Notes under the pieces: model-generated
Seen by the model: only the letters and a program-made list of their open reading frames with translations
The model's database searches: none
Told to the model about the DNA's origin: nothing
Part shown: piece after piece, positions 1-64,000 of the stretch
Position numbering within the stretch: the stretch's first letter is position 1
Layout: every line of letters begins with the position of its first letter
Made by a program: the position numbers and the translations under genes
Origin: Macrostomum lignano
Taxonomy: Eukaryota
Assembly (NCBI GenBank): GCA_002269645.1
Contig: NIVC01000280.1
Location: 124,001-188,000, forward strand
Reading direction: 5' to 3'
Length of the DNA: 64,000 bases

Positions 1-3000
1 CCGACCTCGGCGTGGTGCCCGCGGCGCTGGAGGAGCCGGAGGTGGCCTATCATACCGACAGAAAGCGTCTGGTTCTCTGCGAGTGCGACAAGTACTACTA
101 TATGTACTATCGGTGGGTTCCGTTGCTGACTGTCCATTCCGTGGGGTGGGTGGTGCTGTGGGTGGTGGGGTGAGTGGTGGAATGGGTGCTGGGGTGAGTG
201 GTGGAATGGGTGCTGGGGTGAGTGGTGGAATGGGTGCTGGGGTGAGTGGTAGAATGGGTGCTGGGGTGAGTGGTGGAATTGGTGCTGGGGTGAGTGGTGG
301 AATGGGTGCTGGGGTGAGTGGTGGAATGGGTGCTGGGGTGAGTAGTGGTGGTGGTTTGGGTGGTGGAATGGGTGCTGACGGTTCTATTCGCTGAGCAAAG
401 ACCGTTATACTCCAGCGACCCGGCGGCACCCAGCGCCTTGTCCTGCTGCAAGTCCACCGGGCGGCTGCACCTGCTAGCGAAGTCGTCACTGCCGCGGCCG
501 GTGCGGGCCACCCACGCGGCAGAATTCGACGCCTACCTGGGCAGATTCGAGCCGCGGCTGCCCGGCTGCCAGTGGAAGCTGTTGCTGGCCGGCAGCAGCG
601 AGCACGTGGGCCACACGGGCTCGGGGACTCAATCCGGGCGGTCACCAGCTTGCAGCTGCTGCCGCTCACCTGGTACCGCCCGATGACTCGAGGTCGCCTG
701 GACGCCGTGCCGCCTCCCGCTGCCGACGCCTCCGAGGGCTCGGCCGGGTCCGGCCAGTTCTACGCCGACTTTGAAGGACACCTGAAATTTCACCTGGCCG
801 GCGTGTGGGCCGAGGAGGGCGCCGAGTGCGAGCACCTGGGCATCGAGTGCCGGCACCTGGCCTGCTGCGGCAGCCGGGCGCAGCTGTTCTACTCTCCCAC
901 TGGTGACGTCACTCGGCCGCTGCTCCAGGAGCCATCGACAGCTGCTGGGGCGTCAGCGCAGAAACTGAGGTGCGTTAAACTGTGTTGCCAAACGACTGTT
1001 TATGGGGGTGTTCCAAGCACCAGAATGCTAAGATTGATCCTATTTTTAGCTCTAGCTTTGTTAGAATGCACAATGAGGTACGTTTTATCTACATACATTT
1101 TGCACATTCGAATCTGCTATCTATTAAATACTTCGTATATGGTTAGGACTTGAAATTTCTGCACGTGTATTTAAGTAGCCATTGTAGAGTACGAAGTATC
1201 CCACTGTTTTAAAATTCAGTCAGTCAGTCAGTCAGTCAGTCAGTCAGTCAGTCAGTCAGTCAGTCAGTCAGTCAGTCAGTCAGTCAGTCAGTCAGTCAGT
1301 CAGTCAGTCAGTCAGTCAGTCAGTCAGTCAGTCAGTCAGTCAGTCAGTCAGTCAGTCAGTCAGTCAGTCAGTCAGTCAGTCAGTCAGTCAGTCAGTCAGT
1401 CAGTCAGTCAGTCAGTCAGTCAATAATATAGTCCATCTCCTTCCTGAAACCTTCCCCAAGAATTCTAACCTCGGTGCAGGAGTACCTGTGGAACTGGTTC
1501 GTCATACCGGACATTGGCAATCTGGCGGAGGCTGAGCTGGACCGCTGGCTGCATCCCGTGATGCAGGGCTCCGCCTTCTCCGGCGTGGAGAAGGACGAGT
1601 CCGGCGGTGCCTGCTGCAGCCTCACTCTGGTCACGCGGCTTGGACGGTCGCGCGGCGGCCTTCGTCCACTGCGGACGGGAGCGGACGAGTTCGGCCGGGT
1701 CGCCGGGTCTCGCCAGTGCGAGCAGCTGCTTGACTGGACGGCTGGCAGCGGCGGCGGCGGCTCCCGCCAGCGGATGGCCTTCGTGAGCCACTGCGCCCAG
1801 TTGCCGCTGCTGATGAGGCGCAATTTCCCTCTGATCGACTCGATTGGTCCCTCATCGATGTCGAAGCAGCCGCAGACGCAGCAGCCGGCGGTGGAGCTGC
1901 ACCCGGACTCGCGCAGGCAGGCCGCCACCCTCCGCCGGTGGCTGTCCGGACAGCTCGACCGGCTCGCCCGATTCGGCGGTGGCGGCGCCTCTCCACTGCC
2001 GCTGCTGCTACTGCGGCCGTCGGCGTCGCCGCTGGATCGGTCGGGCCAGAGCCACTGCCAGAGCGCCAAGCGGCTGTCCGACTCGCTGGAGGCCGCCTTC
2101 GAAGAGCTGCGTCGCCAGCTGAAACTCCTCAGCGCCGAAGCCTCAAGCTCGGCGGGACCGCCACCGTCGGCCTGGTCCTACCTGGAGCTGCCCGCCGCAG
2201 ACACTGGCGACGAAGCCGTCCTGGCCATGGTGGCCGCCAGCGTCGGCAGCCTCCGTCTGGTTGGCAGCGGCAACAAAGCCTCGACAGTCTCGCGCCAGAC
2301 TTTCAGCGTCTGCATGCTGGACGTGGAGACGGTCGAGTCGGCGCTGCCAGACTTGGCCGCGCTCGGCCAGGCGATGCTGGTCGCTCAGCTGCGCGGCCAC
2401 TGCAGCGGGAGCGGCGGTGAGGCGGCCAGAGCGACTCGCTTCGTTCGCGGCGTCCTGCAGCTGGCCGAGCACGCCTGGCAGCTGGCCAGGGACTCGGCGC
2501 GGCTGGCCGAGGCTCAGCTCGTCACCGACCGTCCGGCGCGCATGGTGGACGATCGGGTGAGGACTAAAACCGGCCATGTGATGGCGCTTTCTCACTGCTA
2601 GCTCAACCTCTCGCCTCACAAACATTTGCTGCTGCAGACAGTGGACCCTGTGCCATTTTAGTCCTCTCTATCCGTATGAAATTCACCGGAAATTCACCCA
2701 GAACAAAGCCGGTATTAAGAAAATTAGCAGTCTGAATGTCTTAGCTTATACTCGTAGTTTAGATTAGCACTAAGCAATTAGTGCTGGAATTTTTAAACCA
2801 AGGGAGACGGATATCTCTGCGGAAGCTCAACTGGCCTATCCAGTAAAGTCTCCCGTCTTCCTGCAGGTGAGCATGCTGGCCAAAGCGGACGCCTGGATGC
2901 ACCTGGACCTGCTCACGCAGCTGGCCACCGACATGATGCAGCGCCGGCCGCGCGGCCCAGAGACGCTGCTGGCCGCGTGCTCCCTGGCCACCTGGCCGTC

Positions 3001-3931
3001 CGTGAACCGCAGCCGCACCGGCTACCTGCACTGCGGCTTCGTTGCCGATGGAGAGGAGGTTGAACCGGACAAATCGGCCGGCCGGGCTGCACCTGACCCG
3101 GCCGAGGCCTGCTTCGCCTGGCTGGTGGCGGCACTGGAACGCGGGCTAACAGCAAGCGAGTCGACTCAGCAGCGTCCGTTTCTCGGCTCCGGCACCCTGG
3201 CGCTGCCAGCCGGGCCGGCCACAGAGGTCGCAGCCGCGGCTGCCGCCACTCTCGCCAGCGCCGATAAGCCGCTGGCCAACCTGATGAAGCTGACGCTGCG
3301 TCACGGCCTGCTGGCTCTTGTCTGCCGGGACCGGCTCCACCTGGTCAATCTGCTCTGCCTGTGGCGGCTGCCTTCGATCTCAGAAGGGTCGACGCCTTCG
3401 GAGCTGTCCGCCGCTGTTGACGCGGCTGTTGAATCTGTCACCGCCTCCTGCCCAGTGGCTGCCGTCTGGACTGTACCAGCCGAGGAACTCGCTGGAGTCA
3501 GCCTCCGACTGGCTGATGGCGGCAGCGGCTTCCTGGTCACCATGGGCTTCCGCTCCGCGCCACAAACTGTCTGCGGAGTGGTGACTGCCACCCCCGGGGT
3601 CAGCTGGACCGGGCGCCAGCTGGAGCCACGTGATCAGCGCTGGCGCTCTGCTGGCGGGGAAGCCCTGCGGTTCCTGCGGCTACTGGAGGCCCTGCGGCCT
3701 TCTGGGTCACAGAGCCCCGGGCTGCTGCGCTTTCGCGGAGTCGGCGCCTCCGTCGCTGAACCCAACGACGTCTCGGCGGGCGAGCGTCGCCATCCGTACG
3801 AATTGGCCAACGGACCCGCTCTGCTGCGGCGAGCTCTGACTCCAGCTCGACGGGGATCGACTGACGGGCCGTCAAGCTGCCTGATGGCCGACTGCCTGCG
3901 GGCCTTTCTGCGTGCCGGTGCTGGGCAGTAG
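1..3931 (+). CDS. 3' part of an unidentified multi-exon protein-coding gene (5'-truncated); predicted exons <1-71+ (donor GACAA|gtacta near 91), 416-605, 656-969, 1461-2556, 2867-3931
   Basis: GC-rich coding-like segments joined by phase-compatible GT-AG introns: a 50-nt intron at 606-655; CTGAG|gtgcgt at 969 to ccccaag|A at 1461; GATCGG|gtgagg at 2556 to ttcctgcag|GTG at 2867; stop at 3931. Family not recognised. Confidence 0.75.
133..375. repeat. 24-bp intronic minisatellite (GGGTGCTGGGGTGAGTGGTGGAAT)
   Basis: About 9 tandem units read directly. Confidence 0.95.
1217..1421. repeat. (CAGT)n microsatellite in an intron
   Basis: Perfect tetranucleotide run. Confidence 0.99.
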
Positions 3932-4475
3932 GCTGAGGCAAAATGGTCGCTGCAGCTCCAGTTAAACAAATCTGAAATTCGTCCATGCTCCATCGGCTCG
4001 GAATTTCTGCATACATTTTCTGACTGCACTATTGATACTACTGCTAAACTACTGACTTTTTTGAAAATCAATTTCTCCGATTTTATGCAGTTCCTGTTTG
4101 CCTTTCTTCAACGTCCTTCAAATATATTTAGCAACCAATTTCAACGCGAAACTCTGTGAAAGGCTAATCTCTTTTTGAAAAATTTATTTGTTGAAAATCA
4201 GCTTGAAAAACTAAAAAAACGTTTGGGATTTTCTAGTAAGCTGGTTTGCGGTCAACTGCAGTGCGTTTCACACCGAAGTATTTTATTAAAATACTGTAAA
4301 GTTTTGTGGAGAAAGCAAGTAAGCAAGTATAAAGGTCAAATCAAATAAAAGAATTCCAGCCTGAATAACCAGGACAGTAAAATTATTTACAGCTCTCGAC
4401 TCCTGTACCTGTTCAGCTGCCTCTGACGGCCCTCGGATGAAGAAGGTCAAGTCAAGCACGATTGTTAAGCAGATT

Positions 4476-6158
4476 TTACCCGCTGTCACCGTTTGCCAGC
4501 AAACTTTTACTGGCACACGCAGAGCAGAGCTTGTCATCGGTGCGCAGGCAGCCGGCTTCTCTAGTTGGATCGCATCTTCTTCGAGTTGAGGTGCTCCTCA
4601 ACTGACAGCATTTGCTCAACTTTGCACCGCAAAACGTCCAAATGCAACAGAATAAAAGTGTAAATACCAATAAAGCCACAGCGATGATCCCCAGAACATT
4701 TTTGATGGACGGTGTGACGCCTGGCTTTGGCGATGATGCTTCTGTAGGAATTCTGCCTCTGCCAGCCTGTTGGTCAGCTGTTCCACCGAATTCTACTCTT
4801 CTAGTTCCGTTTTCTACTCTTACTTTCTCAGTAGCTGGCTCGGTTGTTGCTACTTTTCTTTTAACTGTAGACAAAGTAATGCTTTTGTTATTATCACCGT
4901 CTTTATACTTAATGCGTTCAGTTACGCCATCGACGCTTTTGTTAAAACCTTCAGAACTTCTTTCCACGCTGCTTACGGTTGTTTGGCCACTTTTACTAAC
5001 TACGTTTGAAGTCGAAGTTTGACCAAGGCTAGCGTTTTTCGTTTGAACGCTGCCGCCTCCGACCATTCGTAATGGCTTTGATTGACCAACAACTCGACTT
5101 ACGGTCTTGAAGTTATTTTTCCCACTGCTGTTGCCTTCCGGAGCTGCACCGCCGCTGATAGAGCCATTGGTGAGGCCGCTGCCGCCTTTCGGAGCTGCAC
5201 CGTCGCTGATCAAGCTCTTGGTGTGACCACTGCCGCCTTTCGGAGCTGCACCGTCGCTGATCAAGCTCTTGGTGTGACCACTGCCGCCTTTCGGAGATGC
5301 ACCGTCGCTGATCGAGCTCTTGGTGTGACCGCTGCCGCCTTTCGGAGCTGCACCGTCGCTGATCAAGCTCTTGGTGTGACCACTGCCGCCTTTCGGAGCT
5401 GCACCGTCGCTGATCAAGCTCTTGGTGTGACCACTGCCGCCTTTCGGAGCTGCACCGTCGCTGATCAAGCTCTTGGTGTGACCACTGCCGCCTTTCGGAG
5501 CTGCACCGTCGCTGATCAAGCTCTTGGTGTGACCACTGCCGCCTTTCGGAGATGCACCGTCGCTGATCGAGCTCTTGGTGTGACCGCTGCCGCCTTTCGG
5601 AGCTGCACCGTCGCTGATCAAGCTCTTGGTGTGACCACTGCCGCCTTTCGGAGCTGCACCGTCGCTGATCAAGCTCTTGGTGTGACCACTGCCGCCTTTC
5701 GGAGATGCACCGTCGCTGATCAAGCTCTTGGTGTGACCGCTGCCGCCTTTCGGAGCTGCACCGTCGCTGATCGAGCTCTTGGTGTGACCACTGCCGCCTT
5801 TTAAAGCTGCACCGTCGCTGATCAAGCTGTTGGTGTGACCACTGCCGCCTTTTGGAGCTGCACCGCCGCTAATCAAGCTCTTGGTGAGCCCGCTTCCGCC
5901 TTTCGGAGCTGCACCGCCGCTAATCAAGCTCTTGGTGAGCCCGCTGCCGCCTTTCGGAGATGCACTGTCGCTGATAGAGGTCGTGCGACTGCTGACGGAG
6001 CTTTCGCTGGCGTGAATTTCTTCGAAAAAATTGCTAGTTTGGCTAACTTTTCTATAGAACAGCCGCTGGTCCTTAGTCGGGCTCGCAGCTTTGTCGTTGA
6101 AAAGTGCGTTCGCTGTTGCTGCGAGAATTGCCAGTAGGAAAAGTTTCCAGGCAATCAT
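4476..6158 (-). CDS. Intronless type I membrane protein with mucin-like Ser/Gly/Thr-rich ectodomain (cluster gene A)
   Basis: Signal peptide MIAWKLFLLAILAATANA from ATG at 6158; about 16 copies of a 51-nt/17-aa repeat (SLISDGAAPKGGSGHTK); TM VLGIIAVALLVFTLLFCCIWTFC; short Cys-rich tail. Confidence 0.8.
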   Translation of the reverse strand: MIAWKLFLLAILAATANALFNDKAASPTKDQRLFYRKVSQTSNFFEEIHASESSVSSRTTSISDSASPKGGSGLTKSLISGGAAPKGGSGLTKSLISGGAAPKGGSGHTNSLISDGAALKGGSGHTKSSISDGAAPKGGSGHTKSLISDGASPKGGSGHTKSLISDGAAPKGGSGHTKSLISDGAAPKGGSGHTKSSISDGASPKGGSGHTKSLISDGAAPKGGSGHTKSLISDGAAPKGGSGHTKSLISDGAAPKGGSGHTKSLISDGAAPKGGSGHTKSSISDGASPKGGSGHTKSLISDGAAPKGGSGHTKSLISDGAAPKGGSGLTNGSISGGAAPEGNSSGKNNFKTVSRVVGQSKPLRMVGGGSVQTKNASLGQTSTSNVVSKSGQTTVSSVERSSEGFNKSVDGVTERIKYKDGDNNKSITLSTVKRKVATTEPATEKVRVENGTRRVEFGGTADQQAGRGRIPTEASSPKPGVTPSIKNVLGIIAVALLVFTLLFCCIWTFCGAKLSKCCQLRSTSTRRRCDPTREAGCLRTDDKLCSACASKSLLANGDSG

Positions 6159-6339
6159 TTTGTCGGTTTCACAAGCTGCTTGAATTATTTTTAATAATTC
6201 GCTCGTATATAGCTGAGAGCTCGTGGGGAGTCTTATATACATCTATTTTGAGAGTCGTATTACAAGGTACGTTTGGTAGTGTACATATTTTTTACTAAAT
6301 TGGTGCTATCCTGTACATTACTGTACAAATCTTGCTTGA

Positions 6340-7570
6340 TGTGTGCCATGTGATTCTATATTTAGAGCTGATGTTTAGTGCCAAGTAGACGAAAGGTAAA
6401 ATCCATGGATATTCCAAAACGAACTTTTGCACTTTGATACAAGCTAGTACGCTCGTACTAGCAATCTGCCTCACCCTCGTAAACTACTCGTACACGTAGG
6501 TTTTGACCTTTGCCATTGTTAGTATCTTAAGGAAAATGATTTTTAAAGCAAAAAAGCATTAGCCATGAAAGTCAAATATCTGACCTAAGATATCAGAACC
6601 CCCGTGAGCTCTGGCATCAAAGCCTCTCTTGAAGCCATGGCTTAACCCTAACTCTTCCATTGATGTTTGGCCAACCAACAGCTCCCAATTGACCCTTGGC
6701 ATCTCAGCAACCCCCGTAAGCCACATAATTTTAGCTTTAGTGCCCTTGCCTGCTCAGCAGCGCGACAGGAACAAAATACCCCCCAGCAGCGGAGGGGCGG
6801 GCGCCCACCTAACCAACACGAAACAGAACGTACACACAGAAGGAGCGTGCTTGGGCACAAAGCCGGTTTGCTCAAGTGCAAGCCTAGCGCAAACCGCAGC
6901 CTTTCCTGTCTCCTCAGTGTGTTATTCCTGTTTCTGGGCGGCCTATCCCAACCGAATTTGTCAATTCCCATTAAGCCCAATCGTAACGATCAAATTTTTG
7001 CTAATTCCTTTGGAAAAAAACGATTTATAACCGCTGTGGCTGTAACAAGGGTGTAGAATCTGTACAAAGCTTCTTCCACAAGCCCAAAGGCATTGCTTTG
7101 TTGTACAGTGTACTCGTACAAACGTGATTCTATTTTTAGACTTAGTTCCAAGTTCAGAAACTTAAAACCCATGGGATTGCCATGGAACGCTTGTACTAGC
7201 GATCTGCCCCACCCTCCCGTACACTGCTCGTACACGCAGGTTCTGTTTACGACCTTGTACAGTCGCTAGAGCTAGTTTCTTAAGGAAAATGATGTTTTAA
7301 AGTAACAAAGCATCAGCCATGAAAGCCAGCTGTCCAGCTTAAGATATCTGCATCCCCTAAGAGCTTTGGAATAAAAGCCATGCCTTAACCCAAATTCTTC
7401 CTTTGATGTTTGGCCTACCAACAACTCCCAATAGACCTTTGGCATCTCAGCAACCCCCATGAGCCACAGAATTTTAGCCTTTCCTGTCTCCTCGGTGTGT
7501 TCTTCCTGTTTCTGGGCGGTCTTTCTCAACCGGCCATAAAGCCCAATCGAAACGTTCAAATCTTTGCAAC
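6340..7570. repeat. Diverged tandem duplication (~6340-7010 vs ~7120-7570)
   Basis: Colinear similarity, e.g. cttaaggaaaatgat...ttggcatctcagcaaccccc...agcctttcctgtctcctc in both copies; the first copy carries ~165 extra bp. Confidence 0.85.
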
Positions 7571-7696
7571 CGAGTGGCTTGCTGATGATAAACTGAAACC
7601 CATGTCCTGCATTTTGTTAATCAATTTCCATTTCATTGTGGAATAATAAAGTTGATTTGAATCAGAATTCAGTTGAATTACATTGGAGAATTCTAA

Positions 7697-8245
7697 TCAG
7701 CAATCGCTTAGAGAAACTGTCATCTCGGACTCAGTCCAGTCAGGCCCAGCGTCCCGGACTTGTCCTCCACCATAGCTTGGTTCCAGCGGATGTCCAGACC
7801 GCGGGCCGCCGTCTCGCTCTCGACGGCGCGTCAGGCGTCGTTTCTGATAGGCCACAAAAAGTACAGCTCCGGCCATGGCAACGCCCGCCGCCAGAGCGCC
7901 GAGCCCGCCCAGGCCGAGGCGCCGCTGTCCTTCCGCGTTCTTCTTGCTGGCCTCGGCCGCGCACTCCGGGTGCACCAGCTGGAAGGCCCGCCTGTAGAGC
8001 CAGTCCAGCCGGCCAGGAGGTTTTCCGCTGTCCGGTTCAGAGCTCGGACACGGCCTGCACTCGGGCTCGGCTAGGACGGACAGCAGCGACGGCCTGGCCA
8101 GGTAGCTGCCTGGGGGGCAGCCGGACGCTCTGCTCTTGAACAGCCGGGAAGCCCGGATGCTGGCCGATCCGGCCGGACTGAGGCTCAGGTTCAGCAGGAG
8201 CAGCGCGCACAGCACCGACAGTTTCGTTGCCGACGCGCGCTGCAT
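7697..8245 (-). CDS. Intronless type I membrane protein with TNFR/furin-like Cys motif (cluster gene B)
   Basis: Signal peptide; CPPGSYL...ECRPC plus one further Cys; TM LGLGGLGALAAGVAMAGAVLFVAY; basic stop-transfer QKRR; tail contains PLEPSY. Confidence 0.8.
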   Translation of the reverse strand: MQRASATKLSVLCALLLLNLSLSPAGSASIRASRLFKSRASGCPPGSYLARPSLLSVLAEPECRPCPSSEPDSGKPPGRLDWLYRRAFQLVHPECAAEASKKNAEGQRRLGLGGLGALAAGVAMAGAVLFVAYQKRRLTRRRERDGGPRSGHPLEPSYGGGQVRDAGPDWTESEMTVSLSDC

Positions 8246-8431
8246 AAAAATTTCAATGAATTGCTCTCTTTTTTAAATGAGCTCTGCTTAGTAGAGGCCT
8301 AAGCAGGACTCTCGCTCAGCGAGCGAAATAAATTCCACTGCAGTACAGAGATAAGCAGCTGCAGCCACGTCTCGTTGCTTACTCTGCAAATGCGCCCTAA
8401 AATTATTTATATCAAGGATATACGAGCGTAT

Positions 8432-8750
<319 letters not shown>

Positions 8751-9235
8751 AATTTAGGATGGAAGACAATTGAGGTCACACTTAATTTTAGCTTTCTTTA
8801 TCAGTCTACGGGTGTTCCCCAACTTGTACGACTAACAATGTACAACGTTTTTAGAAATGTATTTTTAGCAAGTGTGCAATATGTGTAAATTTGCAATGTA
8901 ATGGTAATTGCTATAATAAGTACTTTGTGAGTTCCATGTTCAAGCTTTCAACTCTGATTCAGAAGCCGCTGAGGCTTTGGTTGCTCGCAAATTTGGCTGT
9001 ATTTCATTTTATCGGAAAGAATTTCAGTATCTGATAGATAAAAACAGCAGCCTTTTGAATGAATTCACTTTGCACAATTTATTCATTCGTTATACTGTTC
9101 ATTTCTCGTCGTAAAATAAAACAAACAAAAAACTATAGAATTTTGCCTCACAAATTTATTTCCGAATAATTACGCTCGTATGATAAAGCACAACATAAAC
9201 CAATAATACATAACATAAACTACATAAAAAAGCCA

Positions 9236-9883
9236 TCAGTTAATTTCTTCATTGTCCACAGTTGAGGCGCCGGCATATGCCGCAATCGGTGTCTCTGCAG
9301 CTGCCAGCGGGTCTTCTTCTCTGGCATCAAATCCGGAATGTTCCTGCAACGCTAATTGCTGCTCCGGTGGAGTCGGTAGCGGCCTGCTCTGCACGGGAGT
9401 GGCGACTGCCTCAGTCATCGGCTGCTGCTCTGGCGTCTGCTCACTACGGGAAGTCGTGCGGAGACGAGTGGAGCTGCCAGTTGACTGCCTGAGCATGGAT
9501 TTTAGCTCGATCTTTTTCACTCGCTTCAAAAGCCAAGCAATCAAAGCGGCAACTCCGGTGAGAACTGCCACGAATGAGCAGACGATGATGACCAGCAACC
9601 AGGTTTCTTCGCTTAAAAAGACGGAGACTGCGCTTGACTCATCCAAAGGTGCTGGCAGTGTTGAAGACTCACGAGATGTGAATCGGTCACCAGGCGCTGG
9701 TGTTGTCATGGTTACGCTGCTCAACGCTGGTGGCTGCGTCAAGACGCACTGGCCAATGTGAGGGTCGAACTTGGTGTTCTCGGGACACACCGGATAAGCG
9801 AAGACGAAGTTCAACAGATGCGTACATAGCAGAGCGAGCAGTCTAGCGAAAATGTTTAACAAGCGCTTCATGTTTACAGCCAT
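9236..9883 (-). CDS. Intronless type I membrane protein with minimal Cys module (cluster gene C)
   Basis: Signal peptide; CPENTKFDPHIGQC; S/T/P stalk; TM WLLVIIVCSFVAVLTGVAALIAWLL; KRVKK; tail with RPLPTPP and AAYAG. Confidence 0.85.
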   Translation of the reverse strand: MAVNMKRLLNIFARLLALLCTHLLNFVFAYPVCPENTKFDPHIGQCVLTQPPALSSVTMTTPAPGDRFTSRESSTLPAPLDESSAVSVFLSEETWLLVIIVCSFVAVLTGVAALIAWLLKRVKKIELKSMLRQSTGSSTRLRTTSRSEQTPEQQPMTEAVATPVQSRPLPTPPEQQLALQEHSGFDAREEDPLAAAETPIAAYAGASTVDNEEIN

Positions 9884-10395
9884 GTCGAGTAGTCAGGGAT
9901 TGTTCTAAAATTTGTCTTTAACGATCGATGCGTTTTATGTTTTCTCCACGGCTGGTCCATGGAGAATCTGTGGCAATTCATTCTTGTTTAGTGAATGCCA
10001 TCAAGTTTAAGGCGTGTTATATTGGAGCATTATGTAATACGAGCTATAATAGCTATTACTTATATATATATACATCATATATAGCAGCAAAGCTTCAAAT
10101 ACAATGGCATATTCCATAGCAATGCGTGAGGCTATTTCTAGAAATTACGAGGTACGACCCCATTGATTCGGTTTGCATAGATGAGCCTGCCGTGTGTGTA
10201 GCAGTTGGTCCTTATTTCATACTGAGCTTACCTTTTTAATAAAATATTTTACAAAAAACGATTACCCTAAAAAGTTTGTTGAAACTGAGGTCAACAACTT
10301 CATCGACAAAAATTTTGGTTCTAAACCAAAAAACGCAATGAGAAAATGATTAATCTTACTCAAAAACCTCAAGTGTACTGTTACTAAGCGACTAA

Positions 10396-10833
10396 ATGCA
10401 CATGCTGGTGCCGGAACGCCAGAGGGCGGCGCTGTTCCAGGCGGTGATCGAGACCGTCCTGTTATACAACGCCGAGACCTGGACGCTGACAGACTCGCTC
10501 GAGGCTCAAGTTGACGCGGCGCACGCTGGCCTGCTGCGCGCCGCCTTCAAGATCGGCAACGAGCGAGTCAACAACACGGCGCTCTATCATCGCGCCGGCC
10601 TGGCCCGTCCTAGCGATCTGCTGCGCCGTCGGCGACTCCAGCTGGCAGGCGCCGAGGCCTACTGTCCGGAGCCGGTGCAGGAGGTGCTGCTACTTACGTT
10701 GCAGGCACCCTACCGGCGGGGACAGGCGAGGACTCGGCGCTACGTCGACTGTCTGCTGGCTGACGCCGGCGCCCCGGACTCTGCCGGCGGTGCGGCCTTT
10801 GTTCGCGCCCAAGCTTCGAAGCGAGCCATCTGA
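10396..10833 (+). mobile_element. Non-LTR retrotransposon fragment (C-terminal part of the RT-containing ORF)
   Basis: LFQAVIETVLLYNAETWTLT...LLRAAF resembles the post-RT LLYGxETW motif of LINE ORF2 proteins; GC-rich island in AT-rich DNA. Confidence 0.75.
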
Positions 10834-10899
10834 CGCTGCTTTTGCGAACTGACAGCGTACTCTGTTGTTGTTGTTGTTGTTGGTGTCATTTACAAATTT

Positions 10900-11050
10900 T
10901 TCTGAGCAGAGCCAGTTTGACATTGGTAAAACAGAGCGAAACCTGCACACAAGAGCAAAGGAACATTTCAAAAAGTGTCCACTGTGCATGATCACCTCGT
11001 GTGCAACCACTGTACACAACGCTAATAGCCGCAACAGCCAACTATATGAC
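10900..11050 (+). mobile_element. GIY-YIG endonuclease remnant, Penelope-like
   Basis: Translation DIGKTERNLHTRAKEH matches the (Y)IGxTxRxLxxRxxEH GIY-YIG motif. Confidence 0.55.
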
Positions 11051-11560
11051 AGAGTGACTGGTGTGCATTTAAAGATTTTCTGACTTTTCTTATTTTTATA
11101 CTGTCCACCACAAATTTTTGGGCGTTTCACCGTGCACCCACTTTCTTTCATCCACTTATCTCGGTTTTCGTTTAATCTGTCAGTAATAATATGTTGTAAC
11201 GTTCTTGTATCTTGATTACGTTGTTTTTATTATCTCTAAATTCAATGTAGATTGTAGATATACAATATTTCAATTTTACATTGCGGCTGTCTTTGAAGTT
11301 CAAGAAGTACTTCGTTCATCCGGTCAGAACATTATTTTTCATTATTATTACTTCGTATCAATTAACGGGCATCAATTAAATAAGGGTACATATGGTACTG
11401 ATATGTATATTTCACAGTATAAGCTGAATTATTTGATTTAATTGATACAACGAAGGAAAAACAAACAAATATATTAATTTTTTCTACTCATATATTGCAT
11501 TAAATATTGTAAAAAGTCTGCATTTATATAACTTGAACTATAATACGATATTCGCAGCTG

Positions 11561-12311
11561 TCAACTACCCAGTCCCGCGTACTCCGGTCGCACAGGGTCC
11601 CTGACCAGCAGATTGAATGCCTCTGCACCATCTGGCCCATCGTCATGTTGAACGTCCTGAAGGAGCTCTTCCTCAGGGACAGGTGGCAGCGGCCACTTGT
11701 TGATCACTGGGACCAGATTACCACCTGAGAAAGTTTAAAGTTAAGTCTTTAGGAACGAAAGCTCACGAGATCAAACCTGTCGATCCTCATGAACAGAATG
11801 AACTACATGTAAATTCAGTAGTTAGTTACAGACAATACAACAAAACATTAGAGCTCTCACCGAAAGGTTCGGGACTGCCAATGCTGATTTTACCGCTGTC
11901 ACAACCATCATTGTTAATGTTTCCAGACTCAACATCTGTTCTTGACCAGGTGAGCAGCTTGTCCTGACGCTTCTGTCTAACCAAAGTCACCAATCGGTAC
12001 AACAACATTCCGAAAGCCGCCATACCAGCAAGCGCCAGTAGTGCAATTATGCTCGGCGTCAGTCTCTCTGTCGAGGGATTTTGCGACGTACTAATGACGT
12101 GGTTCATTGTCGAGTCTGTGGAAATCTGACCAATCCATCCAGTGGTCAAAGCGTCGAACTTTGGTAGAGGCTGAAGTTGCACGCACATGCTGATGCTGGG
12201 GTCGAAGCGCTGATTGACCGGGCAGTCTGCTGTTCTTGTTGCATCATTCAAAGCCGCAACCATTAGCAATAACAGGGACCAGGTCTCCCATGGTGACTTG
12301 AAAATCAGCAT
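11561..12311 (-). CDS. Two-exon type I membrane protein with minimal Cys module (cluster gene D); exons 11861-12311 and 11561-11724
   Basis: Signal peptide; CPVNQRFDPSISMC; TM IIALLALAGMAAFGMLLY. Phase-1 donor TTCG|gtgaga (11861/11860) matches acceptor tttctcag|GT (11725/11724), adding GGNLVPVINKWPLPPVPEEELL...VRPEYAGLGS-stop. Confidence 0.8.
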
Positions 12312-12916
12312 ACTTTATTGTTAACTCTGGGAATATCAAACAAAAGTATTTCAAACAATTTTATATTGAGCTCGTGTTAACGTTCTATTAATAGAGACAG
12401 GGCAACTCGGCGTCATGACTCATTCAAGAAAAATTTAATTCATTAATGACTCAAAGCACCACTTGTTCGTTTGCTTCTATGCAGAAACTATTTTAGTCAA
12501 TGACAGGCCCACAAGCCAAGAATACTGAAATATGAGATAAAATTATGAATGAACGAACTACAATGATGCAACGTTATTCGACGTTAAAATTTCGCCAGGT
12601 CACACGCTCCTCGTATTTTCGGCGATGATGAATGCCTAGTCACCAAAAGAGCACTTCTACATGTAAAAGCGCTGTTCGAAATGAAAAAGACATCAAAATA
12701 CTGTGGATTCTAAGGTGTGCTTAAGCAGTCTCTCAAAGTTTTTCGGGTCCAAAGCTATGAGTTATGCTTTCTCTACATAATCTTCCCGCTTAATACCAGT
12801 TCAAATTTTTGAGTTGCAAACTTTTGTACAATAGATACGAGATCAAAATCATATATCTGAGTCTGCTACGTCTCTTGTCTCTATTTCGTCCTAGAAGGTG
12901 GAATGAGTAGAACTAG

Positions 12917-13855
12917 TCATGAGTGAGTCATGAGCAGAACTGGTGATGGGTGAGTCATGAGAAGAGCTGGTGATAGTTGAGTCATGAGCAGAGCTGGTGA
13001 TGGGTGAGTCATGAGCAGAGCTGGTGGTGGGTGAGTCATGAGCAAAACTGGTGATAGGTGGGTCATGAGCAGAGCTGGTGATGAGTGGGTCATGAGCAGA
13101 GCTGGTGATAGGTGGGTCATGAGCAGAGCTGGTGATGAGTGAGTCATGAGCAGAGCTGGTGATGGGTGAGTCATGAGCAGAGCTGGTGATGAGTGAGTCA
13201 TGAGCAGAGCTGGTGATGAGTGAGTCATGAGCAGAGCTGGTGATGGGTGAGTCATGAGCAGAGCTGGTGATGGGTGAGTCATGAGCAGAGCTGGTGATAG
13301 GTGGGTCATGAGCAGAGCTGGTGATAGGTGAGTCAGGAGCAGAGCTGGTGATAGGTGAGTCATGAGCAGAGCTGGTGATGGGTGAGTCATGAGCAGAGCT
13401 GGTGATAGGTGAGTCATGAGCAGAGCTGGTGATAGGTGGGTCATGAGCAGAGCTGGTGATGGGTGAGTCAGGAGCAGAGCTGGTGATGAGTGGGTCATGA
13501 TCAGAGCTGGTGATGAGTGGGTCATGATCAGAGCTGGTGATAGGTGAGTCAGGAGCAGAGCTGGTGATGAGTGGGTCATGATCAGAGCTGGTGATAGGTG
13601 AGTCAGGAGCAGAGCTGGTGATGAGTGGGTCATGATCAGAGCTGGTGATAGGTGAGTCAGGAGCAGAGCTGGTGATGAGTGGGTCATGATCAGAGCTGGT
13701 GATGAGTGGGTCATGATCAGAGCTGGTGATAGGTGAGTCAGGAGCAGAGCTGGTGATGAGTGGGTCATGATCAGAGCTGGTGATGAGTGGGTCATGATCA
13801 GAGCTGGTGATGGTGAGTCATGAGCAGAGCTGGTGATGGTGAGTCATGAGCAGAA
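12917..13855. repeat. 27-bp minisatellite (GTGAGTCATGAGCAGAGCTGGTGATGG), ~35 units
   Basis: Tandem units read directly; many carry TGAGTCA. Confidence 0.97.
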
Positions 13856-14339
13856 CTAGTTGCATTAAGACGATAGCAAGATAACACTAAATACCAAGTC
13901 AGCTCGAACAGTTGGCATTGAAATTAGCTATTCTGAAGAGATTACAGACCCATTATGAAATTAATCTATGACACGCTGCTTCGGCCGTGTCATCGAAAAA
14001 GTGCACAATCAATAAGAAATATATACTGTTATATTGTGCCCCGAAAGGGCCGTTTTCTGTTTCAACAGCGGCGATTAAATTAAGCAAACGAAAAAGAAGA
14101 ATTCACATTAATGTAAAGTAATTTCGATTTCTTAAAAACTGTTGTTAGAATGAATGCTCTGACAAAACAGAAAAAACTTTCAAAAATACTTTCTGTGGAA
14201 AATAATACTGAATGAACGAAGATTGCATAATCAATACGAGCGTAATAGTTATCAATAATAATATTTGATTAGACCTGCCCCAATTCGCCAGATGTGCAAA
14301 CGACAGCTCAGCCGCAGCTATTGCGCAGTAGGGGGGGAG

Positions 14340-14512
14340 TCGCCACACACACCCTCAGTTACCCCAGCTAATGCTGGCACCCACTTTACAGCTGGGTGAA
14401 CTGAAGCAACGCAGAACTAAGCATCTTGCTCAAGGACACAAATTGTTCCGAGTGGGTCGAGAATCGAACCCCCGACCTTTCAGTCGTGAGTCTGACGCTC
14501 TAACCACTAGGC
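14340..14512 (-). mobile_element. tRNA-derived SINE with a conserved central domain (V/Meta/Nin-like, family uncertain)
   Basis: Minus strand has A box TAGTGGTTAGAGCG and B box GGTTCGATTCT, followed by GTGTCCTTGAGCAAG...TTGCTTCAGTTCACCCAGCTGTAAAGTGGGTGCC; related partial copy at 33744-33802. Confidence 0.75.
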
Positions 14513-14743
14513 AACAATCCCACTAGGCTACAACCCCCACAAGGCTACAACCCCCACAAGGCTACAACCCCCTCTAGGCTACAACCCCCTCTAGGCTACA
14601 ACCCCCTCTTGGCTACAATAGATGGAGGGTTGTAGCCAATAGTCGAGAATGCTTCTAGCATTTTATGATTCATTCAAATATGAATAGATTACCGTGCATA
14701 TTCAACAATCGCAGAGCCAAATCTTCTATAAAAAAGCATGCAT

Positions 14744-15457
14744 TTAAGCTGAGTCATGGGTACTCTCAGGACATGCAGATCTACGAACTGACCCATTTTT
14801 CTGATACACAATCGAATTCATAACTGTGTTCGCTCGCTGCTCGTTTCCATGGTGATTTGCAGGCTGACTCGCTGACGCAAATTCGCGCTCTTCTGTCTGC
14901 TGAGAAGCTGGAGAGTCGGTTCCAGCTGACTGGCCGGCTGCTGCATCGTGTTGGTTGCCATCGCAACTCGGATGTAGAAACGATCTACGCTCTTCATCAC
15001 AAGGCGACGCTGCTACGTCGGTGTTGACATCAGGTGGAACTGAAGCTGATGAGCCCTTTGCGGCCTGCCTTTCTCCCTGCCTGGCTCTGACAAACTTCGT
15101 GTACAGCAGAATGAGAGCCAGGATTTGAACTGTCAGAAGACCAGCAAGCACGAGCGCACCGATGACGATCCAAATGGTTGATTCACCAGCTGCCTGAGCT
15201 GGTGAGCTCGCTGTAGCGTCTGGACGCCACTCGTCAGGGGCGCCTCTCCGCTCGCCTGTCGAGTTGGCAACGCAGCAGACTGGATGGTTGCGACAGGTGC
15301 TCAGGTAGTGCAGGTGGACTTGGATTTCCGGTGAAGGCAGCGGGCAGCGGAGGCACATCTGCTGGCCCGAGTCGAAATACTCGCCAGCCTTTGAGCAGGT
15401 GTTGCCGTAAGCTTGAGCAGCTAGCAGCAATGTGATTAGAACTGACAAGATACTCAT
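14744..15457 (-). CDS. Intronless single-CRD TNFR-like type I membrane protein (cluster gene E)
   Basis: Signal peptide; CSKAGEYFDSGQQMCLRC...CRNHPVCC (6 Cys); TM IWIVIGALVLAGLLTVQILALILLY; ~115-aa tail. Confidence 0.88.
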   Translation of the reverse strand: MSILSVLITLLLAAQAYGNTCSKAGEYFDSGQQMCLRCPLPSPEIQVHLHYLSTCRNHPVCCVANSTGERRGAPDEWRPDATASSPAQAAGESTIWIVIGALVLAGLLTVQILALILLYTKFVRARQGERQAAKGSSASVPPDVNTDVAASPCDEERRSFLHPSCDGNQHDAAAGQSAGTDSPASQQTEEREFASASQPANHHGNEQRANTVMNSIVYQKNGSVRRSACPESTHDSA

Positions 15458-16280
15458 GTTGAAGTCTTGAAAATTTTTTGTAAGGTTAGCTCTGTGAATC
15501 TTTCAAATTTTGTCATACTGGAGCTCAGTAAAATAATGAGTCAGTTCCAGGTACAATGTACAGTAAATGCTTGACTGATAATCTATTTTTACCCATTACC
15601 CGTCTCAACTTCGGTCAGTGACAGTGTTTCAATCTGAGAGCGCTGTGACACAGTTGAGCACACAAGAGAGCTCATTGCTGTGTACTCAGAACTGCACAGT
15701 GCAGAGTACAGTGAGAGAAATTAGCGGTGTATCTCAACGGTAATGGTTGTGTACTGCCCTAACAATGTTTTTAGATTAGCTATTCAGTACATGTACTGGA
15801 CACTTTTTATAGATTATTTTCTTTGTTTATTTTCCTTAAATTTCTACTGTCAGTAGAGTAACAGATAAAAGTTTAGTATAATTTAGACCAGGTGTTTTTG
15901 TTGTACGAAAATGTATCTAGATACGTACATTGTAAGCTTTTTTAATCTTAAAGACTCGTGATTACCTTCAAAAGATTCAAACAAAAAAGGTCGTTAAAAC
16001 GCTCAAGGAAAGTACAGAGGCTTCGGTCTGCCTGGTTCGTCTTATACATGTATTTCAAATTAGGTTAGGGAAATCACCGAGATTGCTGTTGGTTCTGCAG
16101 TGAGTCAAACCGAATTGTAGAAAATCAAGCTTCCGAAAAATGCTCTGAAATTAACCTAACATGAATAACATAAATAACCGATCAGGACAAATAAATTATT
16201 TGGCTTTTTGATTGACAGTGCACAACAGAGAAAAATATGGGAGATTATTTCTTGGATAGTATAGCCAGCTTTAAGCGAGT

Positions 16281-16949
16281 TTAAGATGTGACAGCAAAGG
16301 CAGTCTCGTAGGTACCAGTCGTGTCTTCATCACCATCAGCATAAACGGGTCGGTTCCGATCTTCCAGAGCAGTCTGGAGCAGCTGCAGGCTCGCCTCTCC
16401 ATCTCGGTCTTCAGGAAAGCCGCTGCCTGTCACGGAGCCGGGCGCGCCGCCAGTGATTTCTGCGGCGTTTCCGTCCTCCTCGCCTGTCCTGAAGTCGTGC
16501 GGTAATTCTTGGCTCTTGTGAGAAAACTTCCACACACCGAGCATGATCAAAGCAATGGCCAGGACAGGAGCGGCTGCGCCGAAAACCATCCAACTGGTTG
16601 ACATCCCCTGGGCCTGGAGCGGTGAGCTCAAAGTTGTGGTGCCGCTGCTGCAACTGCTGCTGCTGCTGCTGCTGCTGTGCGGCGGCTTCCAGCTGGGAAC
16701 AGCTGTCGACCCGGATGTTGTGTTGGCAACGCAGCAGACTGGATGGTCGCGACAGGTGCTGAGGTAGTGCAGGTGGATTAGGATTTCCGATGAAGGCAGC
16801 GGGCAGCGGAGGCACATCTGCTGGCCCGGGTCGAAGTACTCGCCAGCCTTTGAGCAGGTGCGGTTGCCAGCTTGTGCGGCGAGCAGCAGTGTGAATAGAA
16901 TTGAAAAGCTGACGGCGGCAGCTTTATTGATTTTGCACATGAAGATCAT
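16281..16949 (-). CDS. Intronless single-CRD TNFR-like type I membrane protein (cluster gene F); ectodomain like E/G, tail like H
   Basis: Likely start at ATG 16949 or 16940; signal peptide; CSKAGEYFDPGQQMCLRC...CRDHPVCC; poly-Ser stalk; TM WMVFGAAAPVLAIALIMLGVW; tail FSHKSQELPH...NRPVYADG. Confidence 0.85.
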   Translation of the reverse strand: MIFMCKINKAAAVSFSILFTLLLAAQAGNRTCSKAGEYFDPGQQMCLRCPLPSSEILIHLHYLSTCRDHPVCCVANTTSGSTAVPSWKPPHSSSSSSSSCSSGTTTLSSPLQAQGMSTSWMVFGAAAPVLAIALIMLGVWKFSHKSQELPHDFRTGEEDGNAAEITGGAPGSVTGSGFPEDRDGEASLQLLQTALEDRNRPVYADGDEDTTGTYETAFAVTS

Positions 16950-17298
16950 CGTTTTTGAGTTGTCTGAAGATTTTATTAAGCACTTGACAAGTTTAATGTC
17001 TGCTTTTAAAGGTTTATCTAGACTAAGACAAGTAAAATTTAGTTCCAAGTCCAAAAAGGTTTTTCCGCGGAAAAACCGTATGGTTGCACGTACATTTATT
17101 TCTATTTATAGAGAATTCGTCACTTAGGGGCTTTCAGACAGAGATAGGCAGAGCCACTCACTGTGTGTTGAGCGAGATGGAGCGCCATTGTGTCAAGGAC
17201 TACTTAAGTATTTATTCTGATATTTGTACAAGGCTGTTACGCAAAAAATGGTTGAATTCAATCAGTTTTATACAATCGCAGTTTGTAAATTTTTAAGA

Positions 17299-18650
17299 TC
17301 AATTTTCAGCATTTTCAACAGAGCTGAGACGCTCATAGCCAGCATCTGAGGAGCTGTCGATTACCTCCTGAGGCTCAGGGGCGGCAGTTGTTGCGGCTCG
17401 AGGCTGCCGATTGCAGCGCCAGACCATCACCACCAGCAGCCCCAGGAGAAGGACCACCGCTGACCAAGAAGCGACCAGCAAAACCATCAATGCAAACTGA
17501 GTGTCAGTCCTGTCAGTCTCACCGGTTGACAGCGTAGATGGCGTCCCGCTGGGGTTCGAACTGGCGGACCGCAGTTCTGCCCTGGTCGCTCCGTCGGGGC
17601 ATCGGACGCAGAGGTTCTGGCCGGGGTCGTAGCAGCGGCCTGTGGGGCGGGGAGAGGCGGGGGTCGCTAAAGAAATTCTGAAGTCAATTTTGCAGTGGCG
17701 AATGGCGCGGCCCGGGAACTTTATGGGGAATATCGGGAGGGAGTGGTGAATATTGAGGATGGGGGATATCGGGGATGGGGGATATCGGGGATGGGATATC
17801 GGGGATGGGGGATATCGGGGATGGGATATCGGGGATGGGGGATATCGGGGATGGGGAAAATCGGGGATGAGGAAAATCGGGATGGGGATATCGGGGATGG
17901 GGGATATCGGGGATGGGGGATATCGGGGATGGGATATCGGGGATAGGGGATATCGGGGATGGGATATCGGGGATGGGGGATATCGGGGATGGGGGAATCG
18001 GGGATGGGTAAAATCGGGGATGGGGGATATCGGGGATGGGATATCGGGGATGGGGGATATGAAAGTATTGGGAATATCAGGGGATGGAAATATCGGGGAT
18101 GGAGAGTATCAGGGATGGGAAAAATCGGGGATGGGGGATATCGGGGATGGGGGATATCGGGGATGGGATATCGGGGATGGGGGATATCGGGAATGGGGGA
18201 TTTCGGGGATGGGGGATATCGGGGATGGGGGATATCGGGGATGGGATTTCGGGGATGGGGGATATCAGGGATGGGAATTAAATAAAAAGGGAGTTATCGG
18301 AGATTGGGAATAACTGGGGATGGTGAATATTGGGGGGATGGGGTTTCTTGGAACACTGCTCGAGCTTAGTTAATGTTGACTAGATTATTAGTAAAAAACA
18401 TTTTTTACAACTTTCCAAAGCAATGGAGCAATGGAAAATTTCTATAAATTAGCTCGTAGTGTTGCAATACATATGAATATTTGCGTCACTTTTAATTTTA
18501 GAAACAACACACGTGTGCACATAAGAAAGGGAATAACGTCAAATAGCTTGAAATAAAATTTTATCTGCTTGAAAAAAATTAAAAGAAAAAATATTTCGAA
18601 ATGCTTGACTCACCTGGCCGCCCGGAGCAGACAGCAGACTCAGACAGCAT
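17299..18650 (-). CDS. Predicted two-exon, signal-peptide-less single-CRD membrane protein (cluster gene I); exons 18614-18650 and 17299-17639, ~125 aa
   Basis: ATG...CCAG|gtgagt (phase 1) joins the pyrimidine-rich acceptor cgcctctccccgccccacag|GC, giving MLSESAVCSGRPGRCYDPGQNLCVRC...TM(LMVLLVASWSAVVLLLGLLVVMVW)...PQEVID...YERL. An alternative in-frame acceptor lies at 17666. Confidence 0.7.
17750..18330. repeat. G-rich satellite (GGGGATATCG variants) inside the predicted intron of gene I
   Basis: Tandem imperfect units. Confidence 0.95.
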
Positions 18651-18691
18651 AGCGACAGACAGCTTGCAGCTGAATTCCCAGCGCGCCCAGG

Positions 18692-18697
18692 TTTATA
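18692..18697 (-). promoter_or_regulatory. Candidate TATA box (TATAAA) for gene I
   Basis: TATAAA on the minus strand ~42 nt upstream of ATG 18650. Confidence 0.45.
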
Positions 18698-19144
18698 AGC
18701 TTTTGAGGCCAAGTCAGAGATAAGATAGCAAACATGGAGTTTAGTTGGGTGTAATATTTTTAGAGGAAATATATAATTTTTGGTCAAAGTTAGCGATCAA
18801 TAAATTAATTTATTAAAAATAAATATACTCAGCAACATTGAAAAGTCGCCACTCTATGCGCCACCAGTTAGCGATTTCTCTTGGACTGTTCTGAAATCAA
18901 AGATACGAGAAAACTGATCGGGGTAGCTTTAATCTGTAGCGTTAACCCTCGCACACCGCACCCCCCACTTCATTCCTCAACTCAAGTCTGCCCAGGCGTA
19001 GCTAATTTGCGTCACTCGCAAAGATTGAGAGACTTCACCTGCACTCACTCTCAATCTTCTGTGATGGCGACTTTTCGATGTTGCTGAATATACGAGTATT
19101 TGACGTTAGACAAGTGGTCTCTAGGCTGAATATCAAAAAAGCTG

Positions 19145-20135
19145 TTAGTTGATGACGGCAGGCTTGTGACGATGGCAGCTACTCGCATGGATTTGTAGGC
19201 TGGCTGGTCTGCGTGACTCTTTGCTGAGATTCCGCAGATTCCGCAGATTCCGCATGTTCCGCAGATTCCGCATGTTCCGCAGATTCCGCAGATTCCGCAG
19301 ATTCCGCAGATTCCGCATGTTCCGCAGATTCCGCATGTTCCGCAGATTCCGCAGATTCCGCAGATTCCGCAGATTCCGCAGATTCCGCATGTTCCGCAGA
19401 TTCCGCAGATTCCGCAGATTCCGCAGATTCCGCATGTTCCGCAGATTCCGCAGATTCCGCAGATTCCGCAGATTCCGCATGTTCCGCAGATTCCGCAGAT
19501 TCCGCAGATTCCGCAGATTCCGCAGATTCCGCAGATTCCGCAGATTCCGCATGTTCCGCAGATTCCGCAGATTCCGCATGTTCCGCAGATTCCGCAGATT
19601 CCGCATGTTCCGCAGATTCCGCAGATTCCGCATGTTCCGCAGATTCCGCATGTTCCGCAGATTCCGCAGATTCCGCAGATTCCGCATGTTCCGCAGATTC
19701 CGCAGATTCCGCAGATTCCGCATGTTCCGCAGATTCCGCATGTTCCGCAGATTCCGCAGATTCCGCAGATTCCGCATGTTCCGCAGATTCCGCAGATTCC
19801 GCAGATTCCGCATGTTCCGCAGATTCCGCATGTTCCGCAGATTCCGCAGATTCCGCAGATTCCGCATGTTCCGCAGATTCCGCAGATTCCGCAGATTCCG
19901 CATGTTCCGCAGATTCCGCAGATTCCGCAGATTCCGCAGATTCCGCATGTTCCGCAGATTCCGCAGATTCCGCAGATTCCGCAGATTCCGCATGTTCCGC
20001 AGGCACCGCAGGCAGTTTACCAGAGGTCGAGGCTGGTTAGCATTGAATAGTTGAATATCATCACCCTGCTGTCCTTGATCTTCCTTCTCTTGACGCCTGT
20101 TAGATCGCGTTGAACGACGCTTGCAATAGCAAACG
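19145..20135 (-). pseudogene. 5'-truncated, frameshifted paralog of gene H with an expanded 9-bp (SAE/HAE) repeat
   Basis: CYCKRRSTRSNRRQ matches H. CGACC-TCTGGT versus CGACCGTCTGGT in H is a 1-nt deletion near 20025. About 86 units of GCAGAATCT/GCGGAACAT type. No signal peptide, CRD or TM. Confidence 0.85.
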
Positions 20136-20214
20136 TGCATACCGTTTAACGGTTACAGATTACCGTGCATATTCAACAATCGCAGAGCCAAATCTTCTAT
20201 AAAAAAGCATGCAT

Positions 20215-20928
20215 TTAAGCTGAGTCATAGGTACTCTCAGGATATGCAGATCTACGAACTGACCCATTTTTCTGATACACAATCGAATTCATAACTGTGT
20301 TCGCTCGCTGCTCGTTTCCATGGTGATTTACAGGCTGACTCGCTGACGCAAATTCGCGCTCTCCTGTCTGCTGAGAAGCTGGAGAGTCGGTTCCAGCTGA
20401 TTGGCCGGCTGCTGCATCGTGTTGGTTGCCATCGTAACTCGTATGTAGAAACGATCTACGCTCTTCATCACAAGGCGACGCTGCTTCGTCGGTGTTGACA
20501 TCAGGTGGGACAGAAGCTGATGAGCCCTTTGCGGCCTGCCTTTCTCCCTGCCTGGCTCTGACAAACTTCGTGTACAGCAGAATGAGAGCCAGGATTTGAA
20601 CTGTCAGAAGACCAGCAAGCACGAGCGCACCGATGACGATCCAAATGGTTGATTCATCGGCTGCCTGAGCTGGTGAGCTCACTTTAGCGTCTGGACGCCA
20701 CTCGTCAGGGGCGCCTCTCGGCTTGCCTGTCGAGTTGGCAACGCAGCAGACTGGATGGTCGCGACAGGTGCTCAGGTAGTGCATGTGGACTTGGATTTCC
20801 GGTGAAGGCAGCGGGCAGCGGAGGCACATCTGCTGGCCCGAGTCGAAGTACTCGCCAGCCTTTGAGCAGGTGTTGCCGTAAGCTTGAACAGCTAGCAGCA
20901 AAGTGAATGGAATTGACAAGATGCTCAT
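20215..20928 (-). CDS. Intronless single-CRD TNFR-like type I membrane protein (cluster gene G), recent duplicate of gene E
   Basis: Same length as E with 25 nt differences in 714 nt (manual count); flanks are also duplicated. Confidence 0.88.
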   Translation of the reverse strand: MSILSIPFTLLLAVQAYGNTCSKAGEYFDSGQQMCLRCPLPSPEIQVHMHYLSTCRDHPVCCVANSTGKPRGAPDEWRPDAKVSSPAQAADESTIWIVIGALVLAGLLTVQILALILLYTKFVRARQGERQAAKGSSASVPPDVNTDEAASPCDEERRSFLHTSYDGNQHDAAAGQSAGTDSPASQQTGEREFASASQPVNHHGNEQRANTVMNSIVYQKNGSVRRSAYPESTYDSA

Positions 20929-21376
20929 GTTGAAGGTCTTGATGACTTTTAATAACAATTTCTGTAAGGTTAGGTCTGTGACTTTTTCAACTTTTCAGAG
21001 CTCAGAAATATAATGAGTCAGTTCCAGGTTCAATTTACAGTGAATGCTTCACTTAGAATCTATTTATATCCATTACTCGTCTCAACACTGGTCAGCGGTA
21101 GTGCTCAATCTGAGAGCACTGTGGTACACTTGAATACTCAGAGAGCTCATTGCTGTGTACTCAGGACTGCACATTGCAGAGTACAGTGAGGGCAATTAGC
21201 GGTGTACCTCAACGGTAACTGTTGTGTAGTGATTTGATAATACATTTATTATCTATTAATTATTAATAATTTATTAGTACTTTTTGCGTATTTTCCTTTC
21301 GTTTTTTCCATATGCGGTTGACGTGCTGATGAAATTTGGAGGCTTGGCAAGGCTGCACTGAGGCACAGTGCTGATT

Positions 21377-21503
21377 GGCGCACAGGGGTGTACTGAATAC
21401 ACTAGCGCTTATGTGGAAAATCCGACCTTCTGGCAGAATCGTTGAATATCTCGACGGTCCTGAGGACTGGCGACTTGATTCCTGTTTGAGAAGGTGCGCA
21501 ACA
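21377..21503. mobile_element. Dispersed repeat; inverted copy at ~31628-31757
   Basis: caggggtgtactgaatacact...gttgaatatctcgacggtcc...gaaggtgcgcaac is the reverse complement of 31628-31757. Absent from the paralogous flank at 15760-16000. Confidence 0.7.
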
Positions 21504-22112
21504 AAAAGTTAGCCCGTCTTCTTGAATTTCGTGTGCCTGTGTTGCTCCGTTCCGGCGCAGCAAAAAAATTGTCAGGGGGTCCCCCTTTTGGTAGTTTGAC
21601 GGGAGGAAAAATGGCTCGCATTGCAAAGCCGCGCCCACACCATTGCAGAGCAGTTTACAATTCAGAAGTTCAGGAGGCGAGAAATTGGGAATTTAGTTCT
21701 AAAAATTATGAAATCTCCCCAATAAATTTCGCAACGCAACGATTTTTTTCAGTCCACCATGAGTAATCGTACGAGTATGGCTTATGCATTCGAACTGGTT
21801 TAGTTTAAGTTTAAAGAAAGTACAGAGGCTTCTGTCTGCCAGGTTCGTCTTATACATGTATTTCAAATTAGGTTAGGGAAATCACCGAGATTGCTGTTGG
21901 TTTTGCAATAAATCAAACCGAATTGTAAAAAAAATCAAGCTTTATCTGACTGAAAAATGCTCTGAAATGAACATAACATGAATAACCGATCAGGACAAAT
22001 TATTTGGCTTTTTGATTGAAAGTGCATAACAAAGAAAAATATGGGAGATTATTGCTTGGATAATACAGTCAACTTTAAGCGAAGTTAGGTGTGACGCCTA
22101 AGGCACAGACTC

Positions 22113-22961
22113 TTAGGTACCAGTCGCAGCCGTGCCTTCATCACCATCAGCATAAGCGGGTCGGTCCCGGTTTTCCAGAGCAGTCGAAAGAAGCTGCAGT
22201 CTCGCCTCTCCGTCTCGGCCTTCAGGAGAGCCGCTGCCAGTCACCGAGCCGGGCGCACCAGTGATCTCTGCGGCGTTTCCATCCTCCTCGCCTGTGGCGT
22301 TTCCGACCTCCGCGCCTGTCCTGAAGCCGTGCGGTAATTCTTGGCTCTTGTGAGAAAACCTTGTGACTCCTTGCTGAGATTCCGCAGATTCCGCAGATTC
22401 CGCAGATTCCGCAGATTCCGCAGATTCCGCAGATTCCGCAGATTTCGCAGATTCCGCAGATTCCGCAGATTCCGCAGGCACCGCAGGCAGTTTACCAGAC
22501 GGTCGAGGCTGGTCAGCTTTGAGTAGTTTAGTATTATCACCCTGCTGTTCTTGATCTTCCAGCTCTTGACGCCTGTTAGATCGCGTTGAACGACGCTTGC
22601 AATAGCAAACGATGGCAATGATGGCGAAAGAAGCCAAAATCAGCACAACAGGTATCACAATTGGTAGGACAATCGCAAGATTAGGAGAAGACGACAAATT
22701 CGAATCGGACTCAGTAGAAACAGACACCGTAGACGCAGCTTCAGTTGATGATGCCGCCCGCTGGGTAGTCAGGCCGTCTCCGCACTCTCCCAAGTCAATC
22801 TCAGCCTGAGTGCAGTGGACGCACCTGTTCTGGCCCGGGTCCCATCGCATGCCCGGCTGGCACACGCTGACTTCGGCGACGGCCATCAGTGACAGCGGCA
22901 ACAGCTGCAGCAGAAGCAGACAGTGGCCAGCTGGCATTCCGCACTTATCGAATCTCAGCAT
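22113..22961 (-). CDS. Intronless single-CRD TNFR-like type I membrane protein with cytoplasmic (SAE)10 repeat (cluster gene H)
   Basis: Likely start ATG 22961 or 22937; signal peptide; CQPGMRWDPGQNRCVHC...GEC; TM LAIVLPIVIPVVLILASFAIIAIVCYC; KRR; tail ends DRPAYADG. Confidence 0.88.
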   Translation of the reverse strand: MLRFDKCGMPAGHCLLLLQLLPLSLMAVAEVSVCQPGMRWDPGQNRCVHCTQAEIDLGECGDGLTTQRAASSTEAASTVSVSTESDSNLSSSPNLAIVLPIVIPVVLILASFAIIAIVCYCKRRSTRSNRRQELEDQEQQGDNTKLLKADQPRPSGKLPAVPAESAESAESAKSAESAESAESAESAESAESAESQQGVTRFSHKSQELPHGFRTGAEVGNATGEEDGNAAEITGAPGSVTGSGSPEGRDGEARLQLLSTALENRDRPAYADGDEGTAATGT

Positions 22962-23469
22962 TTTCAAAGCTTTAATAAAAAGACCTGAAACTGTGTGACT
23001 CTGCTTATGTCTAAAAATAAGCAGATAAGACCCGCCAGCCAGATATGGAAGTTTCTTAATTTCGCTGAAATCAGAAATTTCACTCAAAAAAGCAAATAAA
23101 AAACTTTTTGTCAGTTCAATTCTGCAAAGCAGACGGTCCAGAAGCAATGAAGAAAGCGGTACAAATGAATGTGTTTATTTATGCTGATGCTTCAGATGTC
23201 TGCATCATTTCTAAAACCGGTACTCTAAATTTCAGGAATGGAAAACTTTGAAAACTGCGGCTCTGCAATGCAGCTTGGCAACAGAAACAGATGATGGAAT
23301 TAGAATTGGCAGATTAGCGGAGCACAGGACTGGCTCGAGTGCACAATTGCTACGGATTAATTACCTAAACAGCAGATTAACCTGATTATTCTGACTTGAT
23401 TATGCCTCTTTAATAAGATAGCTTAGATAGACTGCCCAAATTCACCGGTGCAAATCCGGCAACCTTATT

Positions 23470-24365
23470 GGGATAAATGGGATCTCATTGGGATAAATGG
23501 GATCTCATTGGAATAAATGGGATCTCATTGGGATAAATGGGATCTCATTAGGATAAATGGGATCTCATTGGAATAAATGGGATCTCATTGGGATAAATGG
23601 GATCTCATTAGGATAAATGGGATCTCATTGGGATAAATGGGATCTCATTAGGATAAATGGGATCTCATTGGGATAAATGGGATCTCAATGGGATTAATAG
23701 CGTCACACGGGGATAAATGGGATCTCATTGGGATAAATAGCATCACATGGGGATAAATGGGATCTCATTCGGATAAATAGCATCACACGGGGATAAATGG
23801 GATCTCATTGGGATAAATAGCATCACACAGGGATAAATGGGATCTCATTGGGATAAATAGCATCACACGGGGATGAATGGGATCTCATTGGGATTAATAG
23901 CATCACACGGGGATAAATGGGATCTCATTGGGATAAATAGCATCACACGGGGATAAATGGGATCTCATTCGGATAAATAGCATCACACGGGGATAAATGG
24001 GATCTCATTCGGATAAATAGCATCACACGGGGATAAATGGGATCTCATTAGGATAAATGGGATCTCATTGGGATTAATAGCATCACACGGGGATAAATGG
24101 GATCTCATTCGGATAAATAGCATCACACGGGGATAAATGGGATCTCATTAGGATAAATGGGATCTCATTGGGATTAATAGCATCACACGGGGATAAATGG
24201 GATCTCATTGGGATAAATAGCATCACACGGGGATAAATGGAATCTCATTAGGATAAATAGCATCACACGGGGATAAATGGGATCTCATTGGAATAAATAG
24301 CATCACACGGGGATAAATGGGATCTCATTGGGATAAATAGTATCACACGGGGATAAATGGGATCT
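23470..24365. repeat. 20-bp minisatellite with two alternating unit types (GGATAAATGGGATCTCATTG / GGATAAATAGCATCACACGG)
   Basis: Tandem units read directly; abuts the WDR11 stop codon. Confidence 0.97.
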
Positions 24366-24390
24366 CATGTTAAACATCAGTCCGCCGCAG

Positions 24391-27300
24391 TCACTCCGTC
24401 AGTTTTTGCTCCTCCTTATTTCCGTCTCCAGCAGAGCCCAGCTCAGCCAGCTCTGCGCACCTGCTGGCGCCTGCCTCATCGCCTAGCAGCGCCAGCTGGC
24501 GCGCCCAGGCCGCGTGCGCCTCGCGCCAGGCAGCTCGGTCGGCCGGCTCGGCGCCGGACATGTCCGAGCTGTCCGGAATGCGGCCGGCCTCAGCGCAGGC
24601 GGCCAGGAGGCGGCAGGCGAGGCCGGGCAGGCCAAGGCGGCGGCAAAGGCAGTCGCAGGCGGCCGCCCAGTCGCCCTGGGCGATGAGCAGCAAAGCCGCC
24701 TGGCACGGGTCTGTCCCGGCCAGGTGTCCGGCGTGCCTTCGGACAATCTCGGCCGCTTCGGCCGGGTCGCGAAGACTGCACTTGGCCAGCCAAAGGGCCG
24801 TGCTGCGCTCGCCGTGCTGCTCCAAGTAGCGGCAGGCGTCCAGCTTGCGGTCGATGAGGCACAGAAGCTGGGCGCCCTCGGACACGCGCCCGTTGGCCAT
24901 CAGGCTGGTGGCCACGAGCTTCACGGTGCTCTGCGCGTTGGGCGACGCCGGCTGGTTGGCCAGCAGGCAGGCCAGGTGCAGGTCGGCCAGGTAGGACGGG
25001 CTGGCGGGCTCGGTCTCCAGCAGCAGCTGGACGGCCTTGTCCAGCTGGCCGAACAGCACCAGGCACTCCACCAGCCGCTGCGTCTGCTGCGGGCTGAGCC
25101 GGCGCCTGCGGCCGAGCAGACAGGCGAGCCGGCGGGCCTGCCAGCGCCGGTACACCGGGTGCGGGCTGAGCGAGTCCCAGCCGGCCTCCAGCTCGGCGCT
25201 CGGGTCGGCTGACTGCGGCAGGAAGCGCCGGCAGAGCAGCCAGAAGCGGACCTGGCGATGGCGGGGGGGGGTGAAGGGGCTAGAGCCGAAGAAGAACGGG
25301 GATCACACGGGGAGAACAGTGATCACACAGGGAGAATGAGGATGACACAAGGAGAATAGGGATCAAAAAATGAGAATAGGGATCACACGAGGAGAACAGG
25401 GATCACACGGGGAGAACAGGGATCACACGGGGAGAACAGGGATCACACGGGGAGAACAGGGATCACACGGGGAGAACAGTGATCACACGGGGAGAATGGG
25501 GATCACACAAGGAGAATGGGGATCACACAAAGAGAATGGGGATCACACGGGGAGAATGGGGATCACACGGGGAGAATGAGGATCACACAAGGAGAATGGG
25601 GATCACACGGAGAGAATGGGGATCACACGGGGAGAATGAGGATCACACAAGGAGAATGGGGATCACACGGAGAGAATGGGGATCACACGGAGAGAATGGG
25701 GATCACACGGAGAGAATGGGGATCACACTGAGAGAATTGGGATCACACGGAGAGAATGGGGATCACACAAGGAGAATGGGGATCACACGGGGAGAATGGG
25801 GATCACACTCACCTCGAAGGGGTCGCAGAACAGCATGGCGGTGAGTAGGCTTCGGTCTGCAGTGCTCAGGCCCGGCGCCGCCAGCTCGGCCAGCCAGTCC
25901 GGATCGAAGCGGCGCAGCAGTTCCCGAGCCTCGTCATCCTCGGCGTCGCCGGCCTCCGCCCCGCCGTCGGCCGTCAGCAGGCGGTGCTTGGCCAGGCGGA
26001 CGGCCTTGTCGGAAAACAATCCGGGAATCGCTGGTGGCCGCTGGAAAGCCGCCGGGTCCGCGGGGGACAGGCAGATCCGCAGCGACATGTCGGTGACGCG
26101 GATTAGCCAGTCGGCCGTGAGCAGCAGCGGCTTGTCGGAGGCGGCCCAGTCGGCATCCAGCAGGTCCGGCAGGTGGCGGGGGCAGCGCGCGCTGGCCATG
26201 GCTGTCAGCTTCGTGGCGGTGTCGCGGGCGTCCCACAGCTCCAGGCCGTTGGGAAACAGCACCAGGAATTTGTAGTTGCCTTCGACGGGCGAGGGTTGGT
26301 TGCTACTGAACTCAACCGCCTTGCCAATGCGGCTGTTCGCTCTGCTACCCTCTCTTCCACCGACCTCTTCTCTCTTTCTTCTTCCATCTCTTCCGCCTTC
26401 CCCTCGGCCCTCTCCTCCGCCCTCTCCTCCACCCTCTCCTCCGCCCTCTCCTCCACCTTCTTCTCCGCCCTCTCCTCCGCCCTCTCCTCCGCCCTCTCCT
26501 CCACCCTCTCCTCCGCCCTCTCCTCCACCTTCTTCTCCGCCCTCTCCTCTGCCCTCTCCTCCGCCCTCTCCTCCGCCCTCTCCTCTGCCCTCTCCTCCGC
26601 CCTCTCCTCCGCCCTCTCCTCCGCCCTCTCCTCCACCTTCTTCTCCGCCCTCTCCTCTGCCCTCTCCTCCGCCCTCTCCTCCACCCTCTCCTCCGCCCTC
26701 TCCTCCACCTTCTTCTCCGCCCTCTCCTCTGCCCTCTCCTCCGCCCTCTCCTCCGCCCTCTCCTCCGCCCTCTCCTCCACCTTCTTCTCCGCCCTCTCCT
26801 CTGCCCTCTCCTCCGCCCTCTCCTCCGCCCTCTCCTCCACCCTCTCCTCCGCCCTCTCCTCCACCTTCTTCTCCGCCCTCTCCTCTGCCCTCTCCTCCAC
26901 CTTCTTCTCCGCCCTCTCCTCCGCCCTCTCCTCTGCCCTCTCCTCCGCCCTCTCCTCCACCTTCTTCTCCGCCCTCTCCTCTGCCCTCTCCTCCGCCCTC
27001 TCCTCCGCCCTCTCCTCCGCCCTCTCCTCCACCTTCTTCTCCGCCCTCTCCTCCACCTTCTTCTCCGCCCTCTCCTCCGCCCTCTGCTCTGCCCTCTTCT
27101 CCGCCCTCTTCTCCGCCCTCTTCTCCGCCCTCTTCTCCGCCCTCTTCTCCGCCCTCTCCTCCGCCCTCTTCTCCGCCCTCTTCTCCGCCTTCTTATCCGC
27201 CTTCTTAGCCGTCTTCTTCTCCGCCCTCTCCTCCGCTTTCTTCTCCGCCCTCTCCTCCGCCTTCTCCGCCTTCTTCTCTGCTTCTTATCCGCCTTCTTAT

Positions 27301-30300
27301 CCGCCTTCTTCTCTGCTTCTTATCCGCCTCCGCCCTCTCCCCCGCCCTCCACATCCCCAGACTCACCGGAGCCGGGCGCGAACTTGAGCCGCCTGACGCA
27401 GCCCCGCTGAGTGGCCACGCTGCGCGATGTTTTACTCTTGAGATCCCAGAGGGCCAGGCCGCCGTCCGTGTCACCGATGACCATCATGTCCGCCTTCCAG
27501 ACCACGGCGGACACCCGGCTGAGGGCCGTGTCCGGAGGCAGCCGGGACACCTCCCGGATGATGGAGCCCTCAACGCTGACCAGGGTCATGTGGCCTTCCT
27601 GGTCGAACATGACGAAGTTCTCCCTGGCGAACTGCCCAGCTGGCAACGCGCAGTCGGTGGGGAAGGCGGCCGCTGCGTCTGTCCGGAGAGCGGCCGGGTC
27701 GTCGGCGGCCAGGTGCGAGCGGACGCCGATCTTTCTGGCGGTGGCCCGCTGGGCGGCCGATGCCGAGCCGCCCCATTCCAGGGCGATGGGGCGGGGGAAG
27801 CGGGCGGGCAGCTCGCCGATGAGGGCGAGGGAGCGCAGATCCCAGATCTCGGCCGGCTTGTCGCGAAATCCCAGCGCCAGGTATTGCCTGGGGATCATTT
27901 TTGAGTAGGTGGCATTGAGAAGAGTTTTATAAGCATGATTCTGGCTGAAAATGTTGTTACACAACCTGTTACAGAGCATATTACAGAAACTGTTACAGAA
28001 CCTTTTACAGAGCCTGCTACAGAACCTGCTATAGAACATATTACAGAACCTGTTACAGAGCATATTACAGAAACTGTTACAGAACCTTTTACAGAACCTG
28101 TTACAGAATCTGCTACAGAACATATTACAGAACCTGTTACAGAGCCTGTTACATAACTATTTACAGAACCTGTTACAGAACCTGTTACAGAACCTGTTAC
28201 AGAGCCTGTTACATAACTAGTTACAGAGCCTGTTACAGAACCTGTTACAGAGCCTGTTACAAAACCTGTTACAGAACCTGTTACAGAGCCTGTTACAAAA
28301 CCTGTTACAGAACCTGTTACAGAGCCTGTTACAAAACCTGTTACAGAACCTGTTACAGAGCCTGTTACAGAGCCTGTTACAAAACCTGTTACAGAACCTG
28401 TTACAGAGCCTGTTACTTGACTTGACTTAGCTGCAGGGCTGTCCCGGAGGGGGGCCGTAGCCCAGCGGTAGCGCAGCTGCTCTGGTGTGCCAGCGACCCA
28501 GGCTCGATTCCAAGTGCAGTCACATTAATTTGGGGCTGAATTGGAATCTCGGCTTGGCTCTGCTCGTGCAATTAACGGCCTTGAGAGCCAACCCCCCAAG
28601 GCGCAGTGAAGTGTACATGCCTAACGATAATATAAAGTTAGGGCCGCTGTACACTCCTGTGTGAGTGTGTGCCTGCGTACGTATCCGCGCGCTTGTATGC
28701 CTGCTCAGGGGAGTCGGCGGAATGGGCAGTAATGCCTCTCGCCGGTTGTGTGCCTATGTCGCTTAAAGTGCGCCAGGGTGCACACAACCCCCCTGCCTCT
28801 AATAAAAAATAAAAAAGGGCTGTCCCGGAGGGGACACAGAGGGAAGGCGCGAGCGCCCATTTCGCTAGTCCCTGAACGGCCGACGCGTCGCTATGGACGG
28901 AGGGTTGGCGCCGCCCAGGGAGGTCCCCCAGTGTCGCCAGCAGCTATAATGCTCTCTGGAAAGGAGAGTTCAGCCCGCCTGTTACAAAACCTGTTACAGA
29001 ACCTGTTACAGAGCCTGTTACAGAACCTGTTACAGAGCCTGTTACAGAACCTGTTACAGAACCAGTCCCCAATACAGACCTTGCCGGGGAGACCTCCAAC
29101 AACTCGAGTGGACTCTCGCGGTCCCGTCCGTCGCGGAAGAAGTGCACGGCCCCGGTTGCCAGGTCCACGAAAGCGGCTTCGTTTCGGGCCTTGAAAAAAG
29201 TAAAATGATTTCCTTTGAGAAAAATGTCGAAATGGCACAGGTGCAGCAGCAATCATCACACAGGTGCAGCAGCAATCATCACACAGGTGCAGCAGCAATC
29301 ATCACACAGGTGCAGCAGCAATCATCACACAGGTGCAGCAGCAATCATCACACAGGTGCAGCAGCAATCATCACACAGGTGCAGCAGCAATCATCACACA
29401 GGTGCAGCAGCAATCATCACACAGGTGCAGCAGCAATCATCACACAGGTGCAGCAGCAATCATCACACAGGTGCAGCACCAATCATCACACAGGTGCAGC
29501 AGCAATCATCACACAGGTGCAGCAGCAATCATCACACAGGTGCAGCAGCAATCATCACACAGGTGCAGCACCAATCATCACACAGGTGCAGCAGCAATCA
29601 TCACACAGGTGCAGCAGCAATCATCACACAGGTGCAGCACCAATCATCACACAGGTGCAGCAGCAATCATCACACAGGTGCAGCACCAATCATCACACAG
29701 GTACAGCAGCAATTATCACACAGGTGCAGCACCAATCATCACAGGTAGGAATATCTACAACAGTAGCTCAACAGCTGACAGGCTCACCTGCCCAGCAGAG
29801 TTGGGCTGGTCGCTGCCGTGCAGCACCAGCGAGTCCTGGCCGCACCACCGGATGCCAGCAACCGGCACATTCAGCACCGACAGCTCCTTGACAACACGGC
29901 CGTAGTTAATGTCAACAATCTGCAAGAGGCCGCGCGAGCTGCCTACGGCTAGCAGAGGCCGGTAGGTGTGCACCGTCCGGGTCTTCAACGGCGGGCACAT
30001 GGACACGGCGCACGGAGCCGGGCAGATCCCGCTGTGCAGCCCCGTCATCAGCATCTTCAGCTGCGCCGGCTGGGTCCGCGGCTCCACCGCTTCCTTGGCG
30101 ACATCTTCAGACTCCGCCGCCGCTGCTGCAGCCGCAGCCGCCGACTCCGGCGCCAGGCAGCCCCAGATGGCGCGCCTGTAGGTCGCGTCAGTTGGCGCTA
30201 AGACGGCCGGCGGCGGCTCCTTGGCGGTGCCACCGGCAGCGCTGATGACTCCGGCGATGCCGGACGGCTCCGAGGGCGGCTCGCCCTGCTGCTGCAGACG

Positions 30301-33300
30301 GCGGGCGGCGGGCTGGGCCGTCAGCTCCCAGAAGGCCACCCGGCCGTCGGTGGTGGCCAGAGCCAGCCGGGTCTCGAGCAGCGGGTCCAGGCACACATCA
30401 GCCAGCCCGCAGTGCCGGGTCACCTGCGGCAGGGGCGGGGATGAGCTGCTCAGTGAATGAATGAGTGAGTGAGTGAGTGAGTGAGTGAGTGAGTGAGTGA
30501 GTGAGTGAGTGAGTGAGTGAGTGAGTGAGTGAGTGAGTGAGTGAGTGAGTGAGTGAGTGAGTGAGTGAGTGAGTGAGTGAGTGAGTGAGTGAGTGATTTT
30601 TAAGAATTTTCTAATTGAGAAGTTTATGAAATTAAAGAAAAAAGGTAACGAGATGAGAAGGGACCGCAAAGGGATCATGAAGGGACCGCAAAGGGATCAT
30701 GAAGGGACCGCAAAGGGATCATGAAGGGACCGCAAAGGGATCATGAAAAGCCGGTCGCCAGCGCCCCTGCACACCTTGAACGAGTCAGTCTGAGCCACGC
30801 AGTCGAACTCGTCGCAGCCGGGCCGGCGCAGGCGCAGGCTGACGGCGCCGGTCTCCTGCAGGCAGGCCAGCAGGTCCCGGTGGGCGCAGCTGTGCACCCG
30901 AAGGAAGCCGGCGGCGCTGCGCTCCAAGGCGATGGACGCCACCGGCTGGTTGATGAGCAGATCGATCAGGACAATCTCCCGACTGTACACGGCGATCACG
31001 TGATTGCGGCGGGCTCTGTGATAGGTCACCTGACAGGAATAGCAAGTGAGGGGCGCTGCCGTGACATTCCCTAAACTTCACGCATTCAAATCCCTCATTT
31101 TAAATTTTATGAGCTCTAAACTGCTAAAATCCCATCGCTGCGAACAAACGAACGACGAAGGACACTGAGTAAAAGGTAAAAATTGTGATGGATAGAGCGG
31201 GGGTCGAACCCGCGACCACCAGATTATAAATCTGGCGCTCTACCAACTGCGCTACCTGCCCAGTTATTTTTCGTCATTTTAATACTATTTAACTGTAGAA
31301 AAGAAGGAAGTCGGAATTTCCAACTAGGAGGTCGGAATTTCCAACTAGGAGGTCGGAATTTCCAACTAGGAACTCGGAATTTCCAACTAGGAGGAAGACG
31401 GAATTTCCAACCAGGAGGTCGGAATTTCCGAAACTCTTCCTTCCACAGTTAAATAGTATTAAAGCGACGAAAAACATGAAGGGCGGATAGCTTGAGCAGT
31501 TGGTAGAGCGCCAGCTTTAAGATCTGGAGGTCGCGGGTTCGAGCCCCGCTCTGTCCATCATATTTTTACTTGATTAACAGTAGAGCTATACCAAGGTGCA
31601 CGCTGCAATTCAAGAACACGGACTTATTGGCTGTTGCGCACCTTCTCAAGCAAGAATTAAGTCGTCAGTCCTCCGGACCGTCGAGATATTCAACGATTCT
31701 ACCAGAAGGTCGGATTTTTCCCATAAGCGCCAGTGTATTCAGTACACCCCTGTGGGCCATACTGAGGGCGCCATACTGAGGGCGCCATACTGAGGGCGCC
31801 ATACTGAGGGCGCCATACTGAGGGCGCCATACTGAGGGCGCCATACTGAGGGCGCCATACTGAGGGCGCCATATAGTAAAAAAACACACCTGCAAGCAGG
31901 GTTGCTGCTCAAAGCTCTGAGCATCCTTGCCGGGATGAGCCTGATGACCCCCCTGCTGTTGCTGCTGCTGGCTGCCGCCGCCAGGAGACACCAGGCCGGC
32001 GGTCATGTGCAGCAGCCGCATCGCCTGGCTGCGTTCCCGCTCCGAATAGGTGGACACCGAGCGGGGAATGCCGCCCGAGCCGGTCGTCGACGAGGTGGAC
32101 GTCGGGCCGTGCAGATTGAGCCGCTTGGCGTCGCCTGAGGGCTCTCTGGCGGGGGCGGAGATCGGAGCAAAGATGAAGAATTGAAGGATGCGAGTTTTAT
32201 AATGAAGCGATATTGACACTTGCTTCTCTGTCGGGTTCATAAGATGTGACAGACTACCGATCCAAAACCCAAACCCAAACCCAAACCAAAAACCCAAACT
32301 CAAACCAAAACCCAAATCCAAACCCAAAACCCAAACCCAAAACCCAAACCCAAAACCCAAACCCAAACCCAAACCCAAACCCAAACCCAAAACCCAAACC
32401 CAAACCCAAAACCCAAACCCAAACCCAAACCCAAACCCAAACCCAAAACCCAAACCCAAACCCAAAACCCAAACCCAAACCCAAAACCCAAACCCAAACC
32501 CAAAACCCAAACCCAAACCCAAAACTCAAACCCAAAACCCAAACCCAAACCCAAAACCCAAACCCAAACCCAAACTCAAACTCAAACCCAAACCCAAACC
32601 CAAAACCCAAACCCCAAACCCCAACCCAAAACCCTAACCCAAATCCAAATCCAAACCCAAATTCAAACCCAAAACCAAACCCAAACCCAAACCCAAAACC
32701 CAAAACCCAAACCCAAACCCAAAACCCAAACTCAAACTCAAACCCAAACCCAACACTGCAGCTCAAACTGCCATCGAACCAGCCGCATCTCCCAGCGCAC
32801 CTGTCAGGCGTCAAGTCGCTGAAGAAGAGCACGCAGGTCGGGTCGGACCTCAGGAACACCAGGCAGTGGCCCCGATCGAACGGGTCGAGGCAGAGACTGC
32901 CGCCGCCAAACACAGAGTCTGGGACGGCGCCCGATGTTGCCACGGAGCGGCGCCACAGCAGCGCGCCGGTGTCGGAGTTCCACAGCGCCAGCTCGCCGCC
33001 GGCCGCCGAACCAGCCGACGCCGTCGCCGAACCCGATGATCCGGCCGAGTTGGCCGACGAAGCCCCCGACGCCGCCGCCGCGGCCGCTGCCGCCGAAGAC
33101 GCCGGCAGCAGGAGGCCCAGCAGGAGCTCCGGGCTCGGCCAATCCGCATCGGCCAGACTGTGGCGGCCGGACAGCCCGGCCGGCGCCTGCATTTCGGCCG
33201 ACACCCGGCCGTCCAGAGCGTCCCAAGCCAGCAGACGGCCGTTGACGTGCCCGACGGCCAGGCGGGCCGACCAGCGACCGGGCGGTGGCGGCGCCCAGCG

Positions 33301-33639
33301 CGCGCGGGACACCGGCGAGGTCAGGGCTGCGGCCGCGGCTGCTGCTGAAGCCGCCGAAGCTGACGCAGGCTCCGGCAGCGTGGGCAGCAAAGTTTGCACC
33401 ACCTGGACGGTCTCCGGCTCCAGGATGAGCACGGCCGGGCCGTTGGCAACAGCCAGGAGGCCCTGCGGCCCCCAGTCGCCGACGAACTGCTGTTGAAGAT
33501 GCGGATTGTGCTGGCCGACCGAGGCAATGTCGAAGGCGGCGGCCCCGCTGATGGCCTTGTAGCGGGGCGAGTAGCGGCCGCTGCTCAGCGACACGATGCC
33601 GTGGCCACCAGGGGCCGCCAAATTTGCTGCTGTTGTCAT
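24391..33639 (-). CDS. WDR11: WD repeat-containing protein 11; 8 exons: 32801-33639, 31890-32145, 30775-31029, 29788-30423, 29080-29189, 27367-27887, 25813-26279, 24391-25251 (~1314 aa)
   Basis: Motifs match remembered human WDR11: DWGPQGLLA, RNHVIAVYSREIVLIDL, MCPPLKT..YRPLLAVG, QYLALGFRDKPAEIWD, VWKADMMVIGDTDG, LFGQLDKAVQLLLET, QSTVKLVATSLMANG. All seven introns are GT-AG and phase-consistent. Confidence 0.95.
25290..25806. repeat. 20-bp minisatellite (GGGATCACACGGGGAGAATG) filling WDR11 intron 7
   Basis: Tandem units. Confidence 0.97.
26380..27340. repeat. 12-bp pyrimidine-rich minisatellite (CCGCCCTCTCCT) filling WDR11 intron 6
   Basis: Tandem units. Confidence 0.97.
27950..29060. repeat. 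12-bp minisatellite (ACAGAACCTGTT) interrupted by inserted elements at 28416-28979
   Basis: Array on both sides of the insertion. Confidence 0.93.
28453..28815 (+). mobile_element. tRNA-derived SINE with A-rich tail and 18-bp target-site duplication
   Basis: A box TAGCCCAGCGG, B box GGCTCGATTCC, tail AATAAAAAATAAAAA; TSD AGGGCTGTCCCGGAGGGG at 28435-28452 and 28816-28833. Confidence 0.85.
29236..29745. repeat. 23-bp minisatellite (ACAGGTGCAGCAGCAATCATCAC)
   Basis: Tandem units in WDR11 intron 4. Confidence 0.97.
30455..30597. repeat. (GAGT)n microsatellite; a 22-bp repeat follows at ~30660-30745
   Basis: Read directly. Confidence 0.97.
31189..31261 (-). tRNA. tRNA-like sequence (Lys-type body, anticodon TAT); probably pseudo-tRNA or SINE head
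   Basis: 73-nt cloverleaf: D stem GCGC/GAGC, anticodon stem CCAGA/TCTGG, T stem GCGGG/CCCGC with TTCGA; one C-A mismatch in the acceptor stem; TTTTT downstream. Confidence 0.6.
31481..31557 (+). tRNA. tRNA-like sequence, inverted paralog of 31189-31261 (anticodon TAA, 4-nt D-arm insertion); probable pseudo-tRNA
   Basis: GGGCGGA/TCTGTCC acceptor stem, T arm GCGGGTTCGAGCCCCGC, TTTTT downstream; no long variable arm despite a Leu anticodon. Confidence 0.55.
31755..31872. repeat. 14-bp tandem repeat (GCCATACTGAGGGC)
   Basis: About 8 perfect units. Confidence 0.95.
32259..32752. repeat. (AAACCC)n-like telomere-variant satellite in WDR11 intron 1
   Basis: Imperfect hexamer array. Confidence 0.95.
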
Positions 33640-33743
33640 GGCAACCAGGTGTGGCGCTAAGAGAATCTGTGCAGCTGAAGATGAGGGAGCGCTGGCGACT
33701 TGAGAATACCAAGAGTACAACAGGGATTTCTTATCTTCAACTT

Positions 33744-33802
33744 ATCCTGCTCAAGGACACAAATTGCTTCGAGTCGTGAGTCCGACGCTCTGACCACTAG
33801 GC
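33744..33802 (-). mobile_element. Internally deleted copy of the 14.3-kb SINE, ~100 bp upstream of the WDR11 start
   Basis: ctgctcaaggacacaaattg...gtcgtgagtccgacgctctgaccactaggc matches 14425-14512. Confidence 0.65.
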
Positions 33803-33919
33803 TGCAGCGGATCTATGAGAATTTCCCGCAGGAAGTTTTCCCGCCGAGTTTTTCCCGCCGAGGTTTTCCCGCAGGGTTTTTCCTCTGTCGGGTAAATCTG
33901 GGCGGGGAAATCTCTTGCG

Positions 33920-35400
33920 GGAAAACCTCCTGTGGGAAAACCTGTAGCGGTAAAACCTCCTGCGGGAAAACCAGTAGCGGGAAAACCAGTAGCGGGAAAA
34001 CCAGTAGCGGGAAAACCAGTAGCGGGAAAACCTCCTGTGGGAAAACCTGTAGCGGGAAAACCTGTAGCGGGGAAACCTGTAGCGGGGAAACCTGTAGCAG
34101 GAAAACCTCCTGTGGGAAAACCTGTAGCGGGAAAACCTGTAGCGGGAAAACCTCCTGCGGGAAAACCTCCTGCGGGAAAACCTGTAGCGGGGAAACCTGT
34201 AGCAGGAAAACCTCCTGTGGGAAAACCTGTAGCGGGAAAACCTGTAGCAGGAAAACCTGTAGCGGGAAAACCTGTAGCGGGAAAACCAGTAGCGGGAAAA
34301 CCTGTAGCGGGAAAACCTGTAGCAGGAAAACCTCCTGTGGGAAAACCTGTAGCGGGAAAACCTGTAGCGGGAAAACCTGTAGCGGGAAAACCTGTAGCGG
34401 GAAAACCTGTAGCAGGAAAACCTCCTGTGGGAAAACCTGTAGCGGGAAAACCTCCTGTGGGAAAACCTGTAGCGGGAAAACCTGTAGCAGGAAAACCTGT
34501 AGCGGGAAAACCTGTAGCGGGAAAACCAGTAGCGGGAAAACCTGTAGCAGGAAAACCTCCTGTGGGGAAACCTGTAGCGGGGAAACCTGTAGCAGGAAAA
34601 CCTCCTGTGGGAAAACCTGTAGCGGGAAAACCTGTAGCGGGAAAACCTCCTGCGGGAAAACCTCCTGCGGGAAAACCTGTAGCGGGGAAACCTGTAGCAG
34701 GAAAACCTCCTGTGGGAAAACCTGTAGCGGGAAAACCTGTAGCAGGAAAACCTGTAGCGGGAAAACCTGTAGCGGGAAAACCAGTAGCGGGAAAACCTGT
34801 AGCGGGAAAACCTGTAGCAGGAAAACCTCCTGCGGGAAAACCTCCTGCGGGAAAACCTGTAGCGGGAAAACCTGTAGCGGGAAAACCTGTAGCGGGAAAA
34901 CCTGTAGCGGGAAAACCTGTAGCGGGAAAACCTGTAGCGGGAAAACCTGTAGCGGGAAAACCTGTAGCGGGAAAACCTGTAGCGGGAAAACCTGTAGCGG
35001 GAAAACCTGTAGCAGGAAAACCTCCTGTGGGAAAACCTGTAGCGGGAAAACCTCCTGTGGGAAAACCTGTAGCGGGAAAACCTGTAGCGGGAAAACCTGT
35101 AGCGGGAAAACCTCCTGAGGGAAAACCTCCTGCGGGAAAACCTGTAGCGGGGAAACCTCCTGCGGGAAAACCTGTAGCGGGGAAACCTCCTGCGGGAAAA
35201 CCTGTAGCGGGAAAACCTGTAGCGGGAAAACCTGTAGCGGGGAAACCTGTAGCGGGGAAACCTCCTGCGGGAAAACTTGTAGCGGGAAAACCTGTAGCGG
35301 GAAAACCTGTAGCGGGGAAACCTGTAGCGGGGAAACCTCCTGCGGGAAAACTTGTAGCGGGGAAACCCCACTGCAGGAAAAGCTCGCGCGGGAAAACCTC
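33920..35400. repeat. 15-bp minisatellite (GGGAAAACCTGTAGC variants), intergenic
   Basis: About 100 tandem units. Confidence 0.98.
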
Positions 35401-36214
35401 GAAGAGGAAAACTTCCTGCGGGAAATTCTCGCGCTACCGCTGCAACCCCTCAGTCTCAGTTACTCATCTGGCTACTCGTCAAAGTAGGCAATTTCGTATA
35501 TAACAGTAGGTCATCTAAGTTACTCTGCACTTTGATTTCTATTGTATTCAATTTTTAGTCTTAAAGCCTGCCTCACTGCCTACGGCCACTGCAAGCTAAA
35601 CAAAGGTTTTTAAAAGATCGAACACAAAAAACCAGTACATTTGAATCCACGTTGAAAAAATCAACAGAGTGGATAATTTTTCAAAATTACGCTGTGTACT
35701 ATTTTTTTCTTAATCAAAAAGATGGAATTGCCAGCAGCGAGGGGCGGCCATGTTCACCAGTTGGTTTAAGCATAGAGATGGAAATTTGAGCAGTTAAACC
35801 TGCCCATGAGATCAATCACAACTCAGTATTGCTAGCTAGAGACTAAAGTATTGCACTGAGATTCTGCTGCAATTAACTATTAAAATATTGCTTTGAGTCG
35901 GTTGTAAAAAAGAATTGACTCTTAATAATGTAAACAGAAAAAAAATGAGAAAAATTGCTTATTTGCTACTCATACTACTAACAAAACAGTATAATAAATA
36001 TCGATAACTTTCTTTCTGCAGTGCCGCCATCGCAAATCGTGCCTTTAGCTTTAGTAAGAAGTTAGAGAAGAGGGGACGGCTGACAGATCGCTCTAATCCT
36101 TCGCATTTCGTTTGCTCTTTCGAATCTTTTAAGACTATAAGAGAAATGGCATCATATATTGCAAATTCATACAAAACTCTTACAAACTAACCGAGTCCCG
36201 AAAAAATTTTTAGA

Positions 36215-36500
36215 AAAACCCTCGGGAAATCCTTGGGAAATCCTTAGGAAACCGTTAGAAATTCCTTGGGAAATCCTTGGGAAATCCTTGGAAAATCCTT
36301 GGAAAATCCTTGGGAAATCCTCGGGAAATCCTTGGAAAATCCTTGGGAAATCCTCGGGAAATCCTTGGAAAATCCTTGGGAAATCCTTGAGAAATCCTTG
36401 GAAAATCCTTGGGGAATACTTGATAGAAATTCTTAAGAAACCCTTAGAAACTCCTTTGTAAATCCTTAAGAAATTTTTGAAAAATCTTTGAGAAATTCTT
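36215..36500. repeat. 11-12-bp degenerate repeat (GAAATCCTTGG)
   Basis: Read directly. Confidence 0.9.
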
Positions 36501-36649
36501 AAAAATACTTGAGAAAACTCCTCTTTTAAAAAACGAAGAACCAAATTAACAATTAAAGGTCGATACCCGCTAGACCTTAGCGTTCAAACACAGTCATAAA
36601 GTCAGTGGAGCGATCCCGCCTTCCTCTCCCTCTTCACTCCTCGAGGGCC

Positions 36650-40778
<4,129 letters not shown>

Positions 40779-40934
40779 GGCTTGTGTTGTTCAGTTAAAG
40801 AGATTCAGAATGTAGATTGCACAGTCGCTAAAAAGGTCAAATTTATTTATGCAGCATAAGCAGAAAACTGTTTAGGAGCATCTAAATTTGAATTCATATC
40901 AAACCTTATTCTTATAAATTCTTATGAATTCACT

Positions 40935-41470
40935 ACTCAGCCAATCAATAACCTCTTCACCCACCCCACTCCTCACCCCATCCCTAACCACCTCACCCAA
41001 TCAATAACCTCTTCACCCACCCCACTCCTCACCTCATCCTAACCACCTCACCCAATCAATAACCTCTTCACCCACCCCACTCCTCACCCCATCCCTAACC
41101 ACCTCACCCCATCCCTACCCCCTCACCGAATCCCTAACCTCTTCACCCACCCCACTCCTCACCCGATCCCTAATCTCTTCCCCCATCCCGAACCTTTCAT
41201 CCCATCCCGAACCCCCTCACCCCATCCCTAACCCCTCATCCCATCTCGAACCCCTTCACCCCATCCCGAACCCCCTCACCCCATCCCTAACCCCTCATCC
41301 CATCTCGAACCCCTTCACCCAATCCCGAACCCCTTCACCCCATCCCTAACCCCATCACCCAATCCCGAACCTCTACACCCACCCCATCCCTAACCCCCTC
41401 ACCTCATCCCTAACTCCCTCACCCAATCCATAACCTCTACACCCACCCCATCCCTAACCCCTTCACCCAC
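40935..41470. repeat. C-rich degenerate tandem repeat, intergenic
   Basis: CACCCCATCCCTAACC-type units. Confidence 0.9.
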
Positions 41471-42084
41471 TGCAATTGTACCTAGAAATGAAAGCAGCTT
41501 CAGGGTGATCAAGCTAATAGCATCAAGCCAAATAAAGCGGCATTATTTCACATAAAAATCGATATACTTCCATCACAAAAGGGCAAAAACAGTTGTTTAG
41601 GACTAGAGAGTTACACGTAAGCAGTACACCTGTGTGTAATAGATCGTGAATACAAGCTTCAGAGCTACGGTGAAAACTTATGACTGCAAATTGCAATCCA
41701 GTCTACATAAAGCGACGGGATATTAAAATGGAGCAAAAGCAGCAAAATACTAAACGTCTAATTAATAAAAGATTATCATAAACCAAGCCTCGTGGGGTGA
41801 ATGACGCAATTCTATAGATAACAACAAAATACTATGATTGCAATGGTTAAAGCAAGTCAAACAGACATTGACTAGAATTTATTCGTATTCTAAATACACA
41901 AAATCTATAATCTAATTAAAAATATTAATAAAGCAAAAGAAATACGAGCAAACTGTGAAAAATGTGCCAAAATAACAAATTTAATATTTGATAAATCAGT
42001 TCTTGAATGAACCGCGCAAATTGCTATTAAACACGAAAAAAGCTGAGTTACGACATGAGTGTAACGTAGCGCAAGATTTTAAGC

Positions 42085-42612
42085 TACCAAATGGCGCCAG
42101 ATTGAGTTACTAAATGTCGCCAGATTGAGTTACTAAACGGCGCCAGATTGAGTTACTAAATGGCGCCAGATTGAGTTACTAAATGGCGCCAGATTAAGTT
42201 ACCAAATGGCGCCAGATAAAGTTACCAAATGGCGCCAGATTAAGTTACCAAATGGCGCCAGATAAAGTTACCAAATAGCGCCAGATTGATTAACTAAATG
42301 TCGCCAGATTGAGCTACTAAATGGCGCCAGATTGAGCTACTAAATGGCGCCAGATTGAGCTACTAAATGGCGCCAGATTGAGCTACTAAATAGAGCCAGA
42401 TTGAGCTACTAAATGGCGCCAGATTGAGCTACTAAATGGCGCCAGATTGAGCTACTAAATAGAGCCAGATTGAGCTACTAAATGGCGCCAGATTGAGCTA
42501 CTAAATGGCGCCAGATTGAGCTACTAAATGGCGCCAGATTGAGCTACTAAATGGCGCCAGATTGAGCTACTAAATGGCGCCAGATTGAGTTACTAAATGG
42601 CGCCAGATTGAG
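42085..42612. repeat. 23-bp minisatellite (AAATGGCGCCAGATTGAGCTACT) just past the UNC79 stop
   Basis: Tandem units. Confidence 0.96.
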
Positions 42613-42634
42613 ATTGAGTAGATACTCGAGTAGA

Positions 42635-45600
42635 TTAAGTGATGTAAATTTGAGTAGCCTGAGACGACTGGCTCTCAATGAGGCCGAGCTTGAGCACGTA
42701 GCCCTTGAGCCATTTGAGCAGCATGCCGTCAGTGAGCGATCGGTCTTGCGTGGGCGGGGCCGGCGGCTCCCAGTTGACCGTCTGCTGCAGGCGGATCTGC
42801 GTGCTGTTGTTCAGGTGGCCCGTGTGAGCGTAGAACACGGGGATCCACAGGGCGATCAGCTGAGCGGATGTGAGGGGGGTGGCGGGCCAGATCAAGCTCA
42901 GGTAGCTGGGAGAGGTCAGGATTAGCAACCTTGAGATCATGGGATGATTTTGAGATTACGGGATGATTATTTTGAGATCATGGGATGATTTTGAGATCAT
43001 GGGATGATTTTGAGATCATGGGATGATTTTGAGATCATGGGATGATTTTGAGATTACGGGATGATTATTTTGAGATCATGGGATGATTTTGAGATCATGG
43101 GATGATTTTGAGATTACGGGATGATTATTTTGAGATCATGGGATGATTTTGAGATTACGGGATGATTATTTTGAGATCATGGGATGATTTTGAGATCATG
43201 GGATGATTTTGAGATTACGGGATGATTATTTTGAGATCATGGGATGATTTTGAGATTACGGGATGATTATTTTGAGATCATGGGATGATTTTGAGATCAT
43301 GGGATGATTTTGAGATCATGGGATGATTTTGAGATCATGGGATGATTTTGAGATTACGGGATGATTTTGAGATTACGGGATGATTTTGAGATAACGGGAT
43401 AATTTTGAGACGGAATGATTTTGAGATTACGGGATGGTTATTTTGAGATCATGGGATGATTTTGAGATTACGGGATGATTATTTTGAGATCATGGGATGA
43501 TTTTGAGATTACGGGATGGTTATTTTGAGATCATGGGATGATTTTGAGATTACGGGATGATTATTTTGAGATCACGGGATGATTTTGAGATCGCGGGATG
43601 ATTTTGAGATCGCGGGATGATTTTGAGATCACGGGATGATTGAGTACCATGGTCTCAAAATCACGGGATTGATTGAGAGATTAGACTCATTAGAGGCTGG
43701 CTTTGAAATTAAGGCAAATTTTGAGATTAGGGGAAAATTTGTACTGGGCGAATTTTTTTTTGGTTCAGTGACTCTGACAGTAGGTGGCGGTTCTTTTCTT
43801 ACCTTAGTTAAAATGGTGGAATTGCAGGCCTTCAAAGACTCCATCATGTGCAGTAAGTGACCGTTGACAATATCGGCCAGCTGTGGATAGGTGAGGACAG
43901 GTGAGAGGGTAAACTGGGGTGAAGCAGATAGTCTAATACCATGAAAGGTTTTTCATAGCTTATTCAAAAATTGAACCAGCTAACCGTCTGCCGGCTAGCA
44001 TTTTAAATAGCTAGTTGTCTGCTCTATAAGAGAAAGTGCAACATGATCTGCAAACTGATGCTTTTATAAGTAGGACCCTGAATACAGGTGCTTCGTATGG
44101 CTGCTTCCGAAAACTTATGGATTTGCAGAAAAGTCGTCCAGTAAAAGCAATGTGTTTTGAGTAATTCATTTGTATTCGTCGCCTCTTAAGTTAAGACTAC
44201 TTCAAGTATAAGCGGCCAAAAAACAGTCGGAAGGAGCCACGTTATACATTTCGTTATCAGGACAGGAATTATGTACACTATTGATTCAGCTGACAATGTA
44301 CATCCACTGAAACCCTCTAATGAATTACGGGGTAGAGAAGGGACAGGGTGGATGGAATAGCGGCAAAGATAAGCCAAATGAACTGAGTTGGCTGGAGGCA
44401 CGTGACACGCTCTGCCCCCAGTGCAGGAAGAATGTACATTAAAGTCAATGTACATCCACTGAACCACTCTAATGAATTACGGGGTAGAGAAGGGACAGGG
44501 GTGGATGGAATAGCGGCAAAGATAAGCCAAATGAACTGAGTTGGCTGCAGGCACGTGACACGCTCTGCCCCCAGTGCAGGAAGAATGTACATTAAAGACA
44601 ATGTACGTACATCGGCAGCTAAACCCCCTCTGAACCCTCTATCTAAATAGGGGTAGAGAAGTGGCTGGGGTTGCGTGGCGTTGATTGACCAATAAAAATT
44701 CAGAAGAAAAAAGTGCCAATACAAATAACAGGAGCAGCAAAGCATCACACAGGCCAGACGTGATGCCCAATTTTTCACTCTGTGACTTTGCAGTAAAAGT
44801 ACGGGGGTAATTGCCCTTAACAGTTCTCTACTATTAGTAGCAGCCTATGTGCTGTGTGACCAAAATATATTCTAGGCGGTGCAGGCGGTGGTGTCACAAA
44901 ACTCAAGGATGTCAATACGAGTAGATTGTCTTTAAAAAACTCATTTAAAATAGGCAGCAGGGACTACTCGAAGTAGCTAATTAGCAAATCTGCAGGAGGG
45001 GCACAGCGCTGGCGCGGTGTCAAATAAATAATCTTCAGTGTTGCAAAAACTGCAGAGTAAAAAAATCTTTATGCAGGGTTCAAGCTAGCTATGTGTCGAG
45101 AGGAAGTGAGGAACTGCTTATGCTGAAGGTCAATTGCATTGAAAAGCTATAAAAAACTTTGAATGAGATGAAACAATTAGAGATTAAAACTAAACTCAAC
45201 CTTAAAATGGCTAGTTCAAAAATTCAAATTAGCTAAAAGCACTAAAGTGCATATAAAGTCCCGACAAAAATGCTAGCTCAAAGCAAAAAATTCAGGCAAT
45301 CGTCTGAACAAATTGGAATGAAAGTAAACGCTTTAGAAAATTACTAAACTAGACAAGCTTTCCTATTGGTAAGGGAATGGTGTAAGAGTAGATAGTCTGA
45401 GAATAGACTGTCCGAGAGTAGACTATGAGAGTAGAGAGTAGACTATAAAATTAAACTGCTTGAGAGTATATTGCTGAGAGTAGACAATGAGATTAGACTG
45501 GGTCAGAGAAGACTATGAGAGTAGACTATGAGAGTAGACTGTCTGAGAGTAGACTATGAGAGTAGACTATGAGAGTAGACTGTCTCAGAGTAGACTATGA

Positions 45601-48600
45601 GAGTAGACTGGGTGAGAGAAGACTATGAGAGTAGACTGGGTGAGAGAAGACTATGAGAGTAGATTATGAGAGTAGACTGTGAGAGTAGACTATGAGAGTA
45701 GACTATGAGAGTAGACTATGAGAGTAGACTATGTGAGTTTACTGTAGATTGATCTGAAGGTGAACACACAGGTGCACGGAGCAGGTGTGCAGGAATGGCT
45801 GGCCAGTCTACCTGCCAGTCAGTGGAGGTGGGATTAGGGATCAGTGCCGAGATCTGAGGTGCCTAATCAACAATGTGCTCAATTTCTACAGTTGCTGAGG
45901 AACAACTCATGAATTGCGGTTAGTTGGTGTTGTGGCGCAGCTGCTTTTGAGCTGAGCACAGCGGCAAAAGTTCACTCTAAATAGCTATCATTAATTTCGG
46001 TTACAAACCTCCTTGAGCGAGCGGCTCTTTGGCTGCAGTCGGATTTGTGATGCAAAACGGATGATTAGTTACGGTGCGAGCTCAACGGAGCAAAACAACT
46101 CATTAGATGACGTACTTTTATCTAATAAAACAAAAACTACAAATGCTGCGATTTCAAACGCAATCATTCAGTTGCTGTGCTAAATTTTTAGCAAATAGCA
46201 ACCGAATTCTTTAGTAGCTTTGATGTTAAATAATAAAAACCAAAACCAAAATAAAGCAACTTGGTCAGTCGGCGAACGCAAAGCAAAAACCGGGCGGTGA
46301 CAAAAGCAACCACGTGACTGTGAGAGTTAAACGCAAATTACTGCAAGTTGCACAAACGTGAATCTGCCGTTCTCTAGCAAAGAAAAATTCAAGGAAACAG
46401 AAGACAATAAGAAAAAACTGAATTGCAAGCGCCTCGTGATTTTCTGACTTTGGCTAAGCAGGTTTCGGGATAAACCAACCACTAGGGTGTTCAAAGGCCA
46501 TGGATAACTAATCCTTAGGGTGTTCAAAGGCTATGGATAACTAATCCTTAGGGTTTTCAAAGGCCATGGATAACTAATCCTTAGGGTGTTCAAAGGCCAT
46601 GGATAACTAATCCCTAGGGTGTTCGAAAGCCATGGACTACTAATCCCTAGGGTTTTATAGGCCATGGATAACTAATCCATAGGGTGTTCAAAGACCATGG
46701 ATTACTAATCCCTAGGGTTTTATAGGCCATGGATAACTAATCCATAGGGTGTTCAAAGACCATGGATTACTAATCCCTAGGGTTTTCAAAGGCCATGGAT
46801 AACTAATCCATAGGGTGTTCAAAGACCATGGATTACTAATCCCTAGGGTTTTCAAAGGCCATGGATAACTAATCCTTAGGGTGTTCAAAGACCATGGATT
46901 ACTAATCCCTAGGGTTTTCAAAGGCCATGGATAACTAATCCTTAGGGTGTTCAAAGGCCATGGATAACTAATCCCTAGGGTGTTCGAAAGCCATGGACTA
47001 CTAATCCCTAGGGTTTTATAGGCCATGGATAACTAATCCATAGGGTGTTCAAAGACCATGGATTACTAATCCCTAGGGTTTTATAGGCCATGGATAACTA
47101 ATCCATAGGGTGTTCAAAGACCATGGATTACTAATCCCTAGGGTTTTATAGGCCATGGATAACTAATCCATAGGGTGTTCAAAGACCATGGATTACTAAT
47201 CCCTAGGGTTTTATAGGCCATGGATAACTAATCCATAGGGTGTTCAAAGACCATGGATTACTAATCCCTAGGGTTTTATAGGCCATGGATAACTAATCCA
47301 TAGGGTGTTCAAAGACCATGGATTACTAATCCCTAGGGTTTTATAGGCCATGGATAACTAATCCATAGGGTGTTCAAAGGCCATGGGCAACGAATCCCAA
47401 TGCAAATTCCAGTTATAGACAACCTCAAACCGGATGTACTGAGAACAAGCCGCGGAACCGACTGGTTTAGAAACCTTAAAACCGTGATCTCACTAACAGA
47501 AGTTAGAAGCTCATTAATTTTTTTTAAATGAGAGAAATTATAAATCGCCAGCAAGAGACACAAAACCTCAATAGACGTCGCTCACACTTCAATAAAGCAT
47601 CTCTTTAATGATAAAAAACTGACCAAAATCCCGGGACCCATCTTCTGAAAATTTCTCACCCCTTTGGCGTGCGACAGGAGCTGCAGAATGCCGGGCGTCA
47701 CGCGGCCCCAGAAGTCCATAATCCGCTGTCTGGCGTCGTTCGTCTGCGACGCGTCGTCAATACCGACCTCGCAGTACATGGTCCACAGGCTGCACAGGTG
47801 GAAGGCGAAGTTCAGAGCGGACATCTGCTGCACAGAGCCCTGGACAAGGGGGAAGACGGGCAGGGGAGGGGGCGGGAGCGATTGGTGAAACCCGCGCGAA
47901 CTCGAGTTGCGCTTTGTGATTTAAAGTTGCGCCTTTGATCCGCTAGCCAATCAGTGAGATTAATTGAGACGAAATAGTGGTAGAAGTGAGTGGTGAGAAA
48001 TGGGGTGGTGAGGAGCGGGGTAAGGAGTGGGGTGGTGAGGAGTGGAGTGGGGTGGGTGAGGAGTGGAGTGGGGTGGGTGAGCATTAGAGTGGGTGAGGTG
48101 TGGGGTAAGGAGTGGGGTGGTGAGGTGTGGGGTAAGGAGTGGGGTGGTGAGGTGTGGAGTAAGGAGTGTGTTGGTGAGGTGTGGAGTAAGGAGTGTGTTG
48201 GTGAGGTGTGGGGTAAGGAGTGGGGTGGTGAGATGTGGGGTAAGTAGTGGGGTGGTGGGGTGTGGGGTAAGGAGTGGGGTGGTGAGGCGTGGGGTAAGTA
48301 GTGGGGTGGTGGGGTGTGGGGTAAGGAGTGGGGTGGTGAGGCGTGGGGTAAGGAGTGAGGGGTAAGGAGTGGGGTGGTGAGGTGTGGGGTAAGGAGTGGG
48401 GTGGTGAGTAGCGAGAATCAAAGCGGAAAGATCGCCAAAACCCATAGACATAAATGTCAGTGACTAATAATAACCCGTAAGCGATTAAAATCAGTTTTAC
48501 ACGTAAATCAATACTCTGGAATAAATTCCCCGAATACCAAATTACAAAAAAACGATTTGTGCCGCGTTCACCGGTATGCGGGTGATAATAATTTTAAGCA

Positions 48601-51600
48601 CCTTCAAATTTGGGTTAATCTTAAAACCTGCCCCTGTTACTCGTGATCTGGATAGCTCAGCACAACGGTATGAAAGAGAGACTAAGAGACGAGATTAGAC
48701 AAGAAGCGGGTTTATGCGGCGGATCAAGTTAATTGGCTGAATTTTAGCCCGCTTAAGGCTAGCACATCAGTTAATTTAGCGCGGTTTTTGAAATCATCTT
48801 TAACAAGCGCAGAATGACTAGAAACTACGAACCAACAGTGACTTAATTTGCTACGAAAGATGCGGTTAGCATTGCTAACCAATCTATAGACACGGCTCTA
48901 GGGTTACTTTAGTTTAAAGTGTCTAAGAACGGCTCTAAAATTGATTGCAATCAAAATTTAAGGCAAAGCGACTATCCAATTTCTAATTAAGCGAATGTAC
49001 ACTGTGGTGGGGTTGAATTGGATGTACACTGGGCTGGGGTTGAATTGGGTGTACACTGGGGTGGGGTTGAATTGGGTGTACACTGGGTTGGGGTTGAATT
49101 GGGTGTACACTGGGCTGGGGTTGAATTGGATGTACACTGGGCTGGGGTTGAATTGGGCGTACACTCGGCTGGAGTTTAATTGGGTGTACACTTGGCTGGA
49201 GTTTAATTGGGTGTACACTGGGCTGGGGTTGAATTGGGTGTACACTGGGGTGGGGTTGAATTGGGTGTACACTGGGTTGGGGTTGAATTGGGTGTACACT
49301 TGGCTGGGGTTGAATTGGATGTACACTGGGCTGGGGTTGAATTGGGCGTACACTCGGCTGGAGTTTAATTGGGTGTACACTGTGGTGGGGTTGAATTGGA
49401 TGTACACTGGGCTGGGGTTGAATTGGGTGTACACTGGGGTGGGGTTGAATTGGGTGTACACTGGGTTGGGGTTGAATTGGGTGTACACTGGGCTGGGGTT
49501 GAATTGGATGTACACTGGGCTGGGGTTGAATTGGGCGTACACTCGGCTGGAGTTTAATTGGGTGTACACTTGGCTGGAGTTTAATTGGGTGTACACTGGG
49601 CTGGGGTTGAATTGGATGTACACTGGGCTGGGGTTGAATTGAGCGTACACTGGGGTGGGGTTGAATTGGGTGTACACTGGGTTGGGGTTGAATTGGGTGT
49701 ACACTTGGCTGGGGTTGAATTGGGCGTACACTCGGCTGGAGTTTAATTGGGTGTACACTGGGCTGGGGTTGAATTGGGTGTACACTTGGCTGGGGTTGAA
49801 TTGGGTGTACACTGGGCTGGGGTTGAATTGGGTGTACACTTGGCTGGGGTTGAATTGGGTGTACACTGGGGTGGGGTTGAATTGGGTGTACACTGGGCTG
49901 GGGTTGAATTGGGTGTACACTGGGCTGGGGTTGAATTGGGTGTACACTTGGCTGGGGTTGAATTGGGTGTACACTGGGGTGGGGTTGAATTGGGTGTACA
50001 CTGGGGTGGGGTTGAATTGGGTGTACACTGGGCTGGGGTTGAATTGAGTGTACACTGGGGTGGGGTTGAATTGGGCGTACACTCGGCTGGAGTTTAATTG
50101 GGTGTACACTGGGCTGGGGTTGAATTGGGTGTACACTGGGCTGGGGTTGAATTGGGTGTACACTGGGCTGGGGTTGAACTGGGTGTACACTTGGCTGGGG
50201 TTGAATTGGGCGTACACTCGGCTGGAGTTTAATTGGGTGTACACTGGGCTGGGGTTGAATTGGGTGTACACTTGGCTGGGGTTGAATTGGGTGTACACTG
50301 GGCTGGGGTTGAATTGGGTGTACACTGGGTTGGGGTTGAATTGGGTGTACACTTGGCTGGGGTTGAATTGGGTGTACACTCGGCTGGAGTTTAATTGGGT
50401 GTACACTTGGCTGGGGTTGAATTGGGTGTACACTGGGGTGGGGTTGAATTGGGTGTACACTTGGCTGGGGTTGAATTGGGTGTACACTTGGCTGGGGTTG
50501 AATTGGGTGTACACTTGGCTGGGGTTGAATTGGGTGTACACTGGGCTGGGGTTGAATTGGGTGTACACTCGGCTGGAGTTTAATTGGGTGTACACTGGGC
50601 TGGGGTTGAATTGGGTGTACACTTGGCTGGGGTTGAATTGGGTGTACACTGGGCTGGGGTTGAATTGGGTGTACACTTGGCTGGGGTTGAATTGGGTGTA
50701 CACTGGGCTGGGGTTGAATTGGGTGTACACTGGGCTGGGGTTGAATTGGGTGTACACTCGGCTGGGGTTGAATTGGGTGTACACTGGGCTGGGGTTGAAT
50801 TGGGTGTACACTCGGCTGGGGTTGAATTGGGTGTACACTGGGCTGGAGTTTAATTGGGTGTACACTTGGCTGGGGTTGAATTGGGCGTACACTCGGCTGG
50901 AGTTTAATTGGGTGTACACTTGGCTGGGGTTGAATTGGGTGTACACTCGGCTGGAGTTTAATTGGGTGTACACTGGGCTGGGGTTGAATTGGGTGTACAC
51001 TGGGCTGGGGTTGAATTGGGTGTACACTTGGCTGGGGTTGAATTGGGCGTACACTCGGCTGGAGTTTAATTGGGTGTACACTGGGCTGGGGTTGAATTGG
51101 GTGTACACTGTGGTGGGGTTGAATTGGGTGTACACTGTGGTGGGGTTGAATTGGGTGTACACTGGGGTGGGGTTGAATTGGGTGTACACTTGGCTGGGGT
51201 TGAATTGGGTGTACACTGGGGTGGGGTTGAATTGGGTGTACACTCGATGTGACTAAAGTGTACACTCGGGATGATTAGAGTGTACTCTGGAGTGAAGTTC
51301 GAATACTTTTTTGGTTGAAGTTCAACTCCAAAGCAGCATTACACCAAATTATTATGACAAACTATCACTATATAAAACACTAATAAGGCCGGTGATTTTC
51401 AATCAGTGACCCACGGATCAACACGCAGAATGGAAAATTGAATATAAAGAATTAGCCTTACAAGCAGGCTAAAATCGTTATACCGCCGGATAACCTACAC
51501 AATTGGAGATGGTCGCGAGAGAGCGGTGCCAGCGCTGGCTTCAATATAAGAAAATTTTCAACGACCGCGTGAAAACCAAAAATAAAATTACCAGAAATAA

Positions 51601-54600
51601 ATCAAACTACCACGAATAAAAACCTTTTCTACTTATTAAGCGATTGTTGTTAAAAAAACAAAAAGGAAATATAAACGAAATCCGACAGAAACGAGAAATA
51701 TAGATATGGTTATATAATAACTCATTTGAACGAAAAGTGGCGCAGTTTAAGTAATTGAAGAATTAGTTTTTCTGACAAAATTAATTAGATTATTAAAACA
51801 CAGATGCTAAAATAACTGGATAGGTTAAATTCGCAATAATAATTTTCTTCTATTTCTTTCAATTCAGTAGCGAGTAAAAAATAGCAAGAAAGAAATTCTT
51901 AAAGTGGCTGCACAGACTGGAGTGCCAGGATGAATCACGTGACCCAGTAAAGAACTTATCAAATTATTTCATTACCCCCTCATAAAGTGGCTGCACAGAC
52001 TGGAGTGCCAGGATGAATCACGTGACCCAGTAAAGAACTTATCAAATTAATTCATTACCCCCTCATAAAGTGGCTGCACAGACTGGAGTGCCAGAATGAA
52101 TCACGTGACCCAGTAAAGAACTTATCAAATGAATTCATTACCCCCTCATAAAGTGGCTGCACAGACTGGAGTGCCAGGATGAATCACGTGACCCAGTAAA
52201 GAAATACAGTTATCAGTGCTGGAATAATGTACACTTGCTGACAAGGCAGACGGTGTACATGGTGACTTAACCCCTCCCAGAGAAGCGGCAAGATAATAAG
52301 AGCGTTATAAGAAGTTTATAAGAAAATGATACTACTGAATCAAAAGTAGCCTAATAGCATATAAACGGAGTAAGCTATACAGTCTATACCCGTATCCAGG
52401 TATTTTAGCATCTGCAGTCAGAGTGTGAGAATTATAATAATAGATAAACTTAATCAGAAAGAAGACACAAACGGTGAGAAGTAATTTTCTGACGAATGAA
52501 GTTCTAATAAATAGGCACACGTTTCAGGTGTTAAAAACCGAAGAACTAAAATAAAAAAAAAAAATAAACGGAAAAGGCAGCTGCGGCAGCGCACAATGTT
52601 ATTGGCGAGGGACTTGTCCTTCTTGCTAGAGTGGTGATGGTTGGGCAGGTGCGAGCTGTGGCTGTGCGCCAGGTGGATCTAAAAAAACGCACAGCAACAG
52701 CGGCGGATTCGGTCGGGGCGGACAATGCAATTAACGGTGAGCGAGGATGCGAAGGTATCAGGCTGATCTACAGCTGGATTATTTGGCTACTCATTGCTCA
52801 GCAACAACAGTTGTCCCGCGGGCAACTCTCGCAAATTGAGGCAACAGTCACACGCAGCCAGCGTGAAGGCAAGCAGCCTGAGGGTGCACAGCGGCCCCGA
52901 CTTCCTCCCAGTCGTCAGGCATGTACACCCTCTGTGCCTTAGGGGGGCTGGCACGAATCGGCAAAAATTGCATGTCAAGCCACAAATTCACGTGGCCAAA
53001 CACGGGAGTCGAACCCTGAACAGGATTTACCCGCTGCTGAGCAGATGAGTAGCGGCTCAAGGACGGCACGGAAATTTTTAATAAAGTACAATTAATAAAT
53101 ATAAAAGCTATTTTATTCAATGCAAAAACTAGCATTCGAGATGGGAAAGCAAAATAAAATTTAATTAACAGCATTGTGGCTAATTAAAGAGTAAAATTAT
53201 AACATTATATACATGTATGGGGCAAAGTTGTAGGTTATTTGCACATTTGTTAAATTTCTATAAATTAAATCTTGCCAATGAAAAATTGAGGGCAAGAATT
53301 AGAACACAACCAGCAATTGAAAATTATACCGGATGGGATACCGGATGGGATACCGGATGGGATACCGGATGGGATACCGGATGGGATACCGGATGGGATA
53401 CCGGATGGGATACCGGATGGGATACCGGATGGGATACCGGATGGGATACCGGATGGGATACCGGATGGGATACCGGATGGGATACCGGATGGGATACCGG
53501 ATGGGATACCGGATGGGATACCGGATGGGATACCGGATGGGATACCGGATGGGATACCGGATGGGATACCGGATGGGATACCGGATGGGATACCGGATGG
53601 GATACCGGATGGGATACCGGATGGGATACCGGATGGGATACCGGATGGGATACCGGATGGGATACCGGATGGGATACCGGATGGGATACCGGATGGGATA
53701 CCGGATGGGATACCGGATGGGATACCGGATGGGATACCGGATGGGATACCGGATGGGATACCGGATGGGATACCGGATGGGATACCGGATGGGATACCGG
53801 ATGGGATACCGGATGGGATACCGGATGGGATACCGGATGGGATACCGGATGGGATACCGGATGGGATACCGGATGGGATACCGGATGGGATACCGGATGG
53901 GATACCGGATGGGATACCGGATGGGATACCGGATGGGATACCGGATGGGATACCGGATGGGATACCGGATGGGATACCGGATGGGATACCGGATGGGATA
54001 CCGGATGGGATACCGGATGGGATACCGGATGGGATACCGGATGGGATACCGGATGGGATACCGGATGGGATACCGGATGGGATACCGGATGGGATACCGG
54101 ATGGGATACCGGATGGGATACCGGATGGGATACCGGATGGGATACCGGATGGGATACCGGATGGGATACCGGATGGGATACCGGATGGGATACCGGATGG
54201 GATACCGGATGGGATACCGGATGGGATACCGGATGGGATACCGGATGGGATACCGGATGGGATACCGGATGGGATACCGGATGGGATATCATCCCAATCG
54301 TTTGCTTCTTCAGCTGATTCCCAGTACAGGTACACGTACCTCGGAAAAGGTGAACAAAAATATCCTCAAAGGTGCGCCTTCATAGTAAAACGACAGCAGG
54401 TGAAATAAAGGAACAGTGCCAAAGGAGGCTACTGGAGTTCTATTGGGAGTGGCAATCTGCAGAAAGCAAACACAGTTCTGTGGGTTCGCTAAAATTAATT
54501 TATGAAATAAGTTTTGTACAAAATAATTTATCACACTTTTCTACATACTTGTATTAAAATTCGATTGTGGGATAAACTTCCCACACAAAGGGGGTAGTCA

Positions 54601-57600
54601 GGAGGAAGAGGACTACAGGGGAAGGCAGCTGCATGCGGAAACATCCGATGTTTGAAAATACTGAAGTTTTAGGGCATCAAAAGAAGCGAGCCCGGGACTC
54701 ACGTGGGTGCTGCCTTTAGAGTGCTCAGCGTAGCCTGTCATGATCACCATGACGTGCTCAGCCACGTAGGTGCTGGCGTCCAGCGGGATTGGCTGGCAGA
54801 GGCTGCCGCCGGAGTCGCTGGAATCGTTGGCGGCCGTCACCGCCGTGTGCATCATGGCGCCGATGAGCAGCCAGGAGAGCAGGCGGATGTGCTCAAGACA
54901 TTCCAGGAATTCGCGCGGCCTGGGGGTTGGCGGTGATTGGTGGGCGGTGATTGTGTAGAGGTTCATAGAATGCTACTGTAAGTAGAACAATGCACACATG
55001 CTCAGCAAAACTTAAACTATGAATCATGTTACTATTTATAACGAGAGAATGAATCATGTTACTATTTATAACGAAAAGATGAGTCATGTTACTATTTATA
55101 GCTCGCTAAAATTGCGTATAAATACGAGCGAAAAATCCGAACTGAAACCTCAGACTCGGAGCCGCCTCGAAGGATCTTGAGCTTGCTTGAGCAGCTAAAC
55201 GAGGCTACATCTCTGAGGGAAATAAATACCGTTCGGTAAGCCTTTGTTCGAGTCTTGATTATTGAGAGCTGTGTTATTGCCGGCCGTTACTGGTCAGTTG
55301 AATTACTGTGTTTATTGGATTTGAGGGCTCCCTATTCCTAAGTGATTGGATAGGATCTGCAGACCGATTCCGATACTCTTAGAGGATTAGTGATTTGATT
55401 GATTTTGATACCCTAGAGTAACCGATAGGGGCACAAGACTCTGATTCCGTTATTTCTAGAAGAAGACGCCCTTTCTGGAGGACCTCGTTATTGTTATAGA
55501 GTTGACTTTGAAGCCTTGAAGAAACGAGCTCGGAGATTCGGAGAACCTGCCCGACAAAGAAGAGGAGCCCGCACCAGTAAGTGATCACTGAATTTCGTTC
55601 CCAGACTTAAGGTCTGGGAGTGGGAGTTCGTGCGTTTAGGCACTAGACTTAATTCTCTCTCTCTCCCTTCTCTTTCTCTCTCTTTCCCTCTCTCTGTAGT
55701 GTGCTAAAGCGAACTCTTCAATTGGTTGGCGGTGATTGGCTTCTGCTGTTTGGTTGTCGCCTAGCTCCTAGGCGTGAACTATTGCCAATCAGACAGCTAG
55801 GCGAGGCTGAAAGCGCTAATTGCTCACCCCTGCTGCACAGTGGCGGGCGGGTGCCGTAGCCAGGACAGGTACTTATTGATGGCCCACTGCCGGCCGCCCT
55901 CGCCAATGCGGGCCTGGGCGAATTCAATGACGGCGTACTGCGAGACGGCGCTTTTCAGGTGCGCGCCCAGCGTGTCCTCGTGCAGAGACAAGCCGGTCTT
56001 CAGCGACTTCAGCTTGTGCACCGTGTGCAGGTCGGCGATGAAGGCGACGCAGTCGGTGAGGCTGGATCGCATCAGCTCAGCGGCGCCCGTGTTGACCGAC
56101 TGGCAGCCGGTGAGCTGCTGGCCGAGGCTCTCCGCTAGGAGGCTGGGCTCGACGCAGCCGCCAGCGTCGATGAGCACCAGCTGGACCAGCAGCAGGAAGT
56201 TCTCGTCCGGTAGACTGCAGCGAAACTTCAGGGCCTGATAAAGGCGTTTTGATGAGTAAGGTTTGCAGCTGGATGCGTAGCTTTGAGTGTAGTGCAGGGT
56301 AGGCATAGCAGATTGCCGAGAGTGTGTACATTGAGGGGATGGAAGTTCATCGAGAGTGTACATTGAGGGGGGTGGAAGTTTAACAAGAATGTACATTGAG
56401 GGGTAGAAGTTTAACAAGAATGTACATTGAGGGGTAGAAGTTCATCGATCGATAGTGTGCATTGAGGGGGTAGAAGTTCAACGAGAGTACATTGAAGGAG
56501 GGTAGAATTTCAACGAGTGTACATTGATGAGGTAGAAGTTCATCGAGAGTGTACATTGGAGATAGAGGCTTAGCTATCTGGAGCGCGTATAGTGGGGTCA
56601 GAGTTTTACTAACTCTATCTATCTAGAACATACTAGATAGATAGAGACAAACTATTTTTAGTACATAGGATGTGGATTTGGGTAGAATTTGACATTCTTT
56701 AAATTCTCTCACCTGCACCAGCAGCATAATAGCGGTCCTAGTCACGTGCTGCTTGTCCCGCTCCTTGGTGAAGACCCGATTGCAGGCTGAGCAGAGCTCA
56801 ACCAGGCTAGACAGGGACACGACGCAGTTGCACAGTAAGAATTCCAGCACCCTGCCAACTGGCTCCAGCACAGTTTTGTGATTGTTAATCACGGGCGAGC
56901 GGAACAGGCAGTGCAGAATGCGGAACACACACTCGTGGTTGAACTGGGCGCTGGACACCGGCAGACAGGGAGCCAGGCGGCGCAGGAAGATGTCGACCCG
57001 CTCCAGCAGGGTGGACCAGGAGGCCGAGGCGGCCGGCTCGGTGGGCAGGCACTCCAGGTAGGCGCTGACGTTCTCCATCAGCTGGGCCAGTGAGTCCGGC
57101 TGCGGGTTACGAGGGTGGCCTCATTCCGATTGATAGCCTATGAGCTGGTTTCAACAGGTTTTGAGAACAATTTTGCAAGCCAAACTATGCACTGCTGCAG
57201 GCCCTGTGCATTCTCTGGGTGACGTACAAGTCACCCACCGAGTAAAGAGGCCCATACCTAGCTCCTAACTGCGACTCCTCTCACCTGAGGCAGGCTCTTT
57301 CGCTCGTTAAGCGCCTCGAGCAACATTTCCAACGGGCGGAAGCAGTTCATTTCCTGGAAATCCACCAGCACGGCCACCATGCACTTGAAGAAGCCTTCGT
57401 CTAAAAATGTAAGGAGGTTGAGAGAGGGTCACTGACAGAGCTAAGAGACCTCAGCAAAGTCTGTTATTAGCAGACACTCACACTCAATCTTGGTCTGGAA
57501 CAGCTGCACAAACAGGCCATTGGGCGCCAGCTGGTGAAACGAGCATCTCAGAAACTGCTTAGCAACGCTGTTCATATTGCCCGGCGCAATCACGTTAGGC

Positions 57601-59509
57601 TGGTTGGCCTTCCACGAGTAGGCATTGTGCAGTACGATCTTGGACACGGCTGAGAACATGCTCATCAGCATGGGGGCGGCCATCACGGGCTCGCGGTGGA
57701 CGAATGCTCCCAGACACACGATAGCCAGCGAGATTGTGTCCTCATCGTACTGCTCAATGATGGCGTTACAGAATTGGCACCTGTTCAGCATGAACGGCTC
57801 GATCACCTTCTTAAATGACGGCTTCTTGCCAGCTCCGCCGCTGGCGCTGCCGCCCGACTGCAACTTCGACAGATTGTCTGCCCGCCTGGGACGCCTGGGG
57901 ATCGTACGGCGGCGGGAACAGGTTAGGTGGGGACACTTTGCGACGCACGTTGTTTCTATAACAACGGTTTCTATTAAAAATTATTCAAATGTTTCGTAAC
58001 AGTTGCTAGACAGTTTCCGATAGCAGTTTTTTTGACGCAATTTGTACATTGCAGTTGCTACGTTCTTCCCCATAGCAACCGTTGCTAAGTCGTTTCTACA
58101 GCAACCGTTGCTAAGCCGGTTATATAGCAACCGTTGCTAAGTCGTTTCTATAGCAACCGTTGCTAAGTCGTTTTTATAGCAACCGTTGCTAAGCCGGTTA
58201 TGTAGCAACCGTTGCTAAGCCATTTTTATAGCAACCGTTGCTAAGCCGGTTATATAGCAACCGTTGCTAAGTCGTTTCTATTCAATATAGCAACCGTTGC
58301 TACGTTCCTACCCATAGCAACCGTTTCTAAGCTGTTTCTTTAGCAACCGTTGCTATGTCGTTTATAAAGCAACCGTTGCTAAGCTTAGGCAACTGTTGTT
58401 GAGTCGTTGCTATAGCAACAGTTGCTAAGCTGTTTCTGCAGCAACCGTTGCTAAGCCCTTTCTATAGCATCAGTTGCCATACATTTTCTAAAGCAACCAC
58501 AGCTAAGCAACGTTCGTAGATAAAACTAGTGGCAGCACAATAGCAACGGTTGCTATGAAGTTTTATATTCGCATTTGAATTCAATCCGTAATAATTCAGA
58601 CACTGGGGAACAGCGTGCAGCAGGCGAGTTCTCTTCAATGCTATAAACAAGTGGATAGGCAAGCATGCAGCCTCCCCTCAGAACCGCGACATCAAAGAGC
58701 GCCGGCATCTCAATTTAACTATAATAAAAGCACTTTTAGTACACTGTGTACCGACAGAAAAGGCAGCTTGACGTACTGGGTCGGGTTCAGCGAACCAAGG
58801 AGAGCAATACAAATTGAAGAAATTGTTGCTTGCTTTTGCAGAATCAAGCAAGACTTGCGGCGGTTACTGGGTTGTACAAAAAATTAATAATTGACAAAAC
58901 TGTCTGGCACTTTGGGAGTTGAGGTTGCACTAGATAATGGATTTTGGCTGGCCATGGACAGACCGCAGTTGCTAAATGGCCCTTTTAAAGACTGAATCCA
59001 CAGTTCAGATGCTGCACTAAATGCCAGAGGTTAATATTACCTGTTACCTAGATGTTTCCTACTTTTCGTTACTGGCTACTGAATCTGAATCTGACCAGTC
59101 TAGCTTAGAATCCCTGTCAGACCCCATCAAGTTGCATTGAAGTTTAAGCAGACTATTAAATATCAGGTATTATTAACTGCACAATAATAGAGCTCAAGCA
59201 GACTATAAAGTATGTAAAGGTTCATCTGGCTCTAAGGAACCGGTACAAGCTACAGTCCTCAGTATAGCTGTCGCTCATAAAGTTCCGGAGAAACTATGAA
59301 AATTTATTAATGACTTGGTGGAATCGAGAACCTTTTCCGGCGTCTCTTCCGGCTGGAGACGCCTTCGCAGACTGAGAGAATCTCCAGGCCGTTGAGCAGG
59401 GCGGCGATGCCGTACTCGCAGCTGTCGGTTGGTCGGCCAGCGAGCGGGGGCTTCATTCACCGATTGATTGATTGATTGATTGATTGACTGATTGATTGAC
59501 TGATAAATA

Positions 59510-59553
<44 letters not shown>

Positions 59554-59554
59554 A

Positions 59555-59587
<33 letters not shown>

Positions 59588-59668
59588 CTGATAGATAGAT
59601 AGATTGATTGATTGATTGATTGACTGATAGATTGACTAATAGATAGATAGATAGATAGATAGATAGAT

Positions 59669-59744
<76 letters not shown>

Positions 59745-62700
59745 GGACTGACTAGTTGACTGATTGACTGATAAATTGATAGATAGATTGATTGATTAAT
59801 TGATTGATTGATTGATTGGCTGGTTGGTTGACTGATTGATTGATTGATTGACTGGTTGATGATTGTTGACTGACTGATTTATTGATTGGTTAGGTATGTG
59901 TGGGAAAATGAACAATTGATTCACTGACTGCCAATTCATCAATAGGCTTCAGTGAATGAGCAGCTTTTAATATGGAAAACAAGTTAGAAAAGGTTCGCGC
60001 AAGGCTTTGCTCTCAGATGGAGCAAACTGGCGCCACAGCGATCTAAGTGTAAAAAAGCCATGAAACATCAGGTCACAGGCAAACAGGCATGCACGATCAA
60101 TCAGTCAACTTGCAACCCACTGTCAGAAAAATTAGAAATGTTATCTGTGAAAAAACATCAACGCAAAAGTACTCGAAAATGAACCGGAAACACCCTGGAA
60201 GTCTCCAAAACCCTGTGACAGACTTGACTCACCTCCTGCCGGTGTCCTCCCGGTGGCTGATGAGCTTCTGCATCTCGATGGTGCTCAGCCCTGTCTTCCT
60301 GGCCTTCTTCTGCCGGAACTGCGGCCGGGCGTCGCCGTAGCCCCCACCGCGCCGCCGCCAGCCTCGCCGGAGTCGGGATCGGCCGCCAGCGCCTCCAGGC
60401 TCACCTGGCGCGGGTCCAGCCGGCGGGGACCTTCGTCGCTCTGCTGACTGCCCGCCTCGCCGTTGTCGCTGGAGCCGCCTGGCGAGTCGCCGCCGCTGCC
60501 GCCTCCGCCAGCAGCGGCCAAGGCGCCGCTGGTCATCGAGCCGACCGCGGGCAAGTCGGTGCTGAAGCTGATCGTCTTTTCCGGCTTCTGCGGCGGCGCC
60601 AGGGGCAGCCCGCCACCGCTGCTGCCGCCTCCGTTGCTTTCAGAGAAGGCGCGCAGCTCCTCCTGCATCTTCAGCTCCACGTTGGTGGACAGCGGGCGCC
60701 CACCCGAAGACGCCATCGCGCCGTTGCCGCTGACGCCGCCGAAGCCGCTGCTTGTCAGCGCGTCGCCGCCGCCGTGGCTGACAAACAGCAGCGGATCACC
60801 GGGCCGCCGGGCCTCCGTGCCCGCACCGGCACCGCTGCTGCCGCCGCCGCCAGCGCCGCCAATGGCGGTCTCCGAAATTGAGCCGGTGCGACTCGAGGGC
60901 CGGTTGGAGAACACCGACATCTCCAGCTGCTCCTGCGGCACAGAGGAAGGAGGACGGAGTGCTGCCTGTGGCTTGCTGGCGCAGATGAAATCAGCTAATA
61001 AATGCCCCACACTATCAGCCCCACCCACCCACACTTTCAGCACCACCCACCCCACACTTTCAGCACCACCCACCCACTCCACAATCAGCCCCACCCACCC
61101 ACACTTTCAGCACCACCCACCCCACACTTTCAGCACCACCCACCCACACTTTCAGCACCACCCACCCCACACTATCAGACCCACCCAGCCAACACTGTCA
61201 GCCCCACCCACCCCATACTATCAGCCCCACCCACCCCACACTATCACCACACCCACCCCACACTGTAAGCCCCACCCACCCCACACTATAAGCCCCACCC
61301 ACCCCACACTGTAAGCCCCACCCACCCCACACTATCAGCCTCACCCACCTCACACTATCAGCCTCACCCACCCCACATTGTAAGCCCACCCACCCCACAC
61401 TGTAAGCCCACCCACCCCACACTGTAAGCCCACCCACCCCACACTGTAAGCCCACCCACCCCACACTATAAGCCTCACCCACCCCACACTATCAGCCTCA
61501 CCCACCCCACACTATCAGCCTCACCCACCCCACACTATCAGCCTCACCCACCCCACACTATCAGCCTCACCCACCCCACACTGTAAGCCCCACCCACCCC
61601 ACACTATAAGCCCCACCCACCCCACACTGTAAGCCCCACCCACCCCACACTGTAAGCCCCACCCACCCCACACTGTAAGCCCCACCCACCCCACACTATC
61701 AGCCTCACCCACCCCACACTATCAGCCCCACCCACCCACACTTTCAGCACCACCCACCCCACACTTTCAGCACCACCCACCCACTCCACAATCAGCCCCA
61801 CCCACCCACACTTTCAGCACCACCCACCCCACACTTTCAGCACCACCCACCCACTCCACAATCAGCCCCACCCACCCACACTTTCAGCACCACCCACCCC
61901 ACACTTTCAGCACCACCCACCCACACTTTCAGCACCACCCACCCCACACTATCAGACCCACCCAGCCAACACTGTCAGCCCCACCCACCCCATACTATCA
62001 GCCCCACCCACCCCACACTATCACCACACCCACCCCACACTGTAAGCCCCACCCACCCCACACTATAAGCCCCACCCACCCCACACTGTAAGCCCCACCC
62101 ACCCCACACTATCAGCCTCACCCACCTCACACTATCAGCCTCACCCACCCCACACTGTAAGCCCCACCCACCCCACACTGTAAGCCCACCCACCCCACAC
62201 TGTAAGCCCACCCACCCCACATTGTAAGCCCACCCACCCCACACTGTAAGCCCCACCCACCCCACACTATCAGCCTCACCCACCCCACACTATCAGCCTC
62301 ACCCACCCCACACTGTAAGCCCCACCCACCCCACACTATCAGCCTCACCCACCCCACACTATCAGCCTCACCCACCCCACACTGTAAGCCCCACCCACCC
62401 CACACTATCAGCCCACCCACCCCACACTGTAAGCCCCACCCACCCACACTATAAGCCCCACCCACCCCACACTGTAAGCCCCACCCACCCCACACTGTAA
62501 GCCCCACCCACCCCACACTGTAAGCCCCACCCACCCCACACTGTAAGCCCCACCCACCCCACCCGGAGCGAAGCGCGCCCCTCACCCTGGCATCGGCGTC
62601 GCCAACGGTAACCGAGGCCAGCACCTGGTCGCCGGGGCTGTGCAGGCCGGCATCCTCGGACCCGCTGCCGCCGGAGCCCTGAATGTCGAACAGCGGCCGG

Positions 62701-63317
62701 CCGCCGGACTTGTTGCGATTTCGCATCCGGGTGACCGGCGAGGCGAATTTCAAATCGGAACCGTCGGCGTCCGGTTTCGTTCTCGGCTGGCGAGCGGAAG
62801 AATAGAGCATTAGCGGGGTGCGGGGAGTTCAATCGGGTTGCCAGGGCATTCAGTTATGTGGGGTTATAATATTTGATGCAAGAAATCGGCTAGAAAATAT
62901 TTTTTGCTATGGCAAATCAGTTATGGGAAATTAGTTGCTATGGGTAATGAGTTGCCATGGGGGATGAGTTGCCATGGGGAATGAGTTGCGATGGGGAATG
63001 AGTTGCTAAGGTTGCTATGGGGAATGGGTCACTTTGGGTGGTAGGCTGCTATGGGCAGTAGGTTGCTATGGGCAGTTGGTTGCTATGGCTAGTTGGTTGC
63101 TATGGCTTGTGGTTGCTATGGCTAGTTGGTTGCTATGGCTAGTTGGTTGCTATGGCTAGTTGGTTGCTATAAAGAATTCGCACCTTGTAGAAAGGCGGCC
63201 TCGAAGATCTCGAAGACGAGGCGGCAGCAAAGGTGGGAGCCTCGGTGAGCGGCGACAGCGTCGGGCTCTCGTTCTCCTGGATGGTGTCGATGTCGCCGAT
63301 GGACACTGTGCTGGCGT
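42635..63317 (-). CDS. UNC79: UNC-79 (NALCN channelosome subunit), 3' part; exons 63184-63317, 62586-62786, 60233-60932 (apparent 1-nt deletion near 60350), 59332-59421, 57482-57894, 57285-57400, 56713-57099, 55828-56234, 54703-54919, 47660-47827, 43803-43880, 42635-42859; continues beyond the window
   Basis: Matches to remembered UNC79: [87 protein letters not shown], terminal [12 protein letters not shown] introns are phase-consistent. Confidence 0.92.
42930..43680. repeat. 19/22-bp minisatellite (GAGATCATGGGATGATTTT) in the last UNC79 intron
   Basis: Tandem units. Confidence 0.96.
44295..44610. repeat. ~152-bp tandem duplication (2 copies plus a partial)
   Basis: aatgtacatccactga...cccagtgcaggaagaatgtacattaaag repeated at 44295 and 44447. 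Confidence 0.9.
45400..45735. repeat. 13-15-bp repeat (GAGAGTAGACTAT)
   Basis: Read directly. Confidence 0.92.
46490..47385. repeat. 33-bp minisatellite (AAAGGCCATGGATAACTAATCCTTAGGGTGTTC variants)
   Basis: Tandem units with an alternating two-unit higher-order pattern. Confidence 0.97.
47990..48410. repeat. G-rich ~24-bp repeat
   Basis: GGGGTAAGGAGTGGGGTGGTGAGG-type units. Confidence 0.93.
48995..51245. repeat. 27-bp minisatellite (GTGTACACTGGGCTGGGGTTGAATTGG), ~83 units
   Basis: Tandem units. Confidence 0.98.
51901..52202. repeat. 83-bp tandem repeat, ~3.6 copies
   Basis: aaagtggctgcacagactggagtgccaggatgaatcacgtgacccagtaaaga... at 51901, 51984 and onward. Confidence 0.95.
53328..54287. 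repeat. Perfect 12-bp array (CCGGATGGGATA) x ~80
   Basis: No visible variants. Confidence 0.99.
56320..56560. repeat. ~31-bp degenerate repeat in an UNC79 intron
   Basis: gtgtacattgaggggtagaagtt units. Confidence 0.88.
58065..58560. repeat. ~27-bp satellite built on the near-palindrome TAGCAACCGTTGCTA
   Basis: Read directly; related GTTGCTATGG repeat at 62920-63170. Confidence 0.93.
59462..59890. repeat. (GATT)n/(GATA)n compound microsatellite
   Basis: Read directly. Confidence 0.97.
61010..62560. repeat. C-rich 24-26-bp minisatellite with higher-order blocks filling an UNC79 intron
   Basis: CCCACCCACCCCACACTGTAAG units; the block at 61080-61400 recurs at 61790-62200. Confidence 0.96.
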
Positions 63318-64000
63318 CTGCAGGACAGTTGTGCAATCAGTTACACGTTTGGATTCTTCAGTTTTGTCAACCACAGCTTTCTATGATAGATGAATGAAGA
63401 AGCCGGTTACTGGGCAACCTCAGTAAGCGATGAGAAATTTAAAAAATCAACAAGCGAATCCTACAAGCGCAGAGCCCCGTGGCTTTCGTTCACCATCGCT
63501 CGCCCAGGCCCAATCGAACTTTTTATGACAAGTTCGAGCTAAAGCAAAAGTGCAAATCGAAATTCAATTTCCGAACTAATCAATAAACCTGTGTGCCGTA
63601 ATTGCAGATTTCGGTATATGAATTTGATAAATTGATTATAAATATTAAAAAGCACTGCAAAAGTGAATCAACTGTTCAGATAGTTGAGAAGGAGTTCATT
63701 TGATCAATTTATTGGGAATAGTGAAAATCTCCACCCGTCACCGGGAGAATCTCCCCGAAAGCAAGTGCAATAACTCATTTTTAAAAAATAACAGTTCGAT
63801 GGAAGCGAATAAGCCAAAATTTCAATCGATAATGCTGATCGGAGCCCTGAACCAGGTGCCTTCCAATGGGACAAACCTGACTCCAGACCGACAAACAGAG
63901 TTCTGGCTGCAAGTGGGGGAACAGATCGAATTTGGTGCGAAATTTTTGGTTTTGGTTTTGGTGCAAAATCTGCTGCGCACTAACTGTCGTTGCGGAGATG

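What the first reader, a model, noticed from the sequence alone, without database searches (positions are those of the whole stretch)
9236..22961. Shared ectodomain motif C-x5/7-[FWY]-D-[PS]-x4-C reproduces the BCMA/TACI cysteine-rich domain spacing
Seen: C CPENTKFDPHIGQC; D CPVNQRFDPSISMC; E/G CSKAGEYFDSGQQMCLRC; F CSKAGEYFDPGQQMCLRC; H CQPGMRWDPGQNRCVHC; I CSGRPGRCYDPGQNLCVRC. Known (from memory): BCMA CSQNEYFDSLLHACIPC and TACI CPEEQYWDPLLGTCMSC have the same aromatic-Asp-x5-Cys-x2-Cys hairpin, which is their ligand-binding loop. The DxL residue needed for BAFF/APRIL binding is replaced here (DSG, DPG, DPH, DPS), and the loop is the most variable part between subfamilies. C and D keep only one disulfide, which would be a minimal hairpin receptor. 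Caveat: C-x12-C loops with FD also occur in peritrophin-A (CBM14) and furin-like repeats.
Basis: partly seen in the sequence, partly recalled or inferred. Interest (0 to 1): 0.8.

Follow-up and report, generated by a model that had tools for sequence, protein, structure and literature searches.

The report
Flatworm membrane proteins with mini cysteine hairpin
A tandem cluster of small surface-membrane genes in the flatworm Macrostomum lignano shares one tiny disulfide-closed hairpin that looks like the ligand-binding tip of the BCMA/BAFF-R immune receptors, but the same hairpin also occurs in chitin-binding domains and many uncharacterised repeat proteins, so receptor status is plausible but unproven.

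Summary
The motif is real. C-x5/6-[FWY]-D-[PS]-x4-C occurs six times in the window against 0.09 expected by chance. Each copy sits just after a signal peptide in a minus-strand single-pass membrane ORF (C, D, E, F, G, H). The seventh copy (I) exists only after removing an intron, whose splice sites are conserved in two other M. lignano copies of the locus.

The window is Macrostomum lignano. UniRef already names the E/G-type proteins 'TNFR-Cys domain-containing'.

The BCMA/TACI reading is only partly supported:
- AlphaFold gives a beta-hairpin followed by a helix, at low confidence.
- The best PDB fold matches are BAFF-R, BCMA and TNFR2, but none is significant (E >= 1).
- No Pfam TNFR, BCMA, TACI or BAFF-R model matches.
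- The tails carry no death domain and no TRAF motifs above chance.
- An exhaustive profile search finds mostly multi-repeat proteins built from the same hairpin. Pfam reads 53 of 61 of these as the C-terminal half of CBM14.
- Profile-profile scores are higher to the CBM14 hairpin (25-35) than to BCMA/TACI/BAFF-R (16-24).

Best reading: a lineage-specific family of mini-ectodomain surface proteins with a TNFR A1-like hairpin. They are possible extra TNF-ligand receptors, at moderate confidence. I rate it a new variant of a known kind, of moderate interest.

The parts
9236..9883 (-). Gene C, 215 aa: signal peptide, 2-Cys hairpin CPENTKFDPHIGQC (9746-9787), S/T/P stalk, TM (about 9539-9601), acidic tail.
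   Evidence: The exact protein is in the database, and its cluster holds two M. lignano alleles/homeologues. dN/dS is about 0.45 against the other copies.
11826..12311 (-). Gene D, 161 aa: signal peptide, 2-Cys hairpin CPVNQRFDPSISMC (12183-12224), stalk, TM (about 11988-12050), short tail.
   Evidence: The hairpin is identical in L001 and L002. dN/dS is 0.35-0.44.
14744..15457 (-). Gene E, 237 aa: signal peptide and a 6-Cys domain (15272-15397) with spacing C-x13-C-x2-C-x16-C-x5-C-C; TM about 15113-15175.
   Evidence: It is 95% identical to P0001, which UniRef names TNFR-Cys domain-containing. AF2 model.
16281..16949 (-). Gene F, 222 aa from the Met at 16949: a chimera with an E-type 6-Cys domain (16731-16856) and an H-type cytoplasmic tail; TM about 16530-16592.
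   Evidence: Self-BLAST: 16716-16911 matches E/G at 88-89%, and 16005-16527 matches H 21813-22359 at 81.6%. The relative P0003 is in NCBI.
17299..18650 (-). Gene I (inferred), 125 aa, two exons (18650-18614 and 17639-17299). No signal peptide. N-terminal 4-Cys motif C-x6-C-Y-D-P-x4-C-x2-C, then a TM helix. The intron holds a 16-nt minisatellite.
   Evidence: Splice sites and exon 1 are conserved in L001 and L002. No annotated protein matches it.
19145..20140 (-). H-like gene fragment: half a TM helix plus the juxtamembrane segment, 93.5% identical to H 22380-22611. It is followed by 43 copies of an 18-nt unit encoding AESAE[SH]. It has no ectodomain and is probably a relic.
20215..20928 (-). 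Gene G, 237 aa from the Met at 20928: a recent duplicate of E (92% nt identity over 1.08 kb); 6-Cys domain at 20743-20868; TM about 20584-20646.
22113..22961 (-). Gene H, 282 aa from the Met at 22961: signal peptide, 4-Cys domain CQPGMRWDPGQNRCVHC-x9-C (22782-22862), stalk, TM (about 22617-22679), AESAES repeats, and a tail shared with F.
   Evidence: AF2 model (hairpin at residues 9-20 of the 45-residue ectodomain fragment that was modelled, helix at 23-27; pLDDT 74-84 over residues 11-30). Foldseek.
7697..8245 (-). Gene B, 182 aa: a possible divergent relative. Same layout (signal peptide, Cys-rich ectodomain, TM, tail) with CPPGSY-x13-C-x2-C-P, but without the aromatic-Asp pair.
   Evidence: The exact protein is in the database. 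Relatedness was not tested beyond inspection.

Best explanation
Shown: the region is a tandem, rapidly rearranging cluster of small single-pass membrane protein genes of Macrostomum lignano. The only conserved extracellular element is one disulfide-closed beta-hairpin, C-x5/6-[FWY]-D-[PS]-x4-C. It sits on a Ser/Thr/Pro-rich, N-glycosylatable stalk.

Inferred: in E/F/G (6 Cys), H and I (4 Cys), the hairpin is followed by C-x2-C and a short helix. That is the layout of a single, reduced TNFR-type cysteine-rich domain: an A1-type hairpin plus a small second module, as in BAFF-R, BCMA or Grindelwald. C and D keep only the hairpin.

The proteins most likely act as cell-surface binding proteins. The hairpin tip (D-P/S-G-Q in five of seven) would contact a protein ligand. 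The expanded TNF ligand family of this species is the best candidate. Signalling, if any, would go through unknown partners, because the acidic, disordered tails carry no recognisable domain.
For: - Motif and architecture. Enrichment of 6 observed against 0.09 expected.
- The species and the UniRef name 'TNFR-Cys domain-containing' for the E/G-type proteins (A0A267EV69, A0A267GKG9).
- The same gene set (H, E-type x2, I, F, D, C) is present next to WDR11 in two other M. lignano contigs. dN/dS is 0.35-0.5 for C and D, so these are coding and mildly constrained.
- AF2 gives a hairpin plus helix for E (pLDDT 57) and H (pLDDT 67, with 74-84 over the hairpin and helix).
- Foldseek against the PDB: 12 of 14 hits for E are TNFR2, BCMA or BAFF-R. 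For H the top hit is BAFF-R (probability 0.47, rmsd 0.8 A over 19 residues, 37% identity), followed by BCMA.
- BAFF-R is the second hit of the family profile in the whole PDB.
- C-x2-C follows the hairpin in 5 of 7 members here, against 36 of 479 (7.5%) generic hairpins.
- Context from the literature: M. lignano has about 10 TNF ligands but only one canonical TNFR has been described (PMC7519573). Grindelwald is a bona fide single-CRD TNFR with a hairpin-plus-helices fold and no DxL motif (PMC8024323).
Against: - All structural and PDB sequence matches are non-significant, and the models are of low confidence.
- No Pfam TNFR-clan model matches any single member.
- Cysteine spacing after the hairpin (E: C-x16-C-x5-CC; H: C-x9-C) differs from BCMA/TACI (C-x3-C-x8-C-x3-C).
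- The DxL ligand-contact motif is absent.
- The tails have no death domain, and TRAF-type motifs are not above shuffle expectation.
- The profile's remote neighbours are overwhelmingly CBM14-like hairpin repeats. hhalign favours the CBM14 hairpin over BCMA/TACI/BAFF-R.
- The aromatic residue is F/L polymorphic in C.
- E, F and G are recent duplicates, so their identity says nothing about constraint.
Confidence: 0.4

Rival explanations
1. The hairpin is a generic, mobile two-cysteine mini-module. It is the same one that forms the C4-C5 hairpin of peritrophin-A/CBM14 domains and that occurs as tandem CPxGxx[FWY]DPxxxxCV repeats in many uncharacterised proteins. On this reading the flatworm proteins are not TNFR relatives. 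The hairpin would bind glycans, or simply cap a mucin-like membrane stalk.
For: - The exhaustive profile search gives 79 hits at E <= 1e-3. Apart from three M. lignano relatives, all are multi-repeat proteins with 2-25 matched stretches.
- Pfam of 61 of them CBM_14, matched at profile positions of about 28-53. Only one hit each matches BCMA-Tall_bind or TACI-CRD2.
- Some hits are genuine six-Cys CBM14 arrays.
- The consensus of 479 such hairpins, C-P-[PA]-G-x-x-[YWF]-D-P-x-[LQT]-[QGN]-[RK]-C-V, fits H, C and D almost residue for residue.
- An artificial C+D concatenate hits CBM_14 positions 31-47 at about 10 bits per hairpin.
- hhalign scores are 25-35 against CBM14 and 16-24 against BCMA/TACI/BAFF-R.
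- One hit (P0083) has the same layout: hairpins, a Pro/Ser linker, then a TM helix.
Against: - No member has the other four CBM14 cysteines, and no member reaches the Pfam CBM_14 threshold.
- No CBM14 structure appears among the Foldseek hits.
- The comparison sets of metagenomic and CBM14 hairpins were selected by the flatworm profile itself. That inflates their hhalign scores relative to the four-sequence BCMA set.
- BCMA/TACI/BAFF-R themselves align to the same hairpins (hhalign 19-22), so the two readings are not mutually exclusive.
- CBM14 proteins are normally secreted multi-domain proteins, not minimal membrane proteins (general knowledge).
Confidence: 0.3
2. These are fast-evolving, lineage-restricted orphan membrane mucin-like genes with no specific ligand. 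The hairpin persists by descent as a small stabilising cap, and several copies are decaying.
For: - No relatives outside M. lignano other than generic hairpins.
- Chimeric F, the H-like fragment with a 43-copy repeat expansion, H truncated to 128 aa in L002, and the F-to-L change in C.
- dN/dS of 0.35-0.8 with few substitutions.
- Low-complexity acidic tails with no domains.
- H, I and F are left unannotated in the other assembly.
Against: - The D-[PS] core and both cysteines are kept in four or five lineages that share nothing else alignable in the ectodomain.
- The same seven-gene set is kept in three copies of the locus.
- dN/dS is below 1 for C and D.
Confidence: 0.2
3. The ectodomains are single furin-like / ephrin-receptor-like (growth-factor-receptor type) cysteine repeats rather than TNFR CRDs.
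For: - An artificial concatenate of four E-type domains gives Ephrin_rec_like as the best Pfam family, at 28 bits in total or about 7 bits per copy.
- ErbB4, HER2, EGFR and insulin-receptor Cys-rich regions appear among the weak Foldseek hits for H, from rank 21.
- Protist-type CxxC..G[YF][YF] repeat proteins such as P0033 are among the profile hits.
Against: - No single protein reaches any threshold.
- These matches rank below the BAFF-R and BCMA matches.
- Furin-like modules normally occur in tandem arrays, whereas here there is a single copy.
- To my knowledge these modules are themselves regarded as TNFR-like, so the distinction is partly semantic.
Confidence: 0.05

Closest known systems
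BAFF-R (TNFRSF13C), BCMA (TNFRSF17), TACI (TNFRSF13B): single or partial-CRD TNF receptors
   Same: - A short N-terminal ectodomain led by a disulfide-closed beta-hairpin with aromatic-Asp before the turn and C-x2-C after it.
- C, D and H have exactly BCMA's C-x5-Ar-D-x5-C spacing.
- These receptors give the best, though non-significant, fold and PDB profile matches.
- The inferred gene I lacks a signal peptide and has a Cys directly before the aromatic, as BAFF-R does (C-x4-C-F-D-x5-C-x2-C).
   Different: - The DxL tip is replaced by D-[PS]-G-Q, D-P-H-I or D-P-S-I.
- The second-module cysteine spacing differs, or the module is absent.
- C to H have cleavable signal peptides (type I, not type III).
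- The Pfam models PF09257, PF09305 and PF09256 do not match.
- TRAF-type motifs are not above chance.
Drosophila Grindelwald / Wengen: invertebrate single-CRD TNF receptors
   Same: - Invertebrate single-CRD membrane proteins with a beta-hairpin followed by helices.
- Grindelwald binds its TNF ligand without a DxL motif and is missed by Pfam TNFR_c6 (PMC8024323; bioRxiv 10.1101/2024.07.27.603686).
- That preprint reports up to 19 wengen-like proteins in one platyhelminth species.
   Different: - Grindelwald has 8 cysteines (X2 + C2 modules); here there are 6, 4 or 2.
- No Grindelwald structure appeared among the Foldseek hits.
- I could not check whether these proteins are among the preprint's 19. 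The accessions are not in the one supplementary file held for that preprint.
Peritrophin-A / CBM14 chitin-binding domain, C4-C5 hairpin
   Same: The consensus C-P-x-G-x-x-F-D-P-x-x-x-x-C-V has identical spacing. It gives the highest profile-profile scores and is the dominant Pfam label of the remote hits.
   Different: - Only one of the three CBM14 disulfides is present.
- There is no N-terminal half of the domain.
- The proteins are membrane-anchored with a single copy of the hairpin.
- There is no Pfam hit at threshold and no CBM14 fold match.
Uncharacterised tandem 'CPxGxx[FWY]DPxxxxCV' hairpin-repeat proteins (mostly metagenomic)
   Same: This is the closest sequence match to the H, C and D hairpins. 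Some of these proteins also have Pro/Ser linkers and a C-terminal TM helix.
   Different: - They carry 2-25 hairpins per protein, and only 7.5% of hairpins are followed by C-x2-C.
- Their origin is unknown, as nearly all come from unnamed metagenome contigs.
- No function is known.

Membership tests
TNFR superfamily cysteine-rich domain | Match to a curated CRD profile (Pfam PF00020 TNFR_c6; PROSITE PS50050) | tested here: inconclusive
   Pfam gives no hit for any member even at E <= 10. PROSITE cannot be run here. UniRef does name the E/G-type proteins 'TNFR-Cys domain-containing', and to my knowledge that name comes from a PS50050 match. C is named only 'Uncharacterized protein'.
TNFR superfamily cysteine-rich domain | N-terminal A1-type module: one disulfide closing a 12-14 residue beta-hairpin with a conserved aromatic | tested here: met
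   The spacing is C-x12-C in C, D and H and C-x13-C in E, F and G, with the aromatic at +6/+7. AF2 predicts the hairpin in E and H. The hairpin superposes on those of BAFF-R, BCMA and TNFR2 at 0.6-0.9 A. This feature is not specific to TNFRs.
TNFR superfamily cysteine-rich domain | Second module with TNFR-type cysteine spacing and connectivity (B2/C2/D2/X2) | tested here: not met
   E-type has C-x16-C-x5-C-C and H has C-x9-C; C and D have none. BCMA has C-x3-C-x8-C-x3-C.
TNFR superfamily cysteine-rich domain | Significant fold similarity to a solved TNFR CRD | tested here: inconclusive
   The top Foldseek hits are TNFRSF members, but with E of 1-10 and probability <= 0.47, from models with pLDDT 57 and 67.
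TNFR superfamily cysteine-rich domain | Binds a trimeric TNF-family ligand | not testable with these tools
   No multimer modelling or binding assay is available. TNF ligands do exist in M. lignano (PMC7519573).
TNFR superfamily cysteine-rich domain | Cytoplasmic death domain or TRAF-binding motifs | tested here: not met
   There are no Pfam domains in the tails. Counts of TRAF2/TRAF6-type motifs are at shuffle expectation.
BCMA/TACI/BAFF-R subgroup | DxL motif at the hairpin tip | tested here: not met
   The sequences read DSG, DPG, DPH and DPS.
BCMA/TACI/BAFF-R subgroup | Match to Pfam PF09257, PF09305 or PF09256 | tested here: not met
   No hits on single proteins. The only signal is 12.7 bits to TACI-CRD2 positions 2-21, on an artificial doubled H+I concatenate. 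hhalign probability to a BCMA/TACI/BAFF-R alignment is 14-83%.
BCMA/TACI/BAFF-R subgroup | Type III topology (no signal peptide) | tested here: not met
   C, D, E, F, G and H have N-terminal hydrophobic signal sequences. Only the inferred gene I lacks one.
CBM14 (peritrophin-A) | Six-cysteine domain (C1-C3, C2-C6, C4-C5) reaching the Pfam PF01607 threshold | tested here: not met
   Only the C4-C5 hairpin equivalent is present. No PF01607 hit on any single protein. There are partial matches to profile positions 31-47 in an artificial concatenate.
CBM14 (peritrophin-A) | Chitin binding | not testable with these tools
   This needs a binding assay.
Furin-like / Ephrin_rec_like repeats | Tandem C-x2-C-led repeats reaching the Pfam threshold | tested here: not met
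   Each protein has a single copy. The score is about 7 bits per copy, and only in a four-fold concatenate.

The most novel reading that the evidence does not exclude
The cluster encodes the 'missing' receptors for the expanded TNF ligand family of M. lignano (about 10 ligands, one canonical receptor described). It would form a graded series from a 6-Cys CRD through a BAFF-R-like 4-Cys half-CRD to a 2-Cys hairpin (C, D). That hairpin would be the smallest TNF-receptor ectodomain known. The series would show how a receptor domain can be whittled down to one beta-hairpin, or built up from a generic hairpin module shared with CBM14.
Probability: 0.15. Interest if true: 0.75.

Novelty: new variant of a known kind. 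Interest (0 to 1): 0.4.

Why it matters
A published survey credits flatworms with a single NGFR-like TNF receptor, yet M. lignano carries about ten TNF ligands (PMC7519573). A tandem family of mini-CRD membrane proteins would be a natural place to look for the extra receptors. It would also extend the BAFF-R/Grindelwald principle, that one hairpin-centred half-domain is enough to bind a ligand, into Spiralia.

Independently of that, this work shows that the BCMA/TACI hairpin, the CBM14 C4-C5 hairpin and a large set of unannotated hairpin repeats cannot be told apart by sequence. That is a caution for motif-based annotation of TNFR-like proteins in invertebrates. If the proteins are only orphan mucin-like genes, the finding is ordinary.

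Tried and rejected
- Pfam on all full-length members gave nothing relevant. The TMEM154, DAG1 and similar hits on H are TM/low-complexity noise.
- Single-sequence PDB searches of the E, I, H and C ectodomains gave nothing or chance hits: sushi-domain C-terminal hairpins, LIM, pappalysin, an antibody light chain.
- The word-indexed homologue search with the CRD alignment and with the spliced I protein returned nothing. The search with E found only three M. lignano proteins.
- dN/dS among E, F and G is uninformative, with 1-3 synonymous differences in the CRD.
- The TRAF/YxxPhi motif scan of the tails was at chance.
- A literature search for the locus tags found no papers. The supplement of the invertebrate TNFR preprint does not contain the accessions.
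- Concatenating ectodomains to lift weak Pfam signals gave three different answers: Ephrin_rec_like for E-type, TACI-CRD2 for H+I, and CBM_14 for C+D. I treat this as ranking information only, because the E-values of artificial repeats are not valid.
- The disulfide connectivity of the AF2 models could not be inspected, because the coordinates are not exposed.
- A bacterial or phage origin was rejected. The region has introns, minisatellites, and WDR11 and SLC3A-like neighbours, and the proteins match M. lignano.

Full report
**What the window is**

The best protein matches of the ORF at 14744-15457 are three Macrostomum lignano proteins, at 95%, 86% and 39% identity. Exact look-ups place genes C and B on a 722,767-bp M. 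lignano contig. The region is eukaryotic. It has minisatellites, GC-rich exons and neighbouring genes for WDR11, a SacI-domain protein and an alpha-amylase-domain (SLC3A-like) protein. The finding therefore concerns flatworm nuclear genes.

**Checking the observation**

A six-frame scan finds C-x5/6-[FWY]-D-[PS]-x4-C six times, all on the minus strand and all at the quoted places:

| Gene | Motif coordinates |
|---|---|
| C | 9746-9787 |
| D | 12183-12224 |
| E | 15344-15397 |
| F | 16803-16856 |
| G | 20815-20868 |
| H | 22812-22862 |

- Block-shuffled windows give 0.09 matches on average.
- Each motif begins a few residues after a hydrophobic signal sequence. It is followed by a Ser/Thr/Pro-rich stretch, one TM helix and an acidic low-complexity tail.
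- The copies are paralogues, so they are not independent. E and G are 92% identical over 1.08 kb. F's signal-plus-CRD segment is 89% identical to E/G, while F's tail is 82% identical to H's tail, so F is a chimera. Independent lineages are C, D, E-type and H, plus I.

It needs a 37-nt first exon (18650-18614, MLSESAVCSGRP, phase 1) joined to 17639-17299. The GTGAGT donor, the polypyrimidine-CAG acceptor and exon 1 are conserved in two other copies of the locus. That supports the splice, but no database protein matches the product.

TACI CRD1 is not in the PDB, so it could not be checked.

Spacing is identical to BCMA only in C, D and H. E, F and G have one extra residue before the aromatic.

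The claim that the loop is the most variable part does not hold. D-[PS]-G-Q-[QN] is shared by five of the seven copies.

**Other copies of the locus**

Two contigs of assembly GCA_002269645.1 (L001, L002) carry the same gene set next to WDR11: H, two E-type genes, I, F, D and C.

- C and D differ from their counterparts with dN/dS of 0.35-0.5, which indicates coding sequence under mild constraint.
- The aromatic of C is Leu in both other copies.
- H is truncated in L002.
- An H-like fragment with a 43-copy AESAE[SH] repeat sits between G and I in the window.

The family is real but turning over quickly.

**Is it a BCMA/TACI-type or TNFR-type domain? Evidence in favour**

- UniRef names the E/G-type proteins 'TNFR-Cys domain-containing'. 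To my knowledge that name reflects a PROSITE PS50050 match. I could not rerun it.
- AlphaFold2 on shallow alignments predicts a beta-hairpin whose strands end at the Asp and start before C2, followed by a helix. This holds for E (pLDDT 57) and H (pLDDT 67, with 74-84 over the hairpin and helix).
- Foldseek against the PDB returns TNFR2, BCMA and BAFF-R as 12 of 14 hits for E.
- For H, Foldseek returns BAFF-R first (probability 0.47, 0.8 A over 19 residues) and then BCMA.
- BAFF-R is also the second hit of the family profile in a PDB sequence search.
- Five of the seven hairpins are followed by C-x2-C. That is universal in BCMA, TACI and BAFF-R but is seen in only 7.5% of generic hairpins of this type.

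**Evidence against**

- Every one of these matches is statistically insignificant: Foldseek E of 1-10, and E = 2.5 for BAFF-R.
- No Pfam TNFR-clan model matches any member at E <= 10.
- The cysteine spacing of the second half fits neither BCMA/TACI nor the classical CRD pattern.
- The DxL motif is missing.
- The tails have no death domain and no excess of TRAF motifs.

Absence of DxL is not decisive. Grindelwald binds Eiger without it (PMC8024323).

A profile of the seven ectodomains was searched against 1.84 billion representative proteins. It gave 79 hits at E <= 1e-3.

- Apart from three M. lignano relatives, all hits are proteins in which the hairpin part of the profile matches 2-25 times.
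- Their repeats read CPSGEYWDPTQQACV, CPTGQHWDATQNKCV, CPPGQTFDSQANRCV and so on.
- The consensus of 479 such hairpins fits H, C and D nearly residue for residue.
- Pfam labels 53 of 61 of these proteins CBM_14, matched only over profile positions of about 28-53, which is the C4-C5 hairpin. One hit each matches BCMA-Tall_bind or TACI-CRD2.
- Some hits are genuine six-cysteine peritrophin arrays.
- Local hhalign scores of the flatworm sets are 25-35 against CBM14 domains and 16-24 against a BCMA/TACI/BAFF-R alignment.

Two cautions apply to that comparison. The CBM14 set was selected by the flatworm profile itself. The BCMA set has only four sequences and itself aligns to the same hairpins (scores 19-22).

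Artificial concatenates gave Ephrin_rec_like for E-type, TACI-CRD2 for H+I and CBM_14 for C+D. Sequence therefore cannot assign this 14-residue hairpin to one family. It is a recurrent mini-module.

It was not met, because no CBM14 structure appears in either Foldseek list and furin-like regions rank below BAFF-R and BCMA.

**Most likely mechanism**

I commit, at a confidence of about 0.4, to the following. These are lineage-specific surface proteins that display a TNFR A1-type hairpin on a glycosylated stalk.

- In E, F, G, H and I the hairpin is extended by C-x2-C and a short helical element into a reduced CRD.
- In C and D it is reduced to the bare hairpin.

The hairpin tip is the probable binding surface. 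The candidate ligands are the roughly ten TNF-family ligands of this species, for which only one canonical receptor has been described (PMC7519573). A recent preprint reports up to 19 wengen-like proteins in one platyhelminth, so part of this family may already have been counted there. I could not verify that.

The architecture, the conservation of the hairpin, the paralogy and the predicted hairpin-helix are shown. TNFR homology, ligand class and signalling are inferred.

**Rivals**

| Rival reading | Confidence |
|---|---|
| Generic CBM14-like hairpin module with glycan-binding or structural role | 0.3 |
| Decaying orphan mucin-like genes | 0.2 |
| Single furin-like unit | 0.05 |

**A detail worth recording**

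The inferred gene I has no signal peptide. Its cysteine pattern is C-x6-C-Y-D-P-x4-C-x2-C. BAFF-R is also a type III membrane protein, with C-x4-C-F-D-x5-C-x2-C. This is the closest formal parallel to a known minimal TNFR in the cluster, but it rests on an unannotated gene model.

**Verdict**

This is best filed as a new variant of a known kind (single or partial-CRD, TNFR-like membrane proteins), with the caveat that membership is not established. Interest is moderate (0.4). It would rise sharply if ligand binding were shown.

Noticed in passing
window 16005-16949 compared with 14686-15756, 20157-21231 and 21813-22359: Gene F is a chimera. Its signal peptide and 6-Cys domain are 88-89% identical in DNA to E/G. 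Its cytoplasmic tail and 3' flank are 82% identical to H. This points to recombination between paralogues inside a single-exon ORF.
   Followed up: partly
window 19145-20140 (-): An H-like fragment starts mid-TM (…VCYCKRRSTRSNRRQE…) and is 93.5% identical to H 22380-22611. It is followed by 43 copies of an 18-nt unit encoding AESAE[SH]; H itself carries a much shorter run of the AESAES repeat. It is probably a gene relic lying directly downstream of G.
   Followed up: partly
window 9746-9787; L001 from 16244; L002 from 16618: The motif's aromatic residue in gene C is polymorphic or paralogue-specific. It is F in the window and L (CPENTKLDPH[IV]GQC) in both other M. lignano copies.
   Followed up: yes
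L002 4659-5043: The H orthologue in contig NIVC01001652.1 is open for only 128 codons, against 282 in the window and in L001. This is either a pseudogenised copy or an assembly error.
   Followed up: no
window 17299-18650 (-): The inferred two-exon gene I has no signal peptide and a BAFF-R-like four-cysteine pattern. Its 974-nt intron is largely a 16-nt minisatellite (17750-18275). It is not annotated in either assembly.
   Followed up: partly
window 4476-6242 (-) and 7697-8245 (-): Two more type I membrane ORFs sit at the end of the same cluster. A is a 588-aa mucin-like protein with 16.5 copies of a 51-nt repeat; its Pfam PLDc hit is spurious, with no domain passing. B is 182 aa with CPPGSY-x13-C-x2-C-P and may be a divergent family member.
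   Followed up: no
window 24391-33720 (-), 39367-40778 (-), 1474-2601 (+): The flanking genes are a WDR11 homologue (TPR_WDR11 and second beta-propeller hits), an alpha-amylase-domain SLC3A-like protein and a SacI-homology-domain ORF. The WDR11 neighbour is conserved in L001 and L002.
   Followed up: partly
window 10396-10833 (+): This ORF contains …LLYNAETWTLT…, which from memory resembles the C-terminal part of a LINE-type reverse transcriptase. There is no Pfam hit. It is probably a retroelement fragment between genes C and D.
   Followed up: no
window-wide, e.g. 8434-8750, 12903-13854, 23470-24368, 26200-27400, 33800-35500, 48958-51265, 53217-54400: The window holds a very high density of long micro- and minisatellites. 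These create long spurious ORFs in several frames on both strands.
   Followed up: no
proteins P0008-P0083 (search hits, not in the window): A large, mostly unannotated set of proteins is built from tandem two-cysteine hairpins CPxGxx[FWY]DPxxxxCV. Pfam detects them only as partial CBM_14. BCMA, TACI and BAFF-R hairpins align to them as well.
   Followed up: partly

What the first reader, a model, noticed from the sequence alone, without database searches (positions are those of the whole stretch)
16281..22961. Ectodomain/tail module shuffling between paralogs F, E/G, H and the 19-kb remnant
Seen: F has the E/G-type ectodomain (CSKAGEYFD...HPVCCVAN) but a different stalk and TM. From gttttctcacaagagcc (FSHKSQELPH) onward, F's tail and 3' flank (16000-16530) match those of H (21810-22370). 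H shares its juxtamembrane and SAE region with the 19-kb remnant up to GAGTCAC, then switches to the F-type tail at a direct repeat TCACAAG...TCACAAG. The cluster therefore holds combinations of two or more sensing modules and three tails. Inference: unequal crossover or gene conversion at microhomologies rewires recognition to signalling, as seen in paired immune receptors.
Basis: seen in the sequence. Interest (0 to 1): 0.75.

Follow-up and report, generated by a model that had tools for sequence, protein, structure and literature searches.

The report
Shuffled receptor-like gene cluster in flatworm
A tandem cluster of small, flatworm-specific membrane-receptor-like genes (Macrostomum lignano) has swapped outer and inner protein parts through duplication, gene fusion and copy-correction between neighbours; this is a clear but ordinary case of how gene families evolve, and its function is still unknown.

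Summary
F shares about 196 bp (signal peptide plus Cys-rich ectodomain) with E/G at 88-89% identity, while its stalk and TM are saturated at synonymous sites (dS 1.2 against 0.16). F's tail and 3' flank match H's. H shares its juxtamembrane and SAE repeat with the 19-kb remnant up to GAGTCAC.

The DNA is Macrostomum lignano, a neopolyploid flatworm. Two other long-read contigs of the same cluster carry both chimeric junctions base for base, so the junctions are not local assembly artefacts.

The layout (H-5' | F-type tail-flank-gene | truncated H copy-X-F | tail-flank-gene) fits best a tandem duplication running from inside H to the end of E. An in-frame deletion then fused H to an F tail. Gene conversion followed, giving mosaic copies that differ between subgenomes (PHI p=0.0005).

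The junctions look non-homologous. One has a 21-nt filler. The TCACAAG repeat is no better than chance (about 6%).

The proteins are lineage-restricted type I membrane proteins. Their ectodomain resembles BCMA/BAFF-R-type TNF-receptor hairpins, suggestively but not significantly.

The "paired immune receptor" reading is not supported: no ITIM or ITAM, no charged TM residue, and no functional data.

The parts
14744..15457 (-). Gene E (237 aa). Signal peptide, 6-Cys ectodomain (CSKAGEYFDSGQQMCLRC...CCVAN), TM, and a 115-aa E/G-type tail.
   Evidence: ORF. 95% identical to the M. lignano protein BOX15_Mlig007536g1.
14686..15756 (-). Position-2 copy of the duplicated E/G unit (block gamma).
   Evidence: 92% identical to 20157-21231. 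97.9% identical to the position-1 unit of L001 and L002.
16005..16527 (-). F-type cytoplasmic tail (from FSHKSQELPH) plus its 3' flank. Homologous to H's tail and flank.
   Evidence: Tail dS 0.19, dN 0.065 between the F and H versions.
16281..16949 (-). Gene F (222 aa from MIFMCK). E/G-like ectodomain, its own stalk and TM, and an F/H-type tail.
   Evidence: The orthologue P0003 is annotated from transcripts in L001.
16716..16911 (-). Conversion-like tract covering the end of F's signal peptide and its Cys-rich domain, shared with E and G.
   Evidence: 88.4-88.8% identity. dS 0.16 here against 1.2 in the adjacent stalk/TM. No homology upstream.
16528..16715 (-). F stalk (poly-Ser from a TGC/AGC repeat) and TM. 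An old, diverged homologue of the E/G stalk and TM.
17299..18650 (-). Predicted two-exon gene X (134 aa). Exon 1 is 18614-18650 and exon 2 is 17299-17666. The intron holds a 16-bp minisatellite (17750-18275). Motif CYDPGQNLCVRC, then TM and a short tail.
   Evidence: Translations. GT/AG splice sites read. Conserved in L001 and L002 at 96.5-98.8%. Not annotated anywhere.
19145..20135 (-). 5'-truncated copy of the ancestral H gene (the 'remnant'). It holds the juxtamembrane (20003-20135), the SAE 9/18-bp minisatellite (19227-20002, 86 units) and the original short 3' end (...QQRVTQTSQPTNPCE*). It has a 1-bp deletion found only in this copy.
   Evidence: L001 and L002 have 17 units and no frameshift.
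20136..20156 (-). Junction 2: a 21-nt filler (GTAACCGTTAAACGGTATGCA on the gene strand, containing a 6-bp-arm palindrome) between the 3' end of the G unit and the start of the remnant.
   Evidence: Identical in the window, L001 and L002.
20215..20928 (-). Gene G (237 aa), a paralogue of E.
   Evidence: E against G: 5' flank 84.1%, CDS 96.5%, 3' flank 100%.
20157..21231 (-). Position-1 copy of the duplicated E/G unit (part of block alpha).
   Evidence: 98.5% identical to the position-2 unit of L001.
21232..21812 (-). H-G spacer, absent between F and E. It contains a 153-bp repeat also found at 31607-31759.
21813..22359 (-). H's F-type tail and 3' flank, including a 24-bp tandem duplication at 22268-22319.
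22347..22369 (-). Junction 1: GAGTCAC|AAG|GTTTTCTCACAAG. The remnant-type sequence ends at 22363 and the F-type sequence starts at 22359. Three bases (22360-22362) are of ambiguous origin. The reading frame is preserved.
   Evidence: Identical in the window, L001 (8333) and L002 (8332).
22113..22961 (-). Gene H (282 aa), a chimera. It has its own ectodomain (CQPGMRWDPGQNRCVHC) and TM (22612-22961), juxtamembrane (22478-22611), SAE repeat (22377-22477) and an F-type tail.
   Evidence: Intact in the window and L002. L001 has a 1-bp insertion that truncates it.

Best explanation
The region is part of a tandem cluster of small single-pass membrane-protein genes specific to Macrostomum. Each has a short Cys-rich ectodomain built around C-x4-6-[FWY]-D-[PS]-x4-C-x2-C. 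The layout today, in gene direction, is: H(5' part + JM + SAE) | F-type tail-flank-G | remnant(JM + SAE + original end)-X-F(5' part) | F tail-flank-E.

The simplest history (inferred) has three steps:
1. The ancestral order was H0-X-F-E.
2. A non-homologous tandem duplication copied the segment from H0's juxtamembrane to just past E. This created junction 2 and its 21-nt filler.
3. A deletion in the first copy ran from the end of H0's SAE repeat to the start of F's tail. This created junction 1, and by chance or selection it was in frame. It yielded the chimeric gene H, and left the second copy of H0 as a headless remnant.

A one-step template-switching event would give the same product.

Since then, homology-dependent gene conversion or unequal exchange has kept shuffling the roughly 2-kb duplicated blocks and the coding parts. 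Three signs of this:
- The F ectodomain was homogenised with E/G.
- The E and G coding regions are far more alike than their promoters.
- The three haplovariants carry different mosaics of the two block types.

Shown here: the homologies, the junctions and their reproducibility, and the discordant divergence. Inferred: the order of events and the mechanism at the junctions. Unknown: the ligand, the signalling and the biological role.
For: Organism and copies:
- E is 95% identical to an M. lignano protein.
- Contigs NIVC01001652.1 (L001) and NIVC01000276.1 (L002/L003) hold the same cluster beside WDR11.
- M. lignano has three subgenomes about 2% apart (PMC10733133).

Homology map.

Both junctions are identical in all three copies.

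The duplicated parts have similar divergence, as expected from one event:
- JM 92.5-93.5%.
- Tail and flank 90-91%.
- 5' flank of the E/G unit 84%.

Conversion signals:
- dS for F against E is 0.16 in the ectodomain tract (6 of 41 synonymous sites) and 1.2 in the stalk/TM (24 of 40), Fisher p=2.8e-5.
- E against G is 96.5% in the CDS and 84.1% in the 5' flank, with dN/dS about 0.8. Constraint therefore does not explain the similarity.
- The six units give PHI p=0.0005, with 679 of 3240 incompatible site pairs and visibly block-wise variable sites.
- The window's position-1 block (22359-20157) is 98.6% identical to L001's position-2 block, where it follows F. The window's E is 97.9% identical to the position-1 genes of L001 and L002.

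Coding integrity:
- H is in frame across the fusion in the window and in L002.
- Tail dN/dS is 0.34 between the F and H versions, binomial p=0.028.
- E-type and F-type genes are in a transcriptome-based annotation that drops repeat-overlapping transcripts, which explains why H is missing from it.
Against: - No unduplicated outgroup arrangement is available, so the polarity of the events is inferred.
- Thirty-six percent of the Mlig_3_7 assembly length lies in subgenome-chimeric scaffolds. The apparent swap of block types between positions in L001 and the window could therefore be partly an assembly effect, although it would need two misjoins within about 2.5 kb.
- The PHI test on the tail and flank alone is not significant (p=0.06).
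- L002's 'mosaic' F tail rests on one SNP plus one slippage-prone 24-bp duplication.
- dN/dS near 1 in E/G copies and a frameshifted H in L001 leave open that some members are drifting or dead.
Confidence: 0.78

Rival explanations
1. The chimeric junctions and mosaics are assembly artefacts from merging homeologous subgenomes or collapsing the tandem repeats.
For: M. lignano is neopolyploid. Thirty-six percent of the Mlig_3_7 assembly length is in chimeric scaffolds. The region is packed with minisatellites. Block types appear swapped between positions in the window and L001.
Against: Junctions 1 and 2, the filler and the F ectodomain tract are base-for-base the same in three separately assembled copies that differ by 2-5% elsewhere. 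A subgenome chimera joins homologous positions and would not create an SAE-to-tail fusion.
Confidence: 0.05
2. There has been no recombination after the duplications. The high similarity of the F and E/G ectodomains, and of the E and G coding regions, simply reflects strong purifying selection on a ligand-binding domain.
For: The Cys-rich core CSKAGEYFD...MCLRCPLPS is almost invariant across nine copies.
Against: Synonymous sites show the same contrast: dS 0.16 against 1.2, p=2.8e-5. The tract includes part of the signal peptide. Whole-gene dN/dS among E/G copies is 0.7-1.2. The 58-bp non-coding 3' flank of E and G is 100% identical while the 5' flank is 84%. The PHI test is significant.
Confidence: 0.07
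3. This is a functional paired-receptor system. The same sensing domain is wired to opposing signalling tails (F against E/G), and different sensing domains are wired to the same tail (F and H), maintained by selection as in KIR, Ly49 or FCGR2.
For: The modular combinations exist. The fusion is in frame. The tail shows mild constraint, omega 0.34. There is a TGEE motif (TRAF2-type consensus) in the F/H tail and PQEVID (TRAF6-type) in X. M. lignano has about 10 TNF ligands.
Against: There is no ITIM, ITAM or ITSM and no charged TM residue. The short motifs are low-specificity. dN/dS is about 1 in E/G. H is truncated in L001. There is no expression or binding data for H. Nothing links the family to immunity.
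Confidence: 0.1

Closest known systems
Hybrid receptor genes made by unequal exchange in tandem families, such as human FCGR2C (FCGR2B-like ectodomain with an FCGR2A-like tail), the glycophorin GYPA/B/E hybrids and KIR recombinants (from established knowledge).
   Same: Tandem paralogues. Sharp switch points between ectodomain and tail modules. In-frame chimeras. Ongoing interlocus gene conversion. Haplotypes with different mosaics.
   Different: Here the founding junctions are non-homologous (a 21-nt filler in one, no usable microhomology in the other) rather than NAHR within long homology. The genes are intronless in the swapped part, so the switch is inside an exon. No function or disease or immune link is known.
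Single-CRD TNF receptors of the BCMA / TACI / BAFF-R type (TNFRSF17, 13B, 13C).
   Same: Very small single-pass receptors. The N-terminal hairpin motif is C-x4-6-[FYW]-[FW]D-x4-C-x2-C. AF2 predicts a hairpin followed by two helices, as in BCMA. The top PDB profile hit is BAFF-R. The top 14 Foldseek hits are BCMA or BR3. hhalign probability is 66% over 19 columns. UniRef labels the orthologues 'TNFR-Cys domain-containing'.
   Different: None of those matches is statistically significant, and there is no Pfam hit. The ligand-contacting Leu of the DxL motif is absent (DSGQ or DPGQ). The second half of the E/G/F domain has a different Cys spacing. E, F, G and H have signal peptides. The family is found only in M. 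lignano among 1.84 billion representative proteins.
The canonical platyhelminth TNFR (NGFR-like, 4 CRDs plus a death domain; PMC7519573).
   Same: Same phylum. M. lignano has that receptor and also TNF ligands.
   Different: That survey reports a single TNFR per flatworm species (one species-specific duplication aside). The genes here are much smaller, lack a death domain and are invisible to the Pfam TNFR model.

Membership tests
TNF receptor superfamily (BCMA/TACI/BAFF-R-like single CRD) | A1-type module: C-x(10-14)-C-x2-C with a conserved aromatic residue in a beta-hairpin. | tested here: met
   E/G/F have C-x13-C-x2-C with EYFD. H has C-x12-C-x2-C with RWD. X has C-x7-C-x2-C, the same as the inner BAFF-R spacing. 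AF2 predicts a hairpin at EYFD/MCLR.
TNF receptor superfamily (BCMA/TACI/BAFF-R-like single CRD) | Significant match to a curated TNFR, BCMA, TACI or BAFF-R sequence model. | tested here: not met
   Pfam gives no hit at E<=10 for the full proteins or for the ectodomains alone. The PDB profile search has BAFF-R as best hit, but at E=6.2.
TNF receptor superfamily (BCMA/TACI/BAFF-R-like single CRD) | Fold similarity to solved TNFR CRDs. | tested here: inconclusive
   The model has pLDDT 65. The Foldseek top 14 hits are all BCMA or BR3, but with E 0.66-3.4, probability <=0.2 and TM 0.35-0.54.
TNF receptor superfamily (BCMA/TACI/BAFF-R-like single CRD) | DxL ligand-binding motif at the hairpin tip. 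| tested here: not met
   The Asp is invariant, but the Leu position holds G, H or S (FDSGQQ, WDPGQN, FDPHIG, FDPSIS).
TNF receptor superfamily (BCMA/TACI/BAFF-R-like single CRD) | Binds a TNF-family ligand and recruits TRAFs. | not testable with these tools
   Only low-specificity motif matches were found: TGEE in the F/H tail and PQEVID in X.
Paired activating/inhibitory immune receptors | Near-identical ectodomains on neighbouring genes with different cytoplasmic tails. | tested here: met
   F and E/G have 88-89% DNA identity in the ectodomain and unrelated tails.
Paired activating/inhibitory immune receptors | An ITIM or ITSM in the inhibitory partner. | tested here: not met
   A regular-expression scan of the E, G, F, H and X tails found none.
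Paired activating/inhibitory immune receptors | An activating partner with a short tail and a charged TM residue (adaptor coupling), or an ITAM. | tested here: not met
   There is no K, R, D, E or H in any of the four TM segments, and no ITAM.
Chimeric genes from segmental duplication plus interlocus gene conversion (process) | Sharp homology boundaries and discordant divergence between adjacent segments. | tested here: met
   Fisher p=2.8e-5 and PHI p=0.0005.
Chimeric genes from segmental duplication plus interlocus gene conversion (process) | Junctions reproducible in independent assemblies or haplotypes. | tested here: met
   Junction 1 and junction 2 are identical in the window, L001 and L002.
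   The TCACAAG repeat flanks the breakpoint but does not contain it. Three bases are ambiguous at junction 1 and there is a 21-nt filler at junction 2. The chance rate of such a repeat is about 6%. A third TCACAAG lies 51 bp into the remnant's original 3' end (19163-19169), which allows a serial template-switch model but does not prove it.

The most novel reading that the evidence does not exclude
Macrostomum lignano carries a hidden, fast-evolving cluster of mini TNF receptors of the BCMA/BAFF-R type. At least eight linked genes in this window would belong to it, and they are invisible to Pfam. This would contradict the published view that flatworms have a single NGFR-like TNFR. Recombination between the cluster's ectodomain and tail modules would diversify how the species' expanded set of about ten TNF ligands is coupled to intracellular signalling.
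Probability: 0.15. Interest if true: 0.65.

Novelty: new member of a known kind. Interest (0 to 1): 0.4.

Why it matters
The cluster is a compact example of how new receptor architectures arise without introns, and every step can be read from the sequence. A duplication with breakpoints inside genes is followed by an in-frame deletion, which welds one gene's ectodomain to another's tail. Gene conversion then spreads the modules among neighbours and among the subgenomes of a young polyploid.

If the weak BCMA/BAFF-R resemblance holds, the TNF receptor repertoire of flatworms would need revising. It would also supply candidate partners for the orphan TNF ligands of free-living flatworms.

Without functional data this remains a well-documented case of an already known evolutionary process.

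Tried and rejected
- Pfam on the full proteins and on the ectodomains gave nothing usable. There were only sub-threshold TM and low-complexity hits for H.
- phmmer of the E ectodomain against PDB gave no hit.
- Word-indexed homology searches with E, H and X found only three M. lignano proteins, and nothing for X. The X query carried one extra Gly through my error; this is unlikely to matter.
- An exhaustive HMMER search of 1.84 billion representatives found only P0001 and P0003, plus one low-complexity hit.
- Exact-protein look-ups of the window's E, F, G and H found no record, so neither the window's source contig nor RNA-seq contigs could be retrieved.
- The AF2 model of the first 125 residues was poor (pLDDT 60) and was not used for the fold search.
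- The Rfam scan gave only repeat-driven hits below the gathering threshold (tsr1, isrG) inside the SAE minisatellite. I rejected these as spurious.
- A literature search for the locus tags found nothing.
- A simple crossover at TCACAAG was considered and rejected, because the predicted product differs from the observed junction.
- A single NAHR event between the position-1 and position-2 blocks was considered to explain the swap between the window and L001. I rejected it because it would delete or duplicate remnant-X-F, which all three copies keep once.

Full report
**What is there.** All genes in 14.6-23.2 kb lie on the minus strand. In gene direction they are:
- H (22961-22113).
- G (20928-20215).
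- A headless gene fragment, the 'remnant' (20135-19145).
- X, a predicted two-exon gene (18650-18614 and 17666-17299, with a minisatellite in its intron).
- F (16949-16281).
- E (15457-14744).

Each intact protein has a signal peptide (X has none), a short Cys-rich ectodomain, a Ser/Thr-rich stalk, one TM helix and a cytoplasmic tail. Three further small genes of the same design lie at 7697-8245, 9236-9883 and 11826-12311. The shared motif is C-x4-6-[FWY]-D-[PS]-x4-C, usually followed by x2-C.

**Organism and context.** E is 95% identical to the Macrostomum lignano protein BOX15_Mlig007536g1, which UniRef names 'TNFR-Cys domain-containing'. Two contigs of assembly GCA_002269645.1 carry the same cluster next to WDR11: NIVC01001652.1 (L001) and NIVC01000276.1 (L002/L003). 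Their unique flanks are 95-98% identical to the window. M. lignano is a neopolyploid with three subgenomes (S, L1, L2) about 2% apart (PMC10733133). The window, L001 and L002 are therefore best read as three haplovariants of one locus. The assembly is PacBio-based. Its GenBank annotation comes from a genome-guided transcriptome from which transcripts overlapping repeats were removed (PMC5730564). So the E-type and F-type genes are transcribed, and the absence of the repeat-containing H from the annotation says nothing about its expression.

**Check of the observation.** The boundaries are sharp:
- The F and E/G similarity (88-89%) starts 38 nt after F's ATG, inside the signal peptide, and ends directly after the codons for CCVAN. 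Upstream there is no similarity. Downstream (stalk and TM) the genes are still alignable but very diverged.
- F and H become alignable exactly at GTTTTCTCACAAGAGCC and stay so through the stop codon and about 280 bp of 3' flank.
- H and the remnant agree from CGTTTGCTATTGC (…CYCKRR) through the SAE repeat to GAGTCAC. The remnant then continues into a short original ending (QQRVTQTSQPTNPCE*), while H continues into the F-type tail, in frame.

**Is it recombination or just selection?** Between F and E, synonymous divergence is 0.16 in the ectodomain tract (6 differences at 41 sites). It is 1.2 in the adjacent stalk and TM (24 at 40 sites), Fisher p=2.8e-5. Between E and G, the coding region is 96.5% identical and the 58-bp 3' flank 100%, but the 5' flank only 84.1%. 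Whole-gene dN/dS is about 0.8. So homogenisation, not constraint, explains the similarity.

**History inferred from the layout.** Write a = H ectodomain and TM; b = JM plus SAE; c = original H end, X and the F head; d = F tail, flank and the E unit. The window then reads a b d' b' c d.

The two copies of b are 92.5-93.5% identical. The two copies of d are about 90% identical in the tail and flank (84% in the 5' flank of the E/G unit). This is compatible with one duplication. The simplest path has two steps:
- A non-homologous tandem duplication of b-c-d created junction 2, which carries a 21-nt filler containing a small palindrome.
- A deletion of c from the first copy created junction 1. This fused the old H to an F tail and left the second b as a remnant.

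A one-step replicative template switch would give the same product. Both junctions, including the filler, are identical in the window, L001 and L002. They therefore predate the split of the three haplovariants and are not local misassemblies.

**The microhomology claim.** H does contain TCACAAG twice, 13 bp apart, and the remnant's original 3' end has a third copy 51 bp downstream of GAGTCAC. But a crossover within the repeat would give GAGTCACAAGAGCC, not the observed GAGTCACAAGGTTTTCTCACAAGAGCC. The actual switch lies in a 3-base window with no clear microhomology. About 6% of random 20-bp neighbourhoods in non-satellite parts of this window hold such a 7-mer repeat. I regard the repeat as compatible with serial template switching, but not as evidence for it.

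**Continuing exchange.** Aligning the six E/G-type units from the three haplovariants shows block-wise mosaics, with a significant PHI test (p=0.0005; 679 of 3240 site pairs incompatible). The window carries what look like the two 'pure' block types:
- alpha at position 1: H-type tail, flank, 581-bp spacer and G.
- gamma at position 2: F-type tail, flank, 248-bp spacer and E.

L001 and L002 carry a recombinant at position 1: H-type tail, flank and 504 bp of spacer, then an F-type spacer and an E-type gene that is 97.9% identical to the window's E. L001 carries an alpha block at position 2. Its F gene therefore has an H-type tail 97.6% identical to H's, and this block is 98.6% identical to window 22359-20157. 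L002 carries a third mosaic at position 2.

Three caveats apply:
- The PHI test on the tails alone is not significant (p=0.06).
- The H-like start of L002's F tail rests on one SNP plus a slippage-prone 24-bp duplication.
- Thirty-six percent of this assembly's length is in subgenome-chimeric scaffolds, so the position swap needs confirmation from long reads.

**Are the genes alive?**
- All six E/G copies keep open frames of 234-237 codons, but with dN/dS of 0.7-1.2.
- The F/H tail shows mild constraint between its two versions (dN/dS 0.34, binomial p=0.028).
- H is intact in the window and in L002, but has a 1-bp insertion in L001.
- The remnant has no signal peptide or TM. In the window it has an extra frameshift, and its SAE minisatellite has grown to 86 units against 17 in L001 and L002.

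**What kind of proteins?** The family is restricted to M. lignano in every search. Pfam finds nothing. Several weak and independent leads point to the BCMA/TACI/BAFF-R type of TNF-receptor hairpin:
- The UniRef rule-based name.
- The best PDB profile hit, BAFF-R (E=6.2).
- An AF2 model (pLDDT 65) with a hairpin followed by two helices.
- Foldseek, whose top 14 hits are all BCMA or BR3, though at E 0.66-3.4.
- hhalign, with probability 66% over the 19-residue hairpin.

The ligand-contacting Leu of the DxL motif is missing. I therefore call the resemblance suggestive but unproven. A survey of flatworm TNF signalling reported a single NGFR-like TNFR per species (one species-specific duplication aside) and about ten TNF ligands in M. 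lignano (PMC7519573). If these genes are real mini-TNFRs, they were missed there.

**The paired-receptor analogy.** The one feature that holds is similar ectodomains on different tails. There is no ITIM, ITAM or ITSM, no charged TM residue, and no Ig or lectin domain. The TGEE motif in the F/H tail and PQEVID in X match loose TRAF-binding consensus patterns and are only leads.

**Verdict.** The inference of recombination-driven module shuffling is right in substance, wrong in its mechanistic detail (microhomology crossover), and unsupported in its functional analogy. This is a new and well-resolved example of a known evolutionary process, in an unannotated, lineage-specific, possibly TNFR-like gene family.

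Noticed in passing
window 19227-20002 vs L001/L002 10930-11082: The SAE-coding 9/18-bp minisatellite in the remnant has 86 units in the window but 17 in the two other haplovariants. H's own array is about 11 units in all three. All three frames of the gene strand stay open through the window's array.
   Followed up: partly
window 7697-8245, 9236-9883, 11826-12311 (minus strand): Three more small type I membrane-protein genes with the same N-terminal motif (CPPGSY...ECRPC; CPENTKFDPHIGQC; CPVNQRFDPSISMC). The cluster therefore extends well beyond the finding. Two of them have annotated counterparts in L002/L003.
   Followed up: partly
window 4476-6242 (minus strand): A 588-aa ORF for a mucin-like type I membrane protein. 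It has about 16 copies of a 17-aa repeat (GGSGHTKSLISDGAAPK), encoded by a 51-bp minisatellite.
   Followed up: no
window 21376-21528 and 31607-31759; tRNAs at 31187-31262 and 31485-31557: A 153-bp sequence in the H-G spacer recurs inverted (89% identity) next to a tRNA-Ile(TAT)/tRNA-Leu(TAA) pair. It may be a small mobile element. The 504-581-bp spacer that carries it is present or absent in different copies of the duplicated block.
   Followed up: no
window 14371-14618: A tRNA-like sequence (SINE-like; not called a tRNA by ARAGORN), followed by a 17-bp minisatellite directly downstream of E. It marks the end of the duplicated unit's neighbourhood.
   Followed up: no
window 10396-10833 (plus strand): An ORF with a reverse-transcriptase-like C-terminal motif (...VLLYNAETWTL...), probably a fragment of a non-LTR retrotransposon between cluster genes.
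   Followed up: no
window 32265-32753: A long (AAACCC)n-like array of about 78 units. It is telomere-repeat-like in form but interstitial.
   Followed up: no
L001 10001-10769 (P0001) vs window 14686-14760: The annotated orthologue of E uses a 67-nt 3' intron that gives an alternative C-terminus (…NGRFGSAIVEAAR). Its stop codon (TAA in GGTAAT) lies at the end of the E/G duplicated unit, so the duplication boundary sits right at the end of that spliced coding sequence.
   Followed up: partly
L001 about 8125 (H juxtamembrane): A 1-bp insertion (GATCTTAAC against GATCTAAC) truncates H after ...KRRSTRS in this haplovariant. It is either a real null allele or a PacBio indel error.
   Followed up: no

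What the first reader, a model, noticed from the sequence alone, without database searches (positions are those of the whole stretch)
17299..18697. Hidden spliced receptor lacking a signal peptide (type III topology, as in BCMA/TACI/BAFF-R)
Seen: the ORF track shows only a 63-aa TM fragment. Upstream in frame lies RCYDPGQNLCVRC with no first Cys or ATG. A 37-nt exon at 18614-18650 (perfect CAG|gtgagt donor, TATAAA 42 nt upstream) splices in phase 1 across a 974-nt satellite-filled intron. It supplies both the ATG and the missing Cys: MLSESAVCSGRPGRCYDPGQNLCVRC. The 125-aa product has no leader. Known: BCMA, TACI, BAFF-R and XEDAR are leaderless type III TNFRs with Cys within ~8 residues of Met. 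The tail has PQEVID (PxExxD, TRAF6-type) and YERL.
Basis: partly seen in the sequence, partly recalled or inferred. Interest (0 to 1): 0.7.

Follow-up and report, generated by a model that had tools for sequence, protein, structure and literature searches.

The report
Unannotated leaderless TNFR-like flatworm receptor gene
The window is flatworm (Macrostomum lignano) DNA, and the finding is most likely a real, unannotated two-exon gene for a small BAFF-R-like membrane receptor that, unlike its neighbouring sister genes, has no signal peptide; no RNA data were available to prove the splice.

Summary
The window is Macrostomum lignano contig NIVC01000280.1, a free-living flatworm and not a vertebrate.

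The candidate lies on the minus strand inside a tandem array of at least seven small single-pass receptor genes. They share a C…[F/Y/W]-D-[P/S]-G-Q…C-x-x-C hairpin.

**For the two-exon model**
- The CAG|GTGAGT donor is the only 9/9 consensus donor in the 4.5 kb upstream of the acceptor.
- It closes the only sensible ATG-started, phase-1 exon.
- That exon supplies the family's invariant first cysteine.
- The spliced reading frame is intact in all three genomic copies (125, 125 and 123 aa). Coding indels are 3 nt; nearby non-coding indels are mostly 1 nt.

**For the BAFF-R/BCMA likeness**
- The best PDB fold match of the predicted hairpin is human BAFF-R. Sister gene B matches BCMA.
- None of these matches is statistically significant.

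**Against**
- There is no transcript evidence and no gene call.
- No homolog was found outside this species.
- All sister genes have leaders, so a decaying paralog is not excluded.

Verdict: probably a real new member of a known kind. Type III topology and TRAF6 signalling are inferred only.

The parts
18692..18697 (-). TATAAA, a possible core promoter 42 nt before the ATG. It lies between an out-of-frame upstream ATG (18735) and the proposed start.
   Evidence: It is kept in all three copies. TATA-like hexamers are not consistently placed upstream of the sister genes, so this is weak evidence.
18614..18650 (-). Exon 1 coding part, 37 nt: MLSESAVCSGRP plus the first base of G13. It supplies the start codon and Cys8.
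   Evidence: GC is 0.65, against 0.33 in the intron just downstream. Cys8 falls in the invariant Cys column of the family alignment. The exon is identical in L002 and has one substitution (E4G) in L001.
17640..18613 (-). Proposed 974-nt GT-AG intron, phase 1. Donor GTGAGT is at 18613-18608. The C-rich tract and CAG acceptor end at 17640.
   Evidence: The donor and acceptor fit the M. lignano cis-splice motifs GT[G/A]AG and CAG (PMC8629364). The length is typical: mean intron length in this species is 1.1-1.4 kb (PMC5730564). The intron is 974, 800 and 693 nt in the three copies, differences that are not multiples of three.
17750..18275 (.). 16-nt minisatellite (about 33 copies) inside the intron. 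Copy number differs between the three genomic copies.
17299..17639 (-). Exon 2 coding part: residues G13 (last two bases) to N125, plus the TGA stop.
   Evidence: The frame is open in all three copies, and both indels are 3 nt. GC is 0.60, against 0.37 in the 3' flank.
17599..17639 (-). Exon-2 part of the four-Cys hairpin module (C8, C15, C23, C26): RCYDPGQNLCVRC. Cys8 is in exon 1 at 18629-18627.
   Evidence: AlphaFold2 predicts strands at 14-17 and 22-25, with pLDDT about 75. The Foldseek top hit is human BR3 2hfg_R. hhalign places the motif in register with BCMA, TACI and BAFF-R.
17419..17496 (-). Transmembrane helix, F61-W86, followed by RCNRQPR.
   Evidence: A predicted helix spans residues 54-90, with pLDDT about 90. 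The sequence was read.
17302..17418 (-). 39-residue cytoplasmic tail with PQEVID (17373-17356) and YERL (17337-17326).
   Evidence: Read from the sequence. The motifs are kept in the three copies but are not shared by the sister genes.
17211..17216 (-). AATAAA polyadenylation signal, 83 nt after the stop codon.
7697..23147 (-). Tandem array of sister genes on the same strand, given as ATG to stop. A is 22961-22113, B 20928-20215, C 16949-16281, D 15457-14744, E 12311-11826, F 9883-9236 and G 8245-7697. All have hydrophobic leaders.
   Evidence: B/D relatives are named 'TNFR-Cys domain-containing' by UniRef. The model of B's ectodomain matches BCMA in 11 of its 14 Foldseek hits.

Best explanation
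This is a real but unannotated two-exon gene of Macrostomum lignano. A 37-nt first coding exon (ATG plus the first cysteine) is cis-spliced across a 974-nt minisatellite-bearing intron to a 341-nt second exon.

The product is a 125-residue single-pass membrane protein with three parts:
- a short N-terminal ectodomain holding one four-cysteine beta-hairpin, with the Cys spacing of the BAFF-R partial CRD (the 'X2' module type);
- one membrane helix;
- a 39-residue tail.

It is a diverged paralog, closest to gene A, within a local tandem array of BCMA/BAFF-R-like hairpin receptors that otherwise carry cleavable leaders. This copy has no leader. To reach the surface it would have to insert as a type III (N-out) signal-anchor protein, as vertebrate BAFF-R, BCMA and TACI do.

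**Shown:** the exon-intron anatomy, its uniqueness in the upstream sequence, its preservation in three genomic copies, the family relationship, and the lack of a leader.

**Inferred:** that the intron is actually spliced, the N-out topology, binding of one of the species' TNF-family ligands through the hairpin, and any TRAF-type signalling from the tail.
For: - **Anatomy.** All features were read directly.
- **Uniqueness.** There is one 9/9 consensus donor in the 4472 nt upstream, and it is the one that closes an ATG-started phase-1 exon. The background for that is 27% of positions, or 3% if a Cys must also lie 4-8 residues before the junction.
- **Species fit.** Donor and acceptor match the species' own motifs, and the intron length is typical (PMC8629364; PMC5730564).
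- **Composition.** GC steps sit exactly at the exon borders: 0.65 to 0.33 and 0.60 to 0.37.
- **Family alignment.** Cys8 from exon 1 lands in the invariant Cys column.
- **Closest paralog.** The spliced protein aligns with contiguous paralog A across the junction: residues 2-91, 30% identity, E 1e-5 in the window.
- **Three loci in the same assembly.** L001, L002 and the window all keep the ATG, donor, acceptor and frame, giving 125, 125 and 123 aa.
- **Indels.** Both coding indels are 3 nt. Non-repeat non-coding indels are four of 1 nt and one of 21 nt. One 1-nt deletion lies just upstream of the 17640 acceptor.
- **Structure.** A hairpin and a membrane helix are predicted. The best PDB fold match is BAFF-R, then BCMA. 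Sister gene B matches BCMA. hhalign against BCMA, TACI and BAFF-R gives P = 0.004, in register.
- **Topology.** No hydrophobic leader, and the charge bias favours N-out (sequence).
[quoted passage not shown] M. lignano has TNF ligands (PMC7519573).
- **Polyadenylation.** AATAAA lies 83 nt after the stop.
Against: - No RNA evidence of any kind was reachable.
- No gene is called here in any of the three copies. The annotation also misses the clear sister genes C, D and E on the window's contig, and A on L001/L002, so this counts for little.
- The three copies are about 97-98% identical everywhere. Exons (9 substitutions in 378 nt) are not clearly better kept than unique intron (about 11 in 314 nt). 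Exon 2 has 5 nonsynonymous and 3 synonymous changes, which cannot be told apart from neutral drift.
- All sister genes have leaders, so leader loss could be the lesion that killed this copy.
- If the TATAAA drives transcription, the 5'UTR is only about 10-15 nt. If transcription starts further upstream, an out-of-frame ATG at 18735 opens a 31-codon ORF that overlaps the start codon.
- No homolog of the product was found outside M. lignano, by word search or by exhaustive HMMER.
- No significant match to any TNFR model.
Confidence: 0.58

Rival explanations
1. Decaying paralog. The locus is a recently inactivated copy of an A-like type I receptor gene that lost its signal peptide and took a 1-kb insertion in its cysteine-rich coding region. 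On this reading the ATG, donor and acceptor are fortuitous or unused, and no functional protein is made.
For: - Every sister gene has the leader and the hairpin in one uninterrupted ORF. Both the intron and the missing leader are therefore derived states of this copy.
- Substitutions among the three copies look neutral, 5 nonsynonymous to 3 synonymous.
- No gene call and no homolog elsewhere.
- The array shows other debris: an A-like tail fragment at 19145-20140, just upstream.
Against: - The 113-codon exon-2 frame is open in a copy that shares no detectable DNA similarity with any sister gene. An old pseudogene would be expected to carry stop codons; at 60% GC I estimate about a 3% chance of staying open, which is an inference.
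- All four cysteines, the helix and the basic stop-transfer stretch are intact.
- Both coding indels are 3 nt, while four of the five neighbouring non-coding indels are 1 nt.
- A perfect donor in the right phase with an ATG and the right Cys is unlikely by accident.
Confidence: 0.25
2. A real gene with a different 5' end. Exon 2 is expressed but is joined to something else: a spliced leader, or an undetected upstream exon carrying a signal peptide. Alternatively it is translated only from Met63, giving a 63-residue membrane-anchored tail without an ectodomain.
For: [quoted passage not shown]
- SL-type acceptors (YTNCAG) lie on the minus strand at 17678, 18891 and 18934.
- B-like and C-like genes flank the candidate on L001 and share one unit number, Mlig031201 g1 and g2. 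This might mean a single transcription unit.
Against: - The SL's ATG joined at 17678, 17667 or 17640 is out of frame with the hairpin-helix frame. At 17678 the junction itself forms an in-frame TGA stop (worked out).
- No ATG-started, leader-like exon with a usable donor exists in the 4.5 kb upstream. The other donors, at 19049, 19039 and 20683, are ORF-less or in the wrong phase.
- A 63-residue product would waste a conserved four-Cys module.
Confidence: 0.12
3. Chance. Exon 2 is an accidental open frame next to a C-rich minisatellite, and the receptor-like features come from its composition.
For: The C-rich strand of the minisatellite is itself open in this frame from about 18110. Exon 1 lies in CTGT-rich low-complexity sequence.
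Against: - The protein aligns with paralog A over ectodomain, stalk and helix (E 1e-5).
- It carries the family motif [Y]DPGQ..C.xC shared with six neighbours.
- A hairpin and a helix are predicted with confidence.
Confidence: 0.04

Closest known systems
BAFF-R / BR3 (TNFRSF13C), vertebrates
   Same: - Four-cysteine partial CRD forming one beta-hairpin. The candidate has C8-x6-C15-Y-D-x5-C23-x2-C26; human BAFF-R has C19-x4-C24-F-D-x5-C32-x2-C35 (sequence checked against PDB 1osx).
- No signal peptide, a short ectodomain and a single helix, i.e. type III (PMC5360319).
- BAFF-R (2hfg_R) is the best PDB fold match of the model: 18 columns, rmsd 1.4 A, 39% identity.
- It is the best receptor hit of the family profile.
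   Different: - No match is significant (E about 1).
- The ligand-contact D-L-L tip is D-P-G here.
- The tail is unrelated and has no PVPAT-type TRAF3 site (own knowledge).
- The organism is a flatworm with no B cells, so orthology is very unlikely to be one-to-one.
BCMA (TNFRSF17) and TACI CRD2 (TNFRSF13B)
   Same: - Sister genes B, C and D have C-x12-C-x2-C with Y-F-D, exactly the spacing of BCMA C8-x12-C21-x2-C24.
- Eleven of the 14 Foldseek hits of B's ectodomain model are BCMA, and TACI is also listed. The hairpin rmsd is 0.4-0.8 A at 42-47% identity.
- The profile comparison is in register, P = 0.004.
   Different: - The flatworm sister genes have signal peptides; BCMA and TACI do not.
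- Cys spacing in the second module differs.
- The candidate itself lacks the second (helical) module altogether.
Drosophila Grindelwald and Wengen (invertebrate single-CRD TNFRs)
   Same: - They are invertebrate receptors with one small CRD that bind the TNF ligand Eiger.
- Grindelwald's N-terminal module is an X2 hairpin with two intercalated disulfides, a topology also seen in BAFF-R (PMC8024323).
- A preprint counts up to 19 Wengen-like homologs in one platyhelminth species (10.1101/2024.07.27.603686).
   Different: - No sequence match to either was obtained here. They did not appear in the PDB searches.
- Grindelwald has eight cysteines (X2 plus C2 modules).
- Whether the array members are among the counted Wengen-like homologs was not checked.
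Previously described platyhelminth TNFRs (SmTNFR type)
   Same: The same phylum and the same superfamily label. M. lignano also has TNF ligands (PMC7519573).
   Different: Those receptors have a signal peptide, four CRDs and often a death domain. The candidate has one partial CRD, no leader and a 39-residue tail.

Membership tests
BAFF-R/BCMA/TACI-type hairpin receptors (TNFRSF) | Beta-hairpin module with the Cys framework C..(C)-aromatic-D-x5..6-C-x2-C | tested here: met
   The sequence has C8, C15-Y-D, C23 and C26. Strands are predicted at 14-17 and 22-25. The alignment is in register with BCMA, TACI and BAFF-R. The best fold hit is BR3.
BAFF-R/BCMA/TACI-type hairpin receptors (TNFRSF) | Statistically significant match to a TNFR cysteine-rich domain model or structure | tested here: not met
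   - No Pfam TNFR-family hit for the candidate or any sister gene.
- phmmer against PDB found none.
- The family profile against PDB gave BAFF-R at E 1.2.
- Foldseek gave E of 1.2 or worse.
- hhalign gave P 0.004 but only 8% probability.
- UniRef's 'TNFR-Cys domain-containing' label applies to B/D relatives only.
BAFF-R/BCMA/TACI-type hairpin receptors (TNFRSF) | Asp-x-Leu ligand-contact motif at the hairpin tip | tested here: not met
   The tip is Y-D-P-G-Q-N-L. The Asp is kept, but Leu at +2 is replaced by Gly. The whole flatworm array has [F/Y/W]-D-[P/S] instead. The motif definition is from PMC8024323.
BAFF-R/BCMA/TACI-type hairpin receptors (TNFRSF) | Type III topology: no cleavable leader, N terminus outside | tested here: inconclusive
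   Absence of a leader is shown (hydropathy 0.92, against 2.4-3.2 in sister genes), and the charge bias favours N-out. No compatible upstream leader exon exists. The actual topology cannot be tested with these tools.
BAFF-R/BCMA/TACI-type hairpin receptors (TNFRSF) | Binds a TNF-family ligand trimer | not testable with these tools
   The species has TNF ligands (PMC7519573). No binding data exist.
BAFF-R/BCMA/TACI-type hairpin receptors (TNFRSF) | TRAF-binding motif in the tail | tested here: inconclusive
   PQEVID fits P-x-E-x-x-(acidic/aromatic) and is kept in the three copies. The copies are about 97% identical overall, the motif is not shared by the sister genes, and a six-residue pattern is easily produced by chance.
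Local M. lignano hairpin-receptor array (genes A-F) | Same strand and position in the array, shared invariant Cys-Asp-Cys columns, and a single helix | tested here: met
   The closest member is A: 30% identity over residues 2-91, E 1e-5.
Local M. lignano hairpin-receptor array (genes A-F) | N-terminal hydrophobic leader, with leader and hairpin in one uninterrupted exon | tested here: not met
   The candidate lacks about 22 leader residues and needs an intron between G13 and R14.
Spliceosomal GT-AG intron of M. lignano | Donor GT[G/A]AG, acceptor CAG and a typical length | tested here: met
   The donor is GTGAGT, and the acceptor is a pyrimidine tract plus CAG. Motifs are from PMC8629364. The intron is 974 nt, against a mean of 1.1-1.4 kb. 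Minisatellites also lie within the span of the neighbouring WDR11 gene.
Spliceosomal GT-AG intron of M. lignano | Junction seen in RNA | not testable with these tools
   No M. lignano transcript data were reachable. The protein collection holds only genome-derived calls for this species.
Pseudogene | Frame-disrupting lesions (stops or frameshifts) in at least some copies | tested here: not met
   The spliced frame is intact in all three loci, and both coding indels are 3 nt. Loss of the leader could still be an inactivating lesion.

The most novel reading that the evidence does not exclude
A type I receptor gene became a type III receptor gene within a flatworm gene array. One paralog lost its signal peptide and gained a minisatellite-bearing intron at a CAG|G proto-splice site inside the cysteine-rich coding exon, yet stayed functional. 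That would be an independent flatworm parallel to the leaderless state of vertebrate BAFF-R, BCMA and TACI. Its ancestral state, leader-bearing and intronless, would still be visible in the neighbouring paralogs.
Probability: 0.25. Interest if true: 0.5.

Novelty: new member of a known kind. Interest (0 to 1): 0.3.

Why it matters
If the transcript exists, three things follow.
- It adds an unannotated receptor to the TNF-receptor repertoire of a regeneration model organism.
- It shows that small BAFF-R/BCMA-like hairpin receptors occur in tandem arrays in a flatworm.
- It offers a natural side-by-side comparison of leader-bearing and leaderless versions of the same tiny ectodomain, which bears on how type III topology arises.

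It also shows that the public annotation of this minisatellite-rich genome misses short genes, while calling repeat-derived ORFs as proteins. On its own it is a modest finding: one small lineage-specific gene whose expression is unproven.

Tried and rejected
1. **Homology searches with the 125-aa product.**
   - Word-indexed search: nothing.
   - Exhaustive HMMER against 1.8 billion representatives: two weak hits confined to the membrane-helix region, a protocadherin and a fish membrane protein.
   - Pfam gave only sub-threshold helix/stalk matches.
   - PDB sequence searches found nothing.
2. **Family profile search.** Only M. lignano proteins came back.
3. **DNA similarity of the locus to the rest of the window.** None.
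4. **'Leader remnant' idea.** The sequence upstream of the ATG aligns loosely with paralog A's leader-coding DNA, but not significantly (score 24; 6.7% of shuffles did as well).
5. **Upstream ATG at 18735.** It opens a mildly hydrophobic 31-codon ORF, but in another frame, and it stops inside exon 1. It cannot be joined to the hairpin frame.
6. **Alternative acceptor at 17667.** Disfavoured: copy L001 has a 1-nt deletion in the 27 nt between the two acceptors.
7. **Spliced-leader trans-splicing.** The SL's ATG is out of frame at 17640, 17667 and 17678. At an AG 20 nt before the start codon it would only create a 10-codon upstream ORF.
8. **Other upstream first exons or leader exons.** None within 4.5 kb.
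9. **TATAAA as a shared promoter element of the array.** Not shared.
10. **Selection test from substitutions among the three copies.** Uninformative, because the copies are too similar.
11. **Internal donor-like site CCG|GTGAGA in exon 2, near 17521.** The only downstream AG would give an intron of about 26 nt, so read-through is assumed.
12. **Literature search for the locus names.** Nothing found.
13. **Rfam.** Nothing at the locus.
Full report
**What the window is**

The window is extremely rich in minisatellites (79 TRF rows) and looks eukaryotic. A neighbouring ORF (B, 20215-20958) matches NCBI proteins of the free-living flatworm Macrostomum lignano at 88-92% identity. UniRef names these 'TNFR-Cys domain-containing'.

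Window 1-19883 is 100% identical to contig NIVC01000280.1 of assembly GCA_002269645.1, so window coordinate p equals record coordinate 124000 + p. This is a flatworm locus, not a vertebrate immune locus.

**Checking the observation**

- ATG at 18650; a 37-nt exon ending CAG|GTGAGT.
- TATAAA ending 42 nt before the ATG.
- A 974-nt intervening sequence, 54% of it a 16-nt minisatellite.
- A C-rich tract and CAG acceptor ending at 17640.
- A phase-1 join that yields the quoted 125-residue product.

Without splicing, the frame runs back through 'PTGRCYD…' with no start codon.

I enumerated the 4472 nt between the acceptor and the stop codon of gene A. There is exactly one 9/9 match to MAG|GTRAGT, none at 8/9 and four at 7/9. 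Only two ATG-started phase-1 first exons exist, and the second is a 10-nt exon with a poor donor. Across that stretch, 27% of positions would give an ATG-open phase-1 exon, and 3% would also place a Cys 4-8 residues before the junction. With roughly 0.07 perfect donors expected in 4.5 kb (my estimate from a uniform base model), the combination is unlikely to be accidental.

**Context, the main new fact**

The candidate sits in a same-strand tandem array of small single-pass membrane-protein genes: A 22961-22113, B 20928-20215, C 16949-16281, D 15457-14744, E 12311-11826, F 9883-9236 and probably G 8245-7697. Each has, in one uninterrupted ORF, a hydrophobic leader followed by C-x5..6-[F/Y/W]-D-[P/S]-G-Q-x2-C-x-x-C.

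In the family alignment the candidate's Cys8, supplied by exon 1, falls in the invariant Cys column. The candidate simply lacks the roughly 22 leader residues. Its closest relative is A: 30% identity over residues 2-91, across the proposed junction, E 1e-5 within the window. Maximum 9-residue hydropathy at the N terminus is 0.92, against 2.4-3.2 for the sister genes.

**Splice model against species knowledge**

M. lignano cis-splice motifs are GT[G/A]AG and CAG (PMC8629364). Mean intron length is 1.1-1.4 kb, with about five introns per gene (PMC5730564). Tandem arrays also lie inside the span of the neighbouring WDR11 gene. A 974-nt satellite-bearing GT-AG intron is therefore ordinary here. 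GC content steps at the proposed borders: exon 1 0.65, 5' part of the intron 0.33, exon 2 0.60, 3' flank 0.37. AATAAA lies 83 nt after the stop.

**Three genomic copies**

The same assembly holds two further copies of the whole array next to WDR11: L001 (NIVC01001652.1) and L002/L003 (NIVC01000276.1). All keep the ATG, donor, acceptor and frame. The products are 125, 125 and 123 aa. The introns are 974, 800 and 693 nt, differing through minisatellite copy number and not by multiples of three.

The copies are about 97-98% identical everywhere, so substitution rates say nothing: 9 changes in 378 exon nt against about 11 in 314 unique intron nt, with 5 nonsynonymous and 3 synonymous in exon 2.

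Indels are more telling. Both in exon 2 are 3 nt. The five outside repeats in non-coding sequence are four of 1 nt and one of 21 nt. One 1-nt deletion in L001 lies between the alternative acceptor at 17667 and the acceptor at 17640. This argues that the stretch is not coding, and it favours 17640.

**Annotation**

No gene is called at the locus in any copy. That counts for little. On the window's own contig the annotation also misses C, D and E, while calling two minisatellite ORFs as proteins (19145-20140, 331 aa; 12917-13795, 292 aa).

**What the protein resembles**

Sequence searches are negative:
- Pfam.
- PDB by sequence.
- Word-indexed search.
- Exhaustive HMMER (only helix-region noise).
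- The family profile, which found M. lignano proteins only.

Weaker tests all point the same way:
- A profile of the array's hairpins has BAFF-R (2hfg_R) as its best receptor hit, in register, at E 1.2.
- hhalign against BCMA, TACI-CRD2 and BAFF-R gives P = 0.004 but only 8% probability.
- AlphaFold2 predicts strands at 14-17 and 22-25 (pLDDT about 75) and a helix at 54-90 (pLDDT about 90).
- The best Foldseek hit of that model among 350,542 PDB chains is human BAFF-R/BR3, followed by BCMA and BR3 again.
- For sister gene B's ectodomain, 11 of the 14 hits are BCMA, with TACI and TNFR2 also listed.

No single match is significant, which is expected for 18-40 residue domains.

The Cys spacing of the candidate (C-x6-C-Y-D-x5-C-x2-C) matches the four-Cys partial CRD of BAFF-R (C-x4-C-F-D-x5-C-x2-C). 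B, C and D match BCMA's C-x12-C-x2-C. Grindelwald's N-terminal module has the same X2 hairpin type as BAFF-R (PMC8024323). The DxL ligand-contact tip is not kept; it is D-P-G here.

**Topology and signalling (inferred)**

There is no leader, the ectodomain is 60 residues, the 15 residues before the helix have net charge -2, and +3 follows within seven residues. By the positive-inside rule this favours N-out insertion. That is the arrangement documented for BAFF-R, BCMA and TACI (PMC5360319).

PQEVID fits P-x-E-x-x-acidic and YERL fits YxxL. Both are short, are not shared by the sister genes, and are conserved only among near-identical copies.

M. lignano has several TNF ligands (PMC7519573). 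The flatworm TNFRs described so far are four-CRD, leader-bearing proteins (same paper). A preprint counts up to 19 Wengen-like homologs in one platyhelminth species.

**Alternatives examined**

- *Spliced-leader trans-splicing.* The SL ends in ATG, but it is out of frame at 17640, 17667 and 17678. SL-type acceptors further upstream (18891, 18934) would add upstream ATGs.
- *Upstream ATG at 18735.* It opens a 31-codon ORF in another frame that ends inside exon 1. The proposed start is used efficiently only if transcription begins between 18733 and 18650, which is where the TATAAA would place it. That hexamer is not a shared feature of the array.
- *Leader remnant.* The similarity between the 5' flank and A's leader-coding DNA is not significant.

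**Verdict**

The most likely reading, about 0.6, is a real, unannotated two-exon paralog encoding a leaderless BAFF-R-like hairpin receptor. The main rival, about 0.25, is a recently crippled copy whose leader loss is the lesion. This is a new member of a known kind and is of modest interest.

Noticed in passing
window 7697-23147 (minus strand): A tandem array of at least seven small BCMA/BAFF-R-like hairpin receptor genes lies next to WDR11. It is present in three copies in the assembly. On the window's contig, C, D and E have no CDS call in the NCBI record; A has none on L001/L002.
   Followed up: partly
window 19145-20140 and 12917-13795 (minus strand): The NCBI record calls a 331-aa and a 292-aa protein that are translations of an 18-nt and a 27-nt minisatellite (…LRNLRNMRN…, …MTHSSPALL…). 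These are almost certainly spurious CDS calls.
   Followed up: partly
window 19145-20140 versus 22113-22700: The start of the 331-aa ORF (CYCKRRSTRSNRRQE…) copies the juxtamembrane region of gene A. Another frame reads (AESAES)n followed by QQRVTQ…stop. Gene A instead continues from the same repeat into a tail homologous to gene C's tail (FSHKSQELPH…). The array has evidently been reshuffled by unequal recombination, and A looks like a fusion.
   Followed up: no
window 4476-6242 (minus strand): A mucin-like single-pass membrane protein ORF (588 aa). Its ectodomain consists of 16.5 copies of a 51-nt (17-aa) repeat. The NCBI record calls it as 570 aa with a faint PLDc hit.
   Followed up: no
window 24391-33720 (minus strand): A WDR11 homolog (1325 aa in the NCBI model). 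Its span holds many minisatellites, including (AAACCC)n at 32265-32753 and (AGTG)36 at 30452-30596. Two tRNA genes lie within the span at 31189-31261 (-) and 31481-31557 (+).
   Followed up: partly
window 37343-38308: A nearly 1-kb (CT)n dinucleotide tract lies just downstream of what looks like an SLC3A2/CD98hc-like gene. That gene's ORF fragments are at 39367-40778 on the minus strand, with a 21-nt repeat inside the ORF at 40038-40200.
   Followed up: no
window 7697-8245 (minus strand): Gene G (182 aa, called in NCBI) has a leader and a CPPGSY…C-x-P-C pattern. This looks more like a canonical TNFR module than like the hairpin of genes A-F.
   Followed up: no
L001 10001-10769 and 13071-13766: The B-like and C-like genes that flank the candidate on NIVC01001652.1 carry the names Mlig031201g1 and Mlig031201g2. 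If the number denotes one transcription unit, the candidate region would be transcribed as part of it. The meaning of the numbering could not be established.
   Followed up: partly
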